Shown: positions 1 to 42,078 of the stretch, piece by piece | Layout of the letters: the number at the start of each line of letters is the position of its first letter | Position numbering within the stretch: position 1 is the stretch's first letter | Origin: Candidatus Sulfomarinibacteraceae bacterium | Lineage (GTDB): Bacteria; Chloroflexota; Anaerolineae; Promineifilales; Promineifilaceae | NCBI GenBank assembly: GCA_035464315.1 | Contig: DATHSI010000227.1 | Span: forward strand, 1-42,078 | Direction of reading: 5' to 3' | Length of the DNA: 42,078 bases | Made by a program: the position numbers and the translations under genes | Notes under the pieces: model-generated | The model's input: the letters and a program-made list of their open reading frames with translations, nothing else | What the model was told of the DNA's origin: nothing | Database searches by the model: none

Positions 1-825
1 GTCGCCCGGATCGCCGCCCCACATTGGCCACTCGCGGTGGCGGGCGTAGACGGTGAATAACCCTTCATTCGTTTCCCACCCTTCGAGCCCGGAGGCGGTC
101 AGACCGGCGTAGACCATGCGGTCCCCCTCATAGGCCGCAAAAATCTCTTCGAAAAGATCCACAGCGACCCAGTACTCGTCTTCGCCAACTTCTTCAGGTC
201 GTGGAGCCACGTCAACCAGGGCCAGGAACGTCTGCTTGACCCACTGCCCGTTGCCAATGTCCATCCATAGCCAACCGTCATCGCCCAGAGCCACGTCGTA
301 AATCTCTACGAACGTGTATCGCGGCAGCCAATCACTGCCCTCCGGGGGCGGCTGGTCGGGGCCGGGCGCCGGCTGCGCCCTTTGCATCAGCCAGCCGAAG
401 GGGCGCTCCGGCTGCCGGTTCACTTCCACGCCTGTCAGACGGCTGCCATTGTAGTGGTGCATGGTCTCGGCCCGTGCATACTCATTGTCCGCTACCTTGT
501 ACCATTGGTTACCGGCTTCATCGGCGACGACGCCTTCAATGGTGTAATAGAGGATACCCACCGTCCCTTCCACAGCAATCTCCGCATCCGCTGTGGGTTG
601 TGTGTAGAGGGGGGCGTGATCCTCAAGCCAGGAGTAGGTGCGGTTGAACATCAGGCCGCCGGATCGGAAACCGGGACCGGAGAATGTAGCGGGTTCAGGC
701 CGCGCGTCGCAGACATAGACGCCGGCCACCGATCGCTGGCAGTTGGCAGCCTCCGCCCGGTCGGCAAAAAAGGCCAGGGTCAGGAGCAGTATTGGGCCAA
801 TCAGGAGCAGACGAAGTTTTTTCAT
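1..825 (-). CDS. L,D-transpeptidase (YkuD domain) paralog, 3' part truncated by window edge
   Basis: Not in the ORF track because it runs off the window edge. Reverse translation from ATG (complement of 823-825) gives MKKLRLLLIGPILLLTLAFFADRAEA (signal peptide). The remainder is clearly paralogous to the 924..2024 protein (e.g. GDDGWLWMDIGNGQWVKQTFLALVDVAPRPEEVGEDEYWVAVDL vs SDGWLWYDIGDGQWVRENYLSIVDLTPRPEEVGEDEFWVDVDL). Nucleotide-level similarity is also visible. Confidence 0.6.
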   Translation of the reverse strand, partial: MKKLRLLLIGPILLLTLAFFADRAEAANCQRSVAGVYVCDARPEPATFSGPGFRSGGLMFNRTYSWLEDHAPLYTQPTADAEIAVEGTVGILYYTIEGVVADEAGNQWYKVADNEYARAETMHHYNGSRLTGVEVNRQPERPFGWLMQRAQPAPGPDQPPPEGSDWLPRYTFVEIYDVALGDDGWLWMDIGNGQWVKQTFLALVDVAPRPEEVGEDEYWVAVDLFEEIFAAYEGDRMVYAGLTASGLEGWETNEGLFTVYARHREWPMWGGDPGD

Positions 826-923
826 AGCTTTAATCTGGTCAGGCGTGTTGGCAACATCAGACAAAATGACTGTGCGCCAACCGGGCCGTCACGTTAACAG
901 TACGACATTCAGTGGGCCGCAAC

Positions 924-2024
924 TCAATCGGCCAGCGTGGGCGCGGCGACCGTCGTGTGATCGCTGTACTGCGCCAGTATGTGGTCGGGCGCCTTCTTCT
1001 GAACCAGCACCCACAGGTCGTTGGGCGCCTTCTCCGACCAGAAGAAGACCCACTCGGCATCTCGCGGCGGCATGTTCACACAACCGTGACTCCGTTGCCG
1101 TCCAAATAGATTGTGCCAATAAGCGCCGTGTAAAGAAATACCTCCGTCAAAGTACATGGAATGGGGGACGTGCTCAATATTGTAGAAATCATCGCCGACC
1201 TCACCACCGGACATGGGCGCGGAGAGGTGACGATCCCACACCTGAAACAGGCCGGGTCGTGTGGGCCAGCGATCGAGACCGCTGGAAACCAGTGAGGCGT
1301 AAACCATGTCGTCCCCTTCGTAGGCAGCGAAGACCTGCTCGGTGAGATCGACATCTACCCAGAATTCATCTTCTCCCACCTCTTCAGGGCGCGGTGTGAG
1401 GTCCACGATGGAAAGGTAATTCTCTCTGACCCACTGCCCGTCGCCGATGTCGTACCATAACCAGCCATCAGACCCTTCGGCAGCATCGTAAATCTGTACG
1501 AAGTCATAGCGCTCCAGGAAGGTGCGTTGTCCTTCCGGGGGCACAGGACCCGCGGGAGTGGACCGCAGGATCCATGTGTCCAGCATCCAGCCGAAGGGGC
1601 GAGACGGTTGGCCGTTAATCTCCATACCGGTGAAAGGTGTACCTTCCACAATGTTTACGTAGCCGGAGAGCGTCCAGCCGCCCATCATTTTGAACCACCG
1701 GTTGCCATCAGCATCTGTAGCAACGCCCTGGATGGTATTGTAAAGGAAGCCAACGCCGGCATCGCCGATAAGTGGCGCGTCCAGGGTGGGCTCGGCGTGC
1801 AGAGGCGCGTGGTCTTCGATCCAGGAGTAGGTAAAACGGGACAGGATGCTGTCCTCGCGGGGTTCCGGCGTCACGAACTGCGCCGGCTGCGGACGCGCAT
1901 CGCAAACGTAGCCCATAACGGGGGAGGCGATATAACAGGCCGCAGCCTCGCCGCGCGAGACGTTAAGGAACAGGGCGGCCAGCAAGACAGCGGCGGATGC
2001 GAAGAAAATGACAGTGCGTTTCAT
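924..2024 (-). CDS. secreted L,D-transpeptidase (YkuD/ErfK domain)
   Basis: N-terminal signal peptide MKRTVIFFASAAVLLAALFL. C-terminal motif HGCVNMPPRDAEWVFFW matches the catalytic His/Cys region of L,D-transpeptidases. Confidence 0.75.
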   Translation of the reverse strand: MKRTVIFFASAAVLLAALFLNVSRGEAAACYIASPVMGYVCDARPQPAQFVTPEPREDSILSRFTYSWIEDHAPLHAEPTLDAPLIGDAGVGFLYNTIQGVATDADGNRWFKMMGGWTLSGYVNIVEGTPFTGMEINGQPSRPFGWMLDTWILRSTPAGPVPPEGQRTFLERYDFVQIYDAAEGSDGWLWYDIGDGQWVRENYLSIVDLTPRPEEVGEDEFWVDVDLTEQVFAAYEGDDMVYASLVSSGLDRWPTRPGLFQVWDRHLSAPMSGGEVGDDFYNIEHVPHSMYFDGGISLHGAYWHNLFGRQRSHGCVNMPPRDAEWVFFWSEKAPNDLWVLVQKKAPDHILAQYSDHTTVAAPTLAD

Positions 2025-2362
2025 AGGGGCAGGATACTCCTCCTCATCGTTTCTAGCACTATACTGGCCCGTCCTGGCCTCTACCTGTCGCGCCGGCGAC
2101 GAAAAGAAGGCGCTTTTCCTTCGGACAGTGATCCCTTGACATACGGTCTATCCCTGCGGACAGGGGTATTATACGTCAAAGTGTCACAGATTGAAGTAAG
2201 ATAAGTTACCTGATTGTACCATAATCCGCGTTGCGATCCATTGGTTTGTGGCGCTGGCGGTAAGGAATACTTACAATCTAAGTGAACGAGAAAACAAGCC
2301 GCCCGAGTATGGGTGATGTCGAAAGGACGGAGAAACCGTTAGTAGAATCAATTGGAGTTGGC

Positions 2363-3010
2363 ATGTCGCAGGACACAGACCCGGATGACGATTGGCGCGA
2401 TGCCGTGCGCGAGGCGATGCATGAGGCAACGCTTCACGAAGCGCAGCAGCGCTTTGACAGCAGGGAGCCAGTTTACAATTATCGCTGGGAGCATGTGCGA
2501 GCTGTTCGTACGCTGGCCCTGAAGCTGGCACGGATGATGGGAGCCGACGAGGAGGTTGTGGAGGCCGCGGCATGGCTGCACGATGTGCGCAAGGTGGCCG
2601 GTGAGGAACACCCTGAAGAGGGGGCCGAATTTGCGCGCCGTTTCCTGGCCCAGACCAATTTTCCCCCCCATAAGATCGAACGCGTGGCCCAGGCCATTGC
2701 CGCGCACAAGGGGCTGTGGCGCGAGGAACCGTTACAGAGCGTGGAGGCGCAGGTGTTGTGGGATGCGGATAAACTCTCCAAGCTTGGCCTGACCGCCGCC
2801 TTCCACTGGACGGGGATGAGCTTCGCCAATGGCAATCCGCTGAGTACCGAAGACCTGATCGCCATGGCCCGCGATACCGATTGGCAGGAGAGGACTGTCG
2901 CCAGCATGCACACCCCGGCGGCGCGCCGGACCGCCGCAGAACGGTTGGCTTCGTATAACAAGCTCTGGGATTCTCTTGAGGCGGAACTGGAGGGGCGGGA
3001 TTTGCAGTGA
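2363..3010 (+). CDS. HD-domain metal-dependent phosphohydrolase
   Basis: Motifs AAWLHDVRKV and LWDADKL (the H...HD...D pattern of the HD superfamily). ATG at 2363 is preceded by GGAG at a 5-nt spacing. The ORF track starts earlier at a GTG (2282); which start is used is uncertain. Confidence 0.6.
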   Translation: MSQDTDPDDDWRDAVREAMHEATLHEAQQRFDSREPVYNYRWEHVRAVRTLALKLARMMGADEEVVEAAAWLHDVRKVAGEEHPEEGAEFARRFLAQTNFPPHKIERVAQAIAAHKGLWREEPLQSVEAQVLWDADKLSKLGLTAAFHWTGMSFANGNPLSTEDLIAMARDTDWQERTVASMHTPAARRTAAERLASYNKLWDSLEAELEGRDLQ

Positions 3011-3013
3011 ATG

Positions 3014-3073
3014 GGGATCGGAGATTAGCGATTAGTGAGCGAAACTGATTCAATCGCCAATCGCCAATCCCTA
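3014..3073. repeat. imperfect inverted repeat built from GATTAG/GATTGG heptad-like units (copy A of GGAGATY-type element), exactly between convergent stop codons
   Basis: Left arm ggggatcggagattagcgattagtgagcg, right arm attcaatcgccaatcgccaatcccta. Right arm is roughly the reverse complement of (GGCGATTG)n. The left arm contains TAG/TAG/TGA covering all three frames. Confidence 0.5.
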
Positions 3074-3074
3074 C

Positions 3075-4322
3075 TCAACCACCTTTATAGAAAAAGTCCG
3101 TCACCACTGGGTGTACATAACCAGGGCGGAACAGCGCCTGCCATTCCCAGGTGTCGTCGAAGCTGCCGCCTTCCCGGTTGGCCAGGGCCCAGTAGCTGAA
3201 GGCCATGAAGTATGGTTCCGCGTTCTGCATATAGCCGTACTGGTAGCGCAACAGGCGCGTGACCGTTTGCGGGTTGTCGCTATAGCTGCCGCCTTCGGTG
3301 CCAATCATGGGCAGAGAGCGATGCAGGTGGTTGCGCACGATCTGGTCATAGTTGCGGAAAAGCAGGAAACCGTGGGGATCGTCCAGCGGGCGCGTGCCGT
3401 GGTAATTGTGTACGGAGAGCCAGGCCCAATTTAGCACTGCCGTGTCGCCATTATATTTAATGGCGCGCAGGGTGCGGTCCAGGAAGGCGTAGTGGTCGTA
3501 AGCGCCGCCGGGACTCAGCGCACCGAAGCCGGGCAGGCCTCCGTTGGCGATCACCTGTCGCGCTTCATCAGTCCACACCCGCGCATAGAGGTTGGGGTTC
3601 GCCGATCCCTGGTGGTTCTCATCGTTCACGTTTGGCTCGTTGTAGAGTTGGAAATAATAGACGCCGCGCTGGCGGTAGTGGGCAACCATGGCGCCCAGAT
3701 CGCCGTCGTGAGGCGTCAGGGTGCTGCGGTAGACGCGCATGACGGGCATGATGCCATTTGCCACCAGGCGATCTACCAGATAATCGTTGTCGCCGATGTT
3801 GGTGCCGTCATTGAGAAAGACCACCCACTTGATGTGCATTTTCACCATTTCGGCCACAAAACGATCCACGACGGCCGGTTCCTGCTTCACGGTGGGGATC
3901 CAATGCATGCCCCAGCCGTTGTCGCCCGCGGGCCGCGGGTAGGCCTCGACAGGAATCATGTCTCTGGGGCCGTACTCTGTGAGCGGGCGCACGTCGGATG
4001 TGGCGGTAGGCGTCGGCGTCGTGGTTGGCGTTTCAGTCGGCGTGGATGTGGGCGTGATCGGGGTGTTGGTGGGAATGGGCAGGGGGGTGGCTGTCGCTGC
4101 TCGTTCCCGGGTTGGCGGTGGCTTTGTCGCGGGCGCCGTAGGCGGCGGCCCGGCCGGCGTCCAGGTCGGTGGGATAACCGTCTCCGTGGGCGTTGCAGTC
4201 TGCGCCGCGGAGGCCAGAGTAGGCAGCGCAGCCATAGCCTCCAGTGGCGGCAACTGGCAGCCGCTTAGAGACCATGCCAGCAGAAAAAGCGTGATTCTTC
4301 CCAGGCGGGAAAACGTTCTCAC
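3075..4322 (-). CDS. lipoprotein glycoside hydrolase, clan GH-A (GH5-like TIM barrel) with Pro/Thr-rich linker
   Basis: Lipobox LSGC after a signal peptide, then a long PT-rich linker. QLYNEPN (NEP acid/base motif) and MIGTEGG (TExG nucleophile motif) are typical of clan GH-A families. Confidence 0.55.
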   Translation of the reverse strand: MRTFSRLGRITLFLLAWSLSGCQLPPLEAMAALPTLASAAQTATPTETVIPPTWTPAGPPPTAPATKPPPTRERAATATPLPIPTNTPITPTSTPTETPTTTPTPTATSDVRPLTEYGPRDMIPVEAYPRPAGDNGWGMHWIPTVKQEPAVVDRFVAEMVKMHIKWVVFLNDGTNIGDNDYLVDRLVANGIMPVMRVYRSTLTPHDGDLGAMVAHYRQRGVYYFQLYNEPNVNDENHQGSANPNLYARVWTDEARQVIANGGLPGFGALSPGGAYDHYAFLDRTLRAIKYNGDTAVLNWAWLSVHNYHGTRPLDDPHGFLLFRNYDQIVRNHLHRSLPMIGTEGGSYSDNPQTVTRLLRYQYGYMQNAEPYFMAFSYWALANREGGSFDDTWEWQALFRPGYVHPVVTDFFYKGG

Positions 4323-4607
4323 AATGCGGTGTCCGGTCGTTCTGTTGCCATGGTGTCATCTCCTATCGTGAGTGTAAGAAGAAAAGCCCGAGACGAAATG
4401 GGTAAATGTGGCTAGAGGCGCCCACGCCCGTTTGCGGCCGGCCGGAGCCGCTTAACATAGCGCAATTGTACTAGTCCGTTAGAACTCTGCACATAATTGT
4501 CGCAAGCAGTATAATATTAAGGGTAGGGAACTCCATCTTCCTACAAGGATGCCTTCACCTGTGAAAGGAGGTACCCGTCGCCAGCTTCTGCATGTCCCCA
4601 ATGGCCA

Positions 4608-5588
4608 TTGTGTGGGCAATCGATCCCAAAACGAGCTCAAGGAGAAATTCCGACCCTGTTTGATAGCATTGCAGATATTCCAGGAGTTGATCAGGATCTG
4701 TCGCCAGAGGCGCGCCAGGGGCTGCAGTTGTTTTGGGACGTATACCGCGAGCGTTATCAGGACGCCGAGCGCCACCTGCAGCAGGAGATGGCCGATCATG
4801 AGGTGTTTGGCAAATTTGTAAAGCAGGTAGATCCGGATCAGGCTGCCGAGCAGGGCAGACGCTCGTATCAACTACTTGACGACGCCATTCGTAATGACAA
4901 CTGGGGCGCTTACTTCAGTCACCTGGGCCAGCAGGGCGCCTATTATGCCCATCGCGACGTGCGTTTTGCCAGCTGGTTTGAAGTGATTCGTAGCCTGGAG
5001 CGTTTCATAATTCCACACCTCATCGACGCTTACGGGGACGACGAGGCCCAGTTTGAACTCGCGCTGTGCGGCATGTCCACCTACGTGACGATGTCTACGG
5101 CGGTGCTCAGTGAAGCGTATATGTCGGCGAAAGAGGAAACGATTGTGCGACAACGGGAAGCGATCCGCGAGCTTTCCACACCCGTGTTACAGTTGCGCGA
5201 CGGATTGTTGATCTTGCCGATTATCGGTGTGCTGGACACGCAGCGCGCGCAACAGTTGACCCACACGCTATTGCACGCCATCCGCCGCCTGCGGGGGCGT
5301 ATTGTGGTCATCGATGTTACCGGCGTGCCCGTCGTAGACTCGCAGGTAGCCAGCTATCTGATACAGACGGTGGATGCTGCACGGCTTATGGGCGCCAAAT
5401 CGATATTGACCGGCCTTTCGCCGGAAGTTGCCCAGACGTTGGTCACCGTTGGCGTCGACCTGCGGGCGGTCTTGACGTTGGGCGATCTTCAGAGTGGTTT
5501 GGAGAAAGCGGAGCATTTCCTGGGATACCGCGTGGAAAAGCATGACGATACTGGCTATTGGGATGGGGGCCAGGAGCAGATACCGTGA
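4608..5588 (+). CDS. rsbR: RsbR-like stressosome sensor (N-terminal non-heme globin-like domain + C-terminal STAS)
   Basis: C-terminal STAS signature LLILPIIGVLDTQRAQQLTHTLL...IVVIDVTGVPVVDSQVASYL. The N-terminal ~170 aa helical domain has RsbR-like architecture. The start codon is uncertain: the frame has no ATG near the N-terminus and the track start at 4608 is a TTG. Confidence 0.7.
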   Translation: MCGQSIPKRAQGEIPTLFDSIADIPGVDQDLSPEARQGLQLFWDVYRERYQDAERHLQQEMADHEVFGKFVKQVDPDQAAEQGRRSYQLLDDAIRNDNWGAYFSHLGQQGAYYAHRDVRFASWFEVIRSLERFIIPHLIDAYGDDEAQFELALCGMSTYVTMSTAVLSEAYMSAKEETIVRQREAIRELSTPVLQLRDGLLILPIIGVLDTQRAQQLTHTLLHAIRRLRGRIVVIDVTGVPVVDSQVASYLIQTVDAARLMGAKSILTGLSPEVAQTLVTVGVDLRAVLTLGDLQSGLEKAEHFLGYRVEKHDDTGYWDGGQEQIP

Positions 5589-5959
5589 CCGTACCTGTTC
5601 TAAAGCAACATCACTTTCTGATCGCATCCGTGCAGAGCGCGCTGACGGATGATGACATGGAGGACATGCAGCGCCGGCTGGTGCTCCGTGTGGGCGACGA
5701 TCGCATTCGGGGTGTGATTATTGACGTTACAGTCGTAGACGTGTTGGACTCCTACTCCTCGCGCACTCTGCGCGCGATTGCCGACATGATTCGACTGCGT
5801 GGTGCGGAGACCGTGATCGTGGGCATCCAACCAGATGTGGCCTTCGCCATGATTCAACTGGGACTCACGCTGGAGGATATACCCACAGCCCTGGATCTGG
5901 AAGAAGGGATTCGTCTTCTGAACGCGCGGATCCGAAGGCATCACCATTATGGACAGTGA
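5585..5959 (+). CDS. rsbS: RsbS-like STAS-domain stressosome scaffold / antagonist protein
   Basis: Single STAS domain (VLDSYSSRTLRAIADMIRLRGAETVIVGIQPDVAF). A GTG at 5585 overlaps the rsbR stop (GTGA). The track ORF begins at 5558. Confidence 0.7.
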   Translation: MTVPVLKQHHFLIASVQSALTDDDMEDMQRRLVLRVGDDRIRGVIIDVTVVDVLDSYSSRTLRAIADMIRLRGAETVIVGIQPDVAFAMIQLGLTLEDIPTALDLEEGIRLLNARIRRHHHYGQ

Positions 5960-6368
5960 GAAACGGGTTGCGATTCAAGGTACGAGCGACATCGTCAGCG
6001 CCCGCCAGCAGGGCCGCCAGTTGGCCATAGATCTCGGTTTCAGTACCAGTGACCAGGCTTTGATCGCCACGGCCATCTCCGAGGTGGCGCGCAACATTGT
6101 TCTATACGCCAGGTGGGGCGCGATCACTTTCTCCATCGTCGAGAAAAACGGGCGGCGGGGTATGCGCATCGTTGCCACCGATGATGGGCCAGGAATTAAA
6201 GACGTTGAGCTTGCCATGCAGGATGGCTATTCCACAAGCCAGGGGCTGGGTCTGGGGTTGCCCGGCGCCCGTCGTCTGATGGACGATTTTGAACTTGAGT
6301 CAGAAGTGGGACGCGGCACGACCATCGTCATGAGCAAGTGGTTGAAACCTGATATCGTCCGGCCGTGA
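5949..6368 (+). CDS. rsbT: RsbT-like serine kinase (GHKL/HATPase_c anti-sigma-regulatory-factor type)
   Basis: 139 aa with ISEVARNIVLYA...TDDGPGIKDVELAMQDGYSTSQGLGLGLPGARRLMD, typical of RsbT/RsbW-type kinases. It sits directly after the STAS protein and overlaps the rsbS 3' end. Confidence 0.7.
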   Translation: MDSEKRVAIQGTSDIVSARQQGRQLAIDLGFSTSDQALIATAISEVARNIVLYARWGAITFSIVEKNGRRGMRIVATDDGPGIKDVELAMQDGYSTSQGLGLGLPGARRLMDDFELESEVGRGTTIVMSKWLKPDIVRP

Positions 6369-6979
6369 GTGTAGGCAGGATCATCGAAGTTGGCGTGGCG
6401 GCTGCTCCTCATCCGGGCCAACTGGTTTCTGGAGATCGCCACACCATCGTACAACGCGAGGAAGGAGACGTGCTGGTTGCACTGGTCGACGCCCTGGGTC
6501 ACGGTCAGGAGGCCGCCGCGACGGCGGCGGCGGCCGTAACCGCGATTGAGACGTATGCCGGAGAGTCGTTGGTAACGCTGGTCGAGCGTTGCCATGAGAA
6601 GTTGCGACGCTCGCGGGGCGTGGCCATGAGTCTGGCTCACTTTTCGCCCGGCGGACGTCTGCGCTGGCTCAGCGTAGGCAATGTGGACGGTGTGCTCCTC
6701 AGTAGCGACCACAACAATCTCTTTAGCACAAGGCACATGGTGTTGCGTGGAGGAGTTGTTGGTTACCGCCTTCCCCCGCTCAAACTTCGAGAGATAGACG
6801 TCTCAGCGCGCGATATCATGATCATGGCCACAGATGGCATCCGGCGGGACTTCGCCGCGGCTGCCCACGCCGGCAGACAGGACCCCCAGGTCCTTGCTGA
6901 CTCTATTCTGCAGAGGTATGGGCGAAGGTCTGATGATGCACTGGTTCTCGTCGCCGAATATCGTGGAGAAACGTCATGA
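6365..6979 (+). CDS. rsbX: RsbX-like PP2C/SpoIIE-family serine phosphatase
   Basis: LVALVDALGHGQEAA and MIMATDGI motifs of PP2C-type phosphatases. ~200 aa single domain, as for RsbX. GTGA overlap with rsbT. Confidence 0.65.
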   Translation: MSVGRIIEVGVAAAPHPGQLVSGDRHTIVQREEGDVLVALVDALGHGQEAAATAAAAVTAIETYAGESLVTLVERCHEKLRRSRGVAMSLAHFSPGGRLRWLSVGNVDGVLLSSDHNNLFSTRHMVLRGGVVGYRLPPLKLREIDVSARDIMIMATDGIRRDFAAAAHAGRQDPQVLADSILQRYGRRSDDALVLVAEYRGETS

Positions 6980-9414
6980 CTGTCCAGGCCGATTATTTCC
7001 AACAACAGTACGCCACAGCCTTGCGGGAGTTCCTGCGCAGCGGTGACGAGCAGGCGCTACAGACAGCGTATGAATTGGGCCGCTCGGCGACGCAGTCGGA
7101 GCTGCCGCTATTGGACCTGGCGACCATCTACCACGAGGCGCTGCGCTCTATGCTGGTCAGAGAGGCGTCTCCCGGCGAGGAAGTGGCGTTGCTCACGGCC
7201 GCCGGCACCTTTTTCCTGGAGAGCCTGACCTCGCTGGAGATGACGCTGCGCCGCCTGCAGGAAACCAACCGCTCCCTACGCGTGCTCAACGACCGCTTGC
7301 AGAAGGCCAACGAAACGCTGGAAGAGCGAGTTCAGCAGCGCACGTCCCGCCTGAGCCAAAGCGTGCAACTGTTACAAAAGGAAATCGCGCGCCGGCATCG
7401 CGCGCAGCAGGCGCTACGCGAGAGCGAAGCGCGTTATCGGCGTCTGGTGGAGCGCTCGCCGGCGCCCACGGCGGTTTTTACACAGGATGCTATTCTCTTC
7501 GTCAATACTGCCGCCACCCACCTTCTTGGCGCACGAGAGCCCGAGGAGCTGGTCGGGAAGCCGGTCACCTCGATCTTGGCGGAAGGCAGGCGGCAGGGGA
7601 TGTTGCAGGGGATCGATGCTATGCTGGCAGAGGGTAATGAGTACGCCCCAGTGGAAGTTCAGCTGGTGCGCCTGGATGGCGAAATCATCGACGTGGAGAT
7701 TGTAGCCACCCATATCGCTTACGAAGGGCGCACGGCGATTCAATTAGTCGGCTACGACGTAACCGAGCGCAGGCAGGCAGAGGCAGCGGAGCGCGAGCAG
7801 CGCGCATTGGCTGAAGCATTGGCTGCCTCAGCGGCATCCCTGAACCGCACCCTGGACTTCGACGAGGTTTTGCAGCGCGCCCTGATTCACATTGACAATG
7901 TGCTGCCGCACGATGGGGCCAATATCATGCTTATCGAAGGAGACGTGGCGCGGGTTGTACACTGTCGCGGCTACGATGAACGGATTGATCGGGGACGCAT
8001 CGTCGGCCTGGAGCTGCCGATGAATCACGTTGGCCCGCTGCGCCATATGTGGGAGAGGGGAGAAGCTATCGTCATTTCCGACACACGGCACAATGACCAG
8101 TGGTTGACGATGGAGCCCACTGCCTGGGTGCGCTCCTACGTCGCGGCACCCATCCGGTTGGAGGGCGAGACGATAGGTTTTCTCAGCGCGGACGGCGCCC
8201 GGCCCAATCAGTTTGCGGCGAAGCACGCAGAACGTCTGACGGCCTTTGCTGACCAGGTGTCTCTGGCCATGCAAAACGCGCGTCTCTACGAACAGTTGAG
8301 CAACTACAGCGCTTCTTTGGAACAGGCGGTGAGCGAGCGCACGGAGGAACTGCAGGCGGCTAACAAACGGCTGGAAACGATTCTGCAATCGGTGGGTGAT
8401 GCGCTACTGGTCGTCGATCAGCAGGGGCGAGTGGAACAGGTGAACCCGGCCTTTGAACAACAGACGGGCTACGGGTCGGACGCCGTGCGCGAGCGCCGTC
8501 TCTCCGATTTCCTGCCGGGGCTTGAGATCCCCTGGCAGACGCTTCGGGAGAACACATCTGCCGGCGAGAAGCCAGGTCTATGGCACGGTGAGTTCCAGTT
8601 GGAGCGTAGCGATGGTACGCTCTATGATGCCGCAGTGACGGTGGCGCCCCTTTATGATGGCGACGGTGACCACACCGGCTTCGTAGCCGCCCTGATGGAC
8701 GTCAGCCTGCTCAAGGAAGTGGCGCGTAGCAAGGATGCGTTCGCCGCCAACGTCTCGCACGAGCTGCGCACGCCTATCACCAGCCTGAAGCTGAATCACT
8801 CCCTTGCCTCACATAGCGAAGAGGGCGAAAATCCTTACCTGGAGCGGCTGGGTCGGGACATCGACCGGCTAAATTCGCTCATCGAGGATCTGCTACGTCT
8901 ATCGCGGTTGGAGCAAGGGCAAGTGGAACTGGAGCTTGACGCGGTAGATCTCGGCGCCCTGGCGCGCCGCTATGTGGAAGACCGCCAGGCGTTGGCCGAG
9001 AGCCTTGGTCTACAATTGGAGTTTCGCCAGGAAGGCACATTCCCCACAATCAACGCCGATCCCGGCCTGTTGGAACAGGTTGTCAGCATTTTTCTGACCA
9101 ATGCCATGAACTATACTCCGGCCGGAGGCGAGGTGTTGGTGACTGTGGAATCGCGGCGCAGCGAAGGCCGTGATTGGGTGGGGGTTCGCGTGAGCGACAC
9201 AGGGCCGGGCCTCACCGACGACGATCAGGCGCACCTCTTTGAACGCTTTTATCGCGGCAAAACGGGGCTGGCATCCGGCGTGCCCGGCACCGGTCTGGGC
9301 CTGAACATTGCGCGCGAGATCGTAACGCGCCACGATGGCCACATAGAGGTGCAAAGCGAGGGCGTTCCGGGCAAGGGTGCTGCTTTCACGGCCTGGTTCC
9401 CGGCGCCTGCCTGA
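6976..9414 (+). CDS. sensor histidine kinase: RsbU_N-like N-terminal domain - coiled coil - PAS - PAS - GAF - HisKA - HATPase_c
   Basis: N-terminus DYFQQQYATALREFLRSGDEQALQTAYELGRSATQSELPLLDLATIYHEALRSML aligns by eye with B. subtilis RsbU N-domain (REVIEQRYHQLLSRYIAELTETSLYQAQKFSRKTIEHQIPPEEIISIHRKVLKEL). H-box FAANVSHELRTPITSL. G-box GTGLGLNIAREIV. ATGA overlap with rsbX. Confidence 0.8.
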   Translation: MTVQADYFQQQYATALREFLRSGDEQALQTAYELGRSATQSELPLLDLATIYHEALRSMLVREASPGEEVALLTAAGTFFLESLTSLEMTLRRLQETNRSLRVLNDRLQKANETLEERVQQRTSRLSQSVQLLQKEIARRHRAQQALRESEARYRRLVERSPAPTAVFTQDAILFVNTAATHLLGAREPEELVGKPVTSILAEGRRQGMLQGIDAMLAEGNEYAPVEVQLVRLDGEIIDVEIVATHIAYEGRTAIQLVGYDVTERRQAEAAEREQRALAEALAASAASLNRTLDFDEVLQRALIHIDNVLPHDGANIMLIEGDVARVVHCRGYDERIDRGRIVGLELPMNHVGPLRHMWERGEAIVISDTRHNDQWLTMEPTAWVRSYVAAPIRLEGETIGFLSADGARPNQFAAKHAERLTAFADQVSLAMQNARLYEQLSNYSASLEQAVSERTEELQAANKRLETILQSVGDALLVVDQQGRVEQVNPAFEQQTGYGSDAVRERRLSDFLPGLEIPWQTLRENTSAGEKPGLWHGEFQLERSDGTLYDAAVTVAPLYDGDGDHTGFVAALMDVSLLKEVARSKDAFAANVSHELRTPITSLKLNHSLASHSEEGENPYLERLGRDIDRLNSLIEDLLRLSRLEQGQVELELDAVDLGALARRYVEDRQALAESLGLQLEFRQEGTFPTINADPGLLEQVVSIFLTNAMNYTPAGGEVLVTVESRRSEGRDWVGVRVSDTGPGLTDDDQAHLFERFYRGKTGLASGVPGTGLGLNIAREIVTRHDGHIEVQSEGVPGKGAAFTAWFPAPA

Positions 9415-9532
9415 GTGCAGATGCACATTTAACACGTTTCTGAAAGCAAATACAACCTTTTGCAACCAACGACTCCTGTTCGCGTATAGGAGGATAAGAT
9501 GGCATTAGCCGATAATCTTCGGAGGATGAATG

Positions 9533-9991
9533 ATGACAGAAGAACATGAACCAAATGTGGAAGAGTTGAAGTCTGAAGAACGCATCAAGATAGAGGTGGA
9601 AGAGGAGGAGCCCTTTAAGACCGAGAAGGGGGCTCCCCGTGCAGATGTGTCGGACGCCCTACGTGATCTGGGCCGGCAATTTGCGGAAACCCTGCAGTCG
9701 GCCTGGAACAGCCAGGAGCGTCGCGAGTTTGAGGCCGAGGTCAAAGAAGGCGTGCGTCGATTTGGCGACGAGGTGAATAAAGTCTTCAGTGAAGCCAAAG
9801 AGAGCCCGACGGCCAAGAAAGTGAAAGAGGAGGCCGAGGACGTGCGCGGGCGCGTGGAAAGCGGCGAGCTAGGACGCAAGGCGCGCAGCAGCATGGTTGA
9901 GGGCCTACAGTGGTTGAGCCAGGAGTTGGCCCGGCTTGCCGAGCAGTTCAGCCCGCCCGAGGAGCAGGCTGGCGACGACGAGAAACTGTAG
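9533..9991 (+). CDS. hypothetical acidic Glu/Lys-rich protein
   Basis: ORF with GGAGGA SD upstream of ATGATG. Highly charged low-complexity sequence with no recognisable domain. Confidence 0.4.
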   Translation: MTEEHEPNVEELKSEERIKIEVEEEEPFKTEKGAPRADVSDALRDLGRQFAETLQSAWNSQERREFEAEVKEGVRRFGDEVNKVFSEAKESPTAKKVKEEAEDVRGRVESGELGRKARSSMVEGLQWLSQELARLAEQFSPPEEQAGDDEKL

Positions 9992-10013
9992 GGGGCGGGT
10001 GTCGCTGTTGCGC

Positions 10014-10934
10014 CTAGAGATGCGGCAGCACAGTGTGGGCCATGGCTGCCAGCCCGTCCAGATCGTCCAGGTCCAGCCACTGTAACAGAATACGGTAGGC
10101 GCCGGCTTCCTCGTAGGCTTTGATCTGTTGCACAAAGTCGTCGCCGGCGCCTACGATCAGTCCGTGCTGGCGCAACTCTTCGACGCTGCGCCCGCGCGCT
10201 GCCGCTTTTTCGTCAACTTCGGTTTCGTCGCGGCCGAAGATGGTGCCGGTCATCAACGAGCGCCGCACGTCCTGCGGCTGCCGGTCCTCAGCTTCCAGCA
10301 ATTCGTCAAGCCGGCTGTTAAGCTCGGCAAAGTGCTCGGCTGTGGTAAACACGCCGTTCCACTCCTGCGCGTAACGCGCGGCAAGCGGCAGTGTGCGCCG
10401 CGGACCGTTGCCGCCGACAAGAATGGGCGGACCTCCCGCGCGTTGTGGGCGAGGCAGAAGCAACGCCTCGTTCAGTTGATAGTACTCTCCGTCAAAATCG
10501 ACCGGCTCATCCTGCTGTAGCAGGCGGGTGACCACCTCCATTCCTTCTTCAAAGCGATCAAAACGTTGGGCCGTGGGCAGCAAATCATGCCCGAACTTAT
10601 GATGTTCGCGCTCCTGCCAGCCAGCGCCGAGCCCTAAGATGAGACGTCCGCCGGAGAGATCGTCTACGCCGGCTGCCATGCGCGCTGTCATCGTTGGCTC
10701 GCGGAAGGAAAAGGGCGTGACCATCGGCCCGAACTCTAGCCGCTCACTGTTATCCGCCAGCCAGGTCAACGACACCCACAACTCAAGCGAATCCTTATCG
10801 GGCGCGCTGGCGTTCGTATAGTGGTCGGACCGGAAGAGCCCGACGAAACCCAACTCCTCCACCGCGCGCGCTATCCGCCGCCAACGCGGCCAGTTCAATC
10901 CGTTTTGTCCTTCAATCATGATGGCAACTTCCAT
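10014..10934 (-). CDS. luciferase-like monooxygenase (LLM) family flavin/F420-dependent oxidoreductase
   Basis: N-terminal MEVAIMIEGQNGLNWPRWRRIARAVEELGFVGLFRSDHY is the classic LLM TIM-barrel start. The protein has LLM length and overall composition. Confidence 0.8.
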   Translation of the reverse strand: MEVAIMIEGQNGLNWPRWRRIARAVEELGFVGLFRSDHYTNASAPDKDSLELWVSLTWLADNSERLEFGPMVTPFSFREPTMTARMAAGVDDLSGGRLILGLGAGWQEREHHKFGHDLLPTAQRFDRFEEGMEVVTRLLQQDEPVDFDGEYYQLNEALLLPRPQRAGGPPILVGGNGPRRTLPLAARYAQEWNGVFTTAEHFAELNSRLDELLEAEDRQPQDVRRSLMTGTIFGRDETEVDEKAAARGRSVEELRQHGLIVGAGDDFVQQIKAYEEAGAYRILLQWLDLDDLDGLAAMAHTVLPHL

Positions 10935-11060
10935 GGCGTCTCCTCCGGGACCGATGATTCAACGAACAGTAGCCAATTATAAGCACACTCTGCCCATGGC
11001 GCCCACTGCGGCTTGTGGCGATTGGAGCGGGAGTATCTGCCTGGCGCTCACTCCGCTTGC

Positions 11061-11089
11061 TTGACCAGGGCCGGGCCCACTGCTATAGT
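11061..11089 (+). promoter_or_regulatory. candidate sigma70-type promoter (TTGACC - 17 nt - TATAGT) upstream of the ECF sigma gene
   Basis: TTGACC at 11061-11066, a 17-nt spacer, TATAGT at 11084-11089. Located ~90 nt upstream of the start codon. Confidence 0.35.
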
Positions 11090-11175
11090 TGCCACTCGAA
11101 GCGACTGCCGAGCCTCCACTGAATATCCGTTGAGTTGTCCTGGCACTGCCCGGACCCTGTCAAAGAAGGACATAC

Positions 11176-11874
11176 ATGCCTGCGAACGACGTTTTCAAAT
11201 CGTTGGCGCTGGACATGCTGGCCCAGCGTTGCGCGGAAGAAAGTGATCACTTCTTTCACCGCAGGGAGCATGACCCACGATACTGCTACGAGCTGTTTCG
11301 GCGGGCCATAGTCGAGCACAATGAGGCAGCGTGGGCCAGGATTTGCCGCAACTATCGGCCCCTTGTCGCCGGCTGGGTCAAGCGACAGCGCGCCTTTCGC
11401 CAGTCAGGCGAGGAGGTCAGTTTCTTTGTTAACGGCGCTTTCGCCAAGATGTGGTCGGCGATGTCCCCTCAGAAATTCGATTCATTTTCTGATCTAAAAT
11501 CCCTGCTGCGCTATCTTCAACTGTGCGTGTCCAGTGTTGTGACCGACTACGCGCGGAACGCCGACTATCACCAGATGTTAGATGATTTGCCGCCAGGCAT
11601 TGAAGAAGCTACTGGTGTGGACGTGGAGCAACGCGCCCTGGACAGCACGGTGCGTTCCAGTTTCTGGCAGGCGGTGGATGCTCGCCTTAACGACGACAAG
11701 GAGCGGCTCGTCGTTCACTATTCTTACATAGTGGGTTTCAAGCCCGGCGATATTTATCGCGAGCAGCAGGAACTTTTCGATGATGTACGCGAGATTTATC
11801 GTATTAAGGAAAATGTCCTGGCGCGGTTGCGCCGTGACGATGCTTTGCAACAATTGTTGCGACAGCATGCCTGA
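11176..11874 (+). CDS. ECF-type sigma-70 family factor
   Basis: Region-2-like segment YELFRRAIVEHNEAAWARICRNYRPLVAGWVKRQ...FVNGAFAKMWS. Region-4 HTH-like segment RLVVHYSYIVGFKPGDIYREQQEL. Confidence 0.7.
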   Translation: MPANDVFKSLALDMLAQRCAEESDHFFHRREHDPRYCYELFRRAIVEHNEAAWARICRNYRPLVAGWVKRQRAFRQSGEEVSFFVNGAFAKMWSAMSPQKFDSFSDLKSLLRYLQLCVSSVVTDYARNADYHQMLDDLPPGIEEATGVDVEQRALDSTVRSSFWQAVDARLNDDKERLVVHYSYIVGFKPGDIYREQQELFDDVREIYRIKENVLARLRRDDALQQLLRQHA

Positions 11875-11934
11875 AAACGGTGCTGACTCTCGTTCATTAG
11901 GGCAAAGAAAGGTGGGTTGTAAGAGGAGAAACCC

Positions 11935-12654
11935 ATGAATGAAGAGCACAGAACCCCGCAGGCCAGCGATGCGGAACTGCTGGTCTACCTTGATGGTGAA
12001 CTACCACCCCGACGTGCCCGTGAAATTGAACAATCCGCAAGTAACCGTCAGCGATTGGCCGAGCTGGCGCAGCAAGAGCGCCAGCTGAAGCAGCACCTCT
12101 ACCGCAGCGCCTGCCCTGATGCCCATCAACTGGGCGAATACCATTTGCAGTTGCTCTCTGGGCCGGAGGCGGAGCGCATTGCAGCACACCTCGAAATCTG
12201 TCCTTATTGTGCGCAAGAGCTAAAGCAACTACTGGCGTACCTCGATGACGTGGCATCCGAACTGGAATACAGTGTGTTGGAGCGCCTAAAGGTGCTCGTG
12301 GCGCGGGTGTCGCCGGATCTGGGCGTTGGCGGTCCCCTGGCAGAGCCGGCGCTGGCAGGCGTCCGAGGCGACGATACGGGCCCCCTGGTTTACAGAGCAG
12401 AGGATGTCCAGGTCTCGCTGGAGGTGCAGGATGACGTCAACGCCGCCGATCACCGCAGTGTATTAGGCCTGGTCCTGGGCGCCGATGCGCAGGGTTGGGG
12501 CGTTTATCTCTGGCGCGAAGATGAGGAGATAGCGGACACGACGGTCGACGAGTTGGGCAACTTCATGCTCAGTGGCGTCGAACCGGATACCTATCGCCTC
12601 TTGCTTCACGGTGAACAGGTCCTGATCCACATTCCGGAACTCACTGTTTCCTGA
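11935..12654 (+). CDS. soluble zf-HC2 anti-sigma factor
   Basis: HLEICPYCAQELKQL matches the Hx3Cx2C zinc-finger anti-sigma motif. No predicted TM helix. Immediately downstream of the ECF sigma gene. Confidence 0.65.
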   Translation: MNEEHRTPQASDAELLVYLDGELPPRRAREIEQSASNRQRLAELAQQERQLKQHLYRSACPDAHQLGEYHLQLLSGPEAERIAAHLEICPYCAQELKQLLAYLDDVASELEYSVLERLKVLVARVSPDLGVGGPLAEPALAGVRGDDTGPLVYRAEDVQVSLEVQDDVNAADHRSVLGLVLGADAQGWGVYLWREDEEIADTTVDELGNFMLSGVEPDTYRLLLHGEQVLIHIPELTVS

Positions 12655-12659
12655 GGGAG

Positions 12660-15611
12660 ATGCCGGGTCAGGCAACCTGTTCCTATTTAGCGACCGCTGA
12701 ATTGCTTATGAATATAGAAGATGTGCTGGCGCAGTTGTGGGCCTTGCCCGACAGCGTAAGCCGGCGACGATTTCTGGATGAAACGGCCGCTGCACGGACG
12801 CCGGCCCGGTTGCAGGAATTGGGTGTTGCCCTGAAGGCCAGCGCCGACCAGTTCCTGCACAGTAACATCGAGCGCTGTCTGGAGGCGGCGGCGCTGTTGC
12901 AGCATCTGGCCCAAACCAGCGGATACGTATCGCTGCGCGCCTTAGGCTTACTGGCCGAAGCCAATGCCCGGGCCATTGGGTTGAGCGAGTACCGGCAAGC
13001 GATCACGCTCTATAATGAGGCGGGAGACATCTATGAGGCAAATGGGCAGGATGAAGAGTGGGCAAGGGCGCAGATCGGCAAGCTGTGGCCTCTTGCTACC
13101 CTGGGCCGCTATGATGAGGCTTTGAAAACGGGCCGGCGGGCAGCGGTCAAGTTGCGCGCCGCCGAAGCCTGGCTGCCGTTGGCCAAATTGACGTCTAACA
13201 TTGCCATTATCTACGGGCGCATGGGGCAGGATCGTGAGGCGCTGGCCAACTTTGAGGACGCTCGCGATAGCTACCGCCAGTTAGGGGAGAAGGGGCGTCC
13301 TTACCTGGCGCGGGTTGAACTGAACCGCGCCATCATTCTGCGTAATCTGGGCCGCTTCCAGGGTTCTATCGCCGCCAGCGAGGCGGCGCTGGGCTACCTG
13401 CCGGAAGGCGCCGAACAGCGAATCGACCGCGCTCGCGCAAAGCAGAGCCTGGCTATCACCTATTTCGTCCTGGGCAAATATAACGAGGCGCTTCAGCTCC
13501 TGGACGAAGTGCGCGACGTTTTCCTCGACGACGGGCGCCAGCGCGACGCCATTCTCGTAGAGCTGTTTATCAGCGACTGCCTCCTGCAGTTGCGCCGTTT
13601 CAGGGCCGTTCTGGAAAAGTGTGCCCAGGTGCGGGCTCTTTTTCAGGATTTGGGCACGCGCTTTGAAGTGGCCCAGGCTGTGCTCAATGAGGCAGTGGCT
13701 TATGCGGGGTTAGAGCAGTACGAGGCAGCGGACAGCTCATTGCAGGAAGCGCGCGATCTGTTTCGGCAGGAGAACAACGAGGTCTGGCTTGCATTTGCCG
13801 ATCTGGAGTGGGCATCTTTGCTGCTTCACCAGGGGCAGCTGGAGGAGAGCGGCGCTATTGCCCGGCGCTGCGCCGCCATTTTTGGCGACCAACAGCAGGT
13901 GGTGCCCCAGGCGCAGGCCTGGCTGGTGGCGGCGCGGGCAGCTGCGGGCCAGAATCGCGTGGCGCGGGCGCGCGAACTGCTGCGGGAAGCGCTGGCGGTC
14001 GGTGAAGAACATTCGCTGCCTACGCTCGTCTACCAGGCGCGTCACCTTCTGGGGGGGCTGGCGCGGGACGCACGGAACGGCAGCCAGGCGTTGCAGCAGT
14101 TTGACGCGGCTATTGAGGCCCTGGAGCAGCTACGTGGACGCTTGATGGTGGAGTATCGCGCCGATTTTCTGGAGGACAAGAACGTCCTTTACGAAGACGC
14201 CGTGAGCCTGTGTGCCGAGTTGCAACGCCCGCAGCTGGGCCTGGAGTATGCCGAGCGGGCTAAGTCCAGGGCGCTGCTCGATTTGCTGGCCTACCGCCTG
14301 GACGTGGGCCTTCAGGCCCGTCGTGAGGAAGACCATCCACTCGTCGCCGAGCTGACGGCGCTGCGTGCGGAACGTGATCGTCTCTACCGCCGTTGGCAGA
14401 GCGGTGAAGGGCACACAGAGCGGGGCTGGGCCACCGCCGACGACGGCTGGCAGGAAGCGCAGCAGGACGTGTTGCGCATCGAGAATCGCATCACAGAATT
14501 ATGGCACCGGCTCCTGATCCATAACGCCGACTATGCGCGGGATGCTGCGCTGTGGCAGGTGCGCACCGAACCGGTACAGCCCTATCTGGATGATGATACG
14601 CTGCTGTTGGAATATTTTGTGGCCCGCGGGCAGCTGTTACTTTTTCTGGTCACGGCGGAATCCATCGAGGTGCAGCCGCTGGCAGCGCCTATGGCGCGCG
14701 TGCAGCAGTTGTCGCAGCTTCTGTGGCTTAACCTGCGCTCCGTTCCCCGCAGCGATGCGTCGCAGGAGGCGCACCTGACCAAAAACGCGCGCGCCATCCT
14801 GCAACGGCTCTACGATCTCCTGTTGCGCCCGCTGCTGCCACGTCTGGAGCAGTGGCCGAAAGTGATTGTGGTGCCCCACGGCCCATTGCACTATCTGCCC
14901 TTCCATGCCCTGCACGATGGACGGCGCTATCTGCTGCAGGATCACGAGGTCAGCTATCTGCCCGGCGCCAGCTTCTTGCGCTATTGTCATCAGGCCACAC
15001 TGGGCCACGACGCAGGGCCGGTGGGCACGGATGTGGTGGCTGTGGGCCATTCCCTCGGCGGATCGTTGCCCTACACGGTGGACGAAGCTCGCGCTGTGGC
15101 TTCGCTGTGGCAGGGACAGGTCCTCGTCGAAGAGGAAGCCACGCGGCAGGAAGTGGGCCGCATGGCGGCCCTGGCCCGGCTGTTGCATGTAGCGGCGCAC
15201 GGTGACTTTCGCCCCGATAATCCCCTCTTCTCCGGCCTCTCTCTGGACGATGGCTGGCTGACCACCCTGGATATTTTCAACCTTCGGCTGCAGGCGTCGC
15301 TGGTCACGCTCAGCGCCTGCCAGACCGGGCGCAATGTGGTAGCCGGCGGCGACGAGTTGTTGGGCCTTATGCGCGCTTTTCTCTATGCCGGGGCTGCCTC
15401 TCTGGTGCTCTCCTTTTGGGCCGTAGAGGATCGCTCGACGGCGCGGCTGATGGAGACCTTCTACAACCGGCTGGCGCGCGGAGAGAGTAAAGGGGCCGCT
15501 CTACGGGCGGCACAGCGCCACTTTATCAGTGATGGCCACTCTGCCGGAGAAGAACCGCATCCCTATTACTGGGCTCCATTCTTCCTGGTTGGGGCCACCA
15601 CCGCTCTGTAG
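12660..15611 (+). CDS. TPR-repeat protein with C-terminal CHAT (caspase-like) protease domain
   Basis: N-terminal ~600 aa of TPR-like helical repeats. The C-terminal domain has the His/Cys dyad context LLHVAAHGDF and LVTLSACQTGRN typical of CHAT domains. No signal peptide. Confidence 0.8.
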   Translation: MPGQATCSYLATAELLMNIEDVLAQLWALPDSVSRRRFLDETAAARTPARLQELGVALKASADQFLHSNIERCLEAAALLQHLAQTSGYVSLRALGLLAEANARAIGLSEYRQAITLYNEAGDIYEANGQDEEWARAQIGKLWPLATLGRYDEALKTGRRAAVKLRAAEAWLPLAKLTSNIAIIYGRMGQDREALANFEDARDSYRQLGEKGRPYLARVELNRAIILRNLGRFQGSIAASEAALGYLPEGAEQRIDRARAKQSLAITYFVLGKYNEALQLLDEVRDVFLDDGRQRDAILVELFISDCLLQLRRFRAVLEKCAQVRALFQDLGTRFEVAQAVLNEAVAYAGLEQYEAADSSLQEARDLFRQENNEVWLAFADLEWASLLLHQGQLEESGAIARRCAAIFGDQQQVVPQAQAWLVAARAAAGQNRVARARELLREALAVGEEHSLPTLVYQARHLLGGLARDARNGSQALQQFDAAIEALEQLRGRLMVEYRADFLEDKNVLYEDAVSLCAELQRPQLGLEYAERAKSRALLDLLAYRLDVGLQARREEDHPLVAELTALRAERDRLYRRWQSGEGHTERGWATADDGWQEAQQDVLRIENRITELWHRLLIHNADYARDAALWQVRTEPVQPYLDDDTLLLEYFVARGQLLLFLVTAESIEVQPLAAPMARVQQLSQLLWLNLRSVPRSDASQEAHLTKNARAILQRLYDLLLRPLLPRLEQWPKVIVVPHGPLHYLPFHALHDGRRYLLQDHEVSYLPGASFLRYCHQATLGHDAGPVGTDVVAVGHSLGGSLPYTVDEARAVASLWQGQVLVEEEATRQEVGRMAALARLLHVAAHGDFRPDNPLFSGLSLDDGWLTTLDIFNLRLQASLVTLSACQTGRNVVAGGDELLGLMRAFLYAGAASLVLSFWAVEDRSTARLMETFYNRLARGESKGAALRAAQRHFISDGHSAGEEPHPYYWAPFFLVGATTAL

Positions 15612-15702
15612 ATCTTTCCGGAAAAGACGCTCGCTCTTCGTTTACATCCATGAAGTAGTTCCAGAGAGGGCTGCTTCTTTTCATCGTCTTAAATCGTGCC
15701 CT

Positions 15703-17445
15703 ATGCAACCGGAGTTCGTCATCATGTTGAAACGTCATTCGCAACTCTTTCTGCTCATCGCAGCCCTGGCAGCTTTTTCCCTGCTCGCCGTGGGCTGCCA
15801 GCCACAGCCGGAGCCGACGCCAGCACCGGAACCGTTCCCCGCACCGGTTGAGTTTGAGGCCAACGTCCTGCCGCCCGGTCCCGATCTACCCCGGGTCCAA
15901 TTGCGTCCGGGCCAGGCGCTGGTCGACGAACAGCTTGTGATCACCGGCGTCGGCGCAGACATCGACCGCGTGCTCGGTGCGCTGCCCGAGTTGCAGCTAG
16001 AGCCGTTGACCAGCACCTCTTTCGACTACCTGGAACGATACCAGTTGCCTGCGCCGGGCGGCGACCGGGATCAGCAGCAGAGCGTGGGCAAACGGCGCCG
16101 CAGCGGTCTGAGCTCCGTCATGCAGCAGGAGATGGCCACCCTGCGCGTTGACCTCTACGCGTTCTCCGCTGGCACTCCGCCGCTCTCCGACACACTGCAG
16201 ATCATCGCCGACACGGTTGAAGAGCTGGGCCAGGAACAGCAAGTACGCGTGGTCGCCGAGCCCAACTATGTGATGGGCTTCGAGATTACGGGCGACCCCT
16301 GGGCGGTTGAAGGCAGCCCGTGGGCCGTAGAGGGCAGCCCCTGGGCCGTGGAAGGGAGCCCCGCCGACGGCGGGCCGCATGCCAGCGATCACTTCTGGCA
16401 GCAGTGGGCCTTAGATGCCGGCAGCGGCATTGGCTTATTCTCTGCCGGCGCGCCTCCCGCCGGGCGTAATGCGGAGGGCGTGGGCGAGGGGATACGCGTT
16501 GCCGTTTTCGACACCTCGCCGTTTTCCGGCCCCGGCGGCTACCGTTTTGATCGCTGGGGACCGCCGGATGTACCGTCGCTGGCCCTCACTGTTTCAGAGC
16601 CGGTGGTGGTGCCCGTTTCTATGACCGGCGAGGATATTGTACTGATCAGCGACCACGGGCTCTTTGTCTCCGGCCTGGCCTACGCTGTGGCTCCCGCCGC
16701 CGAGATTCACCTGGTCAAGGTGTTGAATGAGCATGGGCAGGGCACGCTGCAGGCTTTCATCGACGCCCTGAACCTGTATATGCAGGAAAACGCCTCTCCG
16801 CCGGACGGCCTGAACAATACGATTATCAACCTCAGCCTGGGCACGTCGGAACCGGATGACGAGGAACTGCCGCCGGAAGCGCGACGCGCCATTGCGCGCA
16901 TGCTGGCGGTGTGGGGCTACCGGCCTCTGGCGGGCGAAGACAGCGTCGTCTTTTCGCTGGAATTGCCCATGCTCATCGCTGAAGGGCTGGGAGCCACCAT
17001 CGTCGCCGCTTCGGGCAATGACTCCATGAGCCCGCCGGAGGCCGCGCCGCTGCCGTCGCAGATTCCCGCCGCCTATCCGCAGATCCTTGGGGTCGAGGCC
17101 AGCAACCAGCAGCAGGCGCGTTCCTGCTTTGCTAACGAGGGCGATCTGGCTGCCCCGGGCGGCGATGGAGACGCCAACTGTGAGCCGGACCTGGAAGCCT
17201 GCGAAGGCATCGAGGGCGGCAGTTGCGGGGCCGGCGTTGTGAGCTATGTGCTGGCGGAACACGAGGGATTCGCCTACTGGGCGGGCACTTCGTTTGCCAC
17301 CCCCCTGGTCAGCGGCCTGGCGGGCCTGGTCCAGGAGGCGGGCGCCGGCAACCCCGACGTGGTACGTCAGACGGTGCTCTGCTCCGCTCAGAACACGGGC
17401 ATCGTAGATGTGGTGGAGGCGCTGACCAGTTGTGCCACGCCGTAG
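15703..17445 (+). CDS. subtilisin-like (S8) serine peptidase lipoprotein with PWAVEGS heptapeptide repeats
   Basis: Signal/lipobox LLAVGC. Asp region AVFDTS, His region SDHGLFVSGLAYAV, Ser region GTSFATPLVSGLAGL. Start taken at ATG 15703 (alternative 15724); the track ORF is extended upstream. Confidence 0.7.
   Translation: MQPEFVIMLKRHSQLFLLIAALAAFSLLAVGCQPQPEPTPAPEPFPAPVEFEANVLPPGPDLPRVQLRPGQALVDEQLVITGVGADIDRVLGALPELQLEPLTSTSFDYLERYQLPAPGGDRDQQQSVGKRRRSGLSSVMQQEMATLRVDLYAFSAGTPPLSDTLQIIADTVEELGQEQQVRVVAEPNYVMGFEITGDPWAVEGSPWAVEGSPWAVEGSPADGGPHASDHFWQQWALDAGSGIGLFSAGAPPAGRNAEGVGEGIRVAVFDTSPFSGPGGYRFDRWGPPDVPSLALTVSEPVVVPVSMTGEDIVLISDHGLFVSGLAYAVAPAAEIHLVKVLNEHGQGTLQAFIDALNLYMQENASPPDGLNNTIINLSLGTSEPDDEELPPEARRAIARMLAVWGYRPLAGEDSVVFSLELPMLIAEGLGATIVAASGNDSMSPPEAAPLPSQIPAAYPQILGVEASNQQQARSCFANEGDLAAPGGDGDANCEPDLEACEGIEGGSCGAGVVSYVLAEHEGFAYWAGTSFATPLVSGLAGLVQEAGAGNPDVVRQTVLCSAQNTGIVDVVEALTSCATP
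16297..16359 (+). repeat. 3 x 21-bp imperfect tandem repeat encoding PWAVEGS x3 inside the S8 peptidase gene
   Basis: ccctgggcggttgaaggcagc / ccgtgggccgtagagggcagc / ccctgggccgtggaagggagc. Confidence 0.6.
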
Positions 17446-17528
17446 CTGCGGTGGTTGCCAAGATCAGAGATTGCGTCAGTGCTGTATTGCCGGGCCAGCA
17501 TCGGGTTCATCGCACCCTCCTTTGTTAA

Positions 17529-17558
17529 CTTTACGTAAATATACGACTATGCTATAGT
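17529..17558 (+). promoter_or_regulatory. candidate promoter with extended -10 (TTTACG - 18 nt - TGcTATAGT) for the LysM gene
   Basis: AT-rich island in a GC-rich genome. It is followed by a short hairpin (ggggcgaagcccc) and a GAGGAGG SD before ATG 17618. Confidence 0.4.
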
Positions 17559-17617
17559 AAGCGGCAAAGATTGGGGCGAAGCCCCTTCGTCACTGTCTCA
17601 GTTGAGGAGGTGTAGAA

Positions 17618-18616
17618 ATGTCATCACGACAGAGCGTATTGAAGATAGCAGCATTCCTGCTTGTCGTGAGCCTGTTCCTGGCTGCGTGCGAGCGTCCCTT
17701 GCAGGACGCCGGCGACACGGCTGAGGAGGTGGCGACCGAGGTGGCCCAGGAGCTGGAAGAGGTGGATGGTGAGGAGGCGCCTGAGGAAACGGTGGCGCCC
17801 GCGCCAGATGAAGCCGAGGAAGCGGTGGCGACTGATGAGGAGACACCGGAAGCGACAGAAGTGCCAAGTGCGACGCCGGCGGACACGCCAGAAAGCGAAG
17901 TAGAGGACGACGCCTCGCCGCGGGCGGGTGATGACGAGGAAGCTGAGCCTACTGAAGAGGCGCAGGCTGACGACGAGGAAGAAGCGGAAGCGGCGGAAGA
18001 AACCGCGGCAGAAGACGAAGAAGCGGAGTCGGCAGAAGAGGAAATGGAAGCGGCCGAGGAGGAATCGGCGGAAGAAGCTGCGGCCACTGAGGCGGAGACG
18101 ACCGGGGAGGAGCGCGTGCACGTGGTGCAACCCGGCGAGAATTTGTACCGCATCGGCCTGCAGTACGGTATTTCCTGGGTTGTCCTGGCTGAGTACAACG
18201 GCATTCCCAACGCCAACGCCATCTACACGGGCCAGCAGATTCGGATACCGGCGACAGATGACGCCACGCCTACGCCTACGCCAACGCCGGATCCGTCTGC
18301 AGAGACGACGTACGTGGTGCAACCGGGTGACAATCTGTATCGTATTGGGCGCGCCTATGGTGTGAGTTGGGTGGAGATTGCCGAACTGAACGGCATTGTC
18401 AATCCCAACCAGATTTACGCGGGACAGGAGTTGCGGATCCCGGCTGAAGAGCCGGATCCCGCACCACAGGTGACGCACACGGTGCAGGCAAACGAGACGT
18501 TGTTCCGGATCAGCCTGCAGTACGGCGTGTCCTGGACGAGCATTGCCGAGGCCAACGATCTGACGTCGCCATACGTTATCTATCCCGGCCAGACGCTGGT
18601 TATCCCAGGCGGATAG
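17618..18616 (+). CDS. lipoprotein with acidic low-complexity region and three LysM domains
   Basis: Lipobox LAAC. Three repeats of the LysM pattern (HVVQPGENLYRIGLQYGISW..., YVVQPGDNLYRIGRAYGVSW..., HTVQANETLFRISLQYGVSW...). Confidence 0.75.
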   Translation: MSSRQSVLKIAAFLLVVSLFLAACERPLQDAGDTAEEVATEVAQELEEVDGEEAPEETVAPAPDEAEEAVATDEETPEATEVPSATPADTPESEVEDDASPRAGDDEEAEPTEEAQADDEEEAEAAEETAAEDEEAESAEEEMEAAEEESAEEAAATEAETTGEERVHVVQPGENLYRIGLQYGISWVVLAEYNGIPNANAIYTGQQIRIPATDDATPTPTPTPDPSAETTYVVQPGDNLYRIGRAYGVSWVEIAELNGIVNPNQIYAGQELRIPAEEPDPAPQVTHTVQANETLFRISLQYGVSWTSIAEANDLTSPYVIYPGQTLVIPGG

Positions 18617-18622
18617 ACAGCT

Positions 18623-19696
18623 TTGCAGCAAATAAGACAATGGACGGGCGTCATTCACGCCTATCAAGATTACCTGCCCTTTCCCCGCGATGCGCGCATC
18701 ATCAGCCTGAACGAGGGGCAGACACCCCTGATCCGCGCCGAGCGGCTGGCGTCTGCTCTAGCGCCTGACAGCGATTTTGATCTATACCTCAAGTATGAAG
18801 GGTTGAACCCCACGGGTTCCTTTAAAGATCGGGGCATGACCGCCGCCGTGACGCAGGCGGTGCGCGAGGGAGCGCACACCATTATCTGCGCCAGTACGGG
18901 CAACACCGCAGCCAGCGCTGCGGCTTATGCCGCGCGCGCCGGTTTGCGCTGCCTGGTGCTGGTGCCGGAAGGCAAGATTGCGCTGGGCAAGCTGGCGGCC
19001 TGTCTGGCCTACGGCGCAGAAGTAATCGCCATCGATGGCTCCTTCGACGACGCTCTTGAACTGGTGCGATCCATTGTGGCGAAGCACCCTATTGCGCTCG
19101 TCAATTCCGTCAACCCCTGGCGCTTGCAGGGGCAGAAGACGGGCGCCTTTGAGATCTGCGACCAGTTAGGGGGACGCGCTCCAGATTGGCACTGCCTGCC
19201 CGTGGGCAACGCGGGCAACATCACTGCGTACTGGATGGGTTACAAGGAGTATGAGCAGGGGAAGCCGCGCCTGTTGGGCGGTCAGGCTGCGGGGGCCGCG
19301 CCACTGGTGCAGGGCAGCGTGGTGCGTTCGCCAGAGACGGTGGCTACAGCCATTCGCATCGGCAACCCGGCGCGCTGGCACGAGGCGATGCAGGCGCTTG
19401 ACGAGTCCGGCGGCATCGTCACCGCCGTCAGCGACGAGGCGATCCTGGAGAGCTGGAAGCTGTTGGCCAGCGTCGAGGGTATTTTTGTAGAGCCAGCCTC
19501 GGCGACCGGCGTGGCGGCCCTGAAGCAGCAGATAGAACAGGGAGCCATCGACCCGCAGGGCAAAACGGCCGTCTGCGTGCTAACGGGCCACGGCCTGAAG
19601 GATCCGGACACGGCAGTCAATCAGGCGGCGGCCCCCCACACGCTGCCGGCAACGATTGAAGCGCTGGAAGGCTATCTGAGTGATAATGGTCGTTGA
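18623..19696 (+). CDS. thrC: threonine synthase (PLP-dependent, short class)
   Basis: NPTGSFKDRGMTAAV PLP-lysine motif characteristic of ThrC. Overall fold-type II PLP enzyme length. Confidence 0.85.
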   Translation: MQQIRQWTGVIHAYQDYLPFPRDARIISLNEGQTPLIRAERLASALAPDSDFDLYLKYEGLNPTGSFKDRGMTAAVTQAVREGAHTIICASTGNTAASAAAYAARAGLRCLVLVPEGKIALGKLAACLAYGAEVIAIDGSFDDALELVRSIVAKHPIALVNSVNPWRLQGQKTGAFEICDQLGGRAPDWHCLPVGNAGNITAYWMGYKEYEQGKPRLLGGQAAGAAPLVQGSVVRSPETVATAIRIGNPARWHEAMQALDESGGIVTAVSDEAILESWKLLASVEGIFVEPASATGVAALKQQIEQGAIDPQGKTAVCVLTGHGLKDPDTAVNQAAAPHTLPATIEALEGYLSDNGR

Positions 19697-19745
19697 ACGC
19701 GCCCGCCCATCGTTAACATCGGGCGGCAAGTTGCCAGCCCGTGGC

Positions 19746-20666
19746 TCAACCCCCGTCGCCGTAATCCAGAAAACGCTCTTCAATCCAGCCCGCTTCACCC
19801 TCTAACGTCTGCACCTCGCGCCATAGCGCACCGCCCTGGTTGGCTCGACGCGATAAGACGAGCAACGTCTGGCCGTGGCTGACCAGCTCCAGTTCCTGGC
19901 CGCCCGGTGATCGATAGAGCCAGATGTTGGCGCCGTCAGAGTCGACGACGGCCGTTTCTCCCTCCACCGGTGTCGGCGTCAGGGTAGGGGTGGGGGTGAA
20001 GGTCGGCGTGGGGGTTGACGTTGGCGTCTGGCTGGGGGTCGGTGTGGGGCTTGGCGTCCAGGTGGGGGTTGGCGTGTCGGTGGTGACGCGCGTGGGTGTG
20101 GCTGTGGCTGCCGCCGCTTCTTCTCCTTCCACCGTGGGCTCGCCAGGCTCGCCTTCATCCGTTGGCGTGGGAATGTCCGGCGTGGCTACCGGCGTTGTCT
20201 CCACGCCTTCGCCTTCGCTACCCTCAACCTCGTCATTTTCCGCGTCGAGCGTGGGTTCTTCGCGCGTGGGCACGCCACCGAAGGCGCCCGAGGAGGGGCG
20301 CGTAATTGTGGCGGTTCCCGTGATAGCCACAGTGGTGGTCATAGGCGCCGCCGGCTGGTCCTCCTCCGGTGACGGGACGGCGTCGCCGGCGACCGTCACC
20401 GGTGTCTCATCATCTACGCTGGCGACCGGTTCTACCTGCGGCTCACCCAGAGGCACCCCGGCGACGAAGAAGCCGGCGATCAGCAGCAGGCAGGCGAAAG
20501 CATAGCCTGTAAAGGCCCGCACCCGCAGATCAAGGCGATAAACGTCCAGACCCAGTCGTCGCATGAGCCCAGGTGATTGTCCGATGAGGGCCAGTGTTAC
20601 AAATATCAGGGCGCCAAGGGCCGAGAGACCCATGCCCCATAGAGTCCATGTTGGAAATCCCATCAT
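19746..20666 (-). CDS. membrane protein: N-terminal TM helices, Pro/Thr-rich linker, C-terminal SH3b-like domain
   Basis: Two hydrophobic helices at the N-terminus. TPTPTWTPSPTPTP linker. C-terminus ANIWLYRSPGG...GWIEERFLD is SH3_3-like. Confidence 0.5.
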   Translation of the reverse strand: MMGFPTWTLWGMGLSALGALIFVTLALIGQSPGLMRRLGLDVYRLDLRVRAFTGYAFACLLLIAGFFVAGVPLGEPQVEPVASVDDETPVTVAGDAVPSPEEDQPAAPMTTTVAITGTATITRPSSGAFGGVPTREEPTLDAENDEVEGSEGEGVETTPVATPDIPTPTDEGEPGEPTVEGEEAAAATATPTRVTTDTPTPTWTPSPTPTPSQTPTSTPTPTFTPTPTLTPTPVEGETAVVDSDGANIWLYRSPGGQELELVSHGQTLLVLSRRANQGGALWREVQTLEGEAGWIEERFLDYGDGG

Positions 20667-20845
20667 TGGCGGGATTATAACGGCTTTCGCCGCAAGGTGT
20701 TAATGAGCCGCGCCGCTTTCGCTACTTTCCAATCTGCACGTTATAATGTGGGAGATCCTGAAATGGTATACTGGCAAGAATAAGGAACCGTAAGTAACGA
20801 TCCGGCGGATCGTTTTACCTGGCAATACGACACACGGAGAATGCT

Positions 20846-22246
20846 ATGGCAAATCAATATCAAGCGATCGTCCTTGGCGCAGGGCCGGCCGGTTACGTCG
20901 CTGCCATCCGCGCGGCGCAGCTGGGCCTGAAAACGGCTATTGTGGAGAAAGAGGCCCTCGGAGGTGTTTGTCTCAATGTAGGCTGCATTCCCTCCAAAGC
21001 GTTGTTGAAAAATGCGGAGGTGGCCCACACGCTGCAGCACCGCGGCAAGGAGTTCGGATTCAGCTTCGAAAACCTGGACCTGGATTATGCTGCGGCTTTC
21101 ACGCGCAGCCGGCAGGTGAGCGAGCGGCTGGTCAAAGGCGTGGGTTTCCTTATGAGGAAGAATGAAATCGACGTGTTTGAAGGCGCCGGCTCGCTGACGG
21201 GACGCAATAGCTTGCAGGTGGCTCTGAACGACGGCGGCGAGGAGACGCTGAACTTTGACAACCTCATCCTGGCCACCGGCGCCCGGCCGCGCATGATTCC
21301 CGGCGTGGAGGTCGATGGCGAGAAGATTGTGACCTATCTGGAAGCAATCATGTCGGACGACGTGCCGGAGAAGGCCGTGATCATCGGCGCGGGCCCCATC
21401 GGTATGGAATTTGCCTACGTGTGGGCCAATTATGGAACGGACGTGACCATCGTTGAGATGATGTCGCATCTCCTACCCAACGAAGATCCGGAAGTCAGCC
21501 AGGTTGTGGAGAAGGCCTACCGCAAGCTGGGCATCACCTACCACACGGATAGCATGGTTGAAAGTGTGGAGACCACCGACGACGGTGTGAAGGTGAGCAT
21601 CAAAGATGGTGAGGATCTGGAGGTTGACCAGGTGCTGGTGGCCATTGGCTTCCAACCCAACGTAGACAGTATCGGCCTCAACGGCGATCTCGAGCTGGAG
21701 ACAAATGAGTGGGGCGGCATTGCCGTGGACGAGGGCATGCGCACCAGCGTTCCCAACATTTATGCCGTCGGCGATCTGGTTGCGCCTGAGAATTTGATGC
21801 TGGCTCACATTGGTTCGGCCATGGGCCTGGTCGCTGCGGAAACGATTGCCGAGCATCCGACGATCAGCCTGGAGTACCTGATGCTGCCGCGCTGTACATA
21901 TTGCCAGCCCCAGGTGGCCAGCTTTGGCTATACAGAGGAACAGGCCCAGGAAGAGGGCTACGAGATCAACGTGGGCAAATTCCCCTTCCAGCCCAACGGC
22001 AAAGCGCTGGGACTGGGCGAGCGCGACGGTTTTATCAAGATTGTGGCCGATGCTCGCTACGGTGAGATTCTGGGAGCGCACATGGTGGGCCCGGATGTCA
22101 CCGAGTTGCTGCCAGAGCTGACGCTGGCGCGCATGAACGAGCTGACCGCAGAGGAAATTGCGCGCAACGTGCACGCGCACCCCACGCTCAGCGAGGTGAT
22201 CATGGAGGCTGCGCACGGTGTGGAGGGGGATCCCATCCACATTTAG
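20846..22246 (+). CDS. lpdA: dihydrolipoyl dehydrogenase (E3)
   Basis: GGVCLNVGCIPSKALL redox-active disulfide motif. FAD/NAD Rossmann GxGxxG motifs. C-terminal HAHPTLSE dimerisation motif. Confidence 0.9.
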   Translation: MANQYQAIVLGAGPAGYVAAIRAAQLGLKTAIVEKEALGGVCLNVGCIPSKALLKNAEVAHTLQHRGKEFGFSFENLDLDYAAAFTRSRQVSERLVKGVGFLMRKNEIDVFEGAGSLTGRNSLQVALNDGGEETLNFDNLILATGARPRMIPGVEVDGEKIVTYLEAIMSDDVPEKAVIIGAGPIGMEFAYVWANYGTDVTIVEMMSHLLPNEDPEVSQVVEKAYRKLGITYHTDSMVESVETTDDGVKVSIKDGEDLEVDQVLVAIGFQPNVDSIGLNGDLELETNEWGGIAVDEGMRTSVPNIYAVGDLVAPENLMLAHIGSAMGLVAAETIAEHPTISLEYLMLPRCTYCQPQVASFGYTEEQAQEEGYEINVGKFPFQPNGKALGLGERDGFIKIVADARYGEILGAHMVGPDVTELLPELTLARMNELTAEEIARNVHAHPTLSEVIMEAAHGVEGDPIHI

Positions 22247-22260
22247 GCGCTTCTAGGATA

Positions 22261-22290
22261 AAAAAAGAGGCCGCTGATGCGGCCTCTCCA
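22261..22290 (-). terminator. rho-independent terminator (GAGGCCGC-tgat-GCGGCCTC + T-tract on minus strand) downstream of tRNA-Val
   Basis: Perfect 8-bp GC-rich stem with a 4-nt loop. It is followed on the minus strand by TTTTTT (plus strand aaaaaa at 22261-22266). Confidence 0.6.
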
Positions 22291-22291
22291 G

Positions 22292-22365
<74 letters not shown>

Positions 22366-22380
22366 GTGCAGCAAGAACAT

Positions 22381-22408
22381 ATTATATCATTTATTGGTCG
22401 CGTGGCAA
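22381..22408 (-). promoter_or_regulatory. candidate sigma70 promoter for tRNA-Val (TTGCCA - 16 nt - TATAAT on minus strand)
   Basis: Minus-strand TTGCCA (plus 22403-22408) and TATAAT (plus 22381-22386). The TATAAT lies ~15 nt upstream of the mature tRNA 5' end. Confidence 0.4.
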
Positions 22409-22449
22409 CAGGAGAAGGCAGCAGGCAGACGTGGAGGGCGTAGGCAGCC

Positions 22450-23853
22450 TTGGCACGACGCAAACGCAGAACCAGAGATGAGCAACCGGGCGGCAGCGGC
22501 GCCCAGGCAGGGTGGCAGCCCAATCTGCTTACCCTCGTAGCCATCGCCGTCCTGTTCAGCGTGGTTGCGGCTCTTTTCCTGCGCAGCAACCAGGGCCGTC
22601 CTTTGGGGCTGCCCGGCGCTTATGCCTGGGTCAGCGCCCTGACTATCGCCTTCGTGCTGCGCCTGCTGATCCTCGCCCGCTACGTGCTGCCACCCGAGGC
22701 GGACAGCGGCGCCGGCTCAACCTCGAACCGCGAGAGGGAGCGAAGTTGGCGTGAGGGGCTGCACATGTTGTTCTACTACTTTGGCGTGTTGGCCATGCCC
22801 ACCTGGCTGCGCAATCGTCTGCGGGCGCCCGCGCGCCAGGTTCCCTTCAATCTGCCCCCTTCCTTCGCCGAGTTTGAGGCCGGTTTTTTGGAGAGTCACC
22901 GTTTCCTGGTTCTGGGCCGAGGCGTTCGCTTTTCTAGAGCCGCGGGTCCAGGATACGTGCACCTGCAAAAAGGGGAGCGCATCGAAGAAGTTGTGGATCT
23001 TCGCCGCCAGGAGCGGCAGCAGGTGGTGGAGGCTGTGACTCGCGACGGCATTGAGCTGGAGGCCACGATCACGGTTTCCTTCCGGATTCGACAACCGGGC
23101 GAGCGGGACGGAAATGACGCGCCTGCGCCGGGCGCCATCCCCTATCCCTTCGACCGCGACGCCGCCTTTCGACTCACTTATGCTGACGGGATGGGTCCCA
23201 CGTCGGAAATTCCCTGGAATGAGCGCATCCATCCCCGCGCCGCTGCCTTGTTGGTGGCCGAGTTATCCACATACCGGCTGGATGAGCTGTTCTTGCCGGC
23301 GCCCGATGAGACGCTTAATCCAGCAGACAATGTCTCTGAAGATGCCGTTGCGGCGGACAACGGCGAAGATGCCATGGTTTCACCAATCCAGAACATTACG
23401 CACGCTGTGCACACTAACTTGCGCGATGAGGAACTGTTGCAGATTTTCGACTGCAGCGAGGCTGACGAATGCCCCGTGGAAATCCTGGAGGTGAGCGTCG
23501 ACCGACTGCAGCCGCCGGAAGATGTAATGCAGGAGCGCATTGAGAGCTGGCAGGACGCCTGGCAGCGACGCCGGGCGCGAGAAAGCGCCGCCCGCGGAGC
23601 GAGTCCCGAGAGCGATAGGGCGCGCGCCGTCGCCATGCTCAGGCTCGTGGAACACGTCATGCGCGACATTGAAGACGTGGAGCGCGCAGAACGACGGGCC
23701 CTGTGTAATGCTGTTCTGAATAACGTAACCGCCTTGATAGAGGATCTGGTCGCCGACGGCGAGCGCCATGTCCTGCCGCAACACAATCGCGAGGCGCTTG
23801 AGGATGCCACCCTGTGGCTGAAAGATCTACCGGGACCGGAGGATGCCCGATGA
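22450..23853 (+). CDS. membrane protein with SPFH/band-7 domain (paralog A)
   Basis: Arg-rich N-terminus followed by two TM helices. SPFH-like core FLVLGRGVRFSRAAGPGYVHLQKGERIEEVVDLRRQERQQVVEAVTRDGIELEATITVSFRI. TTG start in the track. Confidence 0.55.
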   Translation: MARRKRRTRDEQPGGSGAQAGWQPNLLTLVAIAVLFSVVAALFLRSNQGRPLGLPGAYAWVSALTIAFVLRLLILARYVLPPEADSGAGSTSNRERERSWREGLHMLFYYFGVLAMPTWLRNRLRAPARQVPFNLPPSFAEFEAGFLESHRFLVLGRGVRFSRAAGPGYVHLQKGERIEEVVDLRRQERQQVVEAVTRDGIELEATITVSFRIRQPGERDGNDAPAPGAIPYPFDRDAAFRLTYADGMGPTSEIPWNERIHPRAAALLVAELSTYRLDELFLPAPDETLNPADNVSEDAVAADNGEDAMVSPIQNITHAVHTNLRDEELLQIFDCSEADECPVEILEVSVDRLQPPEDVMQERIESWQDAWQRRRARESAARGASPESDRARAVAMLRLVEHVMRDIEDVERAERRALCNAVLNNVTALIEDLVADGERHVLPQHNREALEDATLWLKDLPGPEDAR

Positions 23854-25511
23854 GCGGCGCTGATCAAGCTACGGCGCGCGTAGAGCACGCAGCAGAAAGA
23901 CCGGCGTGTGAGCCCGCGCGTCCACAGCCGATGCCTGGCCAATATCTGGCCATCGCCCTCTTTGTTCTCAGCTATTGGATGGTTGTCGGCGTCTGGTTGC
24001 AAGACGTGGATCTGACGCAACCGCCGCTCTGGTGGCAGGAGCAGGCGGCTGCCTTTCCGCTGCTAAGCGTAATTCCTACGTGGTTGGTCAGCTATGTTTC
24101 GACATTCGCTTCCTGGGCGGCGGCGCGCCACATACTGATCCCCTTTGTGGCCGGCTGGTGGCTGGCTAACGCCGTGGGCAATGGATTTGTACAGAGCTTC
24201 TACAATTTCCCGACCAGGGCGGAGGCAGCGCGATTCCTGCATCGCCTGCAGCAGCAAAGGAGCGGCGGCTCGGTGGCCGCGTCCCCCCGGCGTCTGCACC
24301 CGACGATGATGCTGACCCTGATCACGGCGCCGTTTGCCTTTCTCTTCGTACTGCTCATCGTCATTTCTGTGGTCGGCCCCTCCACCTTGCGCGGCAGCGC
24401 CCTCTACAACGCTCTTCTGGTGATATTGGGCGGCGTGTGGTTCATTATGGTCGTCGCCTACTTGCTCAGCCAGTTCATGGGAGACGCACCGGCTCCCGGA
24501 TTGCACCTGCAGCGTGACACCCTGGACGAGATGCGCAAGACACAGACGCTGCTGCGCGTGGGCGGGCCGGGCCGCGTCATTGTGGGCAACAGCGATGCCG
24601 CGATCACCGAATATAATGGGCGCTTCTGCCGCGTGCTGGGACCGGGCGCGCACAGATTGCGTTCCTTTGAATATGTGAACGCGGTCGTGGACCTGCGTCC
24701 CCAGGAGCGCCACGGCGAAATTCAGGCCATGACGCGGGATGGCATTGCAGTGTCGGTTGACGTCTCGGTGACTTTCCGCATTGATCGAGATGATCGCCAC
24801 TTTGGCGACGACCTCAGCAGCAATGGGGGCCACGGCGAGGCCCCGCGGCCCACCAAGGAACAACTGTACCTGTTTGGACGGCGAGCGGCGGCGCAGGCGG
24901 CGTACGATGAAGCGCTTGTGCCTGACCCGCAAAGCGGTTTGAAGGGCCGCGCTCAGGCCCTGTTATGGTCCTCTCGCCCGCTGACCGTCGTGGCCCGTGA
25001 ATTCCGCCAGGCGCTGAGTGAAACGCCTCTTATCGAGCTTTTCGATCCGGAGAGCCGTAAGCAGGCGCTGCACGTCGACCTGCTGCAAAACATCAGGCGG
25101 GACAGCCGCGCCAGCCTTCATGACGATGGCATTGAGTTGATTTCCCTGCATCTGGGCCCTTTGCGAGTGCGCGAGGAAATCCTGACTCAGCACCTTAACG
25201 ACTGGCGCTCTTACTGGCAGGAGCAGCGCATTCAAGAACAGGAGATCGAGGTGCAAACAACCCTGGTCGAGCGCGCGCGCAAGGAAGCCGAGGTGATGAT
25301 GTTGCGCGCCGTTTTGGAAAGCATTCAGGAGGCGCAGTACGAGGACGGCGCTCGCCTGTCTCGCGACGAGGTGGCCCGACGCCTGCTGCAGGCATTGGAC
25401 GGCGCTATGTACGATTTACCGCCTCCCCCCAATGTAGAGGAGGGGGAGGATGTGCTGGAGCGTCTGCGCGCCCTCCATGCCCGCCTTTCACCGGGTGATA
25501 CTGAGTGGTAG
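23850..25511 (+). CDS. polytopic membrane protein with SPFH/band-7 domain and C-terminal coiled coil (paralog B)
   Basis: Several N-terminal TM helices. SPFH-like core LRVGGPGRVIVGNSDAAITEYNGRFCRVLGPGAHRLRSFEYVNAVVDLRPQERHGEIQAMTRDGIAVSVDVSVTFRI. ATG at 23850 overlaps the upstream stop (ATGA). Confidence 0.55.
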   Translation: MSGADQATARVEHAAERPACEPARPQPMPGQYLAIALFVLSYWMVVGVWLQDVDLTQPPLWWQEQAAAFPLLSVIPTWLVSYVSTFASWAAARHILIPFVAGWWLANAVGNGFVQSFYNFPTRAEAARFLHRLQQQRSGGSVAASPRRLHPTMMLTLITAPFAFLFVLLIVISVVGPSTLRGSALYNALLVILGGVWFIMVVAYLLSQFMGDAPAPGLHLQRDTLDEMRKTQTLLRVGGPGRVIVGNSDAAITEYNGRFCRVLGPGAHRLRSFEYVNAVVDLRPQERHGEIQAMTRDGIAVSVDVSVTFRIDRDDRHFGDDLSSNGGHGEAPRPTKEQLYLFGRRAAAQAAYDEALVPDPQSGLKGRAQALLWSSRPLTVVAREFRQALSETPLIELFDPESRKQALHVDLLQNIRRDSRASLHDDGIELISLHLGPLRVREEILTQHLNDWRSYWQEQRIQEQEIEVQTTLVERARKEAEVMMLRAVLESIQEAQYEDGARLSRDEVARRLLQALDGAMYDLPPPPNVEEGEDVLERLRALHARLSPGDTEW

Positions 25512-25572
25512 GTTGGTAGTGGCAGCTTCAGCCGCCTAGCAGCTAAGGCCGCCACTACCAGCCCGCGATGGC

Positions 25573-26766
25573 TCAGCGCGGGGGGAGCCCGACCGGGCGC
25601 TGCGAGGCGCTCTTGTCCAGGGCCAGTTCCGCACTCTGCAACTCATAGGCGCCCATATCCACCAAGGCGTTGACGATGCGCGGGTGGTCCGCCAGGTCGT
25701 TGCCTACATCGCTGATGGTGGCTGCGCCGCTGCCCGCGCCGTCCAGATCGGCGTCGTTGTCGCCGGCGTCAACGGCCGGGGAGCCGGGCTGCAGGCGCAG
25801 ATCGCCGTAGTCATTGTCCGTCAGCGTGGTCCAGTCGCCGTCGCCGGAATCGGGCGCCCGCGTGAAGAGCGGATCGGTGTCGATATTATTGCCGCCGTAT
25901 TCGGCCACATTTCCGCTAAACGAGACGTTGGCCAGCGCCGGAGCTGTATAGCTGACGGCCATACCGCCGCCTTACAGGGCCAAGTCACCGGTGAAGTCCA
26001 CGTTTAGGAGGGTGAGGTTGCTGTTGCCGTCGAATGCATTACTCTGCGCTGCCGGCACGTTTTCGCTAAAACCAATGGCGGCCAGGCCGCCGCCTCCGTC
26101 ATCGGGGAAAACTAAACCGTCGGCCGATCCCGCGGTGATGATAAACCCATCGAGCACGGCGCTGCTGTCGGTGTCTATACTGGTGACCACGTGATAGGCA
26201 TTCTCGCCGCTGATATCTTCTGCGTCGTTGACTACGCCGTCGACATCCGTGCTGTCGGGAAACGTCTCGTGGTCAATGTCGCCGCTGAGCACGGTGATAT
26301 TATTTTCCCAATCTCGCTCCTCCCGTTGCGCCTCCGTACCGTCAAAGCCGCCGTAGATGGCGACTCCGTTCTGCAGCATAAAGGTGGACGTGCGATCATC
26401 ATTGGTCTGGCCTGCGCCTTCGTCTGGGTAGTAAACGCTGGCGGCGACCCAGATTTCGTCGCCACTGGCGGCGACCGCCAGGGCATCCTGTAGCGTGGGG
26501 TAGGCATTGTCCCAACTGCTGCCGTCTCCGGCGCCGCCGGCGTTGGCGTCGACGTAGAGGATGCTGGACTGCGCCTGCGCTGCGCCCGGCCCCAGCAACA
26601 TCAACAGGAATACGGTTGCGCACAGGGCCGCGACGGTGCTGAGAAGCAACACAAAGGCAGGACGGTATGCGGTCAGACGTGGGGTGCGTGAATTCATGAC
26701 GAGCCTCTCCGAGGTGCGGATGATTATTTCGTTAGTATAGATGGTGGCTGTTGTCCAAACTGGCAA
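25573..26766 (-). pseudogene. secreted parallel beta-helix / choice-of-anchor-Q-like protein interrupted by a single in-frame TAA (25972-25974)
   Basis: The two track ORFs (25972..26766 and 25573..25962) are in the same frame, separated only by TAA + GGCGGCGGT. N-terminus has a TM/signal segment. C-terminal part has SFSGNVAEYGGNNIDTDPLF...AVDAGDN...VDMGAYE, typical of beta-helix adhesin-like domains. Confidence 0.5.
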
Positions 26767-27007
26767 GAAAGTCCACTACGAATGATAGCAGCACGCTATA
26801 ATTGCTGCCAGCGTAAGAAGTTGCGAGTGAAGGGTACAATCACTACCGCCTGAGTCAAAATCCGGTATGATTGAAGGGACTGGCAGGCGTTTCCGTGTCA
26901 GACCGTGTACCACCTGCCCCTTTGAGTACGCTTACAGAATTTCTTCGCGAATAAAAGATGCCCAAAGCGTACCTAAATACGAGAAGACCTCATAAGACGG
27001 AGGAGAG

Positions 27008-27937
27008 ATGGCTGAGCACATTCTGGTAATCGGGGCAACGTTGCTGGACGTTAAGGGCAAACCGACCGACGGTCTGGAGCCGGCAACCTCTAATCCGGGC
27101 CGCATCCGCACTGCGCGGGGGGGCACGGCGCGCAACGTGGCCGAGAACCTGGCTCGCCTGGGGGCAGAGGTCGTTCTGGTGTCAGCCATTGGGGACGACG
27201 ACATCGGCGCCCAACTCATTGCCCAGACGGCGGAAGCCGGCGTGAATGTGGAACACGTGCACGTGTCCCAGGGCCAGACCAGCGGCTCTTACATGGCCAT
27301 TCTGGAAATAGACGGCACGCTGTCTGTGGCGCTGGACGACACCCGCGTGGTTGAGCACCTCACGGGACAGTTTCTCTATCGCCGTCGCCGCCTGTTCCGC
27401 GACGCCCAGTTCGTCATGTACGACGGCAGCCTCTCCTCGTCAGCTATGGAAACGATTATGCGCCTGGCGCGGGAGAACAACGTACCGGTCGTTGCCGATC
27501 CTTCCTCGGCCCGGCTGGCGGATAAGTTGTGCCCCTACCTGCACGCGCTGGACCTCGTGGTGCCCAACGAGGTGGAGGCGGCCCATCTCTGTGGCGTAGA
27601 TTTCTTCGGCTATGACGCAGACGCCAGCCTGGACGCAGCGCGGCAATTGGTGCGCCAGGGCGTGTCCAAGGCCGTCGTCACCCTCTCTGATTTTGGGTTG
27701 GCTTACGCCACGTCGGATGAGAACGGTTATATCCCGCCCCGATACAGTGAAATGGTTGATAGCACGGGCACCGGCGACGCCATTACCGCGGCGATTGTCT
27801 TTGGTATGGTTAACGGCCTGCCGACCATCGAGTGTATGCGCCTGGGGGCCGCCGCGGCAGGGCTGACCCTGCAGACGCACCACACCGTGGTTCCCGACCT
27901 GAGCCTGGATATGCTCTACGATCATCTGATTGTTTGA
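27008..27937 (+). CDS. PfkB-family carbohydrate/nucleoside kinase (ribokinase-like)
   Basis: N-terminal GGTARNVAENLARLG. C-terminal VDSTGTGDAITAAIVFG (DTxGAGD anion-hole motif). Confidence 0.8.
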   Translation: MAEHILVIGATLLDVKGKPTDGLEPATSNPGRIRTARGGTARNVAENLARLGAEVVLVSAIGDDDIGAQLIAQTAEAGVNVEHVHVSQGQTSGSYMAILEIDGTLSVALDDTRVVEHLTGQFLYRRRRLFRDAQFVMYDGSLSSSAMETIMRLARENNVPVVADPSSARLADKLCPYLHALDLVVPNEVEAAHLCGVDFFGYDADASLDAARQLVRQGVSKAVVTLSDFGLAYATSDENGYIPPRYSEMVDSTGTGDAITAAIVFGMVNGLPTIECMRLGAAAAGLTLQTHHTVVPDLSLDMLYDHLIV

Positions 27938-27970
27938 GGACCAGAGCACCTGGCAAGAGCGGCGCGTCCC

Positions 27971-28636
27971 ATGAATGACGTCACCGGCTTTCTCATTGCT
28001 GTCCTGTACGTATTTAGCGTCATCGGCGCGGCAGAATTACTGCGCCGCCGTTTCGGATACGGTAGCGGCTTCACGCGTAAGGTCATTCACATTGGGGTGG
28101 GGATGATGAGCTGGTCGCTGCCCTTTCTCTTCAGCTCGCCCTGGCCTTTCGTCGTCGCCGCCCTCTTTTTCGCTGTCCTTAATTTGCTTGATTGGCGGTA
28201 CGGCTTTTTCACCTCCATGGCCAGCGCTGACCGCTCCAACCTGGGCACCGTTTACTTTCCCCTGGCCGCCGCGGCCGTCTCTGTTCTGTTTTGGGATGAG
28301 CCGCCGCTAATGGTGGCGGCGTTGATGCCCCTGACGTGGGGCGACGGGATTGCGCCTGTGATTGGACGGGCCTTTGGCCGCCACAGTTATACGATACTGG
28401 GTCACAGGCGCACCTTACAGGGTTCCGCCGGCTTTTTCTTTGCCGGCCTGTTGTTCACCTGGCTGGCCCTGTGGCTGATGCCCGGTCCTCCTCACATTGC
28501 CGCGGGGCCGGCGCTGGGAGTCGCGGCGGCGATCATGGGGGGCACGACGGTGGTGGAAGCAGTGTCTATCTGGGGGCTGGATAACCTGACCATCACGGCA
28601 GTGGCCATCCTCATCCTTTCCTGGTGGCCTTTCTAA
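27971..28636 (+). CDS. integral membrane protein, CTP-dependent polyprenol/dolichol-kinase-like (phosphatidate cytidylyltransferase superfamily)
   Basis: Six hydrophobic segments. FTRKVIHIGVG and WGDGIAPVIGRAFG motifs resemble the DolK/VTE5/CdsA-like family. Assignment is tentative. Confidence 0.4.
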   Translation: MNDVTGFLIAVLYVFSVIGAAELLRRRFGYGSGFTRKVIHIGVGMMSWSLPFLFSSPWPFVVAALFFAVLNLLDWRYGFFTSMASADRSNLGTVYFPLAAAAVSVLFWDEPPLMVAALMPLTWGDGIAPVIGRAFGRHSYTILGHRRTLQGSAGFFFAGLLFTWLALWLMPGPPHIAAGPALGVAAAIMGGTTVVEAVSIWGLDNLTITAVAILILSWWPF

Positions 28637-28759
28637 GCTGATATTATGATTCCTGTGTTCTTATGGTAGAAATGATTGCGCTAACGGTGACGACTGACGG
28701 GTGAGGGCGCTGTTATCTGATCCCGTTCGCAACCAACATAAAAAGGAGACACTATTTCG

Positions 28760-29236
28760 ATGGCAGAGATGCTAAACATCAAGCCTGGAGAAGTACCTGA
28801 GAATGACGCCGGCTACCTGGAGATGATGACCAAGGTCATCTTCATGGGCGGATTAAACCGGCAGGTGGTGGAGAGTAAGTGGGACGGTTTCCTGAGCGCT
28901 TTTGAAGAGTTCGACCCGGCTGGCGTGGCCAGTTTCACTGAAGAGGATGTGGAACGGTTGAGTGAGGACGAACGCATCGTGCGCTATGGGGCCAAAATCC
29001 GCGCTGTGGTGAAGAATGCCGGTCGCATGGTGGAGATCGCCGACGAGCATGGTTCCTTCGGCCAGTGGCTGCGCAGCTCCGTGCGCGACGAAGGCGTCGA
29101 CGACACGGCGCGAGCTCTATCCAGGCACTTCAGCTACGTCAGTGAGGAATCCGCCCGGCGCTACCTCTACGCCGTAGGCGAGGATGTCGGTGAGGTGACG
29201 AAGGAAGTGCGGCGCAAGTATGGGCCGGGGGAATAG
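28760..29236 (+). CDS. tag: DNA-3-methyladenine glycosylase I (Tag) family protein, short form
   Basis: YLEMMTKVIFMGGLNRQVVESKWDGFLSAFEEFDPAGVASFTEEDVERL...IVRYGAKIRAVVKNAG aligns with the E. coli Tag core (LFEMICLEGQQAGLSWITVLKKRENYRACFHQFDPVKVAAMQEEDVERL...IIRHRGKIQAIIGNA). AAAAGGAG SD before ATG 28760. It lacks the N- and C-terminal Zn-ligand segments of E. coli Tag. Confidence 0.6.
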   Translation: MAEMLNIKPGEVPENDAGYLEMMTKVIFMGGLNRQVVESKWDGFLSAFEEFDPAGVASFTEEDVERLSEDERIVRYGAKIRAVVKNAGRMVEIADEHGSFGQWLRSSVRDEGVDDTARALSRHFSYVSEESARRYLYAVGEDVGEVTKEVRRKYGPGE

Positions 29237-29403
29237 GAGAGATTGGAGATTGGTTGACTGGAGATTGGTTGCGGATGGCGCCATAGCGCCAAGCCGATAA
29301 ACGCAGATAATTTGAGATCTTTCATCAGCGTCTATCGGCGTCCATCGGCGGCAAAGATTCTCCAATCTCCAGTCTCCGATCTCCAATCTCCGATCTCCAA
29401 TCC
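29237..29403. repeat. GGAGATY-heptad inverted-repeat element, copy B (two arms of tandem heptads flanking an ~80-nt core), between convergent stop codons
   Basis: Left arm ggagagattggagattggttgactggagattggttgcgg. Right arm tccaatctccagtctccgatctccaatctccgatctccaatccc, i.e. (GGAGATY)n inverted. The core contains the palindrome atggcgccat. The element abuts the TAG of tag (+) and the TAG of the minus-strand GT-C gene. Confidence 0.6.
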
Positions 29404-31941
29404 CTATTCTCTCACAACCACCGGTCCCAATATGTACCGATCCCCAACCAGGTTGCCCTGCGCGTCGGCCAGGTGCAGGCGGCGACCGCTGGTCATTTCG
29501 TAGAGACCGACTTCGATGAAGTAATCGCCCGGTGGGAGGTCGTCCCTGATCGTCAGGCGATAGGGGTCCCACAGGCGTTGGCCGGGGAGCCACTTGGGAA
29601 TCCACAGGTGGGTGGGGGCGGCGCCGCCCAGGGGCGTGTAATCCAGCTCTTGATAGGAGCGGTTGGCGGCGTCGATGAGGTGCACGAAGACAGTATAGCT
29701 TTCCTCAGCCTGCGCCAGACTACGCCACTGCAAGAACAGATTGATTGTGTCGCCGTTCTGCACCGTCAGCGGCGTCTGCCACGGGCCGCGGCGCAGCGAT
29801 AGACCGCTCTGGGCCCAGGCCATAGACAACCCCACACGCTGGCGGAAGTTGGCCAGGAGCTCGTCTGTGTGCGGCGGGCGCGGCTGCGCCCGGACCTCTA
29901 GCGGCCCCAGTTCCACGTCCAGCGGCAGAAGCTCGTCCTGGCTCAGGTTCTTGAGAGCCAACGACAGCGGGTAGCTGCCCGCGGGCAAATCGTGGGGCAG
30001 TGCGAAGTCGAAACGTTCTACAATTACCTCTTCCGGTTCCCACAGCGGCGTCAGGAGGTGGTGGTCCGTCGTGTAAGTGTATTCAATGGCCTGCTTATCG
30101 CCTCCAGACGGCACGCCGCCCAGCGCGAGCGAGGGCACGTAGTACTCCTCCGGCGTTTGTGGTGCACGCATGGCCAGGACGAGGGGCACGAAGTCGCCCG
30201 CCGTTACCTCGCGCCGGGGCAGCCCGTAACCAACGACCTCGATCTCCCCCGCCGAGACCGCAAGCTCGTCCAGCTCCGGCGGGATGGATTCCTCGCCCGG
30301 TTCCACCACCTCGTAGAACGGTCCGCGCGGTCGCAGCCGGAAACCGGCGGCGACAATCTCGCTGCGGTAGCCGTTAAGGTAGACGGGGCCGCCGCCCAGG
30401 TAAGCGTAGACGCTTTCCACCCACGGTTGTTGTGTGGAGACGAATTCGGGGCGCACGTCGGTGGGATCGGGCCAGCGCTCGTTTACAAAGCGCTCGTACC
30501 ACATGGGCGTCATGTGCTCCCAGTCGTGCAGCAGCACGGCGCGCTCGGCGCGGCCCTCAAAGTAGTCGAAAACCGCTTCCACATAGCCGCGTCCCTCGTC
30601 GTAGTCGCGCAACGAAATGTGCGGCAGGTTGCGCGCGGCCTGTTGCACGGGTCCCAGCAAAAAGAAGACGGCGACGAGCAAGGCTGCGACGCGCGCGGTG
30701 GATTGTGCCCACCGGCCGGACTGCGTCCAGCGGCTGGATAAAATCCAGCTTGGCGCGGCGTGTACGACGGCCAGCAGCCCCAGGCCGGAGAGCATGCCCC
30801 AGAGCATGAAGGGTCCCAGCAGGTAGGCCATGATGTCCTGCGCGCGCAGGCTGATGACGAACGCGTAGTTGGCCAGGAAGGCCACACCGTAGAGCAGCGC
30901 CAGCCGCCGGCGCAGCGGGCCGGCGCGCCACAGCCACAGCAAGCCCAGCGGCGCCAGCAGGATGGTGGGCAACGCGTACTGCAGCCGCATCAGCGTCCAG
31001 AAAACGAGGGTGCGCAAAGGCTGTTCGGCCAGGCTGTAGAAGGGCAGGCTCTCCGTCAGCCCGCGGGCCAGAACGTGGTCCAGAAAGCCCTGTAGCGTGT
31101 TCATGTTGTGCGGCCCGAACACCGGCTCCATCGCGCTGCGCAGAGGGAAGTAGAGCCACACGCTTAACCCCAGCAGCGCCATCAGCAATGTCCTGACGAT
31201 GGTACGTCCCTGACGCCAAATGCCGGGGCGCACGGTAAGGATGAACAGGCCATAGGCGGGGAAGCCGAAGACGGTCAGTGGATGGTGCGTGATGCCCAGC
31301 CCGGCGGAGAGAGCGAAGATGTACAGCCAGCGGTCGTCCCCCTCATCGGTCAACTTGCCGGCGTCTCCGGCGTGGGAGAGTCCCCAGCGCGTCAGGAGGT
31401 AGAGGTTGGCCATGAGGAAAGTGGCCGTGATGATGTGCGGGTTGGCGTGAATGGCGTGTTGCCACACGTCGGTTGCCAGGCCCACGGACAGCGCGCCGAA
31501 TAGGGCCGCCCACCCCGCCGGGAATCGGTCTGGCTCACGCCCGGCGACGGCGCGGATCATTCCGTATATGAAAATGGCGGCAACCGTGGCGCTGGTTGCC
31601 GACAGCAGGTGCATGCGCCACGGAATGTCGCCCAAGGGAATCAACGTCTGGAACAGTTTGCCGGCGAGGGTGATGAAGGCATACCCTGGCGGATGGGCGA
31701 TGCCCAGCACGTTGGCCACCAGCGTATACTCGGTCGGATCGCCGAGGACGAGGGAGCGGGCGAGGGTGAGGAGATAGAGGAGGGGAAGGGCGAGGAGGAG
31801 TAGGGGCTGGAGATTGGAGATTAGAGATTGGGGATTAGAGATTGGAGATTGGAGATTACTGGCACGCCTCGCCGCTCGCCGCTCTCCGCTCTCCGCTCTC
31901 CGCTCTCCAATCACCATGCCCTTACTTCCTGATTGCGTCAT
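29404..31941 (-). CDS. DUF2723/TMEM260-like GT-C family membrane glycosyltransferase (protein O-mannosyltransferase-like)
   Basis: Polytopic N-terminal half with GDPTEYTLVANVLGIAHPPGYAF (the DUF2723 signature region), then a large C-terminal soluble domain. The first ~40 codons of the track ORF are encoded by repeat copy C; the true start may be ATG 31917 or further downstream with a non-ATG start. Confidence 0.6.
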   Translation of the reverse strand: MTQSGSKGMVIGERRAESGERRAARRASNLQSPISNPQSLISNLQPLLLLALPLLYLLTLARSLVLGDPTEYTLVANVLGIAHPPGYAFITLAGKLFQTLIPLGDIPWRMHLLSATSATVAAIFIYGMIRAVAGREPDRFPAGWAALFGALSVGLATDVWQHAIHANPHIITATFLMANLYLLTRWGLSHAGDAGKLTDEGDDRWLYIFALSAGLGITHHPLTVFGFPAYGLFILTVRPGIWRQGRTIVRTLLMALLGLSVWLYFPLRSAMEPVFGPHNMNTLQGFLDHVLARGLTESLPFYSLAEQPLRTLVFWTLMRLQYALPTILLAPLGLLWLWRAGPLRRRLALLYGVAFLANYAFVISLRAQDIMAYLLGPFMLWGMLSGLGLLAVVHAAPSWILSSRWTQSGRWAQSTARVAALLVAVFFLLGPVQQAARNLPHISLRDYDEGRGYVEAVFDYFEGRAERAVLLHDWEHMTPMWYERFVNERWPDPTDVRPEFVSTQQPWVESVYAYLGGGPVYLNGYRSEIVAAGFRLRPRGPFYEVVEPGEESIPPELDELAVSAGEIEVVGYGLPRREVTAGDFVPLVLAMRAPQTPEEYYVPSLALGGVPSGGDKQAIEYTYTTDHHLLTPLWEPEEVIVERFDFALPHDLPAGSYPLSLALKNLSQDELLPLDVELGPLEVRAQPRPPHTDELLANFRQRVGLSMAWAQSGLSLRRGPWQTPLTVQNGDTINLFLQWRSLAQAEESYTVFVHLIDAANRSYQELDYTPLGGAAPTHLWIPKWLPGQRLWDPYRLTIRDDLPPGDYFIEVGLYEMTSGRRLHLADAQGNLVGDRYILGPVVVRE
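31808..31912. repeat. GGAGATY-heptad element, copy C: (GGAGATT/AGAGATT)x7 followed by (CGCTCTC)x4
   Basis: ggagattggagattagagattggggattagagattggagattggagatt ... cgccgctcgccgctctccgctctccgctctccgctctcc. It overlaps the annotated 5' end of the GT-C ORF on the minus strand. Confidence 0.6.
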
Positions 31942-33040
31942 AGATTCTCAGCGTTTCCTGCGCCGCGCGCGCCCAGCTGAAACGGGCGGCCTGTTCCAGG
32001 CCTAGATGCCGGCGTTGATGGTAGTCGTCGCTGTCCTGCAGCAGGCGGCGAATCACGTTCGCCATTTCCTCGGTGCTGGTGGGATCGAAGTAGGCCGCTG
32101 CGTCGCCGCCCACTTCAGGGTGCGAGCTGCTGTTGCTGGCGGCGACGACCTGGCCACAGGCCATATGCTCCAGGAGCGGCAGGCCGAAGCCTTCGTAGAG
32201 GCTGGGCTGCACGGCGAGGTCGGCGGCGGCAATGACGGCGGGTAAATCGTCGTCCGCCACCCAGCCCAACGGCACAACCGCATCCTGTAGGCCCAGCTCT
32301 TCGATGCGCGCGAAGAAATCGTCGTAGAGCCAGCCCTTGCTGCCTGCCAGGACCAGGTGCAGGTCGGGGTAGTCGCGGCGCACGATGAGCAGCGCGTCCA
32401 GTAGGCGACTCAGGTTCTTGCGCGGTTCGATGGTGCCCAGGTGAATCAGGAACTGCGGGGGCAGATCGTACTGTGCCCGCACGCGTTGCACGTCTCGCGC
32501 CTCCGGTGGGCGGAAATGATCGGCCGCTGCTTCGTGAACGACGTGTATCTTAGCCGGATCGACCGCGTAATGCGTGATGATATCCTGTCGTGTGGCCTGC
32601 GAAACGGCCACGATGGCTGCGGCGCGCCGGCAGAAAATGGGCATGGCTGCGTTCAGAAACCAATAATTTAACTTTTTGTGGTAGGCGGGAAAGAGCTTGA
32701 AAATCAGGTCGTGCACCGTGAGGACGGTGGGCACGCCGCGCAGGGGCAAGAGCAGATGCTCCGTGCTGTGGAACAGCGTGGCGTCCGGCACCAGGCGGTT
32801 GAAACCCTTCCGGCTGAGGTGGCCCAGCAACACCAGCATGCGCCACGGTTTGTAGCCCAGCTTTATGCTGCGGCGGGGAGCCGAGGCCAACGAGGTGGGC
32901 AGGACACCGTCGGCCCCTCTATTATAGAAAAGAGCGATCTCCTCCGCTCGCTGCGCGCGCAAAGCCTGCGCCAGTCGCTCGCTGTAGCGGCCAAGGCCGG
33001 CCCGGCTGTGAACGGCTGCCGACACATCTACGTAGATCAC
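31922..33040 (-). CDS. glycosyltransferase family 4 (GT-B, retaining)
   Basis: EGFGLPLLEHMACGQVVAASNSSSHPEVGGDAAAYFDP is the classic GT4 EX7E region. GTG start at 33040. Confidence 0.75.
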   Translation of the reverse strand: MIYVDVSAAVHSRAGLGRYSERLAQALRAQRAEEIALFYNRGADGVLPTSLASAPRRSIKLGYKPWRMLVLLGHLSRKGFNRLVPDATLFHSTEHLLLPLRGVPTVLTVHDLIFKLFPAYHKKLNYWFLNAAMPIFCRRAAAIVAVSQATRQDIITHYAVDPAKIHVVHEAAADHFRPPEARDVQRVRAQYDLPPQFLIHLGTIEPRKNLSRLLDALLIVRRDYPDLHLVLAGSKGWLYDDFFARIEELGLQDAVVPLGWVADDDLPAVIAAADLAVQPSLYEGFGLPLLEHMACGQVVAASNSSSHPEVGGDAAAYFDPTSTEEMANVIRRLLQDSDDYHQRRHLGLEQAARFSWARAAQETLRIYDAIRK

Positions 33041-33085
33041 GGCGCCAACCGCAACGCGCCCGCCTGCTGGCTGTTTGTTGCTACG

Positions 33086-33127
33086 ATCATGCTTGCTCCA
33101 TCATGCTTGCGCCATCATACTTGCTCT
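33086..33127 (-). repeat. 3 x 14-bp tandem repeat (minus strand GGnGCAAGyATGAT) spanning the epimerase stop and the GT4 5' leader
   Basis: Plus strand atcatgcttgctcc / atcatgcttgcgcc / atcatacttgctct. Each unit carries an SD-like GGAG/GGCG/AGAG + ATGAT on the coding (minus) strand. Confidence 0.7.
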
Positions 33128-34068
33128 TTTTCCCACCACTCCGTGCACCAGGAGACCGCTTTATGAATGCCTTCACGCAGAGGCGTTGCCGGCTCGTAGC
33201 CGAGGAGCGCGCGCGCCTTGCCGATGTTGGCCACGTAATGGGTGACTTCGCCCACACGAGAGGGTTCGATGGACATCTCGGGCTCCACGCCCAGGGCCTG
33301 GCCTACGTAACGGGCCATGGTCACCAGGCTGTTGCCCTGTCCATAAGCCAGGTTGATGGTGTGGTTGGCCTCGTCGCCGGAAGCCAGCAGGTCAATGCCC
33401 GCACGCACGCCCGCGATGCAGTCGTCGACGTAGGTGAAATCGAGTACTTTGTCTTCGCCGTAAATTGTGATCGGTTCGCCGCGGTCGATTTTACGGATAA
33501 AGAGGGGGATCACGCGCTCCATGCGCTCCAGGTCGTTATCGTAACGCCCGTAGACGTTGCTGAAGCGGAAAACCAGATAGCGCAACCCGTAACATTGGGC
33601 GTAGGCGTAGATCAGGGCCTCCCCGGAGATTTTGCTCGCGGAGTAGGGACTCTCCGTAAAGGCGAAGTCGGCGTACGATTCCTCGGTGATGTAGCGGTGG
33701 ATATCACCGTACACCTCGCGCGAGCTGCTGAAGATGAGGGGCAGAGCGTTCTGGCGGCAGAACTCGAGCACGTTGTAGGTCATGGTGATATTTTGCAGAG
33801 CGCGGTCGGGCTCTTCGACCAACTCGTGCACCTTGGCGTGAGCCGCAAAGTGCACCACGACGTCCAGATCTTCCGGATATTGCACGTGGCCGATGCCGCC
33901 CTCGAAGCTGTGATAGGGCGCGCTCAAGTCCTGCAACAGCGTTTCGAATTCGTCCGTCCAGGGGTTGAGACGGATGTCGATGCCAAATACGTAATGTCCA
34001 TCGCGGAGCAGGCTCAGGGCCAGGTTGGTCCCGATCTGCCCGCTGGAACCGGTAATTAAAACTCGCAT
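33115..34068 (-). CDS. NAD-dependent epimerase/dehydratase (SDR family; UDP-sugar epimerase-like)
   Basis: N-terminal MRVLITGSSGQIGTNLALSL Rossmann motif. Catalytic YSASK (YxxxK). AAGGAGA SD upstream of ATG 34068. Confidence 0.85.
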   Translation of the reverse strand: MRVLITGSSGQIGTNLALSLLRDGHYVFGIDIRLNPWTDEFETLLQDLSAPYHSFEGGIGHVQYPEDLDVVVHFAAHAKVHELVEEPDRALQNITMTYNVLEFCRQNALPLIFSSSREVYGDIHRYITEESYADFAFTESPYSASKISGEALIYAYAQCYGLRYLVFRFSNVYGRYDNDLERMERVIPLFIRKIDRGEPITIYGEDKVLDFTYVDDCIAGVRAGIDLLASGDEANHTINLAYGQGNSLVTMARYVGQALGVEPEMSIEPSRVGEVTHYVANIGKARALLGYEPATPLREGIHKAVSWCTEWWEKEQV

Positions 34069-34120
34069 AGATTCTCCTTTGCCTCGCGGATTTTATGGGC
34101 GTAGGGCATTGGTGGCAAGC

Positions 34121-34250
34121 GGCCGAGCTCTGCTCGGCTGGGGCCAAGCTTCGCTCGGCTGGGGCCAAACGAAGTTTGGCCGGGCCTGACCGCTGCTTAG
34201 TCAGGATTGAACTTCGTTTGGCCGGGCCTGACCGTTGCTTAGCCAGGGTT
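34121..34250. repeat. structured intergenic region: two 17-nt direct repeats (period 20) and two 27-nt direct repeats (period 42) with embedded hairpins
   Basis: gctcggctggggccaa at 34133 and 34153. gtttggccgggcctgaccg(c/t)tgcttag at 34174 and 34216. Hairpins gccgagc-tct-gctcggc and ggccaaa-cgaag-tttggcc. A longer stem pairs aaacgaagtt with aacttcgttt. Confidence 0.6.
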
Positions 34251-34259
34251 GGAGTTTGT

Positions 34260-35012
34260 TCAGCCGGGGCGGTTGAGCAGGACGCGCAGGGCAAAATGGG
34301 GCAGGGCCAGCATGCGACGCCAGCGCCAGGGTTCGTGCAGCAGGCGGTGTAGCCATTCCAGCCCCAGGCGTTGCCAGCCACGCGGCGCGCGGATGGCGCG
34401 GCCCGTGACGAAGTCGAGAGCGCCGCCCACGCCCAGAGCCAGGCGCACGTCCGTCAGCGCGTGGCGGTTGCGCGCAATCCACTTGTCTTGCCGTGGCGCG
34501 CCGTAGGCCACGTAGAGCACGCGGGCGCCGCTGTTGTTGATGCGCGACACGATTTCGTCGTTCTCGGCGGGGTTCGGCGAGCCGGCGTACGCGCCGGCAA
34601 TCGTCAGCCCTGCATAGCGCGCGCGAAATATCTCGCCCGCCTCCTGGGCCACGCCGGGCGCCGCTCCCAACAGGTACAGGGGCCAGCCCTCCTGCGCCGC
34701 TAGCTGCGCCAGATGGTAAACTAGCTCAGACCCCGGTACGCGTTCCGGCAGACGCTGCCCGTAGCGTCGCGCTGCGTAGAGCAGACCTATGCCGTCCGGC
34801 AGGCAGAGATCGGCTTCGCGCAACACCTTCAAGAAGTGTGCGTCGCGCTGCGCCGTCATCACAAACTCAGGGTTTACCGTGGCGATCTGGTGCAGGCGCG
34901 GCTCCTGCATGAAGGTGCGCGCAAGGCGCAGCGTCTCGTCCATGGTCACGGGATGGATGGGAACGTCCAGAATGGGTAGCGGGCTGGGGGAAGCGCCAGA
35001 GACGTCGCTCAT
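34260..35012 (-). CDS. WecB/TagA/CpsF-family glycosyltransferase (N-acetylmannosaminyl-type transferase)
   Basis: ILDVPIHPVTMDETL...ATVNPEFVM...LPDGIGLLYAARRYG...GAPPGVAQEAGE...YAGSPNP pattern of the Glyco_tran_WecB family. Start set at ATG 35012, which overlaps the upstream stop (ATGA). The 80-aa N-terminal extension in the track ORF overlaps the upstream gene and is rejected. Confidence 0.65.
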   Translation of the reverse strand: MSDVSGASPSPLPILDVPIHPVTMDETLRLARTFMQEPRLHQIATVNPEFVMTAQRDAHFLKVLREADLCLPDGIGLLYAARRYGQRLPERVPGSELVYHLAQLAAQEGWPLYLLGAAPGVAQEAGEIFRARYAGLTIAGAYAGSPNPAENDEIVSRINNSGARVLYVAYGAPRQDKWIARNRHALTDVRLALGVGGALDFVTGRAIRAPRGWQRLGLEWLHRLLHEPWRWRRMLALPHFALRVLLNRPG

Positions 35013-36139
35013 GTGTCTGCAACCTTCGCGCCGTCCGCGGCGCTTTCCAGGGCAGCCAGCGCCTCGCGCGCCGCGTTTTTCCAGGTGAAGCGCTGCACGT
35101 TGTCCAGGCCGGCTGTTACTAGTTCCTGCCGCAACGTGCCATCCTCTGCCAGGCGGCGAATTCCGCCGGCGATTGCTGCCGTGTCGCGGGCGTCTACCAG
35201 CAGCGCGGCATCCCCGGCTACTTCGGGCAGCGAGCTGTTGTCGGCGCACAGGACTGCTGTAGCACAGGCCTGTGCTTCCAGGACGGGGAAGCCGAACCCT
35301 TCGTAGAGAGAGGGGAAAAGCAGGGCCGTGGCGCCGCTGAGAAGCGCGGCTTTGTCTTCGGCGGCAACGTATCCGGTCAGGCGCACGCGCGAGGCCACGG
35401 CGGGCGGCAGCGTTTCGATGTGGGACAGGATGGGCTGGGCCAGCCAGCCGGGCTTGCCCGCCAGCACCAGTTGCTGGGGCGCGCCGCTGTCGGCGAAGGC
35501 GTCCAGCAGGCGCACGAGGTTTTTGCGCGGCTGTAGCGTGCCCAGGTATAGAAAATATGGCCTCTCTATTGCGTAATGGTCGAGCGCGGCAGCAAGGGCT
35601 GTCTCCTCGCGCACGGGCTGCAGGTCCGGATCTACGCCAGGGTAGACAACGGTAATTTTCTCCAGTGGGGTACCGTAGAGCCGCGCCAGATCATCTCTGG
35701 TGGCCTGTGAATCGGCCAGCACCCGCCGGCTGCGGCGCGCGTTGTGCCGCGTGCTCCAGTTGAGATAGGCGACCTGGAATCGTGTGTGCGCCTCTGGAAA
35801 ATAGCGGTAGCCGAGATCGTGGATCGTAGCCGCCGCCGCCCCATCGTAAGTGACGGGAATTACATGCGCCGGTGTGAAGAAGAGGTCCGGTGGACGCTGC
35901 CGCAGCTCCCAGCCCAGACGGATGTGGGTCCACAGGCGCGGCCAGGGCATGATCACGCTTTCGGCCCGCGAGCCGCGCGGCAAAAAATCAGGGGGAGGTT
36001 GGCTCTCGAAATAGAGGCGGATCTGGCGCCCACGCTTCTCCGCCAGCGGGATGAGCTCGCGCAAAAGGTGGTAGGCGTATGCTTCGGTGCCTGTACGTTG
36101 GGTTCTGGTTGCCCGGCTGGCATCTATGCCAATGAGCAT
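35009..36139 (-). CDS. glycosyltransferase family 4
   Basis: LYEGFGFPVLEAQACATAVLCADNSSLPEVAGDAALLVDARD (EX7E motif region). GT-B two-domain length. Confidence 0.75.
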   Translation of the reverse strand: MLIGIDASRATRTQRTGTEAYAYHLLRELIPLAEKRGRQIRLYFESQPPPDFLPRGSRAESVIMPWPRLWTHIRLGWELRQRPPDLFFTPAHVIPVTYDGAAAATIHDLGYRYFPEAHTRFQVAYLNWSTRHNARRSRRVLADSQATRDDLARLYGTPLEKITVVYPGVDPDLQPVREETALAAALDHYAIERPYFLYLGTLQPRKNLVRLLDAFADSGAPQQLVLAGKPGWLAQPILSHIETLPPAVASRVRLTGYVAAEDKAALLSGATALLFPSLYEGFGFPVLEAQACATAVLCADNSSLPEVAGDAALLVDARDTAAIAGGIRRLAEDGTLRQELVTAGLDNVQRFTWKNAAREALAALESAADGAKVADT

Positions 36140-36172
36140 AATCTGTTTCGTGCGACGATTGCGGCGGGTGCT

Positions 36173-36763
36173 CTATTGAATCAGGTCCAGACAGGTATCG
36201 TCTTCAATGACCAGGAAATCGAGCGCCACCCACCCTTCGGTGCGCGTGATGGCGGCGCGCACCCGCACCCACGTCACCCCGCCGGATTCCACCGAGGGTT
36301 CTTCGAGCAGCGACACAATCTCCTCTTCCTGTAGAACCTGCAGTTCGGCGCCTCCCGGTTCCTCACGCAGGTTCAGGCCACTTTCACCTGTACCGCGCAC
36401 GATGGCGCGACAAACGCGCGGGGTGGGCGTGATGGTCGGCGCGTCGGGATCGGGTGTTGCCGTGGGCGTCTCGGTCGGCGGAAGGCTGGACAGCGTGGCT
36501 GTAGGCGTGGGAACGCCTTCGATCTCCTCGCCGGCCTGCACCGCCAGTTCCTGCAGATTTTGTTGCCGCTCGTAGAGCAGGAGGCCAATGGCGCCCAGAA
36601 AAAGGAGGGCCGCGGCAATCAGGGTGAAGCTGGCGCGGCGCAAAATCGCCTCGCGCTCCAGGGTGTAGAATCGCGCGCCGCCGCGGCGGATATCGCGGTA
36701 TGCGATCAGGGCGGCGAGAAAAGCCAGTGCCGTCAGAAGGACGGGGAGAAAAATTCCACTCAT
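36173..36763 (-). CDS. membrane-anchored protein: N-terminal TM, Pro/Thr-rich linker, C-terminal SH3b-like domain
   Basis: Start chosen at ATG 36763 (MSGIFLPVLLTALAFLAALIAY), which overlaps the tsaC stop (ATGA). Linker TPTATLSSLPPTETPTATPDPDAPTITPTP. C-terminus GLNLREEPGG...GWVALDFL is SH3_3-like. Architecturally paralogous to 19746..20666. Confidence 0.45.
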   Translation of the reverse strand: MSGIFLPVLLTALAFLAALIAYRDIRRGGARFYTLEREAILRRASFTLIAAALLFLGAIGLLLYERQQNLQELAVQAGEEIEGVPTPTATLSSLPPTETPTATPDPDAPTITPTPRVCRAIVRGTGESGLNLREEPGGAELQVLQEEEIVSLLEEPSVESGGVTWVRVRAAITRTEGWVALDFLVIEDDTCLDLIQ

Positions 36764-37380
36764 GCTCGGTCCAGGGACAGGTCGGCTGCCGACAGCGGTC
36801 CGCGGCGCAGAATGCGGGGCGGCGTTGTGGTGCAATCAACGATAGTGGAGGGCACGCCGTGCGCAACCGGCCCGCCGTCCACAATGGCCGCCACGAGCCC
36901 GCCCAGGGCAGACAGCGCTTCCTGAGCGTTACGCGCCGGCGCTTCGCCGGAGCGGTTGGCGCTGGTGGTGGCCACGGCGCCGCCGGCGTGGCGAATGATG
37001 GCTCGCGCGACTTCGCTATCCGGTATACGCAAAGCGATATTCTCGTTGGGAGACAGGCTGGGGGGCAGGTCGGGCCGGCGGGGCACGATGATGGTCAGCG
37101 CGCCGGGCCAAAAACGCTCCATGAGAGAGCGGGCTATGGTGGGGAAGGAACGGGCGACTTTGTCCACGTCGTCGGTGTCTCCCAGCAGGATGGGGATTCC
37201 CTTGCTCAGGGGCCGTTCCTTCACCTCGTATAATCTTTTGATAGCCGTCTCCTCAAAGGCGCTGACCCCGACACCGTAGAGGGTGTCGGTGGGAAAGACA
37301 ACCAGTTGGCCCGCTTTTAACAAGGCCGCCACATTTTCCAGTGCGCCGTAGGCGGCGGCTGGTATGACCTCTGTCTTCAT
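36760..37380 (-). CDS. tsaC: L-threonylcarbamoyladenylate synthase (TsaC/YrdC family)
   Basis: VVFPTDTLYGVGVSAF and GALTIIVPRRPDLP motifs of the YrdC/Sua5 domain. ~200 aa single-domain form. Confidence 0.8.
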   Translation of the reverse strand: MKTEVIPAAAYGALENVAALLKAGQLVVFPTDTLYGVGVSAFEETAIKRLYEVKERPLSKGIPILLGDTDDVDKVARSFPTIARSLMERFWPGALTIIVPRRPDLPPSLSPNENIALRIPDSEVARAIIRHAGGAVATTSANRSGEAPARNAQEALSALGGLVAAIVDGGPVAHGVPSTIVDCTTTPPRILRRGPLSAADLSLDRA

Positions 37381-37384
37381 TCCG

Positions 37385-38239
37385 TCAGGTTCTAATGGTG
37401 ATTATGCGGTCGTGCCCGCCGTAATCGGGTATCACAGTGACTCGGGCGGCGGGGAATACAGATTGCGCCAAATCCCGGGCGGCCGGGCCCTGGCGCCAGC
37501 CAATTTCCAGAAAAATGGCGCCGCCCGGTTCAAGCCGGGAACGAGCCTGGTGCAGCAGACGGCGAATGAAGTCGAGGCCATCCGGTCCACCACGCAGCGC
37601 CCCGGCGGGTTCGTACCATTTTACCCCATCGTCGATTGCCGTCCACTCCTCATCTGTAATGTAGGGCAGGTTAGCAACGATCAGATCGGGCCTCTGTGCC
37701 AGCGGTTCGAGCAACGACCCCTGCACGAACGTGACCCGGCCTTTCTCCCCGCTTTGGCCGGCGACGCCGTGGCGCGTGGCGTTCTCTCGCGCCACGGTCA
37801 GCGCCGCCGCCGAGACGTCGATGGCCAGGATCGTGGCCTGCGGCAAGTGGCGCGCCAGGGTCACGGCGATGCAACCACTGCCGGCGCCCACATCCACGAT
37901 ATACTGCGCCTCGTGTTCCTCGGCCCAGGCGATTGTGTGCTCTACCAGGAGCTCCGTTTCCGGACGCGGGATAAGTACGTCCGGCGTCACCTTGAAGGTC
38001 AGTCCGTAGAAGGGGGCTTCGCCGGTGATATAGGGGATTGGCTCCCGCTTTACCGCGCGCGCCACCAGAGCGCGAAAGGCAGTTTCCTCATCGTCCTGTA
38101 ACCGCTGCTGGGGGTGAGCCGCCAGATAGCTGTGCGCCACGCCCATCACATATTGCAGTAACAGCCGTGCATCCCCTGCGGCGGTGGGCGACGCCTGCAA
38201 CTGGCGGCGGGCCCAGGCGAGGGCTTGCTGGATGGTCAT
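37385..38239 (-). CDS. prmC: release factor glutamine N5-methyltransferase PrmC (HemK)
   Basis: HemK N-domain with VLIPRPETELLVE. SAM motif DVGAGSGCIAVTLA. Catalytic motif present as NLPY (IVANLPYI), a variant of NPPY. Confidence 0.8.
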   Translation of the reverse strand: MTIQQALAWARRQLQASPTAAGDARLLLQYVMGVAHSYLAAHPQQRLQDDEETAFRALVARAVKREPIPYITGEAPFYGLTFKVTPDVLIPRPETELLVEHTIAWAEEHEAQYIVDVGAGSGCIAVTLARHLPQATILAIDVSAAALTVARENATRHGVAGQSGEKGRVTFVQGSLLEPLAQRPDLIVANLPYITDEEWTAIDDGVKWYEPAGALRGGPDGLDFIRRLLHQARSRLEPGGAIFLEIGWRQGPAARDLAQSVFPAARVTVIPDYGGHDRIITIRT

Positions 38240-38247
38240 GGGGGGAC

Positions 38248-38352
38248 TAGAGATTGGAGATCAGAGATTGGAGATCAGAGATCGGAGATTGGGAAACTTA
38301 CGCTCTCCAACCTCGAATCAACCAATCTCCAGTCAACCGATTTCCAATCTCC
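38248..38352. repeat. GGAGATY-heptad inverted-repeat element, copy D; its distal end overlaps the last codons and stop of cysC
   Basis: Left arm agagattggagatcagagattggagatcagagatcggagattggg. Right arm cgctctccaacctcgaatcaaccaatctccagtcaaccgatttccaatctcccc. The 17-mer ccaatctccagtcaacc is the exact reverse complement of ggttgactggagattgg in copy B. Confidence 0.6.
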
Positions 38353-38896
38353 CCTGTGGAATCAACTGCTGTTGCTCCAGATAATGCAATATTTGTTGCG
38401 CGCTTTCTTGCGGTGTCTGGCGGTCGGTGCGCACGTGGATGTCGGGGCGCACGGGCGCTTCGAAGGGGTCGGAAATGCCGGTGAAGTTTTCGATTTCGCC
38501 GGCGATGGCTTTCTCGTATAGCCCTTTTACGTCACGCTCTTTTACTACTTCCAGAGGGGCGTCGACAAAGACTTCGATGAAGTTAGTGGTTTCCTCGCGC
38601 ACTTTGTCGCGCACCGCCTGATAAGGCGAGATGAAGGAGCAAATGCAGGCGATGCCGTTGCGCGAGAGCAATTTGGCCACGAAGGTCACGCGCTCGATGT
38701 TCTTATCGCGGTCTTCCTTGGTGAACCCGAGATCGCGCGTCAGGCTCTCGCGGACCACGTCGCCGTCGAGGCGCTCCACTTTGAGCCCGCGCTTCTTAAG
38801 TTCTTCTACCAGAATGAGGGCAATAGTCGTCTTGCCGGCGCCGGAGAGGCCCGTCATCCATACAACAAAGCCCGGGTGTGTGTGATTGTCGTTCAT
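38333..38896 (-). CDS. cysC: adenylyl-sulfate (APS) kinase
   Basis: P-loop VVWMTGLSGAGKTT. Classic CysC length and motifs (ICSFISPY, GEIENFTGI). Confidence 0.85.
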   Translation of the reverse strand: MNDNHTHPGFVVWMTGLSGAGKTTIALILVEELKKRGLKVERLDGDVVRESLTRDLGFTKEDRDKNIERVTFVAKLLSRNGIACICSFISPYQAVRDKVREETTNFIEVFVDAPLEVVKERDVKGLYEKAIAGEIENFTGISDPFEAPVRPDIHVRTDRQTPQESAQQILHYLEQQQLIPQGRLEIG

Positions 38897-38915
38897 GATC
38901 CTATGCTCTTTCTAA

Positions 38916-40736
<1,821 letters not shown>

Positions 40737-40908
40737 TCACACGATTGTTATGATTCGCTATTTTTCAAAAAAAAGAGCATCGCGATAGCAATGCCTTCGC
40801 TATTGTATGGTAACGTCGTTCCTCGACAAGTATAATGCAAAATGGTCATGTAATTGGTAATTTTCTCCTCTCTTAATCCTGATGCAGGAGTCATTATAGC
40901 GGCGCTAT

Positions 40909-42078
40909 ATGTCACTCTTTCTTACTAAGAACGATCCACAGGACGGGATCTGGAAATGGCAGATTGGCCTTTTTCTTCTGGGCATCGTGTCCTTCTTCCT
41001 TTTCGCCGCAGTACGCGGGTGGCCCGCAGCGATAGAGAGCGTAGATGTGGAGCAGACGCGCTTGAACGTTGCGCTCGCACCGCTGTCCCCCGGCAGGACC
41101 TTCGTTCAAGAGTTTCGGGCAGAGCGCAACGGTCTCACGGCGGTCGAATTGCTCCTGGCGCGGTTGTCCGAGGAAAGAGGAGGGCAGGTGGTTGTACGCC
41201 TTCACGATGGGGCCGGACGGCTGGTGGCCGAGGAGACGTGGCAGGCAACGTCCTTGCGGCACAATCAAACGCTTACCCTGCGTTTTGCGCCGCAACGCGC
41301 GTCGGCCGGGGAACGCTATACGCTGTCTCTGGAAGGCCGCAACGAACCGTCCTTTTCCTTCTGGGGCTATGACGCGGATGTGTATGCCGGCGGCGCGTTG
41401 ACAGGCGCTGACGCCTCTGCACAGGATCTGCGCCTGGTTACCCGCTACCGGCTTTTGCCGGCGGACGCGGTGCGCATCGCAGCTGCTGGACTATGGCAAG
41501 GGGCTGGGTTGCTGCTGTTGGCGCTGGCGCTGATACTGATGCCGGGGACGTTGCTTCTCTTGCTGCTGAAGCGGGACGAGCAGGCCTGGGATGCCGCTGC
41601 CTGGTGGGGCATGGCCCTGGGCGCGGGTCTTGGCGCCTGGCCTCTGCTGTGGTACTGGCTGACCGTCGCCGGCGGGCGCTGGAGAGGTTGGTCGCTCGCC
41701 ATGGTGCTGGTCGCCGGTTGGCTGGCGATCCTGGTCCTGTGGCGGCGAAGGAAAGGGAGGGCCGGCAAGCGAGTCCTGCACGCACACCTTCCGCTTGCTT
41801 TGTTGCTGTTGCTGGCTGTGACCCTTCGCCTGCTGGCGGTTCGCGATCTTTCCTTTCCCCCGTGGGTTGATTCAACCCGGCACGCCTTGATTACGCAGGT
41901 GATGGCCGGGGATGGGCAGATTGTGCGCGACTACTTTCCGTATTTGCCCGTCGAGCGATTCCCTTACCATTTCGGGTTTCACACGCTCTCGGCGGGGTTG
42001 CTTCTGCTTGGCGCTGCGGCGATGCCCACCCTGTTGCTGGTGTTGGGGCAGTTACTGAATGCCCTGGCTGCCCTGACG
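40909..42078 (+). CDS. polytopic membrane protein, GT-C-like glycosyltransferase candidate (3' end beyond window)
   Basis: Not in the ORF track (no stop in the window). The frame from ATG 40909 reads MSLFLTKNDPQDGIWKWQIGLFLLGIVSFFLFAAV (TM1), a ~150-aa extracytoplasmic segment, then multiple Leu/Trp-rich TM helices and a loop motif SFPPWVDSTRHAL. The track ORFs 40956..41372 and 41069..41401 are Arg-rich off-frame artefacts of this gene. Confidence 0.45.
   Translation, partial: MSLFLTKNDPQDGIWKWQIGLFLLGIVSFFLFAAVRGWPAAIESVDVEQTRLNVALAPLSPGRTFVQEFRAERNGLTAVELLLARLSEERGGQVVVRLHDGAGRLVAEETWQATSLRHNQTLTLRFAPQRASAGERYTLSLEGRNEPSFSFWGYDADVYAGGALTGADASAQDLRLVTRYRLLPADAVRIAAAGLWQGAGLLLLALALILMPGTLLLLLLKRDEQAWDAAAWWGMALGAGLGAWPLLWYWLTVAGGRWRGWSLAMVLVAGWLAILVLWRRRKGRAGKRVLHAHLPLALLLLLAVTLRLLAVRDLSFPPWVDSTRHALITQVMAGDGQIVRDYFPYLPVERFPYHFGFHTLSAGLLLLGAAAMPTLLLVLGQLLNALAALT

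Follow-up and report, generated by a model that had tools for sequence, protein, structure and literature searches.

A predicted minimal stressosome module and its translationally coupled RsbU_N histidine kinase

RsbR and RsbS form the stressosome, a large pseudo-icosahedral complex that sequesters the kinase RsbT. In the stretch of DNA analyzed here (42,078 nucleotides from an uncultured bacterium; hereafter, the 42-kb window), the genes of such a module are followed by a histidine kinase gene, and the question raised by this locus is through which output RsbT would act. A preliminary description had placed a kinase with an RsbU_N-like N-terminal domain in the position otherwise taken by the sigma-B cascade. 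We analyzed the genes and their junctions, the protein families and predicted structures, the remainder of the window, and related and published systems.

Organization of the locus

Five translationally coupled genes encoding complete proteins lie on the plus strand between positions 4608 and 9414 (Table 1). The first four had been described as overlapping genes of the RsbR, RsbS, RsbT and RsbX types, an assignment borne out by the sequence, the phospho-acceptor residues and the gene order, and the ATGA overlap said to join the 812-aa kinase to them is present at the rsbX/kinase junction. The rsbR/rsbS and rsbT/rsbX junctions are GTGA overlaps, and rsbS and rsbT overlap by 11 nt. Because of the GTGA overlap with the rsbR stop, we placed the rsbS start at the GTG at 5585 and not at the TTG at 5558. 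The long rsbX start was favored over the public call at 6470 because the alignment with Moorella MtX begins at residue 7. The start of rsbR is uncertain: the candidates are TTG 4608, CTG 4656, which lies 11 nt after AAGGAG and aligns with the ATG of an orthologous locus (83% identity), and TTG 4728, the start in the public gene call. That ortholog carries the same five genes, and the same gene order recurs in other lineages. A consensus scan of positions 4250-10100 returned a single promoter-like site on the plus strand, upstream of rsbR, which together with the four overlapping junctions suggests that rsbR-rsbS-rsbT-rsbX-kinase form one operon.

Table 1. Coordinates of genes, kinase domains and the promoter-like site in the 42-kb window
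Feature	Coordinates	Strand	Description
Promoter-like site, 5' of rsbR	4488..4515	+	TGCACA, 16 nt, TATAAT; 10/12, consensus match only
rsbR	4608..5588	+	sensor-globin-like N-domain ~aa 33-142, linker helix 146-189, C-terminal STAS
rsbS	5585..5959	+	single STAS domain, 124 aa, GTG start
rsbT	5949..6368	+	GHKL serine kinase, 139 aa
rsbX	6365..6979	+	single-domain PP2C feedback phosphatase, 204 aa, GTG start
Histidine kinase	6976..9414	+	812 aa, soluble, multi-sensor
RsbU_N-type helical domain, kinase aa 1-95	6976..7260	+	presumed RsbT docking/dimerization module; Pfam match aa 10-61
Long linker helix, kinase aa 96-165	7261..7470	+	presumed to form a dimeric coiled coil; extends the final RsbU_N helix without a break
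PAS domain 1, kinase aa 174-259	7495..7752	+	Pfam PAS_3, 30 bits
GAF domain, kinase ~aa 293-434	7852..8277	+	Pfam GAF_2 3.6e-12, GAF 2e-9
PAS domain 2, kinase aa 465-577	8368..8706	+	Pfam PAS and PAS_9, up to 1e-25
Kinase core, HisKA aa 586-648 and HATPase_c aa 695-811	8731..9408	+	Pfam 8e-16; 4e-26
Acidic protein	9530..9991	+	153 aa, no family match

Six-frame scanning of the whole 42-kb window with phmmer agreed with the earlier statements that RsbU, RsbV, RsbW and sigma-B genes are absent and that no response regulator is adjacent. It found neither an RsbU-type phosphatase, RsbV or RsbW, nor any further STAS, GHKL or PP2C protein, nor a receiver domain (best E 0.15); a sigma-70-family factor had no match in the window either, with one sigma-70 query that probably misses divergent ECF sigma factors. 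A sigma-B partner-switching cascade at this locus was rejected, as RsbU_N is fused here to a kinase core and not to a PP2C domain, and as the 42 kb contain neither rsbV or rsbW nor a match to the one sigma-70 query. The next gene does encode an acidic protein, as described (pI 4.66). Its position is the same in the orthologous locus L002, and the 115-nt gap that separates it from the kinase gene contains no terminator-like site; the operon may end with this gene. Its membership of the module is doubtful, since it is absent from more distant related loci.

The stressosome proteins and the RsbR sensor domain

RsbS matches the Pfam STAS domain (2e-11) and B. subtilis RsbS (6jhk, 6e-23), and its Ser56 ('VLDSY') aligns with the B. 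subtilis phospho-acceptor Ser59 ('MIDSF'). RsbT matches the Pfam HATPase_c and HATPase_c_2 models, has the N (ARN at 47), G1 (DDGPG at 78) and G2 (GLGLGL at 99) boxes, and is 54% identical, gap-free over 133 aa, to B. subtilis RsbT; a search of the PDB with the sequence of the RsbT encoded here found no RsbT chain. RsbX matches SpoIIE/PP2C (Pfam, 3e-14) and, among solved structures, is closest to Moorella MtX (3zt9, 2e-18), followed by B. subtilis RsbX (3w40, 1e-9).

RsbR-type proteins combine a variable N-terminal sensor with a C-terminal STAS domain that bears two RsbT phosphorylation sites (T171 and T205 in B. subtilis, T175 and T209 in Listeria). In the RsbR analyzed here the STAS domain spans aa 192-284 (Pfam, 1e-14), and Thr211 ('IGVLDTQRA') and Ser245 ('VPVVDS') align with the two Listeria/B. 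subtilis sites, the second being Ser rather than Thr. Among solved structures the protein matches Listeria RsbR (7b0u, 2e-31) and Vibrio vulnificus RsbR (VvRsbR; 7o0i, 2e-26). The best fold match of its AF2 model (pLDDT 90) is likewise 7b0u, the RsbR of the Listeria stressosome. As judged from these sequence features, RsbR, RsbS, RsbT and RsbX would constitute a minimal stressosome module, in which RsbR and RsbS are predicted to assemble.

The N-terminal domain of RsbR resembles a sensor globin. The family profile of RsbR matches VvRsbR over its full length, globin domain included (1e-55), homologues pass the Pfam Protoglobin cut-off, and a fold search aligned the model with the globin domain of AfGcHK (TM 0.77). 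We took the F8 His ('HArvG' motif) and the B10 Tyr of VvRsbR to lie where globin-coupled-sensor motifs would place them. With this placement, the presumed proximal-haem-His position of VvRsbR is occupied here by Tyr113, a near-invariant residue (Tyr in 66/69 family members), and the presumed 'FY' distal Tyr position falls at L57/Q58, where Tyr is not conserved. A haem-binding RsbR of the Vibrio type is disfavored on these grounds: with Tyr113 in place of the proximal His and no conserved distal Tyr, haem/O2 sensing is unlikely, and the N-domain probably has a non-haem sensor-globin fold.

[quoted passage not shown] That the first ~90 residues of the kinase resemble it, as proposed previously, is confirmed by several lines of evidence; the outcome that would have spoken against the proposal, a failure of this domain to match RsbU_N in a profile search, did not occur. 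The N-domain matches RsbU_N in Pfam with 31.4 bits, above the gathering cut-off of 25.5, over aa 10-61; that of the ortholog scores 28.8 bits. We collected 1083 relatives of the N-domain from the library, and the best 150 of these 1083 all match RsbU_N, down to E 1e-16. Furthermore, when the family profile of the N-domain was compared with the PDB, the top four matches were the RsbU structures 2j70, 2j6z, 1w53 and 2j6y (6e-7 to 2e-5), in an alignment that extends into the RsbU linker. An AF2 model of the region (pLDDT 95.7) shows three short helices (3-22, 25-40 and 45-63) and a long one, from 69 onward, that runs on into the linker. A spurious match, with the N-domain being a generic helical bundle or coiled coil of an ordinary PAS/GAF kinase that adjoins rsbX by chance, would explain why the Pfam match covers just 52 of the 75 model positions, why a single-sequence phmmer search of the PDB returned only coiled-coil noise, and why fold searches were non-specific. 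The score above the curated cut-off, the matches of the relatives, the RsbU structures at the top of the profile search and the conserved adjacency to rsbX (see below) effectively refute this explanation, which we consider extremely improbable.

The RsbU_N domain is followed by a long helix, for which AF2 gives a single helix from 69 to 129, residue 129 being the end of the modelled construct. The family alignment of this region contains a conserved 'RGFxEANxxLRxLNExL' motif, and published models of RsbU_N kinases from other rsbT operons show dimers with a coiled coil (PMC12143880; PMC9237108); we infer a coiled coil for the linker helix here. The preliminary description had the sensor domains in the order PAS-PAS-GAF, which needs correction: the order is RsbU_N, long helix, PAS, GAF, PAS, HisKA and HATPase_c. 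The motifs SHELRTP (at 594, with the phospho-acceptor His595), NAMNY (709), DTGPG (741), FERFYR (755) and GTGLGL (771) provide the H, N, G1, F and G2 boxes of a predicted class I (HisKA) sensor histidine kinase. No transmembrane segment was found in the kinase (maximum KD19 1.22).

Coupling of RsbT to the kinase and comparison with known systems

The best-supported reading, which we consider probable, is that a single operon encodes a minimal stressosome together with its output kinase, on which RsbT would dock, and that the cognate regulator is encoded elsewhere. How the proteins would interact, in which direction regulation would run and which kind of partner would receive the signal are all inferred, as follows. 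RsbR and RsbS would build a STAS-domain scaffold holding the small kinase RsbT. Upon sensing of a signal by RsbR, RsbT would phosphorylate Ser56 of RsbS and Thr211/Ser245 of RsbR and be released, and RsbX would reset the complex by dephosphorylating these sites. Free RsbT could then dock on the kinase, at its dimeric RsbU_N domain and the linker helix next to it, stabilizing the coiled-coil linker as proposed for RsbU, and the change might pass via PAS-GAF-PAS to the DHp/CA core and alter autophosphorylation of His595. The kinase would then signal to a response regulator whose gene lies elsewhere. Inputs of their own are probably contributed by the PAS and GAF domains, in which case the stressosome signal may be combined with other cues at the kinase. 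A point against this reading is that ~490 residues (the linker and three sensor domains) lie between the docking site and His595; the coupling would be less direct than in related loci, where RsbU_N kinases have 333-343 aa.

The residues at the presumed interface give mixed indications. RsbU residues E24, Y28, I74 and I78 are reported to bind RsbT, and Arg19 and Arg23 of RsbT to bind RsbU (PMC12143880). In the profile alignment, RsbU Glu24 corresponds to Glu25 of the kinase, invariant in the family, Ile74 conservatively to Leu81, and Glu75 to Glu82, which, with both arginines present in the RsbT encoded here, counts for docking. Tyr28 and Ile78, on which RsbT binding depends in B. subtilis, are replaced by Gln29 and Thr85, which counts against it.

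This last replacement would also fit a kinase that is co-transcribed with the module but not controlled by RsbT docking, its RsbU_N domain serving only to dimerize and its activity depending on its own PAS/GAF ligands or on transient phosphorylation by RsbT. The three sensor domains would be independent inputs for such a kinase, and Heinz 2022 proposed RsbT-dependent phosphorylation of downstream kinases and did not detect an interaction between VvRsbT and VvD1 (PMC9237108). VvD1, however, has no RsbU_N domain, unlike the kinase described here, and therefore that negative result does not apply to it. In addition, in all six related rsbRSTX loci inspected the very next gene after rsbX encodes an RsbU_N protein, despite differing lengths and domain sets, which is hard to explain by dimerization alone. 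Considering also the conserved RsbT arginines and Glu25, we regard control without docking as unlikely.

The downstream RsbU_N proteins are histidine kinases in five of these six loci, and one of these five kinases is fused to a receiver; in the sixth locus the contig ends within an RsbU_N-GAF-GAF-PAS protein. In one related locus, a sigma-70 gene lies two genes downstream. Besides, the best 150 of the 1083 N-domain relatives include ~40 histidine kinases and 12 SpoIIE/PP2C phosphatases, some of the latter fused to an RsbW-like kinase. Given these phosphatases and the sigma-70 gene of one related locus, and as the visible DNA is only 42 kb of the genome, the N-domain might instead be a sink or competitor for RsbT, with the kinase tuning RsbT supply and the true output being an RsbU-type phosphatase and sigma partner-switching cascade encoded elsewhere. 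The absence from the window of RsbU-type phosphatase, RsbV and RsbW genes and of a match to the one sigma-70 query, and the tight ATGA coupling and conserved adjacency of rsbX and the kinase gene, point to the kinase as the primary partner and make a sink very unlikely.

As a gene arrangement, the wiring of a stressosome to an RsbU_N histidine kinase is real, but already described and common, and the novelty implied earlier was overstated. A comparative survey of rsbRSTX modules by Pane-Farre, from 2005, is said to have found RsbU_N histidine kinases downstream. Such kinases in rsbT/stressosome operons were described by Heinz 2022 (PMC9237108, Fig. 3) and Baral 2025 (PMC12143880, Fig. 5E), who state this wiring, which is also the rule in the related loci inspected. 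Our literature search for experimental activation of a histidine kinase by RsbT returned predictions only. The published modules share with the locus described here the gene order, in which the output gene comes after R-S-T-X, an output kinase with RsbU_N first, a predicted coiled-coil linker and HisKA/HATPase_c, and the absence of a sigma-B cascade (here, in the 42-kb window). They differ in that they are named from Proteobacteria, whereas the present MAG is labelled Acidobacteriota or Chloroflexota, and in that here PAS-GAF-PAS lies between linker and kinase core (812 aa versus ~340 aa in related loci) and no regulator is adjacent.

Compared with the RsbRST-RsbU-RsbV-RsbW-sigmaB-RsbX system of B. 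subtilis and Listeria, the RsbR STAS domain, RsbS, RsbT, RsbX and RsbU_N are homologous. In contrast, the RsbU_N effector there is a PP2C phosphatase and not a histidine kinase, and here RsbV, RsbW and sigma-B were not found (42-kb window), rsbX directly follows rsbT, and the single visible RsbR has a protoglobin-like rather than an RsbR_N-type N-domain. In the O2-sensing stressosome of Vibrio vulnificus and V. brasiliensis (PMC9237108, PMC4976288), as here, rsbRSTX precedes two-component gene(s). In Moorella thermoacetica, according to the accounts of Quin et al. 2012 given in PMC12143880 and PMC9237108, RsbT was shown experimentally to control MtG, an RsbU_N-GAF-GGDEF cyclase. As far as these accounts go, MtR-MtS-MtT-MtX is likewise a minimal RSTX module, and both outputs have RsbU_N and GAF before the catalytic domain, which in Moorella is a GGDEF diguanylate cyclase (c-di-GMP) and here a histidine kinase.

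A translationally coupled operon with a histidine kinase

The ORFs of rsbR, rsbS, rsbT, rsbX and an 812-aa histidine kinase were found where the preliminary description had placed them, and profile searches for RsbU_N, STAS, HATPase_c, SpoIIE, PAS, GAF and HisKA gave Pfam matches for every domain (see table). The nearest solved structures were Listeria RsbR (2e-31) followed by Vibrio vulnificus RsbR (2e-26) for RsbR, B. subtilis RsbS (6e-23) for RsbS, and Moorella RsbX (2e-18) and B. subtilis RsbX (1e-9) for RsbX. Together with the Pfam matches, these comparisons uphold the R-S-T-X-type identity claimed for the four genes upstream of the kinase, and render the predicted component assignments specific rather than generic. 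RsbS Ser56 aligned to the phospho-acceptor Ser59 of B. subtilis RsbS, the Thr in 'DTQRA' and the Ser in 'VVDS' of RsbR occupy the positions of two known RsbT target sites, and RsbT contains the N, G1 and G2 boxes. An ungapped identity of 54% to the B. subtilis RsbT sequence is taken as supporting evidence only.

The genes are joined by GTGA (rsbR/rsbS), an 11-nt overlap (rsbS/rsbT), GTGA (rsbT/rsbX) and, as previously described, ATGA (rsbX/kinase), and one sigma-70-like promoter was matched by consensus upstream of rsbR. The five genes form one translationally coupled operon. The start of rsbS is GTG 5585; that of rsbR is ambiguous among TTG 4608, CTG 4656 and TTG 4728. In the AF2 model, the initial ~30 residues of the longest variant have low confidence.

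The kinase possesses all of the H (His595), N, G1, F and G2 boxes. No transmembrane segment was found in it, and no LOV-type or bilin-type cofactor motifs were seen by eye in its PAS and GAF domains. Of the RsbU_N-PAS-PAS-GAF-HK architecture first proposed, the RsbU_N, PAS/GAF and kinase parts stand and the order does not, as Pfam places the sensory domains in the order PAS-GAF-PAS.

Features of the window and domains of the encoded proteins (aa, residues of the protein)
Feature	Position	Strand	Remarks
HD/HDIG protein	2363-3010	+	near the stressosome operon
415-aa protein	3075-4322	-	divergent upstream gene
Promoter match	4488-4515		sigma-70-like
rsbR, rsbS, rsbT, rsbX, kinase	4608-9414	+	
RsbR, STAS	aa 192-284		Pfam
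RsbS, STAS			Pfam
RsbT, HATPase_c / HATPase_c_2			139 aa; Pfam
RsbX, SpoIIE/PP2C			204 aa; Pfam
Kinase, RsbU_N	aa 10-61		Pfam, 31.4 bits, cut-off 25.5
Kinase, first PAS	aa 174-259		Pfam
Kinase, GAF	aa 293-433		Pfam
Kinase, second PAS	aa 465-577		Pfam
Kinase, HisKA	aa 586-648		Pfam
Kinase, HATPase_c	aa 695-811		Pfam
Acidic protein	9530-9991		153 aa, no family match
ORF	11176-11874	+	232 aa, no family match
zf-HC2 anti-sigma-like protein	11935-12654	+	
TPR-CHAT protein	12660-15611	+	983 aa
S8 peptidase	15724-17445	+	
Two consecutive, overlapping large ORFs	22450-25511	+	467 and 565 aa, each with a partial Band_7/SPFH match only
Cell-envelope glycosylation cluster	29404-36139	-	TMEM260-like protein O-mannosyltransferase (845 aa), two GT4 glycosyltransferases, WecG/TagA-family transferase, NAD-dependent epimerase

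The RsbU_N domain of the kinase

The resemblance of the kinase N-terminus to the RsbU N-domain, on which the earlier interpretation depends, was confirmed by the Pfam match above cut-off and by family-level comparisons. An exhaustive phmmer search with kinase aa 1-100 against 1.84 billion representatives (E <= 1e-3) returned 1083 relatives, and RsbU_N was matched in all of the best 150 of them, with E values down to 1e-16. A profile of 26 N-domains from these RsbU_N relatives had as its four best PDB matches the B. subtilis RsbU N-domain structures 2j70, 2j6z, 1w53 and 2j6y (5.7e-7 to 1.6e-5), in an alignment extending into the RsbU linker. This depth of search was required: phmmer against PDB with one sequence alone (kinase aa 1-160) yielded coiled-coil noise only, and no more than 3 matches came from a word-indexed search of proteins with the first 162 aa.

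The AlphaFold2 model of a 130-aa construct (72-sequence alignment, pLDDT 95.7) contains helices at 3-22, 25-40 and 45-63 and a fourth running from 69 unbroken to the construct end; the N-terminus so modelled has the topology of RsbU_N plus linker. In Foldseek, RsbU structures ranked 2-4 (probability 0.96-0.97, target TM 0.63-0.67, E about 0.3). We regard the sequence evidence as decisive for the predicted RsbU_N identity, and the evidence from the modelled structure as compatible but weak. The interpretation given in the preliminary description survives the profile test that accompanied it, in which failure of the N-domain to match RsbU_N would have counted against it.

Residues E24, Y28, I74 and I78 of RsbU have been reported as contacts of RsbT (PMC12143880). 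E24 corresponds to kinase Glu25, invariant across the family, I74 to Leu81, and Y28 and I78 to Gln29 and Thr85, respectively. In RsbT itself, Arg19 and Arg23 are retained, with Gln in place of Asn24.

The sensor domain of RsbR

The N-terminal ~170 residues of RsbR have no Pfam match of their own, while homologues at 45-50% identity exceed the Protoglobin (PF11563) cut-off. A family profile of 69 sequences aligned over the full length of Vibrio vulnificus RsbR, including the globin domain (1e-55), and weakly matched the globins of Geobacter and Anaeromyxobacter globin-coupled sensors. The AF2 model of RsbR (pLDDT 90) has the RsbR of the Listeria stressosome as its best fold match, and its N-domain matched the AfGcHK sensor globin with a target TM of 0.77. 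Because of these profile and fold matches, the earlier 'globin-like + STAS' assignment is correct.

From globin-coupled-sensor motifs, the His in 'geiHArvG' of Vibrio RsbR is presumably the proximal F8 residue and the Tyr in 'FY' the distal B10 residue. In the family alignment the former position is Tyr113 here, and Tyr in 66/69 members; the latter is Leu57/Gln58. His115, in 'YYAHRDVRF', was considered as proximal haem ligand and rejected, as its position varies in the family (R/Q/K/H) and the presumed Vibrio proximal His aligns with Tyr113. We infer from these alignments that the N-domain is probably a non-haem sensor globin. Besides Tyr113, residues Trp43, Tyr46, Trp99, Tyr102 and Trp123 are near-invariant in the family alignment; this pattern suggests that a pocket binding some non-haem ligand has been conserved or, alternatively, an unusual Tyr ligation.

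Tentatively, and we think this rather unlikely, the kinase might detect coincidence: a signal carried by RsbT, released from a stressosome of non-haem Tyr-F8 sensor globins whose conserved Tyr113 pocket would bind some ligand other than haem-O2, would enter at the RsbU_N/linker end and be joined with small-molecule signals from PAS-GAF-PAS before reaching the core. Were this true, the locus would encode a naturally occurring multi-input two-component kinase gated by a stressosome.

Regulator, related loci and significance

The window was searched with Pfam on its larger ORFs and by six-frame phmmer, using as queries two receiver domains, the RsbS, RsbT and RsbX of the window and one sigma-70 taken from a related locus. 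No receiver domain was found in the 42-kb window by either method (best E 0.15), in agreement with the reported absence of an adjacent response regulator, nor were additional proteins of STAS, GHKL or PP2C type. The one sigma-70 query, by which a divergent ECF sigma would probably be overlooked, detected no member of the sigma-70 family; with this scope for sigma, the absence of RsbU/V/W and sigma-B genes holds for the window. The window makes up the first 42 kb of the 48.4-kb ENA metagenome contig ERZ27272644:k141_6458, and a regulator may lie in the remaining 6.3 kb. The gene after the kinase encodes an acidic hypothetical protein, as described, conserved in the close ortholog locus only. 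The 232-aa ORF upstream of the zf-HC2 gene was considered as a sigma factor and rejected, having no Pfam or NCBIfam match, and no sigma factor was detected beside that gene (11176-17445). The related L008 stressosome locus likewise has a zf-HC2/kinase/TPR protein close by.

Seven RsbR relatives were surveyed on contigs of about 21-490 kb. One is a lone RsbR paralogue; in the other six, rsbR-S-T-X is immediately followed by a gene for an RsbU_N protein, and we therefore consider this adjacency to rsbX to be conserved throughout the stressosome lineage concerned. Short RsbU_N-HisKA-HATPase_c kinases (333-343 aa) occur in L007, with a single receiver directly 5' of rsbR, in L008, with an NtrC-type activator at that position, and in L011, with no adjacent response regulator. 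L009 encodes a hybrid kinase with fused receiver, L010 a kinase with four receiver genes 3', including REC-HDOD and REC-HD_5, and L006 an RsbU_N-GAF-GAF-PAS protein truncated by the contig edge, with no response regulator seen nearby. The location of the regulator thus varies among loci, and an orphan kinase as found here is one of several states. HD-type phosphohydrolases lie near several of these operons (the HD/HDIG protein here; GAF-HD plus receiver directly upstream in L007, 5184-6876; the REC-HDOD and REC-HD_5 downstream in L010, 11030-14270), and their recurrence may hint at a missing regulator of REC-HD type.

Among the best 150 of the 1083 RsbU_N relatives, which include many metagenomic fragments, GAF was present in 46, HisKA in 29, PP2C in 12, HisKA_3 in 11 and a receiver in 5. 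Full-length examples are RsbU_N-PAS-PAS-HisKA_3-HATPase_c, RsbU_N-GAF-HisKA-HATPase_c-REC and RsbU_N-GAF-PP2C-HATPase_c_2. The rsbRSTX module has been described as widespread, with eleven architectures listed downstream of it, including HisKA/REC phosphorelays (Heinz et al. 2022, PMC9237108). Baral et al. (PMC12143880) showed an AlphaFold2 dimer of one RsbU_N histidine kinase, proposed that RsbT rigidifies the coiled-coil linker so that effector domains dimerise, and cited an experimental Moorella case of RsbU_N-GAF-GGDEF controlled by RsbT. The novelty implied earlier for a directly fused RsbU_N-kinase output is overstated: the wiring is published and evidently common, was the rule among the surveyed relatives of this RsbR, and brings no new principle or mechanism. 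Particular to this locus are the long PAS-GAF-PAS insertion between docking domain and kinase core, the RsbR sensor globin, probably non-haem and with Tyr at F8, and the lack of a linked regulator in the window; besides, the papers name Proteobacteria for their rsbRSTX/RsbU_N-kinase examples, whereas this locus comes from outside that group.

Stressosomes outside Bacillales remain poorly understood, RsbT action on non-phosphatase outputs has been shown for one diguanylate cyclase only, and no experimental tests of RsbT acting on a histidine kinase were found in the literature searched. As a clean, complete example of an RsbU_N histidine-kinase output, the locus is a reasonable in-vitro model, usable for testing the proposed kinase switching by RsbT via the coiled-coil linker because the kinase is a soluble protein and no catalytic residue is missing.

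In a scan of genome contigs the only true ortholog was L002, with the same five genes in the same order (kinase 83%, RsbR about 80% identical); three other loci resembled the window in the kinase core alone. At least two assemblies clearly have this locus in conserved form. L002 comes from the only close genome among species representatives, a MAG labelled Chloroflexota, and the exact RsbR is recorded at NCBI as 'MAG TPA: STAS domain-containing protein [Candidatus Sulfomarinibacteraceae bacterium]', and that family belongs to Acidobacteriota. Since the two labels conflict, the taxonomic assignment is unreliable, and one of the two bins is probably mis-assigned. The protein divergent from the operon (3075-4322) combines a signal peptide of lipoprotein type (LSGC) with a long linker rich in Pro and Thr and a C-terminal domain, and matched nothing in Pfam or NCBIfam. 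Finally, a Logan contig from an independent sequencing run (SRR9691048) carries an identical PrmC protein and the same neighbouring glycosyltransferase genes, so that two public datasets or more contain the organism.

Follow-up and report, generated by a model that had tools for sequence, protein, structure and literature searches.

The question raised by this locus is whether a cytoplasmic TPR-CHAT protein, encoded behind an ECF-like sigma factor and its soluble zinc-finger anti-sigma factor, might release that sigma by cutting the anti-sigma. This reading was offered in a preliminary description of the window (the whole stretch of 42,078 nucleotides analyzed here), and as a whole it is partly supported by the observations below.

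A conserved four-gene cassette

Positions 11061-17445 carry four genes, for a sigma-like protein, a soluble zf-HC2 anti-sigma, a TPR-CHAT protein, and an S8 subtilase. With the LysM gene that follows they form five co-directional genes, lying where the preliminary description had placed them.

11176-11874, + strand: divergent sigma-70-family, ECF-like two-domain protein, 232 aa
11935-12654, + strand: soluble zf-HC2 (ZAS-type) anti-sigma factor, 239 aa (PF13490 and NCBIfam 'antisigma')
12660-15611, + strand: cytoplasmic TPR-CHAT protein, 983 aa (PF12770 and TPR_12)
15724-17445, + strand: S8 subtilase lipoprotein (PF00082; start MLKRH, lipobox LAVGC)
17618-18616, + strand: triple-LysM lipoprotein (three LysM domains, LAAC lipobox)

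Profile searches bear out the anti-sigma, CHAT, TPR, S8, and LysM domains named in that description (PF13490, PF12770, TPR_12, PF00082, and three LysM). Its claim that the first three products lack transmembrane helices also holds, as no TM-like segment is found in the sigma, anti-sigma, or TPR-CHAT protein (best 19-residue hydropathy 0.89, 0.99, and 1.62, respectively), and the export it assigned to the S8 and LysM proteins agrees with the N-terminal signal or lipobox segments that both carry.

The expectation that the sigma/anti-sigma pair would keep company with CHAT genes in other genomes is borne out: among 53 related loci with sufficient DNA downstream, the sigma/anti-sigma/CHAT/S8 order is complete in 48, which is far above chance. 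The four-gene loci are nearly all from the Chloroflexota class Anaerolineae, with sigma identities of 41-93%, and the anti-sigma gene directly follows the sigma gene in 66/67 loci. In the remaining five of the 53, the sigma, anti-sigma, linker motif (see below), and promoter are kept and both CHAT and S8 are missing nearby, which implies, for these loci at least, an input that does not depend on CHAT. Across the 53 loci the two proteases are without exception gained or lost jointly, and their shared loss where the sigma and anti-sigma persist gives CHAT a closer link to S8 than to the anti-sigma. The preliminary description had both exported proteins following the triad; the subtilase is indeed a conserved fourth member, and the LysM gene is no member, being found 3' of S8 in no related locus and having its own sigma-70-type (housekeeping) promoter match at 17530-17558. 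The LysM lipoprotein is thus probably a neighbor of the cassette and not part of it.

The subtilase most likely starts at 15724 (MLKRH, preceded by a GGAG ribosome-binding site) and not at the ORF start at 15529. Its PF00082 match is strong (E 3e-21), and its catalytic D, H, N, and S fall at 16510, 16654, 17017, and 17290, respectively. These residues, the D/H/S triad and the oxyanion Asn, do not vary in 51/51 orthologues. The PWAVEGS repeats noted earlier are present in three copies, as a 21-nt tandem repeat at the junction of the pro-region and catalytic domain.

16296-16362, + strand: three PWAVEGS repeats (TRF: period 21, 3.2 copies)

A P-W-x3-G-S pattern is conserved in the S8 orthologues, 11 of the 51 lacking the N-terminal hydrophobic segment (including six loci of a divergent clade, and L079).

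CHAT proteases are common in conflict systems, and wherever a link of an anti-sigma to a CHAT or Lon protease has been characterized, it is defense-related. By analogy with Craspase, DdvA, and CalpL, the TPR-CHAT protein could sense a phage protein and set off a sigma-dependent or proteolytic abortive response. This is very unlikely given that PADLOC returns zero families at E<=0.01 for all five proteins, and that the window is without a CRISPR array (TRF, Rfam) or Cas families (Pfam, large ORFs). The surroundings also argue against an anti-phage role: the cassette persists in several orders of a single class while its flanks, housekeeping genes in the window, vary between lineages, which is unlike a mobile defense island. 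The four genes are best explained as a chromosomal signaling cassette of filamentous Chloroflexi, conserved in the Chloroflexota class Anaerolineae.

A divergent sigma factor and its probable promoter motif

The first gene had been described as an ECF sigma factor, of which the two-domain sigma2/sigma4 fold, without sigma3, stands, and a match to the Sigma70_r2 or Sigma70_r4 models does not. Pfam at E<=10 returns a spurious DUF only, and there is no NCBIfam match (TIGR02937 included) and no PDB sequence or profile match. Against E. coli RpoE, hhalign gives a probability of 9.9% (E 0.003) over region 2.1-2.2 only, and a profile of the family finds 2092 representatives without reaching canonical ECFs. 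The protein is extended at its N terminus by about 45 aa and carries three invariant cysteines (C19, C37, and C117).

The promoter regions of the cassette are of two kinds.

11061-11089, + strand: housekeeping (sigma-70/sigA-type) promoter match TTGACC-17-TATAGT with TG, 5' of the sigma gene (10/12 matches, extended -10)
11872-11896, + strand: P_ecf-1 (TGAAAACGGTGCTGACTCTCGTTCA), overlapping the sigma stop codon, with the end of its -10 box 38 nt before the anti-sigma ATG
15620-15644, + strand: P_ecf-2 (GGAAAAGACGCTCGCTCTTCGTTTA), between the CHAT and S8 genes, matching GGAAAA-N13-CGTTTA exactly

A TTGAC(C/A)-N17-TAnnnT arrangement also lies 5' of the sigma gene in the close relatives L001, L004, L005, and L006 and in L038, L040, and L044, and an ECF-type motif is absent upstream of the sigma gene in 80/81 loci, being found there in one. 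The new observation here is that such a motif, GAAAA-N13-CGTT(T/C)A, is conserved over the sigma stop codon and recurs before S8 and other secreted-protein genes. The consensus GCnTGAAAAnnG-N10-CGTTTAT scores at least 9/12 at the sigma/anti-sigma junction in 76/81 loci, as compared with 64/807 random 240-nt segments at >=9 and 23/807 at >=10. The -10 box reads CGTTCA in P_ecf-1 and CGTTTA in P_ecf-2. Further copies are found in the CHAT-S8 gap in 13 loci and 3' of S8, before further genes, in 18, and in other loci the motif precedes genes for additional secreted proteins, a C25 peptidase among them. No locus has a copy between the anti-sigma and CHAT genes, and S8 often has its own.

From its co-occurrence with the sigma/anti-sigma pair, GAAAA-N13-CGTT(T/C)A is the probable cognate promoter of this sigma. 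Since co-occurrence is all that makes this assignment, the motif might be read as the site of another regulator or sigma, the four genes then forming a single operon from the housekeeping promoter, and the missing second copy in loci where the CHAT-S8 gap is very small would fit such an arrangement. That reading is decidedly improbable. Two distinct boxes at a fixed 13-nt spacing around a non-conserved spacer are normal promoter anatomy, AAA and CGT elements are typical of ECF promoters, and the motif accompanies the sigma/anti-sigma pair in all clades, loci without CHAT included; its extra copies, moreover, are concentrated in the few kb around the cassette. With the motif taken as the cognate promoter, its position before the anti-sigma and CHAT genes and before S8 makes these genes probable targets of the sigma.

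This same arrangement supplies the main rival to cleavage by CHAT. With CHAT and S8 behind a sigma-type promoter, they may be no more than regulon outputs, a proteolytic response, and the sigma/ZAS pair would itself sense a cytoplasmic cue such as thiol or redox stress acting on the zinc site or the binding of a ligand to the anti-sigma beta-sandwich, with the TPR-CHAT protein taking no action on the anti-sigma. The further secreted proteins behind the motif elsewhere, the joint presence or absence of CHAT and S8, and the five loci that do without them all point in this direction, as does the precedent of the soluble ZAS anti-sigmas RsrA, RshA, and ChrR, which function without a dedicated protease (PMC8999054). 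It is a serious rival, even if we consider it rather doubtful: it gives no account of why the anti-sigma and CHAT genes are never separated by a promoter, and it meets further difficulties in the anti-sigma itself.

The anti-sigma factor and the TPR-CHAT protein

The anti-sigma matches PF13490 zf-HC2 with E 1e-6 (29 bits, cut-off 22.2), and on gene adjacency it most likely holds the neighboring sigma inactive. In an AlphaFold2 model (pLDDT 84) helices span residues 12-125 and strands 150-238, and between them lies a segment at 126-146 with pLDDT <50. Three features were mapped, the first two with an alignment of 29 anti-sigma sequences (alignment A2).

12112-12210, + strand: putative CHCC zinc-ligand set C60, H85, C89, C92 (H-x3-C-x2-C), invariant in alignment A2
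12346-12369, + strand: linker motif PALAGVRG (P138-G145), within the low-pLDDT segment
12382-12648, + strand: C-terminal beta-sandwich (CarboxypepD_reg-like, VDELGNF motif)

A first, N-terminal ZAS-like motif is degenerate in the window's clade (EIEQSASNRQRL), while in the clade of L062, L065, L068, and L076 the CHCC set is lost and the CxxC of the first motif is kept. Every anti-sigma retains at least one CxxC or ZAS-like site (CxxC or HxxxCxxC), which makes redox sensing possible and favors a sigma/ZAS pair that acts as its own sensor; that the retained site, of two, differs by clade counts against the same reading.

The linker sits, in the AlphaFold model, between the presumed sigma-binding helical part and the C-terminal beta-sandwich. 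Alignment A2 shows little or no variation at P138, A141, R144, and G145, and the form A-[GA]-[VILM]-R-G occurs in almost all loci. PALAGVRG is accordingly placed as a candidate protease cleavage or docking site, judged from its conservation and its predicted flexibility. A near-invariant Arg-Gly motif within a low-pLDDT linker supports cleavage of the anti-sigma by CHAT, and together with the extra domain behind it is left unexplained if CHAT and S8 are outputs only. As for that extra domain, some anti-sigma homologues match PF13620, and Foldseek returns generic Ig-like or transthyretin-like folds only. In the divergent six-locus clade, the C-terminal half of the anti-sigma has diverged along with CHAT and S8 while the sigma and the N-terminal half are conserved, a pattern in favor of the anti-sigma as a CHAT substrate; this co-divergence is confined to that one clade, and the signal is gone inside the main clade.

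On the protease side, the PF12770 match is essentially complete (E 5e-66, residues 712-979, profile positions 2-289 of 289), with TPR_12 also matched; NCBI places the start at 12708, giving 967 aa.

15198-15320, + strand: catalytic dyad His847 (15198-15200) and Cys887 (15318-15320), in HVAAHGDF and LSACQTG

The dyad had been called intact, and it is: both residues are present and invariant in 52/52 orthologues, and they line up with the active-site His and Cys of the Craspase TPR-CHAT protein, which is also the closest solved relative by sequence (8d9f and 7x8a, E 2e-9, the match covering just the CHAT domain). The invariant dyad suggests a competent CHAT protease.

A possible model for release of the sigma

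Taking these features together, we tentatively put forward cleavage of the anti-sigma by CHAT as a possible route to sigma release, drawing on sequence, the structural model, and analogy. Sequence evidence supports the first steps: the very divergent ECF-like sigma is apparently made from the housekeeping-type promoter and most likely kept inactive by the adjacent soluble ZAS anti-sigma. Its probable cognate promoter, lying over its own stop codon, would drive the anti-sigma and TPR-CHAT genes as a unit, with motif copies before the subtilase and, in other genomes, before further secreted proteases and small proteins. The later steps are inferred. An intracellular cue read by the TPR array would lead the TPR-CHAT protein to dock on the C-terminal beta-sandwich of the anti-sigma and to cut the exposed linker at or beside ...AGVR-G..., after which the sigma-binding fragment might be degraded. 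Once free, the sigma would turn on its output, the exported S8 protease, and re-induce the anti-sigma and CHAT as a reset or feedback. Two loci (L073 and L080) have an APH-type kinase in the place after the anti-sigma gene, which fits a slot for an anti-sigma-modifying enzyme.

The conserved linker and the predicted co-transcription of the anti-sigma and CHAT genes would also suit a securin-like coupling, in which the TPR-CHAT protein has the linker and beta-sandwich bound to it as a pseudosubstrate or inhibitor, and a single event such as oxidation of the zinc site or ligand binding frees both the sigma and CHAT, the latter to cut other cytoplasmic targets. TPR-CHAT proteins resemble separase, which a pseudosubstrate inhibitor keeps in check (PMC11506125). 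The 11/51 S8 orthologues without an N-terminal hydrophobic segment add some plausibility, for the pro-S8 could be a CHAT target in the clade whose S8 lacks a signal peptide. The idea is purely one of analogy, however, and the S8 of the window and most loci is exported and so out of CHAT's reach; we regard it as improbable.

Comparison with known systems

Cleavage of the anti-sigma by CHAT has its closest parallel in type III-E Craspase, where Csx29 cleaves Csx30 and relieves inhibition of the ECF-like CASP-sigma (Strecker et al. 2022, PMC10028731). There, too, a cytoplasmic TPR-CHAT gene stands beside genes for an ECF-like sigma and a soluble sigma-binding inhibitor, with sigma-binding motifs inside the locus itself (PMC10028731). 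In contrast, the window has no Cas7-11, crRNA or CRISPR array, or Csx31, its inhibitor is ZAS-type and not Csx30, and a subtilase is the conserved fourth member; the activating signal cannot be a target RNA. The TPR-CHAT protein is not itself identified as Csx29, since it scores 70.8 bits against the NCBIfam model NF041237 (cut-off 300) over the CHAT domain only, with no CRISPR array (TRF, Rfam) or Cas family (Pfam) in the window.

DdvA of Myxococcus xanthus joins a ZAS anti-sigma domain and TPR-CHAT in one polypeptide, and CHAT cutting of a flexible linker is its proposed activating step, proteolysis not having been demonstrated (PMC11506125). As in the window, an ECF sigma (DdvS) is paired with an anti-sigma domain of the CHCC zinc type, which controls it and is tied to a TPR-CHAT of the separase/craspase type (about 900 residues, with a His/Cys dyad). 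This fusion supports anti-sigma cleavage by CHAT and, with the Craspase precedent, ties TPR-CHAT to anti-sigma function in a way that is awkward for a purely output role. DdvA differs in that it spans the membrane as a single polypeptide whose TPR-CHAT is dimeric and periplasmic, in that RseP then cleaves within the membrane, and in that it controls a CBASS/CRISPR defense island, whereas the local regulon of the window is one of secreted proteases. A DdvA-type system was rejected for the window, where separate genes (11935-12654 and 12660-15611) encode the two parts and neither product has a TM segment; DdvA is not among the PDB sequence matches of the window CHAT at E<=0.01.

The CalpL/CalpT/CalpS system reportedly brings together genes for a soluble signal-activated protease, an anti-sigma, and an ECF sigma, the last presumably released by cleavage. 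CalpL is said to be a Lon-type, cyclic oligoadenylate-activated protease associated with CRISPR (type III CRISPR Lon-SAVED). The system is cited in PMC10028731. Its Lon-type protease and its cyclic oligoadenylate and CRISPR features have no counterpart in the window.

The soluble ZAS pairs SigR/RsrA, SigH/RshA, and RpoE/ChrR resemble the window in that an H-x3-C-x2-C anti-sigma gene lies beside an ECF sigma gene, and ChrR has an extra C-terminal sensor domain. These pairs (PMC8999054) need no dedicated adjacent protease. In the SigR/RsrA type the sigma gene is normally autoregulated from its own upstream promoter, whereas in the window the cognate-type promoter lies between sigma and anti-sigma. 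ECF271 (model OGO36537.1, Chloroflexi bacterium RBG_16_56_8), an ECF group of Chloroflexi, has a soluble ZAS anti-sigma for which no mechanism is given, and the parts of the text of PMC8999054 consulted here report no link to CHAT or S8. It may be the sigma family of the window; OGO36537.1 is absent from the cluster members that were checked.

Lastly, ECF54 of Actinobacteria has conserved neighbors with carboxypeptidase, subtilase, and CHAT domains, and its sigma was proposed to be under proteolytic control (Huang et al. 2015, as given in PMC8999054). It is described as having no anti-sigma; in the 2021 re-classification a 4Fe-4S neighbor is emphasized. Compared by description, the window shares the subtilase and CHAT neighbors and differs in phylum and in the presence of an anti-sigma; as a matter of speculation, the 'carboxypeptidase' of ECF54 might be the counterpart of the PF13620-matching anti-sigma. 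The preliminary description had presented its proposal as a route of ECF activation different from the classical site-1/site-2 membrane cascade; such a route has precedents in Craspase Csx29/Csx30 and in the in-silico link of ECF54 to protease neighbors. If the model is true, a CHAT protease may release a divergent ECF-like sigma by cutting its zinc-finger inhibitor, an idea with precedents in Craspase, DdvA, CalpL/T/S, and the protease context of ECF54.

Gene content and conservation of the cassette

The window spans an entire contig of 42,078 bp and carries five co-directional genes, which the preliminary description had read as a regulatory triad followed by two exported proteins:

11176-11874, forward strand: sigma-like protein, 232 aa
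11935-12654, forward strand: zf-HC2 anti-sigma factor, 239 aa (Pfam zf-HC2, E 1e-6, above the family cut-off)
12660-15611, forward strand: TPR-CHAT protein, 983 aa (Pfam CHAT, E 5e-66, and TPR_12)
ORF from 15529, probable start 15724, forward strand: S8 subtilase (Peptidase_S8, E 3e-21)
17618-18616, forward strand: triple-LysM lipoprotein (three LysM domains, Pfam)

The domain calls were confirmed with Pfam for four of these proteins (zf-HC2, CHAT with TPR_12, Peptidase_S8 and the three LysM domains). NCBI starts the CHAT gene at 12708, giving a protein of 967 aa. Hydropathy agrees that the sigma, anti-sigma and CHAT proteins lack a membrane segment, and the S8 and LysM proteins are of exported type, with lipoprotein-type signal peptides (LAVGC and LAAC, respectively).

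Relatives of the sigma gene were sought in one genome per species, which yielded 211 loci; the best 80 of these are nearly all from the Chloroflexota class Anaerolineae (Ardenticatenaceae, Caldilineales, Anaerolineales, Promineifilaceae and Thermoflexales). Synteny was scored by BLASTP of all ORFs. The anti-sigma gene directly follows the sigma gene in 66 of the 67 loci with room for it, and the order sigma, anti-sigma, TPR-CHAT, S8 is kept in 48/53 loci having at least 5.8 kb downstream, while sigma identity across related loci spans 41-93% and different lineages have different flanking genes. The LysM gene lies downstream of S8 in no relative, and it has its own sigma-70-type promoter match. 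The cassette is thus a four-gene unit rather than three genes plus two: of the two exported proteins, S8 is a conserved fourth member but the LysM lipoprotein is not.

Both proteases are absent from five loci that keep sigma and anti-sigma (L027, L052, L066, L073 and L080), and no locus has CHAT alone or S8 alone. L027 and L052 look like deletions, since their next gene, for an F420 ligase, is also found 3' of the cassette in the related locus L001. Directly 3' of the anti-sigma gene, in the slot usually held by CHAT, two of the five carry a gene for an APH_6_hur/APH-type kinase (L073:9494-10399 and L080:9436-10395), which may reflect the exchange of one enzyme that modifies the anti-sigma for a different one.

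Genomic surroundings

The cassette is flanked by ordinary chromosomal genes, among them a luciferase-like monooxygenase, a PLP-dependent (PALP-family) enzyme, a STAS/PP2C/histidine-kinase group, glycosyltransferases and sulfate-activation genes. A defence island was considered and rejected, PADLOC being negative and the flanks consisting of housekeeping genes. The upstream group at 4608-9414 comprises a STAS protein (4608-5588), a PP2C/SpoIIE phosphatase (6365-6979) and an RsbU_N-PAS-GAF histidine kinase (6976-9414); it looks like partner-switching or two-component signalling, and a link to the cassette was not seen at the other loci. Intergenic heptamer tandem repeats (TCTCCAA, TGGAGAT, CTCTCCG, GAGATTG) occur at 29359-29402, 31808-31908 and 38249-38292, and similar GGAGATT-type repeats lie beside the cassette in L043 and L028; we consider them similar to the short heptamer tandem repeats known from filamentous cyanobacteria. 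The source MAG is labelled at NCBI as 'Candidatus Sulfomarinibacteraceae bacterium' (Acidobacteriota). Almost all relatives of the cassette, among them the closest (93% identity), belong to Chloroflexota, and the contig is probably mis-binned; single matches under the labels Binatia and Roseobacter seem to be further cases of this.

A sigma factor missed by sequence models

The sigma protein had no match in Pfam, NCBIfam or PDB sequences, either as a single sequence or as a 25-sequence profile, and hhalign matched it to Escherichia coli RpoE only weakly, over region 2 (E 0.003, probability 9.9%). A search of 1.84 billion representatives with a HMMER profile gathered 2092 members at E<=1e-3, of which 680 passed E<=1e-30, and never reached the canonical ECFs, as befits a closed family; a tblastn search of PLSDB plasmids, aimed at actinobacterial relatives, returned no match. 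Structure is informative where these models are blank: the AlphaFold model (pLDDT 82) has two helical domains, and its best 50 Foldseek matches are all sigma factors. Judged by its predicted fold, the first gene encodes a sigma-70-family protein with two domains, divergent and ECF-like, so that the original ECF call is upheld by fold and finds no echo in the sequence models. The family has three invariant cysteines (C19, C37 and C117) and a conserved N-terminal extension of ∼45 residues preceding sigma2 (CAxET..FF.R..HDPRYCFELFRRA); these could have a regulatory role as an extension, or form a site for a metal or for redox chemistry.

A conserved linker in the anti-sigma factor

The anatomy of the anti-sigma factor was drawn from an alignment of 29 homologues and an AlphaFold model (pLDDT 84). 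Its helical N-terminal part (residues 12-125) holds two tandem ZAS-like H-x3-C-x2-C motifs, the first degenerate and the second intact (C60, H85, C89, C92) in the window's clade (gene region 11935-12210), with the reverse pattern, a decayed second motif, in the clade of L062, L065, L068 and L076. The L062 group also carries two tandem S8 genes. A C-terminal beta-sandwich occupies residues 150-238; some homologues match CarboxypepD_reg (PF13620), and Foldseek with the whole model returned generic Ig-like beta-sandwich matches only and did not show the helical anti-sigma domain. Between the two parts, a low-confidence linker (126-146) contains the near-invariant PALAGVRG, in which P138, A141, R144 and G145 are conserved, and the form A-[GA]-[VILM]-R-G is found in almost all loci, including four of the five without CHAT. 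As an invariant short motif within a flexible linker, it is a candidate for a site-specific protease site or a docking motif.

Promoter-like motifs and a probable local regulon

Three promoter-like elements are placed around the cassette genes:

11061-11089: housekeeping-type promoter TTGACC-17-TATAGT with extended -10, upstream of the sigma gene
11872-11896: P_ecf-1, TGAAAACGGTGCTGACTCTCGTTCA, ending 38 nt before the anti-sigma ATG
15620-15644: P_ecf-2, an exact GGAAAA-N13-CGTTTA, between CHAT and S8

At the sigma/anti-sigma junction, the bipartite motif GCnTGAAAAnnG-N10-CGTTTAT lies exactly over the sigma stop codon. It is present in 76/81 loci at a score of at least 9/12, a level reached by 64 of 807 random control segments (at least 10 in 23/807). 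Most sites have a 13-nt spacer, of non-conserved sequence, and the AAA and CGTT-A positions are essentially invariant. Further copies of this ECF-type motif fall within the CHAT-S8 gap in 13 loci and 3' of S8, ahead of further genes, in 18; none was found between anti-sigma and CHAT. The genes behind the post-S8 copies encode mostly small membrane or secreted proteins, with many ORFs lacking a Pfam match, and in L016 a C25 gingipain-like (clan CD) lipoprotein (L016:14784-16673), and secreted proteins seem to make up much of the local regulon. Two additional matches with two mismatches in the window, at 25020 and 30010 (minus strand), were discarded, as 1.23 are expected by chance and no obvious gene start lies downstream.

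The motif is most simply read as the cognate promoter of the cassette's sigma factor, given two unlike boxes at fixed spacing, their ECF-like AAA/CGT content and their co-occurrence with the sigma gene in all clades. Taken jointly with the pairing of sigma and anti-sigma, this assignment is one that we consider quite likely from the sequence comparisons. Classical autoregulation of the sigma gene was rejected, the motif being found upstream of sigma in 1/81 loci only and absent there from the other 80; boxes similar to TTGACC-17-TATAGT precede sigma in relatives. If the motif is the sigma's promoter, we infer that the sigma gene would be expressed constitutively, that anti-sigma plus CHAT, and S8, would be sigma-dependent units, and that the anti-sigma, not the sigma, would carry the feedback loop.

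Upstream of sigma in ten loci (L032, L037, L042, L046, L055, L056, L061, L064, L077 and L079), AAAAnCGnACC-N17-GGGT(T/A)AA replaces the TTGACA/TATAAT-type promoter; this group includes most loci of the divergent clade, six loci in which CHAT is <40% identical to that of the window. Just downstream of the P_ecf-2 -10 box, the S8 leader (15652-15687) has a 10-bp stem-loop followed by TTTTCATCGT, which could be an attenuator, a terminator of the CHAT transcript or chance; terminator-like sites in the window number 11 against 6.6 expected.

The two proteases

The CHAT dyad is intact, as first described, H847 and C887 being invariant in 52/52 orthologues, and all 51 S8 orthologues keep the Asp/His/Asn/Ser set. 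The PWAVEGS repeats of S8 correspond to a 21-nt tandem repeat of 3.2 copies (16296-16362); the P-W-x3-G-S pattern (W, G, S and P columns) is conserved across orthologues between the pro-region and the catalytic domain, and could be an autoprocessing junction. The S8 N-terminus has one hydrophobic segment in 36 of 51 orthologues, two in 4 and none in 11, the last including L079 and the six divergent loci. Variation of this N-terminus was noted at L022, L046, L056, L064, L074, L077 and L079, and at L036, L048, L059 and L067. Two segments are a possible hairpin, which would return the catalytic domain to the cytoplasm, and in the divergent group S8 looks cytoplasmic because it lacks an N-terminal hydrophobic segment.

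A possible route of sigma release

The preliminary description had proposed that CHAT could cleave the adjacent anti-sigma factor and so activate the sigma. As an input protease, TPR-CHAT would sense an intracellular cue, dock on the C-terminal domain of the anti-sigma and cut within the linker, at R144-G145 or close by, after which the N-terminal fragment would be degraded and the freed sigma would induce the exported S8 together with fresh anti-sigma and CHAT. We offer this tentatively. It is favored by the apparently obligatory transcription unit of anti-sigma and CHAT, by the conserved linker motif, and by two precedents: DdvA of the DdvS/DdvA pair, in which a ZAS domain and TPR-CHAT are fused in one protein (PMC11506125), and the Craspase axis, in which Csx29 cleaves Csx30, the inhibitor of CASP-sigma (PMC10028731). 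It is also consistent with the divergent clade, where divergence is shared by CHAT, S8 (which there also lacks a signal peptide) and the C-terminal half of the anti-sigma, with sigma and the ZAS half conserved. Mirror-tree co-evolution of the anti-sigma C-terminal half with CHAT (partial r 0.73) was set aside as a separate argument, since it derives from these six divergent loci, a single clade; in the main clade, CHAT correlates at 0.29 with the C-terminal half and at 0.39 with the N-terminal half, and co-divergence is thus better counted as one evolutionary event than as independent support.

The proteases could instead be mere targets of the sigma and not its input. Both appear to sit behind a sigma-type promoter, they are lost together where sigma and anti-sigma persist, and at least one Cys-rich site is kept in every anti-sigma, which makes redox sensing possible. 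Synteny and the intact dyad thus bear out part of the proposed CHAT-driven release, but its novelty is less than was thought and this outputs-only explanation competes with it. Slightly more tentative is the full reading, in which many Anaerolineae would possess a proteolytic switch that is independent of CRISPR and entirely cytoplasmic: a stand-alone TPR-CHAT would sense an intracellular cue, cut a soluble ZAS anti-sigma at a conserved Arg-Gly motif of its linker, free a sigma missed by current models, and so drive a local secreted-protease regulon from an unusually placed promoter between the sigma and anti-sigma genes.

To our knowledge, ECF sigma release by caspase-like proteases has so far been only CRISPR- or defence-linked (Craspase, and as proposed for DdvA). 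The cassette makes the role of stand-alone TPR-CHAT proteases directly testable in a compact case, with a candidate substrate and candidate site (PALAGVRG), two P_ecf promoters as reporter and about 2,000 natural variants. It also brings to light a sigma family missed by Pfam and NCBIfam models and an unusual wiring, in which sigma is served by a housekeeping-type promoter and anti-sigma by a cognate-type one, and may describe control of secreted proteases in a poorly studied, environmentally abundant, filamentous phylum. Were CHAT and S8 mere outputs, it would still be a newly defined, if ordinary, regulon.

Comparison with known systems

Mechanistically, the Craspase axis and DdvS/DdvA are closest, followed by CalpL/T/S; judged by its sequence, the cassette is a member of neither of the first two. 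A Csx29 orthologue was rejected, as the Csx29 model score is far below the family cut-off, and neither a CRISPR array nor, in Pfam scans of the large ORFs, any Cas family was found in the window. DdvA is a single transmembrane chain, whereas the anti-sigma and CHAT of the window are separate, soluble proteins. By gene context, ECF54 and ECF271 are closest. The actinobacterial ECF54 was noted in 2015 among carboxypeptidase-, subtilase- and CHAT-domain genes (as summarised in PMC8999054); ECF54 is described as having no anti-sigma, whereas the cassette has one. The sigma family may be ECF271, a group from Chloroflexi whose ZAS anti-sigma is soluble and whose mechanism is not known (PMC8999054); a cluster look-up of ten NCBI-derived homologues did not return OGO36537.1, from the ECF271 model. 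No account of the cassette, of its linker motif or of its arrangement of promoters was found in the searched literature, where CHAT together with subtilase turned up in fungal papers only. If the proposed switch is true, it would be a free-living counterpart of Craspase/Csx30/CASP-sigma and of DdvA, or possibly an arrangement from which these evolved. The concept has precedents, and the cassette itself is widespread, uncharacterised and unusually wired.

Follow-up and report, generated by a model that had tools for sequence, protein, structure and literature searches.

The four heptad arrays in the window, i.e., the whole stretch of 42,078 nucleotides that was analyzed, are on balance best regarded as heptanucleotide simple-sequence-repeat (SSR) hairpins of the STRR or "heptameric SSR" kind, and not as classical transposable elements. 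Among long simple repeats, those made of heptamers are over-represented the most in many bacteria; to our knowledge, neither how they arose nor what they do, nor the "convergent" architecture of their pairs, has found an explanation since 1990.

Results

Four Heptad Arrays in the Window

An earlier note on this DNA had described four elements with tandem heptads of the GGAGATY type in one arm and their complements in the other. All four arrays were found (Table 1), each with a period of 7 or 14 nucleotides in Tandem Repeats Finder; both arms were periodic in copies B, C and D, and the right arm only in copy A. The division into an arm of GGAGATY-type heptads and an arm of complements or near-complements was borne out in every array, the units in the window being GGAGATT, AGAGATT, GGAGATC, AGAGATC, GGGGATT, CAATCGC and CGCTCTC. 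The claimed complementarity of the inverted arms held for copies B and D, but in copy C the second arm, CGCTCTC, was only partly complementary to the first. Copy A was present as described, with the qualification that it is short and that its right arm is built from a different heptad, CAATCGC.

A count of the motif against chance expectation, proposed in the earlier note, revealed strong enrichment both in the window and in many Chloroflexota genomes. With up to one mismatch allowed, GGAGATYGGAGAT had 17 matches in the window, every one of them within the four arrays, compared with 0.08 expected from shuffled sequences, and RGAGATY had 44 matches compared with 15 expected; these counts for the source genome cover 42 kb. 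The irregular 17-mer GGTTGACTGGAGATTGG, reported as common to copies B and D, was exact in both, occurred at those two places only in the window (Table 1) and was absent from the other 126 loci compared. The genes flanking each copy were unrelated, showing that the copies are dispersed and do not represent one duplicated segment.

Long imperfect hairpins were predicted for all four arrays on both strands, as had been suggested. On RNA folding, z-scores ranged from about -4.5 to -8.2, the exception being the plus strand of copy C at -2.1 (plus/minus strands: A, -5.1/-6.2; B, -7.3/-8.2; C, -2.1/-4.5; D, -4.7/-5.8). This hairpin potential follows from the inverted arrangement of the arms. None of the four arrays matched an Rfam family at the gathering score, the sole match in the window being a tRNA at 22292-22365.

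Table 1. Positions of the heptad arrays, the shared 17-mer and the flanking genes in the window
Feature	Position	Strand	Basis or remark
HD-domain gene	2282-3010	+	Pfam
Copy A	3013-3073		occupies the whole convergent-stop spacer between the HD-domain gene and a 415-aa ORF
Methyladenine glycosylase-like (tag-like) gene	28760-29236	+	Pfam
Copy B	29237-29403		exactly fills the spacer between the tag-like and GT-C stops
Irregular 17-mer GGTTGACTGGAGATTGG	29252-29268	+	exact match at 38322-38338 (-)
TMEM260-like GT-C gene	29404-31941	-	Pfam
Copy C	31808-31912	-	inside the GT-C open frame
GT4 gene	31922-33040	-	Pfam
PrmC gene	37385-38239	-	Pfam
Copy D	38248-38352	-	from the CysC 3' end to the prmC junction
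APS kinase (CysC) gene	38333-38896	-	Pfam

Anatomy of the Copies and Their Flanking Genes

The gene names used in the earlier note were confirmed by Pfam, and its placing of copies A and B precisely between convergent stop codons was correct. Copy A lies between the TGA of the HD-domain gene (3008-3010) and the stop of the 415-aa ORF (3075-3077). Its left arm, GGGGATC GGAGATT AGCGATT AG (3013-3035), is followed by a 15-nt loop and by a right arm of (CAATCGC)2.7 CAATCC (3051-3073). Copy B lies between the stop of the tag-like gene (29234-29236) and that of the GT-C gene (29404-29406); both of these genes end in GAATAGG, so that the palindrome takes in both stops. Its purine arm, GAGAGATT GGAGATT GGTTGACT GGAGATT GG (29237-29268), and its pyrimidine arm of six RRTCTCC units (29358-29405) enclose an interior of 90 nt, which contains two small hairpins of its own. 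The possibility that this interior is a nested dispersed repeat was rejected; the motif CGTCCATCGGC was seen at three loci, the contexts of which are unrelated.

Copy C, read in the sense of the gene (minus strand), consists of ATG GTG ATT (GGAGAGC)4 (GGCGAGC)2, a loop and seven RATCYCY units, and runs straight into transmembrane helix 1 of the TMEM260-like GT-C protein. The ATG (31915-31917) lies 10 nt past the GT4 stop (31922-31924). That copy C supplies the start region of this gene was upheld, in that the array is within the called coding sequence with the start upstream of the whole array; the same ATG is the start in a public gene call, P0121 (837 aa, 100% identical).

Copy D, again as claimed, provides the last six codons of CysC (GRLEIG) and the TGA at 38333-38335; in a relative without the array, CysC ends with RVVAG at the equivalent position. 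In gene sense, its purine arm is a degenerate GGAGATT GGAAATC GGTTGACT GGAGATT GGTTGAT..., after which come a loop and then (AATCTCY GATCTCY)3, and it ends 9 nt ahead of the prmC ATG (38237-38239).

Heptad Hairpins Are Widespread in Chloroflexota

The best protein matches of the window were to metagenome-assembled genomes (MAGs) named Chloroflexota, Anaerolineae, Promineifilaceae and Ardenticatenaceae. When one genome per species (596 Gb) was scanned for the exact pattern, at least 120 loci were returned. Among the matches listed, 74 of 120 loci were from Chloroflexota, the groups represented there being Ardenticatenaceae, Caldilineaceae, Anaerolineales, Promineifilaceae and Ca. Leptovillus/Leptofilum. 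Inverted pairs, for which at least two units on each strand had to lie within a span of 130 nt, were found at 23 of the 74 Chloroflexota loci but at none of the 46 from other phyla, also among the matches listed. Because about 1000 chance matches are expected in 596 Gb, scattered loci in other phyla are unsurprising. There were also 29 matches in viral contigs, all of them single-armed and uninformative for hairpins. The 533 kb of Chloroflexota loci among the matches listed contained 153 arms, and from these sequences heptad hairpins appear to be characteristic of Anaerolineae-type Chloroflexota and common across the lineage.

GGAGATT was the dominant unit in many distantly related genomes and genera, within a sample that had been selected on GGAGATT. 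Its dominance across distant genomes hints at a sequence-specific generator or constraint. In relatives, other heptads adjoin the arrays (GGTCATT, CTCACCC, GTGAACA, ACTGGGG, GGTAATT and GCTCTCC), and the right-arm unit of copy A (CAATCGT/CAATCGC) is also used by another relative. A literature search did not find a bacterial paper on this exact repeat.

Position and Polarity of Arrays Relative to Genes

The sequences (GGAGATT)n and (AATCTCC)n themselves contain no stop in any of the six frames. AGAGATT variants create TAG at ATT-AG, and it is from this part of the heptad that the TAG at element ends arises. Arrays have few stop codons and often lie within open frames. Gene contexts in relatives were assigned with our own rough GC3-weighted caller (recovery of reference calls, about 75-90%). 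By this means, 37 paired elements in relatives were found to include 20 at tandem junctions, one at a convergent and three at divergent junctions, and 11 inside ORFs. Tabulating positions relative to stops, another of the checks proposed at the outset, showed that in 18 of the 20 tandem junctions the upstream stop was no more than 20 nt from the purine arm, and that in 13 it lay inside this arm; the stop was often a TAG from ATT-AGAGATT.

Some of the intragenic copies are complete, two-armed and in frame, i.e., those in dnaE, queG, hypF-like and membrane-protein genes, the homologues of which lack them at those sites. When compared with solved homologues, QueG from relatives has two in-frame elements and DnaE has one, of 22 residues. 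The DnaE site is the loop between FTL and LWMGLGQVR (the segment from PHVN.S to LWMGLGQVR has a modal length of 29 residues), and heptad-coded insertions built from several types of unit are found there in different lineages; the clade of L093 has a decaying heptad copy that is vertically inherited. The peptides (EIGDWRL)n and (SPISNLQ)n recur in copies that span ORFs.

Inverted pairs have a marked polarity. Among the Chloroflexota matches listed, 35 of 38 pairs read 5'-(GGAGATT)n-loop-(AATCTCC)n-3' and three read in the opposite sense; all four copies in the window share the majority polarity, with the purine arm 5'. Single arms showed an orientation rule, GGAGATT on the coding strand (F) being the commoner orientation after stops (12 F versus 4 R) and the reverse orientation (R) prevailing before starts (6 R versus 3 F) and inside ORFs (18 R versus 4 F). 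This rule would, at any type of junction, lead to the observed 5'-GGAGATT...AATCTCC-3' polarity of pairs. A plausible cause, which we infer, is avoidance of the Shine-Dalgarno-like GGAG and of TTG/ATT codons upstream of or inside genes. A stop/start filter of this kind cannot act inside genes, however, where pairs show the strict polarity as well; the rule does not explain this.

Arrays Change in Unit Number and Type between Relatives

A comparison of related strains, also called for in the earlier note, did reveal polymorphism. Two MAGs, L121 and L124, share 96.8% identity over 2.5 kb, with a single indel between them: 42 nt, or six units, in one arm of the array at the GT4/GT-C junction. The window has 87% DNA identity to them. 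Its purine arm is (GGAGAGC)4(GGCGAGC)2, compared with 8-14 (R)GAGATC units in L121 and L124, and its pyrimidine arm has seven units, compared with ten AATCTCC units. In a different genus (L125), the junction is occupied by (GGAGAYT)7-loop-(AATCTCY)4, while in another (L126) the GT4 and GT-C genes overlap and there is no array.

At the junction of cysC and prmC, only a short remnant is left in L127, the closest metagenomic relative, with the loop sequence GGAGAGCGTAA(A)G in common, and another relative (L132) has a (GGTAATT)4...(CAATTAC)3 hairpin. No heptad array was present at this junction in at least 10 other relatives, most of which lacked a significant hairpin there. The possibility of a conserved hairpin at cysC/prmC was rejected, because significant hairpins were seen only at heptad-bearing junctions.

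The arms of a single element were homogenized separately: L121 has GATC-type units in one arm and GATT-type units in the other, and a 14-nt sub-period is found within an arm of copy D. On this comparative evidence, the combination of separate arm homogenization with changes in unit number amounts to microsatellite behavior. Arrays were also more alike within a genome than between genomes (0.36 versus 0.42, p = 0.004); GATC-type units set the window and its close relative apart.

In the explanation that we favor, each arm is a tandem run of GGAGATT-type units or of their complement, and slipped-strand mispairing lets arms gain, lose and homogenize units, as shown by the strain polymorphism and the 14-nt sub-periods within arms. 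Arrays within one genome may occasionally exchange sequence, to which the 17-mer of copies B and D and the genome-specific flavors of unit both point. Selection would filter the position and orientation in which arrays persist: the purine arm (with its Shine-Dalgarno-like GGAG and its TTG/ATT codons) would be kept just after stops on the coding strand, and the pyrimidine arm before starts or inside ORFs. Since they contain few stops, arrays could overrun the ends of genes, and those that do so would give rise to stops and C-terminal residues (as in copy D), N-terminal tails (as in copy C) and in-frame loops. Slippage covers the growth and shrinkage of arms, but not the first appearance of a two-armed hairpin inside dnaE or queG.

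Evidence for and against Active Insertion

In another reading, which we consider possible though unlikely, the hairpin would be a non-autonomous unit inserted or generated by a trans-acting enzyme, in the manner of REPINs, Rickettsia palindromic elements (RPE) or MITEs, with slippage only modifying it afterwards. It would fit with the dispersal of copies to unrelated loci, with the complete in-frame copies in dnaE, queG, hypF-like and membrane-protein genes, with the irregular 17-mer of copies B and D and with the greater likeness of arrays within a genome; the 35:3 polarity among the matches listed would be expected if a structure were recognized in a fixed 5'-3' sense. There are precedents in the in-frame palindromes of RPE (PMC10969869) and in the REPIN doublets moved by RAYT (PMC3116915).

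However, no fixed terminus was found when 84 outer element ends were aligned, the heptad merely fading out, and no target-site duplication was seen at 11 intragenic copies. Loop length varies from 1 to 65 nt across loci (97 nt in copy B), with no relationship between the loop sequences (an ATG is present in about 12 of 42 by visual count, about the chance rate), and neither a conserved core nor a discrete size was evident. Orthologous junctions hold arrays of other lengths and unit types, or remnants, and do not differ by presence or absence of one element; nor are the arms of one element mirror images of each other. Transposase, integrase, reverse-transcriptase and RAYT domains were not found in any ORF of the window, which at 42 kb is a small sample. 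The suggestion in the earlier note that these might be MITE-like mobile elements was therefore not sustained.

A more specific version, which we put forward tentatively and consider rather improbable, is that arrays are actively seeded, purine arm 5', by a sequence- and structure-specific activity common to Chloroflexota, Xanthomonas and filamentous cyanobacteria. Were this true, the arrays would represent a new class of translation-compatible palindromic elements, found in intergenic spacers and in permissive loops of essential proteins such as DnaE.

Do the Hairpins Act as Terminators or RNA Elements?

It is doubtful that the arrays are functional RNA or DNA hairpins, i.e., bidirectional terminators, stabilizers of mRNA 3' ends or intercistronic regulators of translation. 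The predicted folds are very stable, arrays are flush with stop codons, and the annotated GT-C start lies in or adjoins the hairpin loop in L121, L124 and L125. In addition, the spacers that copies A and B occupy are convergent, and a further spacer of this type (25511-25573) has a hairpin that is not made of heptads; a terminator or insulator role at convergent gene ends (copies A and B) is possible. Yet there was no T-run after any copy, and a scan for intrinsic terminators (GC-rich stem-loop plus U-tract) called none of the four; terminator-like sites were not enriched in the region either (6 versus 7.4 expected). The proposal that the elements are terminators or attenuators is also at odds with the copies that relatives carry inside dnaE, queG and other genes, some of them essential. 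In 34 elements of known orientation, RNA of the sense strand was not more stable than the antisense (13 versus 21, p = 0.23), so that selection on sense-strand RNA was rejected and the wobble-pair asymmetry gave no sign of selection on an mRNA hairpin. Finally, the cysC/prmC junction lacks a significant hairpin in most relatives, and the two arms of an element drift apart in sequence.

Copy C as Probable Coding Sequence

The frame of the GT-C gene was the only one open through the array in all four genomes compared (the window, L121, L124 and L125), and in three of these four the ATG adjoins the GT4 stop. Heptad-coded N-terminal tails, e.g., NLQSLISNL, were present in 10 of 117 GT-C orthologues, from at least four clades. 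Given the open frame and these tails, copy C is best read as coding sequence, predicted to encode an N-terminal tail of the GT-C protein.

For copy C only, a further possibility is that the 5' coding array of the GT-C gene is a contingency locus, at which the enzyme would be switched off by any change in unit number other than a multiple of three; we think this improbable. Heptanucleotide repeats do switch neuO in E. coli, the frame is open through copy C and offers no start codon downstream of the array, and the GT-C gene belongs to a surface-glycan locus. The sole strain polymorphism seen (42 nt) keeps the frame, but in a single comparison this would happen by luck one time in three. Phase variation was argued against by Rehm et al. 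for analogous repeats (PMC4692102). Moreover, housekeeping genes carry heptad repeats too, and switching of these would be lethal. Variant units also interrupt the arrays, which lowers slippage.

That the arrays are sites for a multimeric nucleic-acid-binding protein reading triplets at 7-nt spacing, (NAG-N4)n, as HutP-type ring proteins do in Bacillus, or alternatively for a nucleoid protein, is very improbable: GGAGATT is common to many genera and the composition table shows a GAG/TAG triplet every 7 nt without variation, but the sample was selected on GGAGATT, there is no candidate protein, and hundreds of sites, inside and outside genes and in both orientations, are ill-suited to a specific regulator.

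Discussion

The GGAGATT hairpins add a Chloroflexota member to the heptamer repeats that lack a mechanistic explanation, and they are notable for their compatibility with coding and their strict polarity. They also have practical consequences. Heptad arrays move annotated starts and stops, and heptad-coded tails and loops in DnaE, QueG and the glycosyltransferase could mislead annotation and protein-family alignments. The contigs of the closest relatives end near or within heptad elements, so that these elements may also break MAG assemblies.

Comparison with Known Systems

The heptad hairpins do not have the features that define MITEs, i.e., fixed terminal inverted-repeat ends, target-site duplications, a conserved interior and a discrete length. 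The RPEs reviewed in PMC10969869 are similar in being palindromic repeats found in frame within unrelated protein-coding genes, as extra peptide segments. However, RPEs are about 100-150 bp and have a family consensus and a conserved peptide, whereas those studied here are periodic arrays of variable length without a core. REP sequences and REPINs are mobilized by RAYT transposases (Bertels and Rainey, 2011; PMC3116915). As with REPINs, the heptad elements are short and dispersed, lie mostly outside genes as inverted doublets, and form hairpins, often at gene ends. REPs, on the other hand, have a conserved sequence of 20-40 nt and a linked RAYT gene, whereas here there is only the heptad, in variable length, with no RAYT in the window; inverted doublets were present, but the conserved palindrome or 5' tetranucleotide head of REP/REPIN was not found in the element ends.

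Within the phylum, (GATAGRA)n satellites have been described in Chloroflexus aurantiacus (Subirana and Messeguer, 2019; PMC6749651). These too form a dispersed family derived from one heptamer in a member of the Chloroflexota, and GATAGRA resembles two cyclic permutations of units found here, GATTGGA and GATTAGA. They differ in class (Chloroflexia) and in unit, and neither hairpin pairing nor overlap with coding sequence was described for them.

The earlier note had been reminded of cyanobacterial STRR, and the resemblance is supported. These short tandemly repeated repetitive sequences, reportedly described by Mazel and colleagues in 1990, have the canonical units CCCCAGT, TTGGTCA and CAACAGT in heterocystous cyanobacteria. 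As here, STRR are tandem arrays of heptanucleotides with several unit types per genome, and they are strain-variable markers in filamentous bacteria, which appears to hold here likewise. Two of the neighboring heptads in relatives, ACTGGGG and the TTGGTCA-like GGTCATT, resemble STRR1 and STRR2. In contrast with STRR in the strict sense, the units differ, the host is not a cyanobacterium, and STRR are not defined by a paired hairpin architecture.

Together with STRR, the closest described kind is that of the heptameric simple-sequence repeats of Xanthomonas (GGGAATC) and Nostoc PCC 7120 (GGGGA(C/T)T) (Mrazek, 2007; Rehm et al., 2015, PMC4692102); the latter study mentions STRR as the heptanucleotides of Calothrix. 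In Xanthomonas, 70-75 pairs are in "convergent" inverted orientation, and the repeats, of unknown function, lie near the 3' end of the ORF upstream. Related species carry repeats of other length and sequence at the same intergenic sites (PMC4692102). The arrays studied here likewise consist of tandem, heterogeneous 7-nt units, about 2-26 per array, and are dispersed, mostly intergenic and near the 3' end of the upstream ORF, with pairs of the same polarity as in Xanthomonas and with sites occupied by arrays of varying length and sequence between relatives. Our orientation and position rule matches the position preference reported for the Xanthomonas and Nostoc repeats, and the variant units found here include GGGGATT and GGGGATC. 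What sets the present family apart is its Chloroflexota host and the large share of copies that overlap or lie inside coding sequences, in frame. A further difference concerns G-tracts. Formation of G-quadruplexes was proposed for the G-rich repeats of Xanthomonas and Nostoc (PMC4692102), but GGAGATT has no tract of three or more Gs (GG only), GGGG being confined to rare variant units, and we rejected a G-quadruplex reading on this ground. That a family without this ability nevertheless shows a Xanthomonas-like polarity and position rule argues against G-quadruplexes as the explanation, and in favor of a more general cause.

Heptad Units in Other Lineages

In the arrays compared, the type of heptad unit differs between lineages, with a GATTG core in common, because a relative of 55% GC (L122) is dense in other heptads, i.e., CGATTGA, CAATCGT, CAATCGC, and ACAATTG, with six arrays in 21 kb. 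In another genome (L132; PrmC identity 56%), the cysC/prmC spacer was filled by a hairpin, (GGTAATT)4-GC-(CAATTAC)3, which shared both junction and polarity with copy D, the heptad hairpin at the cysC/prmC junction of the window, whereas its unit was different.

In-frame heptad-coded insertions of several unit types were also found, in various lineages, within a DnaE loop, FTL...LWMGLGQVR (locus L093; proteins P0241-P0360), and this single loop is, judging by these sequences, a hot spot for heptad insertion across lineages. Many of the DnaE matches among these proteins were only 300-410 aa long.

One of the three pairs with a polarity opposite to the usual 5'-(GGAGATT)n-loop-(AATCTCC)n-3' lies within an outer palindrome of GGTGAYW heptads (locus L008), and may therefore represent a nested arrangement.

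Viral Contigs and Assembly

In the viral collection IMG/VR, 29 contigs (L157-L185) carried at least three GGAGATY units, about 0.5 being expected by our own estimate. All of them carried single-armed arrays, one of which had 19 units. The contigs of the closest relatives (L121 and L124) were only 2.5-4 kb long, and that of L121 ended (at 2521) 66 nt beyond its heptad element, which hints that these repeats might break up short-read MAG assemblies. The L124 contig continued about 1.7 kb past its own element.

Other Repeats and Genes in the Window

A non-heptad inverted repeat (arms 25 nt, loop 3 nt; fold z = -3.1), without a T-run, occupied the spacer between two convergent genes, an SPFH-like gene and an ORF on the minus strand. 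Upstream of the epimerase gene, a spacer with tandem repeats of 21 and 42 nt had a strong fold (z -6.1, minus strand) and contained a promoter-like sequence; the start of the L121 contig resembled this spacer by eye. In the stretch that separates the stop codon of the epimerase gene from the start of GT4, the 14-mer GAGCAAGCATGATG occurred 2.9 times in tandem. Because L121 has a single copy, this array looks like a local tandem duplication of recent date.

Features of the window and of related loci
Sequence	Positions	Strand	Feature
Window	11935-18616		zf-HC2 (anti-sigma-like), TPR-CHAT (983 aa), subtilase, triple-LysM genes
Window	22292-22365	-	tRNA gene
Window	23814-25511	+	SPFH-like gene
Window	25511-25563		inverted repeat
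Window	25573-25962	-	ORF
Window	33086-33126		GAGCAAGCATGATG array
Window	34069-34259		epimerase upstream spacer
Window	34118-34090	-	promoter-like TTGCCA-17-TAAAAT
Window	38333-40682	-	Sat-CysC fusion and second APS kinase genes
L008	1330-1450		opposite-polarity pair
L093	3443-3505		DnaE insertion
L121	1-139		spacer-like sequence
L121	1080-1100		single 14-mer
L121	2265-2455		heptad element
L122	74-150, 706-773, 8298-8331, others		non-GGAGATT arrays
L132	6350-6431		(GGTAATT)4 hairpin
L179	12037-12190		example IMG/VR array

The tRNA gene was the sole Rfam match of the window. The row of four genes from zf-HC2 to triple-LysM may make up a module of the conflict or cell-wall type. Immediately after a gene in which Sat and CysC are fused (PUA_2, ATP-sulfurylase, APS kinase) lies another APS kinase gene, this one separate, and the two are arranged in the same way in L126, which represents another genus.

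Follow-up and report, generated by a model that had tools for sequence, protein, structure and literature searches.

A heptad-repeat hairpin (element C), placed behind the stop codon of a GT4 glycosyltransferase gene, is probably translated as the N-terminal tail of the DUF2723 enzyme encoded downstream, judging from comparisons of sequence within and beyond the 42,078-nt stretch of DNA analysed here (the window). The element has the form (GGAGAGC)n-loop-(AATCTCC)7 and fills the region from the candidate start codons to the first membrane helix. The features of this junction are as follows.

31922–33040, minus strand: GT4 glycosyltransferase gene, the upstream neighbour (Pfam Glycos_transf_1 and Glyco_transf_4)
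29404–31941, minus strand: TMEM260-like/DUF2723 GT-C glycosyltransferase ORF (ORF list, Pfam and PDB match)
31939–31941, minus strand: candidate start ATG 31941, within the Tyr-Asp codons (TAT GAC) of GT4
31915–31917, minus strand: candidate start ATG 31917, 4 nt past the GT4 stop (TAAGGGCATG)
31867–31911, minus strand: 5' arm of element C, mRNA GATT-(GGAGAGC)4-GGCGAGC-GGCGAGG, translated IGERRAESGERRAARR
31858–31866, minus strand: loop of element C, mRNA GCGUGCCAGU
31808–31857, minus strand: 3' arm of element C, mRNA (AATCTCC)7 including variant units, translated NLQSPISNPQSLISNLQ
31744–31806, minus strand: coding region of the first membrane helix, PLLLLALPLLYLLTLARSLVL (alignment of 120 homologs)

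The two arms of element C form an imperfect inverted repeat, with five of the seven positions of each heptad paired in the window. Tandem Repeats Finder reports 7.1 copies of a period-7 unit (TGGAGAT) at 31808–31857 and 5.9 copies of another (CTCTCCG, 97% matches) at 31868–31908; GGGGATT variant units also occur within the element. The 3' arm passes straight into the first membrane helix with no gap. The mRNA strand of 31790–31950 is predicted to fold with −66.6 kcal/mol (z = −3.75), and none of 200 shuffled sequences was as stable. At the base of the predicted stem, AGGAAGUAAGGGCAUGGUGAUUGGAGA pairs with UCUCCAAUCUCCAGCCCCUACUCCU, such that the stem encloses the GT4 stop, a Shine-Dalgarno-like AGGAAG and AUG 31917, leaving AUG 31941 unpaired. 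Element C does not stem from misassembly: it is present in identical form, with the same unit counts, in an independent ENA contig (L082). Over 4514 nt, this contig shows eight single-base changes relative to the window, none of them within the element, and no indels.

The host gene encodes a protein of 845 residues if it starts at ATG 31941 (NCBI record) or 837 residues if it starts at ATG 31917 (ENA record). Residues 68–236 of the ORF match PF11028 (E = 2.6e-24, 86.4 bits against a cutoff of 24.2), and residues 42–410 of the 837-residue form align with human TMEM260 (PDB 9rql, E = 1.1e-10). The GDPTEY and GIAHPPGY motifs are invariant in the alignment of 120 homologs. Since the first membrane helix lies upstream of these motifs, it must be translated. 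The gene order GT4 to DUF2723 is kept across the ortholog loci.

Only three in-frame ATG, GTG or TTG codons precede the helix: ATG 31941, ATG 31917 and, directly after the latter, GTG 31914. No TTG or CTG start is hidden in frame between the repeat and the helix; of near-cognate codons, the frame contains an ATT (codon 11) and two ATCs (codons 34 and 41). An earlier sequence-only reading had noted that starts are few and had quoted the correct N-termini for both ATGs, omitting GTG 31914. Its placement of these starts within the repeat does not hold: ATG 31941 overlaps the 3' end of the GT4 gene by 20 nt, and ATG 31917, described there as part of a repeat copy, actually lies 3–6 nt ahead of the first heptad, yet within the predicted stem base. 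The GT4 stop itself is TAA 31924–31922, with the first heptad 10–13 nt further on. Shine-Dalgarno matches are weak at both ATGs (−4.3 kcal/mol with 13-nt spacing at 31941; −5.0 kcal/mol with 5-nt spacing at 31917). ATG 31941 corresponds by homology to the overlapping start ('MTNYS/MKRYF') of 23 ortholog loci, and ATG 31917 is conserved in a relative with 85% amino-acid identity, L081 (TAAGGGAATG). The predicted −66 kcal/mol stem should hinder free initiation at ATG 31917. As to which ATG is used, we can only infer it. In close relatives, the annotation pipelines placed the start in the element itself, at a GTG of the loop or a TTG of an arm.

The sequence-only reading had left two options, a translated repeat or an untranslated one with a non-canonical start just before the helix, and had named, among other checks, an alignment with element-free orthologs; a conserved start downstream of the repeat, shared by the window, would have counted against translation. 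No such start was found. Element-free orthologs start at an ATG 3–9 nt past the GT4 stop (MRKYLKPELLLL...), so that Met plus 5–10 residues precede the helix; the window has nothing equivalent to this ATG between the repeat and the helix. A conserved canonical start downstream of the element is absent from all orthologs compared. In element-bearing orthologs, the only canonical start lies upstream of the element; L026, L071, L073 and L080 offer no canonical candidate before the helix other than the upstream ATG. At 24 loci, including the window, an ATG lies within the Tyr-Asp/Glu codons of GT4, in frame and open, at a distance to GD of 37 codons without an insert and 46–68 codons with one. Every element-bearing ortholog keeps its upstream ATG in frame and stop-free through elements of varied length and type, a count in which loci outnumber independent observations, given shared ancestry within clades.

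Hairpins at this site are present in some orthologs and missing from others. Heptad-bearing orthologs have near-perfect hairpins right behind the GT4 stop (z = −3 to −8.8), and element-free orthologs have none (z = −1.4 to +1.3). In a neighbour-joining tree, the N-terminal heptad hairpin occurs in three separated clades. Inserts of the 'FNAEAQRRGEK' type at the same site (L037, L052, L080) show no significant fold. L081 has an element at the same site together with both ATGs; its arms are (GGAGATC)~9–10 and (AATCTCC)10, and the distance from ATG to GD is 72 codons as against 58 in the window. Each arm of the L081 element is thus exactly three heptads (21 nt) longer, and the frame is unchanged. 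The tail sequence is unconserved even between these two, and in the strain variants P0107, P0128 and P0129 the start and the frame are kept while the tail sequence is strongly variable. No out-of-frame allele was found among the cluster members, L082 and L081, a small sample of assemblies. An exact-pattern metagenome scan for the junction between the GT4 end and the element gave zero matches. The Arg-rich, positive-inside tail proposed by the sequence-only reading is present in the window (net charge +3 or +4), but it is not a conserved feature, because the tail of L081 carries a net charge of only 0 to +2.

Similar hairpins are also found in frame in the middle of proteins. One occupies an internal loop of the DUF2723 enzyme itself in six orthologs (L046, L054, L058, L071, L052 and L026); the same site is empty in L043, L080, L037, L015, L016, L081 and the window. 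Metagenome contigs carry in-frame hairpins in a molybdopterin oxidoreductase, a SAM methyltransferase, a class I tRNA synthetase and a GT4. Pfam domains span the insertions in the oxidoreductase, the methyltransferase and the GT4, and the insertion in the tRNA synthetase sits between its two domains. The presence of such hairpins within both orthologous and unrelated proteins indicates that elements of this type do get translated. Comparison of filled and empty sites, internal and N-terminal, revealed no duplicated flank that would mark a target-site duplication; the whole element consists of arm, loop and arm.

Element C is one copy of a dispersed palindrome family, (GGAGAYY)n-loop-(RRTCTCC)n. 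Four copies occur in the window, all with inverted arms and all abutting stop codons. The other three are listed below without a strand.

3011–3072: element A, a short heptad hairpin (GGGGATC GGAGATT AGCGATT ... AATCGCC AATCGCC AATCCC)
29237–29403: element B, a heptad hairpin with a loop of ~90 nt, between two convergent stops
38249–38352: element D, a heptad hairpin filling the gap between two minus-strand genes

Element A lies between the convergent stops at 3008–3010 (plus strand, HD-domain gene) and 3077–3075 (minus strand). Element B is flanked by the TAG of a methyladenine glycosylase gene (29234–29236) and the TAG of the DUF2723 gene (29406–29404). Its arms each begin with the base that follows a stop codon, and the DUF2723 gene thus has element C at one end and element B at the other. 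The APS kinase gene (38333–38896) terminates within one arm of element D (...GRLEIG*), and the start of a PrmC-like methyltransferase gene, ATG 38239, is 9 nt past the other arm. With up to two mismatches allowed, GGAGATTGGAGATT is found at 20 places in the window where chance would give 0.22; for GGAGAGCGGAGAGC, the figures are six and 0.61. Predicted hairpin folds range from −29 to −85 kcal/mol.

The canonical heptad unit is free of stop codons in all six frames. Since seven is not a multiple of three, the cyclic heptapeptide that an arm encodes does not depend on the reading frame; it is GDWRLEI-like for one arm and NLQSPIS for the other. We counted 86 period-7 arrays in 1.34 Mb, compared with 0, 8, 28, 2, 1 and 0 arrays of periods 5, 6, 8, 9, 10 and 11, respectively. 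A predicted stop is found no more than 5 nt from 23 of the 86 (2.3 expected), and in metagenomes 31 of 104 arrays have a stop no more than 30 nt away, compared with 10% of random positions; these proximity statistics are approximate because genes in the flanks were called by a crude longest-ORF method. No transposase was found among the selected window ORFs scanned against Pfam. A literature search on this repeat, on the peptides it encodes and on heptanucleotide repeats of Chloroflexi returned nothing relevant.

These observations are best accommodated by a simple scheme. In the lineage of the window, the GT4 and DUF2723 genes are packed without a true spacer, and with such tight packing a hairpin placed behind the GT4 stop would fall within the 5' portion of the DUF2723 coding sequence. 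The hairpin would be readable as the start of the second enzyme because it is free of stop codons. Translation from ATG 31917 and/or ATG 31941 would yield a tail of about 29–45 residues before the first helix, and selection would keep the frame open and in the right phase rather than the amino-acid sequence of the tail. In GT-C enzymes the N-terminus is intracellular, and the catalytic first loop is outside; by analogy with this general topology, the tail would be cytoplasmic and unstructured.

The hairpin may, in addition, have a function as nucleic acid, such as stabilizing the upstream message at its 3' end or serving as a coupling device. A stronger version of this idea, compatible with translation of the repeat, is that the hairpin is kept mainly as a cis-acting RNA device with its translation a side effect; we regard this as possible but doubtful. 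Such a device could protect the 3' end of the GT4 message, or sequester the ribosome-binding site and AUG 31917 so that DUF2723 would be translated only by ribosomes arriving from GT4. The predicted pairing described above, with AUG 31941 left free, would suit such a role, as would the occupation of the same inter-cistronic site by hairpins in three clades. The family also favours positions behind stop codons, as do the heptamers of Xanthomonas and Nostoc (PMC4692102). However, both-strand folding of five family hairpins from different sites, two ortholog N-terminal hairpins and one internal copy revealed no consistent preference, and in L081 the antisense strand folds better than the sense strand (−111.5 vs −87.0 kcal/mol). 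The two strands thus fold about equally, which lends no support to selection on the sense RNA. The arms are homogenised internally rather than co-varying, with only five of seven pairs per heptad in the window, and the hairpin is missing from many orthologs. No U-tract was found after the stem of element C, which is followed by CCAGCCCCUACUCC, and a terminator scan gave no match there; without a U-tract, the element is not a canonical intrinsic terminator. At the gathering score, Rfam 15 has no match at element C either, its sole match in the window being a tRNA at 22292–22365.

Phase-variable simple repeats are known from the 5' coding regions of glycosyltransferase and LPS genes of the Haemophilus lic and Neisseria lgt type. 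The heptad tracts of element C resemble these in being tandem repeats, with a unit length that is not a multiple of three, that separate the start of a glycan-synthesis gene from its body. They could in principle act as a switch, in which gain or loss of one 7-nt unit turns a surface-glycan transferase on or off, but this appears highly improbable. A perfect (GGAGAGC)4 and a near-perfect (AATCTCC)7 do lie between the start and the glycosyltransferase body, the unit number changes over evolution (7 per arm in the window vs ~10 in L081), and an other-frame TTG at the start of an arm (GTGATTGGAG) could rescue a one-unit shift. Yet, unlike in Haemophilus and Neisseria, all assembled versions are in frame, P0107, P0128 and P0129 included; the window and L082 have identical counts, and the three-unit difference in L081 preserves the frame. 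Moreover, the repeat here is the arm of a palindrome that is also found at ordinary intergenic sites and in essential genes such as that of a tRNA synthetase, where switching would be lethal.

The least probable explanation is that the repeat is an untranslated 5' leader and that the enzyme begins at a non-canonical codon (ATC, ATT or similar) before the helix. The in-frame ATT and ATC codons, the 5–10 residues that suffice before the helix in element-free orthologs, and the lack of a strong Shine-Dalgarno match at either ATG would allow this, but no ortholog has a conserved start beyond the element, the upstream ATG is the only canonical candidate in four orthologs (see above), the ATC codons lie in the pyrimidine arm with no purine-rich ribosome-binding sequence ahead, an ATC start would leave the helix without a preceding positive charge, similar hairpins are read through inside proteins, and a leader needs no in-frame ATG, yet all element-bearing loci have one, with length differences in multiples of three. 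Of the two options of the sequence-only reading, it is therefore translation of the repeat that is supported, by the missing downstream start, the in-frame upstream ATGs and the in-frame copies inside proteins.

Dispersed heptameric repeats have been described in Xanthomonas (GGGAATC) and in Nostoc/Anabaena (GGGGA(C/T)T); they belong to the STRR type originally observed in Calothrix (Rehm et al. 2015, PMC4692102). They sit preferentially 0–50 nt past, or overlapping, the stop of the upstream ORF, and between co-directional ORFs; in Xanthomonas, convergent pairs with stem-loop potential are frequent (PMC4692102). The Chloroflexota family is similar in its tandem 7-nt units with a purine-rich core plus AT(T/C) (GGGGATT is one base from GGAGATT), its many dispersed copies, its excess of heptamers over other unit sizes, its post-stop position, and its Xanthomonas-like convergent arrays in the form of an inverted repeat. 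It differs in its hosts (Ardenticatenaceae/Promineifilaceae-type genomes) and in that its hairpins are repeatedly translated in frame, whereas the Xanthomonas and Nostoc heptamers are reported to be under-represented in coding regions (PMC4692102). A G-quadruplex explanation was proposed for the latter (PMC4692102). It is inapplicable to GGAGATT, since runs of at least three G are absent from the GGAGATT, GGAGAGC and GGAGATC units and occur only in occasional GGGGATT variants.

A second parallel is provided by the Rickettsia palindromic elements (RPEs), the 'protein-coding palindromes' of Ogata et al. (2000 and 2002), as described in PMC10969869. Both types are palindromes of roughly 70–170 bp found in frame in unrelated proteins, including housekeeping enzymes; in both, the host protein is intact apart from a short recurring peptide, and orthologs have filled and empty sites. 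The RPEs belong to another phylum and lifestyle and, judging from the heptad build and the Chloroflexota host, are unlikely to be related in sequence to the elements described here. The latter consist of 7-nt units, encode a frame-independent peptide, can change length by slippage, and are mostly intergenic and stop-adjacent rather than intragenic. The REP/BIME/MITE-type palindromes (REP, ERIC, BOX, Correia, Nezha) are likewise small dispersed hairpin-forming repeats at gene borders, some of which stabilize the upstream mRNA, alter downstream expression or make in-frame fusions (PMC10969869). Unlike MITEs, the heptad elements have no visible terminal inverted repeat plus target-site duplication, and their arms, instead of having a fixed length, are arrays of simple sequence whose unit number varies. 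In view of these precedents for stop-adjacent heptamer hairpins and protein-coding palindromes (PMC4692102, PMC10969869), the arrangement, called unusual in the sequence-only reading, is so only in a relative sense.

A more far-reaching proposal, which we consider rather unlikely, is that the (GGAGAYY)n/(RRTCTCC)n palindromes are a distinct, coding-compatible class of Chloroflexota repeats, recruited here as an operon-junction switch with slippage variants. A stop-free 7-nt unit would allow such elements to take hold at the borders of genes and within permissive loops of proteins in any frame, and slippage would resize the palindromes in 21-nt steps. As the purine arm is Shine-Dalgarno-like and the pyrimidine arm is its complement, translation of the downstream glycosyltransferase could be gated by the hairpin or coupled through it, and slippage by a single unit could give occasional on/off variants.

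Read-through of the hairpin, as favoured here, provides a rule by which starts and stops beside heptad hairpins can be called in Chloroflexota genomes; at the DUF2723 gene, two annotation pipelines disagree on the start (845 aa at NCBI, 837 aa at ENA). Protein-coding palindromes are best documented in Rickettsia. The elements described here would be a separate case, in free-living Chloroflexota, of simple heptamer build and reaching even a tRNA synthetase. The excess of heptamer repeats in some bacteria, long unexplained, is thereby tied to a concrete property, a stop-free unit that encodes the same peptide in every frame, and the GT4/DUF2723 junction offers a testable site for the role of hairpins at operon junctions.

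The GT4 glycosyltransferase gene and the DUF2723 gene of the window meet at element C, which consists of purine-arm heptads, a loop and pyrimidine-arm heptads and is one of four heptad hairpins (A to D). Their positions are as follows.

3011-3072, element A, between two convergent stops
29237-29403, element B, flanked by the TAG stops of two convergent genes (methyladenine glycosylase and DUF2723)
29404..31941, minus strand, DUF2723 gene (ORF list)
31808-31911, element C, just past the GT4 stop
31922..33040, minus strand, GT4 glycosyltransferase gene, upstream of the DUF2723 gene (stop TAA 31924-31922)
38249-38352, element D, between the APS kinase gene and the PrmC-like methyltransferase gene

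The Pfam TMEM260-like/DUF2723 domain of the DUF2723 product begins at residue 68 (PF11028, E = 2.6e-24), and residues 42-410 of the 837-aa form match the solved structure of human TMEM260 (PDB 9rql). The annotated lengths of this protein differ (NCBI 845 aa, ENA 837 aa). On the mRNA strand, the junction reads ...TAT GAC GCA ATC AGG AAG TAA GGGC ATG GTG ATT and continues as (GGAGAGC)4 GGCGAGC GGCGAGG CGTGCCAGT (AATCTCC)7 AGCCCCTACTCC.... The canonical in-frame starts before the first membrane helix are limited to ATG 31941, ATG 31917 and GTG 31914, and no in-frame TTG or CTG is found upstream of this helix in the window. The sequence-only reading had confined the starts to repeat C; these are indeed the only upstream ATG or GTG starts, but ATG 31941 is part of the GT4 gene and not of the repeat, with an overlap of 20 nt. 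ATG 31917 is located 4 nt past the GT4 stop, a distance that suits termination-reinitiation, and its Shine-Dalgarno match (-5.0 kcal/mol, 5-nt spacing) is slightly better than that of ATG 31941 (-4.3 kcal/mol, 13-nt spacing). In the predicted fold, the base of the stem buries ATG 31917 and ATG 31941 is unpaired. The start conserved across the ortholog clades is ATG 31941.

Both heptad arrays of element C were recovered by Tandem Repeats Finder, and their sequences exceed chance expectation in the window (20 matches versus 0.22 expected, and 6 versus 0.61). The arms form an imperfect inverted repeat with 5/7 bases paired per unit, and the predicted mRNA fold has an energy of -66.6 kcal/mol (z = -3.75). 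The element is identical in a second, independent assembly from ENA, which departs from the window at 8 single bases over 4.5 kb; the element is thus not an assembly artefact. The arrays, the inverted repeat and the survey of start codons confirm the earlier proposal that a heptad repeat forms the 5' part of the DUF2723 ORF.

To define how orthologs begin, we compared the best 120 homologs (57-100% identity, nearly all of them encoded by Chloroflexota MAGs with the label Ardenticatenaceae or Promineifilaceae) and the start architecture of 80 genomic loci. All compared homologs share the first helix and the GDPTEY...GIAHPPGY motifs without variation. In the element-free architecture, the GT4 stop is followed by 3-9 nt and then by the ATG (MRKYLKPELLLL...). 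Where an insert is present, the sole upstream ATG arises from the Tyr-Asp/Glu codons of GT4 (TATGAC), yielding MTNYS... or MKRYF... and an overlap with GT4 of about 17-38 nt. This overlapping ATG, of which ATG 31941 is the homolog in the window, is in frame, open and in use at 24 loci (window counted), and is the only canonical candidate before the helix at L026, L071, L073 and L080; where a locus has an ATG of its own downstream, the TATGA-type ATG is found in any frame. In the overlapping-start loci, the ATG-to-GD distance amounts to 37 codons where no insert is present, and to 46-68 codons where there is one. The sequence-only reading allowed the repeat to be either translated or 5' UTR, and named a conserved ortholog start downstream of the element as the outcome that would exclude translation. 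Such a start is absent from every ortholog in the 80 loci and best 120 homologs, so that this test fails to overturn the translated-repeat option.

Heptad-encoded N-termini are present in other homologs (proteins P0005, P0006, P0011, P0013, P0063, P0069, P0091, P0103 and P0107; loci L001, L015, L016, L026, L043, L046, L054, L058 and L071). At these loci, the first heptad directly adjoins the GT4 stop (e.g. ACA TAG GAGATTGGAGAC...), while the pyrimidine arm continues into the first helix (NLQSLISNLSLLLIP...). The N-terminal heptad regions of the relatives are near-perfect hairpins (z = -3 to -8.8), and nothing comparable is found at this site in the element-free orthologs (z = -1.4 to +1.3). 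The element-bearing loci fall in three separated clades of a neighbour-joining tree, which implies at least three gains of the N-terminal element, or many losses. In further lineages, the same slot is occupied by other repeats, encoding FNAEAQRRGEK in L037, L052, L080 and L018, and TEGTEDTQRTQR...VYRLL / TEGTEDTQRTQR...VYRLLVTVYRLL in L032, and by octamer-derived tails in P0039 and P0090. Among the loci with DNA examined, the tails of L037, L052, L080, L018, L032 and L045 are all in frame with the overlapping ATG. In P0056 and L045, too, other repeat types fill the slot that separates the overlapping start from the first helix. The tail types of this slot include octamer-derived (AEEQRSRG) and GAAGAGC-derived (EERRAKS) sequences.

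At L046, L054, L058, L071, L052 and L026, an internal loop of the DUF2723 enzyme also contains a complete in-frame heptad hairpin, in the context FILSIWW[QKEIGDWRLETGKTHLNLQSLISNLRRLIKHN]WLTALKM, after FGFPAYALFIL. Three of these hairpins are located as follows.

L046:10509-10581, internal-loop hairpin
L054:10665-10737, internal-loop hairpin
L058:10588-10663, internal-loop hairpin

The same site is empty (FIVWIRPSLLKEWRTLLKM) in L043, L080, L037, L015, L016, L081 and the window. A third insertion site, near residues 96-124 of the enzyme, is occupied in P0054 and P0069. In metagenome ORFs, Pfam domains span a GGAGATT/AATCTCC hairpin in a molybdopterin oxidoreductase (L088), a SAM methyltransferase (L126) and a GT4 protein (L176), and a class I (Ile-type) tRNA synthetase (L162) carries one between its catalytic and anticodon-binding domains, at about aa 682-715 of the 1105-aa ORF. 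A conserved protein offers no way around an insert in its interior, and heptad hairpins are thus read through.

Both ATGs are also present in L081, the closest relative (85% aa identity), whose arms are (GGAGATC)~9-10 and (AATCTCC)10. From ATG to GD, L081 has 72 codons and the window 58, a surplus of exactly three heptads (21 nt) per arm in L081. Lengths within the MTNYS clade (47, 48 and 50 codons) likewise differ by whole codons, and the strain-level variants P0107, P0128 and P0129 keep start and frame, with a tail far more variable than the remainder of the protein. The tail peptides of the window (GERRAES...) and L081 (EIGDQRS...) are unrelated. The Arg-rich, positive tail proposed earlier describes the window, where the net charge is +3 or +4, but not L081, where it is only 0 to +2. 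Since the frame is kept while sequence and charge vary, selection acts on the open frame and not on the sequence or charge of the tail.

The GGAGATT unit is stop-free in all six frames. Its length of 7 nt is not divisible by 3, and each arm therefore encodes a single cyclic peptide whatever the frame (GDWRLEI for one arm, NLQSPIS for its partner). The element is palindromic, so that the order purine arm, loop, pyrimidine arm is found on both strands. Each arm of element B starts one base past a TAG stop. Within the ~90-nt loop of element B are additional small hairpins (GGCGCCATAGCGCC), together with a 10-nt tandem repeat (29323-29350). The final ~6 codons and the stop of the APS kinase gene (38333..38896, minus strand) are supplied by an arm of element D (...GRLEIG*), and the PrmC-like methyltransferase gene starts at ATG 38239, 9 nt beyond the other arm, with no ribosome-binding sequence visible before this ATG. 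In the window and 81 related loci (1.34 Mb), 86 period-7 arrays were counted versus 0-28 for periods 5, 6 and 8-11; the most frequent unit is AATCTCC, and 23/86 arrays lie ≤5 nt from a predicted stop codon (2.3 expected). Period 8 (n = 28) is the second most frequent class, and many heptad units fit NNNGATT (ACCGATT, GCGGATT, GACGATT and others). Perfect GGAGATT units, four or more per contig, were counted on at least 120 metagenome contigs. Among the matches listed, a long ORF ends ≤30 nt away in 31 of the 104 arrays with sufficient upstream sequence, versus 10% at random positions.

Several other features were noted. The window contig and its NCBI protein HSM57625.1 are labelled Candidatus Sulfomarinibacteraceae (Acidobacteriota); the taxon-labelled homologs listed for this gene come, however, from Chloroflexota in all cases except one Zixibacteria and one Cellvibrionaceae MAG, and Ardenticatenaceae or Promineifilaceae are frequent among them. 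The contig is probably mis-binned or mislabelled. Tandem repeats at 34121-34268 (21-nt and 42-nt periods, 2.1-2.3 copies) and 33086-33126 (14-nt period, 2.9 copies) surround the start of the epimerase gene (33115..34068, minus strand). A 21-nt repeat (16296-16362, 3.2 copies) and a G-rich cluster of 6-nt/18-nt period (19982-20110) are probably inside ORFs. Two long ENA contigs (732 kb and 120 kb) hold enzyme orthologs divided into two ORFs (P0126 and P0129, P0127 and P0130). All heptad repeats are distant from the break, suggesting assembly frameshift errors or pseudogenes.

The observation is real, and a translated repeat is its supported and quite likely reading. The palindromic element normally adjoins a stop codon; as the GT4 and DUF2723 genes have no real spacer, element C falls in the 5' coding part of the latter and would be translated as a cytoplasmic tail of the enzyme. 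What the comparisons show for heptad hairpins is tolerated translation. A role of the hairpin as a message stabiliser or translation-coupling device is plausible but unsupported: both strands fold about equally, and a U-tract and an Rfam family match are absent. Phase variation through one-unit slippage is conceivable, but no out-of-frame allele was seen in L081, the independent ENA contig L082, P0107, P0128 or P0129.

In build and position, the heptad hairpin is closest to the heptamers of Xanthomonas (GGGAATC, often in convergent pairs) and Nostoc/Anabaena (GGGGA(C/T)T), both 0-50 nt from stop codons (PMC4692102). The quadruplex model is inapplicable to the element C unit, which is without G-tracts of three or more. 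A typical MITE was rejected, as filled and empty sites show no visible target-site duplication. Our literature search found no description of a GGAGATT-type repeat or its peptides. In behaviour, the closest are the Rickettsia palindromic elements (RPEs), which insert in frame into many genes according to passages of PMC10969869 that cite Ogata 2000, 2002. The finding fixes a recurring annotation ambiguity, and documents in Chloroflexota an RPE-like phenomenon built from heptamer repeats.

Follow-up and report, generated by a model that had tools for sequence, protein, structure and literature searches.

A triplicated 14-nt unit and a chain of mini-ORFs between an epimerase and a GT4 glycosyltransferase gene in a Chloroflexota operon

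Coupled junctions, short ORFs and the locus

No coupling geometry is commoner in prokaryotes than the 4-nt ATGA overlap of a stop and a start codon. That ribosomes can terminate and reinitiate at 4-nt NTGA overlaps is well established (PMC6728339, PMC10666635), and the process is sensitive to distance: in E. coli, reinitiation drops by 80–90% or is lost completely once 38 nt of untranslated sequence separate stop and start (PMC10666635). The idea of short ORFs that bring ribosomes to a coupled gene downstream is likewise recognised (review PMC12548453). In coupling of this kind, translation of the short ORF is what matters, not its peptide. Mini-ORFs of the lambda bar type represent the minigene case. 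Toxic minigenes have 3–8 codons (PMC2490762). Among intergenic repeats, the mycobacterial MIRU are units of ~40–100 bp that occupy ~40–50 loci and are thought to be mobile (Supply et al. 1997, as relayed in PMC12548453 and PMC3184786).

The locus described here lies in a window of 42,078 nt, by which we mean the whole stretch of DNA that was analysed. Its minus strand carries an operon with genes for a GT4-family glycosyltransferase, a WecG/TagA-type transferase, an epimerase, a GT4 and a TMEM260-like transferase. The features at the epimerase–GT4 junction are as follows, in the direction of transcription.

33115 to 34068, minus strand: NAD-dependent sugar epimerase/dehydratase, 317 aa (ORF, translation and Pfam PF01370, E=1.7e-41)
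33114 to 33127, minus strand: repeat unit 1, AGAGCAAGTATGAT, which holds the epimerase stop TGA (33117–33115) and an ATG that overlaps it (33118–33116)
33101 to 33118, minus strand: mini-ORF 1, encoding MMAQA (ATG ATG GCG CAA GCA TGA); its start overlaps the epimerase stop (ATGA) and its stop is at 33103–33101
33100 to 33113, minus strand: repeat unit 2, GGCGCAAGCATGAT
33087 to 33104, minus strand: mini-ORF 2, encoding MMEQA; its ATG (33104–33102) overlaps the stop of mini-ORF 1 and its stop is at 33089–33087
33086 to 33099, minus strand: repeat unit 3, GGAGCAAGCATGAT, the counterpart in the junction alignment of the single unit of the sister lineage
33037 to 33090, minus strand: mini-ORF 3, the 17-codon bridging ORF, encoding MIVATNSQQAGALRLAP, with its ATG at 33090–33088 and its stop at 33039–33037
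33041 to 33086, minus strand: 46-nt spacer, which the sister lineage has as well and the overlap junctions L155 and L157–L161 lack
31922 to 33040, minus strand: GT4-family glycosyltransferase, 372 aa; it starts with GTG, and nothing SD-like lies upstream

The three tandem units (33086–33127) contain three ATGA motifs, and the minus strand across them reads ...GAG CAA GTA TGA TGG CGC AAG CAT GAT GGA GCA AGC ATG ATC GTA G.... Tandem Repeats Finder (TRF) reports an array at 33086–33126 with a period of 14, 2.9 copies, 88% matches and a score of 68. A search of the 42 kb window for the 14-nt unit with ≤2 mismatches returns three adjacent sites only, and the repeat is thus real rather than a chance resemblance. 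The last three codons and the stop of the epimerase fall within unit 1. All four junctions of the chain are 4-nt overlaps (ATGA or GTGA), the last being formed by the TGA of the bridging ORF (33039–33037) and the GT4 GTG (33040–33038), and alternative starts with a 1-nt TGATG overlap are also there. A GGAG at 33099–33096 stands 5 nt ahead of the third ATG (33090). It arises at the boundary of units 2 and 3, where the sister junction reads AAAGAGAAGGCATGA and has no GGAG; unit 2 has GGCG at the site where unit 3 has GGAG. Three substitutions distinguish the units and none falls in an ATGA, an outcome with a chance probability of ~0.36 when 30 of the 42 positions are taken as lying outside these motifs. 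The first-pass annotation had reported three tandem 14-bp units creating three junctions, a chain leading from the epimerase stop through MMAQA, MMEQA and a 17-codon ORF to the GT4 GTG, and the GGAG 5 nt before the third ATG; the units were recovered on the minus strand, by TRF and by the unit search, and every coordinate of the chain and of the GGAG proved correct.

The same triplicated junction is found in two further assemblies, L001 (ERZ27272644) and L002 (SRR9691048), which show 14 and 4 substitutions, respectively, relative to the window. Because three assemblies that differ by SNPs carry it in identical form, an assembly artefact is excluded.

The position of the GT4 start is well supported by homology, as the 27 aligned homologues all start at this residue and 25 of them share the column of the window, most beginning with MIY[VI]D[VI]SAAVHS, and the remaining two have 1 or 4 additional N-terminal residues. 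SD use in the operon is sparse: of 11 upstream regions, two have a clear AAGGAGA and one or two more a weaker, purine-rich candidate. The canonical motif precedes the epimerase, where it lies 6 nt 5′ of the ATG, and the adenine glycosylase. Since most operon genes also lack an SD, its absence at the GT4 gene is no sign that this gene depends on coupling, and we set it aside as a proof of coupling.

In its geometry, the junction resembles NTGA/TGATG coupling (Huber et al. 2019, PMC6728339; Huber et al. 2023, PMC10666635), with co-directional ORFs and a 4-nt overlap at every link. Unlike the coupling of two genes, however, the window iterates the overlap through three non-conserved mini-ORFs. 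An SD within the upstream ORF is common, but not universal, in NTGA coupling; here a GGAG precedes the third ATG only and nothing SD-like precedes the GT4 GTG. As with ribosome-delivering uORFs (review PMC12548453), the stop of a short, non-conserved ORF falls on the start codon of a real gene; unlike the uORFs of 5′ leaders, those of the window are three in series and lie inside an operon. Mini-ORFs 1 and 2, at five codons, have the length at which toxic minigenes show frequent peptidyl-tRNA drop-off (PMC2490762), but in the window the third ATG alone has an SD-like motif. Neither flanking gene's frame depends on the number of units, and the array is thus not a contingency locus; the epimerase takes its stop from unit 1, and the GT4 start comes only after the array.

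The junction in relatives and its probable history

Orthologous loci were gathered from genomes, metagenomes and exact-protein look-ups. In a first survey, the epimerase lies immediately upstream of the GT4 gene in 16/75 orthologous GT4 loci. Many orthologous GT4 genes follow unrelated genes, or long spacers without a relay of overlapping mini-ORFs, and the family can therefore be translated independently. Where the two genes are adjacent, the junction is highly plastic: its spacers measure -4, 5, 6, 6, 7, 9, 46, 60, 61, 64, 67, 74, 79, 93, 118, 147, 151 and 212 nt.

The shortest of these is found in the nearest outgroup (epimerase identity of 89–90%), in which the two genes overlap directly by ATGA (...GGC GAA TGA / ATG ATC TAC..., six contigs, L155 and L157–L161), the textbook geometry of NTGA coupling. 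A GTGA overlap of epimerase and GT4 is seen in L016. The sister lineage of the window (L003, L148 and L163) is ~88% identical to it at the nucleotide level, with 95–96% identity in the epimerase and 92% in the GT4, and in each of its three assemblies has one unit (GAGAAGGCATGA) and a 46-nt spacer. Its 17-codon ORF, encoding MTVTTHRRQTRAPRLAS, begins at the epimerase stop and terminates in the GT4 GTGA, which suggests that the bridging ORF was already present in the ancestor of the window and the sister clade. The window, L001 and L002 (~99.9% identical) have three units and a spacer of 74 nt, or 46 + 28. A junction alignment of the window, L003 for the sister lineage and the overlap junctions of L155 and L016 displays these states together.

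Taken with the outgroup, these junctions make it likely, in our view, that the array is a slippage scar, a lineage-specific 14-nt triplication at a junction that formerly overlapped and was probably translationally coupled. The ancestor would have had a direct 4-nt ATGA overlap of epimerase and GT4. The common ancestor of the window and the sister lineage would then have gained 50 nt between the ATGA and TCTACG, with NTGA at both sides, which would have left the old GT4 ATG on the epimerase stop. From there it would now open the 17-codon ORF, which would end on the TGA of the new GT4 GTGA start. Later, and only in the lineage of the window, amplification of 14 nt around the first ATGA to three copies would have lengthened the junction by 28 nt and created two 5-codon ORFs. 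Replication slippage is the most likely cause of the triplication, the mechanism and the order of events being deduced from five lineages. That epimerase and GT4 were ancestrally coupled is probable from the general behaviour of NTGA overlaps (PMC6728339).

Slippage at this junction would not be unusual, given that short tandem repeats build up at the gene boundaries of this clade. In L015, an independent 10-bp tandem duplication (ATGATCTATC x2) of its ATGA junction yields no clean relay. In L149, L150 and L156, the epimerase–GT4 junction is filled by arrays of the heptamers GGAGATT and CCGTCYA, the copy number of which differs even between contigs with the same epimerase protein. TRF returns 30 rows for the window itself, among them repeats of 21 bp and 42 bp in the gap that immediately precedes the epimerase gene and, at three other gene boundaries, arrays of heptamers.

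Among close relatives we see no copy-number polymorphism of the 14-nt unit, with three units in 3/3 assemblies of the window lineage and one in 3/3 of the sister lineage. A search of JGI metagenomes for intermediate copy numbers gave at best 72% identity over the GT4 N-terminus. The first-pass annotation had suggested that the array could act as a tunable device whose copy number would change by slippage, and the constancy within each lineage lends this no support.

As far as the sources cited here describe MIRU, the locus shares several traits with them: tandem units lie between co-transcribed genes, small ORFs overlap the flanking stop and start at a spacing of -4 (PMC12548453), the number of units differs between lineages, and filled and empty sites can be compared, the tetranucleotide direct repeat at MIRU ends being similar to the NTGA on either side of the 50-nt insert (PMC3184786). 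Unlike MIRU as portrayed there, the unit is 14 nt long, locally derived, unrelated in sequence and confined to a single site in 42 kb, and its number is constant among close strains, in what is a small sample of three assemblies for each lineage. A dispersed MIRU- or MITE-like element was rejected, as neither the unit nor the spacer has a second copy in the fragment of the genome available for judging dispersal (the 42 kb window) or in 0.7 Mb of related loci. By the size, dispersal and within-lineage variability given for MIRU in these accounts, the 14-nt unit is not a MIRU and is at most a miniature, local version of one.

Selection on the chain and competing explanations

The spacer is 72% identical between window and sister (33/46), compared with 71% and 75% at four-fold sites of the flanking genes, and the spacer, with its bridging sequence, is evolving at the neutral rate. 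Of the 13 differences in the bridging ORF, 6, 3 and 4 are at codon positions 1, 2 and 3, from which we conclude that the peptide is not conserved; 8/17 residues are identical. A regulatory leader peptide or attenuator was rejected on these grounds together with a fold z-score of +1.19 and the lack of an Rfam match. Retention of the bridging ORF is uninformative as evidence of selection, because it would stay open after 13 random substitutions with P=0.67.

Strict relay chains occur in four junction types only, those of the window, the sister lineage, L010 (a 4-codon GTGA...ATGA ORF) and L124 (a 40-codon ORF), and in a shuffle test over 16 junction types, which leaves out that of the window, they are not significantly enriched (3 versus 1.7 expected, P=0.16). 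When all tandem amplifications with periods of 4–30 that contain the ATGA were enumerated in the reconstructed single-copy junction and scored for a strict relay, it was kept in 263/375 duplications (70%) and in 375/375 triplications. The chain of mini-ORFs is automatic because each unit brings an ATGA of its own, with a period of 2 mod 3. Unlike the repeat, the relay geometry is no more than chance gives, an arithmetic by-product with no evidence of design. The relay looks like an automatic by-product of copying and not an evolved control device. Of the coupling relay proposed by the first-pass annotation, the exact overlap geometry thus stands, and the outgroup adds an ancestral overlap; the idea that the relay evolved as such finds no support, in view of the neutral spacer, the lack of enrichment and the arithmetic. 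That annotation had named, as evidence against its proposal, relatives with the junction free of repeats and with an independent SD and ATG for the GT4 gene; the relatives compared do lack the repeats, but they show no independent SD/ATG for GT4.

Ribosomes that finish the epimerase may be passed along the mini-ORF chain to the SD-less GT4 GTG, and de novo initiation at the third ATG, with its GGAG 5 nt upstream, may also feed it. Judging by the overlaps in the sequence, such a hand-off is plausible, and because reinitiation falls steeply with untranslated distance, the translated bridge is the sole route by which coupling could cross 74 nt. The extra units themselves are most likely near-neutral or slightly attenuating, rather than adaptive tuning.

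A rival position holds that the chain is a functional termination-reinitiation relay, in which serial reinitiation leads to the GT4 GTG and slippage sets the efficiency. The exact 4-nt overlap (or alternative 1-nt overlap) at every junction, the GT4 GTG without an SD, the ancestral coupling implied by the direct overlap of the outgroup, and the difference of three units versus one between lineages all agree with it, as does the requirement of reinitiation for an overlap or a very short distance, by which an untranslated 74-nt gap would break coupling (PMC10666635). Yet the copy number is constant within each lineage (3/3 and 3/3 assemblies), the relay is the arithmetic outcome of amplification and is not enriched among related junctions, many GT4 orthologues stand behind relay-less long spacers or unrelated genes, and most neighbouring genes must be translated with no SD either. 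Each added hop should, moreover, lose ribosomes and would only weaken coupling. We therefore regard a tunable coupler as unlikely. It is equally improbable that the amplification was selected for its new GGAG, with the bridging ORF as a ribosome-delivering uORF that raises GT4 expression independently of the epimerase. The GGAG does form at the boundary of units 2 and 3 and is absent from the sister junction, canonical AAGGAGA motifs are used on the epimerase and the adenine glycosylase, and short ORFs that bring ribosomes to a downstream gene have the precedent cited above (PMC12548453). It is, however, a single occurrence that is not replicated in other lineages, the motif is not kept across units, as the equivalent site of unit 2 reads GGCG, and SD use is sparse over the 11 upstream regions of the operon. 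A third position, that the repeat acts as nucleic acid (protein-binding repeats, an internal promoter or a structured RNA) or is an assembly artefact, we consider highly improbable. Direct repeats in triplicate at a gene boundary could in principle form the binding site of a regulator, and promoter activity has been reported for MIRU-containing spacers (PMC4213456), but the spacer has no promoter-like or terminator-like site, the fold is weaker than in shuffles, Rfam gives no match, the unit occurs nowhere else in the window, no Pfam family matches the plus-strand ORFs of the region, and three SNP-differing assemblies share the sequence.

Several observations run against treating the chain purely as a by-product. 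After the 50-nt insertion, and again after the 28-nt amplification, the ORF chain before an SD-less GTG was still unbroken, which is what a selective filter that preserves coupling would give; the substitutions among units all spare the ATGAs, at the chance probability noted above; and the triplication gave the bridging ORF a GGAG at ideal spacing, a possible benefit. On this evidence, selection on hand-off might have filtered which length changes survived, so that the 50-nt insertion and the triplication were kept, with the GGAG perhaps boosting delivery, as a MIRU-like expression tuner in Chloroflexota. We hold this to be doubtful, with the qualification that the selection tests applied here have low power against a filter for coupling-preserving length changes.

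Other elements and broader context

The search for other functional elements at the junction was negative. No promoter or terminator is found in the spacer. No RNA structure is found at the junction, where the fold z-score of +1.19 means that folding is weaker than in shuffles. In Rfam, nothing comes near the gathering score, and the sole matches are far below it and outside the junction; a structured RNA or riboswitch was rejected on these results. The possibility that the 46-nt spacer is a decayed copy of the GT4 5′ end or of the epimerase 3′ end was likewise dismissed, as local alignment to the flanks in the window is no better than with shuffles (500/2000 and 233/2000). The plus-strand ORFs at 32678–33166 and 33103–34059 have no Pfam match and were rejected as genes, being shadows of the minus-strand genes.

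We place the slippage scar within known categories, as the junction is a new example of junction tandem duplication and of NTGA coupling. Its interest lies partly in the evolutionary series that it would complete, from a direct ATGA overlap through a 50-nt insertion to a 14-nt triplication. The series illustrates the way in which overlapping stop/start junctions break up and the reason that their remains tend to resemble a designed relay. It also carries a caution, in that mini-ORF chains at tandemly amplified ATGA junctions are expected from arithmetic alone. Were the relay functional, it would be a natural case of serial termination-reinitiation through mini-ORFs and a simple means of tuning enzyme ratios in a polysaccharide operon.

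A separate observation concerns the origin of the DNA. The name under which the MAG was deposited, Candidatus Sulfomarinibacteraceae, belongs to the Acidobacteriota; the close homologues of both the epimerase and the GT4 are all from Chloroflexota/Anaerolineae, for example Promineifilaceae and Ardenticatenaceae.

Epimerase–GT4 junctions in other assemblies

Besides the three tandem 14-nt units that join the epimerase gene to the downstream glycosyltransferase (GT4) gene in the window, further kinds of junction were observed at orthologous loci from other assemblies (L-numbers):

L149 2440-2608, L150 2440-2604 and L156 1530-1650: heptamer-filled epimerase–GT4 junction
L015 2489-2512: ATGA junction between epimerase and GT4 duplicated in tandem as a 10-bp unit, ATGATCTATC ATGATCTATA
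L010 2490-2504 and L124 1379-1503, from two other lineages: single bridging ORF from epimerase stop to GT4 start

In the first set, which comprises relatives with epimerases of ~89-90% identity, arrays of GGAGATT and CCGTCYA heptamers occupy the junction, with spacers of 93-151 nt, and themselves encode the final codons of the epimerase gene (..WWRLESGD*). The epimerase proteins of L149 and L150 are identical, yet the arrays of these two loci are unlike in both length and content. The duplication in L015, another Chloroflexia MAG, arose independently, and its first copy leads to a 7-codon out-of-frame ORF with no clean relay of stop/start overlaps. Of the two bridging ORFs, the short one in L010 (GTGAATTGTCGATGA, 4 codons) is expected by chance in shuffles (P=0.84), while the long one in L124, with 40 codons and TGATG at its end, is beyond chance expectation (P=0.03).

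Heptamer arrays at gene boundaries

Heptamer tandem arrays are also located at gene boundaries in the window and in L148, a locus of the sister lineage:

Window 31808-31908, 29239-29411 and 38249-38349; L148 2260-2415: heptamer tandem arrays

These arrays consist of CGGAGAG / GGAGATY units followed by the near-complementary AATCTCC, and they are similar to cyanobacterial STRR repeats. The array at 31808-31908 lies within the first ~37 codons of a TMEM260-like gene, where it is translated into ...NLQSPIS... repeats. There are 7 AATCTCC units in the window versus 10 in L148, a 21-nt difference that preserves the reading frame of this gene.

Surroundings of the epimerase gene and contig label

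34069-34259: 191-nt intergenic region upstream of the epimerase
33103-34059, plus strand: 318-aa ATG-initiated ORF, exactly antisense to the epimerase gene

Most of the intergenic region is made up of a 21-bp (x2.3) and a 42-bp (x2.1) tandem repeat, with GC-rich hairpins, for example GGCCAAAC-TTCG-GTTTGGCC; related copies occur in a different arrangement in the sister loci L003 and L148. The antisense ORF matches no Pfam family; most likely it is a shadow of a GC-rich coding region. Its start ATG falls within the 14-nt repeat because the unit reads ATCATGCTTGCTCC on the plus strand.

The contig of the window (NCBI proteins HSM57626.1 and HSM57627.1) carries the label Candidatus Sulfomarinibacteraceae, a group of Acidobacteriota (Thermoanaerobaculia). 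The close homologues of GT4 and the epimerase all come from Chloroflexota/Anaerolineae MAGs, so mis-binning or mislabelling of this contig is possible.

Follow-up and report, generated by a model that had tools for sequence, protein, structure and literature searches.

A hairpin-containing minisatellite between a wecG-family gene and a sugar epimerase gene of an uncultured Anaerolineae bacterium, and its possible role as a 3'-end barrier

The window analyzed here, a 42,078-nt stretch of a Candidatus Sulfomarinibacteraceae genome, carries on its minus strand a gene for a WecG/TagA/CpsF-family glycosyltransferase (wecG), followed by a gene for an NAD-dependent sugar epimerase/dehydratase (Table 1). 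Among the called genes, wecG is the last of a tightly packed prmC-sua5-hyp-GT4-wecG run, and the epimerase gene opens an epimerase-GT4-TMEM260-like run, in which it is followed by a second GT4 gene and a gene for a TMEM260-like protein O-mannosyltransferase. The upstream run is a housekeeping operon and the downstream run consists of glycosylation genes. The initial annotation had named the upstream gene wecB, and its Pfam assignment is in fact to the WecG/TagA/CpsF-family transferases. The gap between the two genes is occupied by a repeat array, which begins 2 nt past the wecG stop codon and finishes 3 nt short of the predicted -35 box of the epimerase gene.

Table 1. Features of the wecG-epimerase gap and of related repeat-filled gaps. 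Positions refer to the window unless a related locus (L) is named.
Feature	Position	Strand	Description
WecG/TagA/CpsF-family glycosyltransferase gene (wecG)	34260-35012	-	250 aa as called; Pfam PF03808, E = 1.6e-59
wecG stop codon	34260-34262	-	
wecG-epimerase gap	34069-34259		191 nt; both genes on the minus strand
Distal 42-nt unit A1	34216-34257	-	hairpin A1 plus core AGGCCCGGCCAAAC at 34216-34229
Hairpin A1	34227-34247		CCUGGC-UAAGCAACG-GUCAGG
Proximal 42-nt unit A2	34174-34215	-	hairpin A2 plus core AGGCCCGGCCAAAC at 34174-34187
Hairpin A2	34185-34205		CCUGAC-UAAGCAGCG-GUCAGG
Palindrome/hairpin P0	34163-34181	.	GGCCAAAC-TTC-GTTTGGCC; 19 nt, 8-bp stem
21-nt tandem repeat, 2.3 copies	34121-34168	-	carries hairpins B1 and B2
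Hairpin B1	34143-34159		GCCGAGC-GAA-GCUUGGC; 7-bp stem
Hairpin B2	34122-34138		GCCGAGC-AGA-GCUCGGC; 7-bp stem
Predicted sigma-70-type promoter of the epimerase gene	34090-34118	-	TTGCCA-17-TAAAAT; 10/12 consensus match
Promoter hexamers	34118-34113; 34095-34090	-	-35 TTGCCA; -10 TAAAAT; spacer 17 nt
Shine-Dalgarno sequence and epimerase ATG	34066-34079	-	AAGGAG at 34079-34074, 5-nt spacer, ATG at 34068-34066; kept in relatives
NAD-dependent sugar epimerase/dehydratase gene	33115-34068	-	317 aa; Pfam PF01370, E = 1.7e-41
Gaps with GGAGAT-type heptamers	29237-29403; 31777-31908; 38240-38349; L085:2767-3000; L003:2265-2456; L083:2264-2413		
Flipped hairpins of the sister species	L003:48-66, 70-86 versus L083:47-65, 69-85		exact reverse complements

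The predicted promoter is the only strong match in the gap, and 0.0 such matches are expected in shuffles. It lies 3 nt downstream of hairpin B2 and about 25 nt upstream of the epimerase ATG, which would place the transcription start near 34083. All the repeats sit upstream of its -35 box. Because the promoter is downstream of every repeat, the repeats would be 3'-UTR or promoter-upstream DNA, and not the 190-nt leader described initially. The -35 hexamer is common to this promoter and that of the tRNA-Val gene of the window. The promoter of the latter gene (22291-22365, minus strand), TTGCCA-16-TATAAT (22379-22408), is TG-extended and close to consensus, and the gene is followed by a textbook terminator with an 11-bp GC-rich stem and T7 (22264-22289), which can also serve the converging plus-strand gene ending at 22246.

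The presence of repeats and hairpins in the gap, as noticed in the initial annotation, was confirmed by TRF, repeat search, a shuffle test and RNA folding. TRF finds a 21-nt unit in 2.3 copies at 34121-34168 (88% matches, score 75) and a 42-nt unit in 2.1 copies at 34179-34268 (83% matches, score 124). The repeat search recovers two 42-nt copies, 34174-34215 and 34216-34257, with 86% identity and an identical core of 19 nt, two 21-nt copies at 34121-34141 and 34142-34162, and several inverted repeats. The best ungapped direct-repeat scores in the 191-nt gap are 27 (offset 42) and 18 (offset 21), whereas 500 dinucleotide shuffles of the gap average 7.4 and never exceed 13; its tandem repeats and five short stem-loops are far beyond chance. 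With head-to-tail units of 10-100 nt that exceed chance by both TRF and the shuffles, the array constitutes a tandem-repeat minisatellite. The short direct repeats that had been read as 17-nt units 20 nt apart do exist, with a true spacing of 21 nt, and the array, which had been delimited at 34121-34250, reaches about 34257-34268. The two motifs picked out at that time occur exactly twice each within the window, all at this site.

In the sense orientation, the two 42-nt units (A1, A2) are followed by P0 and then by the two 21-nt units (B1, B2). The A1 and A2 stems comprise 6-7 bp, and the core AGGCCCGGCCAAAC of the A2 unit doubles as the left arm of P0. The A1 stem contains a G.U pair that forms only on the sense (minus) strand (-8.6 versus -3.6 kcal/mol). 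In addition, the right arm and loop of P0 can pair with the A1 core, giving a 14-bp long-range stem that encloses A2. The palindrome centers of P0, B1 and B2 fall at about -89, -68 and -47, i.e. in 21-nt (two-turn) steps. The minus-strand RNA of the gap folds with -83 kcal/mol (z = -4.2), compared with z = -2.3 for the antisense strand. No U-tract follows the hairpins and 0 terminator-like sites are found in 33900-34500, so that they are not canonical intrinsic terminators.

Several known kinds of element were considered and rejected. A CRISPR array does not fit, since the units are contiguous, their variable parts are alike within the array and there are no unique spacers; no cas genes are present among the called genes. 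An integron attC site is rejected for want of R''/R' boxes, and a MITE for want of terminal inverted repeats or a target duplication at the locus. A small upstream ORF is likewise dismissed, as the sole short ORF begins within the promoter spacer, and so is a degenerate heptamer array, as the units are 21 and 42 nt long and successive heptamers are dissimilar.

Our comparison with relatives separates the promoter from the repeats. The promoter is conserved in eight related loci (L003, L083, L084, L095, L096, L151, L153 and L154), together with the TCCGC...AAGGAG leader and the ATG, at epimerase or WecG identities of 79-96%. Synteny of WecG and epimerase is found in about 20 of 80 species genomes, where the gap measures 0 to 423 nt and is non-homologous. 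At 79-85% identity, the gaps of relatives span 103-250 nt and lack these repeats, and no comparable hairpin lies between wecG and the promoter in the next relatives. Among the relatives examined, the repeats are confined to the species of the window and one sister species. Locus L085, whose epimerase is 89% identical, has its own 234-nt gap (L085:2767-3000) of nested inverted arrays composed of (TTGGAGA)n, three copies of CACGAATTG, three copies of CATCCGCGT and (TCTCCAA)n, and a like style of array with other units is seen at the gap in L011, L012, L042 and L052. The window and L002 have equal copy number, and no within-population copy-number change was seen.

The sister species is represented by two MAGs, JBMCFH01 (L149 on the wecG side, L003 on the epimerase side) and JBMCTQ01 (L083). 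Past its wecG stop codon are at least 4.6 copies of a 36-nt unit, GTCYAGCCGCRGYAGGTCCAGGCCCGGCCAARCGAA, which run to the contig end, and the epimerase-side contigs start inside the array. Because the contigs of both sides end or begin in repeats, the assembly breaks within the array and the sister copy number is a lower bound; three independent assemblies break inside the array. The match between the 36-nt unit and the 42-nt unit of the window is limited to a core of about 22 nt. Since GTCCAG...GTCCAGG stands in direct orientation in the sister species, the A hairpin is not kept there, and the 36-nt units fold poorly on the sense strand (-60.8 kcal/mol versus -85.7 antisense). Of the proximal hairpins, the sister species shows P0 and B, the latter once and not twice as in the window. 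The two species thus differ as minisatellites do, with two 42-nt units versus at least 4.6 36-nt units and two B hairpins versus one. P0 is shifted by exactly 21 nt in the sister species and the spacing of P0 and B stays in 21-nt steps; all 19 nt of P0 are identical in L003, and its loop is inverted in L083.

Identity at 4-fold sites is 0.70 between the window and the sister species and 0.986 between the two sister MAGs. The latter carry exact reverse-complement flips of the P0 and B loops (TTCG versus GAAG; GAAG versus TTCG), and their distal units differ too. Since two MAGs that are 98.6% identical at 4-fold sites carry such flips, hairpins must invert far more rapidly than single bases are substituted. 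In its number of copies, the length of its units and the orientation of its loops, the array evolves at a much higher rate than synonymous sites do. Window and sister species agree at every position over about 50 nt of core, P0 and B arms, and the probability of this under neutrality, at a neutral identity of 0.70, is about 1e-8. Therefore, at least the promoter-proximal module is constrained, unless a constrained copy has served again and again as its template. Over the 74 nt of promoter and leader, window and sister species differ at 5 positions (93% identical), and the neighboring epimerase-GT4 gap is about 70-75% identical. By these sequence comparisons, the promoter-proximal module (about 34069-34195) is constrained and the distal part behaves as a minisatellite. 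The window also carries, at 33086-33126, a 14-nt unit ATCATGCTTGCTCC in 2.9 copies, which extends across the epimerase stop codon into the GT4 gap, and this expansion is absent in the sister species.

MAFFT places the sister P0 on B1 of the window, and P0 and B are recognizable as paralogous hairpins that share the form GCC[G/A]A[G/A]C-N3-G[C/T]T[C/T]GGC. Two compensatory pair changes separate them, with B1 as a G.U intermediate. Wobble pairs occur in three places, namely A1, B1 and the pairing of the sister core with the P0 arm, and all three form on the sense strand only (p = 0.125); the base pairs are essentially invariant in a four-sequence alignment that holds three distinct sequences. 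It is the sequence of the arms and cores that is conserved, and the palindrome centers vary freely. The symmetric arm changes and the variable or flipped centers point to self-complementarity being kept, and not a fixed recognition sequence. Palindrome-templated (quasipalindrome) mutation can yield compensatory changes without selection. Since it predicts the same pattern, the maintained self-complementarity is no proof of function.

No further copy of the motifs was found in the 42-kb window, and in about 660 kb of related loci they do not recur outside this locus. The A-hairpin pattern has 0 matches in 185,579 species genomes, a collection that evidently does not include the source genome. 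The core GGTC(N)AGGCCCGGCCAAAC has 51 matches in JGI metagenomes, all of them single 18-22-nt chance matches in unrelated, mostly coding contexts, and two scans of viral contigs gave 0 matches. The initial annotation had proposed that further copies upstream of other genes might define a regulon; because there is no other copy in the window, the related loci or the genome, metagenome and viral collections searched, no regulon is visible. Neither the called genes nor the Pfam annotations reveal a regulator gene in the gene cluster. No Rfam family matches at its gathering score, the best match having 25.7 bits against a threshold of 90.5 bits, and the sub-threshold matches to miRNA and lncRNA families obtained with permissive thresholds are meaningless.

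Repeats also fill other gaps of the window, at 38240-38332, about 31777-31921, 33086-33126 and, between convergent genes, 29237-29403. Accordingly, the wecG-epimerase gap is not the only sizeable non-coding gap in the gene array, as had been thought, because 33041-33114 and about 31777-31921 likewise carry tandem repeats. The convergent gap, which has no promoter, folds into a hairpin of about 165 nt with heptamer arms. Other gaps with gene 3' ends contain long inverted repeat arrays that fold into hairpins, and the two divergent promoter gaps of the window contain no repeat arrays. With 18 sites against about 16.5-16.8 expected, the window shows no enrichment of canonical U-tract terminators, and only two of them are convincing, one after tRNA-Val and the other at 40795-40776. 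The second, a hairpin with T8, follows a promoter-like site (40829-40802) within the divergent gap 40671-40908 (238 nt); the sulfate adenylyltransferase/APS kinase gene lies downstream, and the hairpin may represent an attenuator or a small RNA.

Runs of GGAGAT-type heptamers, each with its inverted complement behind it, as in (TTGGAGA)n ... (TCTCCAA)n, occupy gaps between genes (Table 1), and some enclose inner 9-nt repeats. The resulting hairpins measure 90-165 nt, and the copy numbers of the heptamers are 7 and 6 in the window versus 15 and 10 in the sister species. With the start of the TMEM260-like gene as called (31917 or 31941), about 100 nt of heptamer repeats (31777-31917; compare L083:2264-2413) would fall within the part that encodes the N-terminus. 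Translation probably starts further downstream, near 31770, in which case these repeats would occupy a gap as well. Two further tandem repeats, at 16296-16362 (period 21 nt) and 19982-20110 (periods 6 and 18 nt), apparently lie within coding regions, where they would correspond to repetitive protein segments.

Across 95 related loci (L003-L097, about 662 kb), TRF detects 240 tandem arrays, mostly intergenic, and 108 of them have a period of 7 (60 arrays), 14 (37) or 21 nt (11). They comprise many different heptamer sequences and often lie directly before or after the epimerase gene. Heptamer-multiple arrays look like a lineage-wide trait of these filamentous Anaerolineae. The arrays number 1.4 per kb in tandem, 0.86 in convergent and 0.54 in divergent gaps as delimited by a home-made ORF caller. 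Because this caller mis-called known genes, wecG included, we do not rely on the trend, though it is in the direction expected if tandem arrays avoid divergent (promoter-only) gaps. In at least 10 independent assemblies, a contig stops within 1-190 nt of this gap between wecG and the epimerase gene (contig ends of L003, L083, L084, L087-L094 and L149); repeat arrays systematically fragment the metagenome assemblies of this lineage.

We tentatively favor the explanation that the array is a locally generated hairpin minisatellite, of which the conserved proximal hairpins form a barrier, at the 3' end or to read-through, in front of a promoter that acts independently. A young, lineage-restricted minisatellite of hairpin modules would fill the space from the wecG stop codon to the epimerase -35 box. 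A module next to the promoter, made up of the core GGTC(C)AGGCCCGGCCAAAC, hairpin P0 and hairpin B, would have given rise to it through tandem duplication in place and through rearrangements templated by palindromes. The array would be transcribed solely as the 3' untranslated tail of the wecG transcript, in which the GC-rich stem-loops P0 and B would most likely form a barrier that halts or slows read-through from the upstream housekeeping operon, and would also protect the 3' end of the upstream transcript. If the barrier stops read-through, the downstream glycosylation genes would therefore depend on a promoter of their own. As for the distal 42-nt units, they probably reflect slippage and lack a function in themselves. 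We infer from sequence that the promoter is used and that the hairpins may act in RNA, where they would terminate or stabilize transcripts, a model akin to REP/BIME elements and to the U-tract-less 'I-shaped' terminators.

The location of the array between the wecG stop codon and the promoter argues for the barrier, as does the conservation of the promoter and not of the repeats. The constraint on the proximal module, its kept self-complementarity, the wobble pairs of the sense strand and the sense fold (z = -4.2) are consistent with it, and so is the occurrence of hairpin arrays in gaps with gene 3' ends and not in divergent gaps, in a window where canonical U-tract terminators show no enrichment. 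The minisatellite part of the explanation agrees with the unit length (42 versus 36 nt), the copy number (2 versus at least 5) and the breaking of assemblies in the array. On the other hand, the hairpins have no U-tract, although this organism has a hairpin-plus-U7 terminator after tRNA-Val, and the array stems close on 3-nt loops, a feature seen in DNA palindromes more often than in functional RNA hairpins. Because the 36-nt units of the sister species fold poorly on the sense strand and the A hairpin is not conserved there, an RNA role can be argued for P0 and B only. A hairpin barrier is, moreover, no conserved requirement, since the next relatives have no comparable hairpin. Finally, quasipalindrome mutation can mimic compensatory change, and the support from wobble pairs amounts to p = 0.125.

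It is possible, though in our judgment doubtful, that the array has no function at all and is a neutral by-product of slippage and palindrome-templated (template-switch) mutation in a lineage prone to expanding its intergenic repeats, which persists since the gap tolerates it. This would account for the copy number, unit length and loop orientation outpacing synonymous sites, for an array found in one sister species only next to a promoter that is kept more widely, and for distal units that form no hairpin in the sister species. The lineage-specific 14-nt expansion of the neighboring gap and the 240 mostly intergenic tandem arrays of the 95 related loci fit a neutral origin as well. The roughly 50 unchanged nt of the core and of the P0 and B arms, with a probability of about 1e-8 at a neutral identity of 0.70, speak against neutrality.

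The initial annotation offered two mechanisms, and both fare worse, although the hairpins do form and the promoter-proximal part is constrained. The first was an operator or iteron-like DNA array, in which a lineage-specific protein would bind P0, B1, B2 and/or the 22-nt cores and control the epimerase promoter, with copy number tuning the output. We consider this unlikely. The array does lie directly upstream of the -35 box, its palindromes follow one another in 21-nt two-turn steps, with the sister P0 moved by exactly 21 nt, and the arms and cores are conserved with variable centers. One report indicates that upstream repeat number tunes promoters elsewhere, e.g. by the TTTTGAT heptads of Vibrio cholerae ctxAB (10.1101/2021.05.14.444153). 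However, there is no second motif copy in the 42 kb, the ~660 kb of relatives, the 185,579 genomes (A-hairpin pattern), the JGI metagenomes or the viral contigs, and no regulator gene in the cluster. As to the helical-turn phasing that had been described, the cores do not preserve it, being 42, 43 or 36 nt apart in different genomes, while P0 and B stay in 21-nt steps, and the half-sites of P0 and B differ via symmetric compensatory changes. Core and arms are kept in one sister species, and the sites are absent from other relatives that have the promoter. Three observations had been named as counting against a regulatory array, namely repeats unique to this locus, their non-conservation in relatives and a transcription start downstream of them; as far as prediction goes, two are found here and one is found in part.

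A bolder form of the same idea seems to us more improbable still. The conserved 22-nt cores and the P0/B palindromes would form an iteron-like site for a putative DNA-binding protein of uncultured filamentous Chloroflexota, and gain or loss of units (from 2 to at least 6), together with hairpin flipping, would tune or switch the protein-glycosylation operon. If this were true, the gap would extend contingency-type loci beyond the pathogens from which they are known, and might be one instance of a lineage-wide system that reads intergenic direct and inverted arrays.

A dispersed mobile or REP-like element inserted at the gap, either a MITE or a REP/BIME with its RAYT transposase, is very improbable. 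Clustered imperfect palindromes of alternating orientation at the 3' end of a gene are reminiscent of such elements, and the assemblies break at the array, but no other copy occurs in the sequences searched (42 kb of the source genome, relatives and collections), terminal inverted repeats and target duplications are absent, and a tandem array of at least 180 nt accounts for the assembly breaks. The second mechanism of the initial annotation, a structured 5' leader (riboregulator or attenuator) of an epimerase mRNA started inside or upstream of wecG, we regard as the least credible of all, since its better-than-shuffled sense fold (z = -4.2) and the alternative pairings of the A1 and A2 cores with the P0 arm, which resemble an antiterminator/terminator choice, are outweighed by the strong predicted promoter downstream of every repeat, kept in relatives without repeats, the lack of any Rfam match near the gathering score, a structure not conserved even in the sister species within an array absent in other relatives, and the lack of a U-tract terminator for attenuation.

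Among known systems, the REP/BIME elements of enterobacteria occur in hundreds of dispersed copies and are linked to RAYT transposases. They resemble the present array as clustered short GC-rich imperfect palindromes of alternating orientation, in a gap after a gene inside a gene cluster. Neither has a U-tract, and both, as 3' hairpins, would stabilize the upstream mRNA and damp read-through. In contrast to REP/BIME elements, the units here stand head-to-tail in variable copy number, without a second copy in the sequences searched. U-tract-less 'I-shaped' terminator hairpins have been proposed for high-GC bacteria. The array shares with intrinsic terminators the GC-rich 7-8-bp stems just after a stop codon and before the next promoter, but differs in its missing U-tract, its 3-nt loops and its several hairpins in tandem.

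Head-to-tail repeats just upstream of promoters of surface- or glycan-related genes, with copy numbers that differ between close relatives, are also known from VNTR and promoter-upstream tracts, such as the 7-bp repeats of the Haemophilus influenzae hmw promoters (PMC8262952) and the TTTTGAT heptads upstream of V. cholerae PctxAB, whose number tunes expression according to the report mentioned above (10.1101/2021.05.14.444153). The units of such tracts are 1-9 nt long, whereas those of the array are 21-42 nt long and contain hairpins. Heptamer or STRR-type repeats include the (GATAGRA)n satellite of Chloroflexus aurantiacus (PMC6749651) and the TAACTGA repeats of Beggiatoaceae, cyanobacteria and Bacteroidetes (PMC4679880). 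The array shares with them an intergenic niche, direct units followed by inverted units and, in its periods of 21 and 42, multiples of 7, but its units are GC-rich and unique to the locus, whereas the GGAGAT-type heptamers recur in several gaps and genomes. The lineage-wide heptamer arrays are in turn reminiscent of the cyanobacterial STRR and Beggiatoa TAACTGA repeats.

The array is thus a new example of an already known kind, the intergenic hairpin minisatellite, and the locus alone matters little. The gap would be neither a leader nor a conserved operator region; the epimerase-GT4-TMEM260-like genes have a conserved predicted promoter of their own, and the array is a fast-evolving local feature that breaks metagenome assemblies at this place. 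More broadly, Promineifilaceae, Ardenticatenaceae and 'Sulfomarinibacteraceae' of the Anaerolineae hold very many intergenic tandem and inverted arrays, often with multiples of 7 nt, and near-identical genomes allow one to follow here how such arrays turn over, through units gained or lost and hairpins inverted exactly. If these arrays have a common function or a common generator, loci such as the wecG-epimerase gap would be the places to test it.
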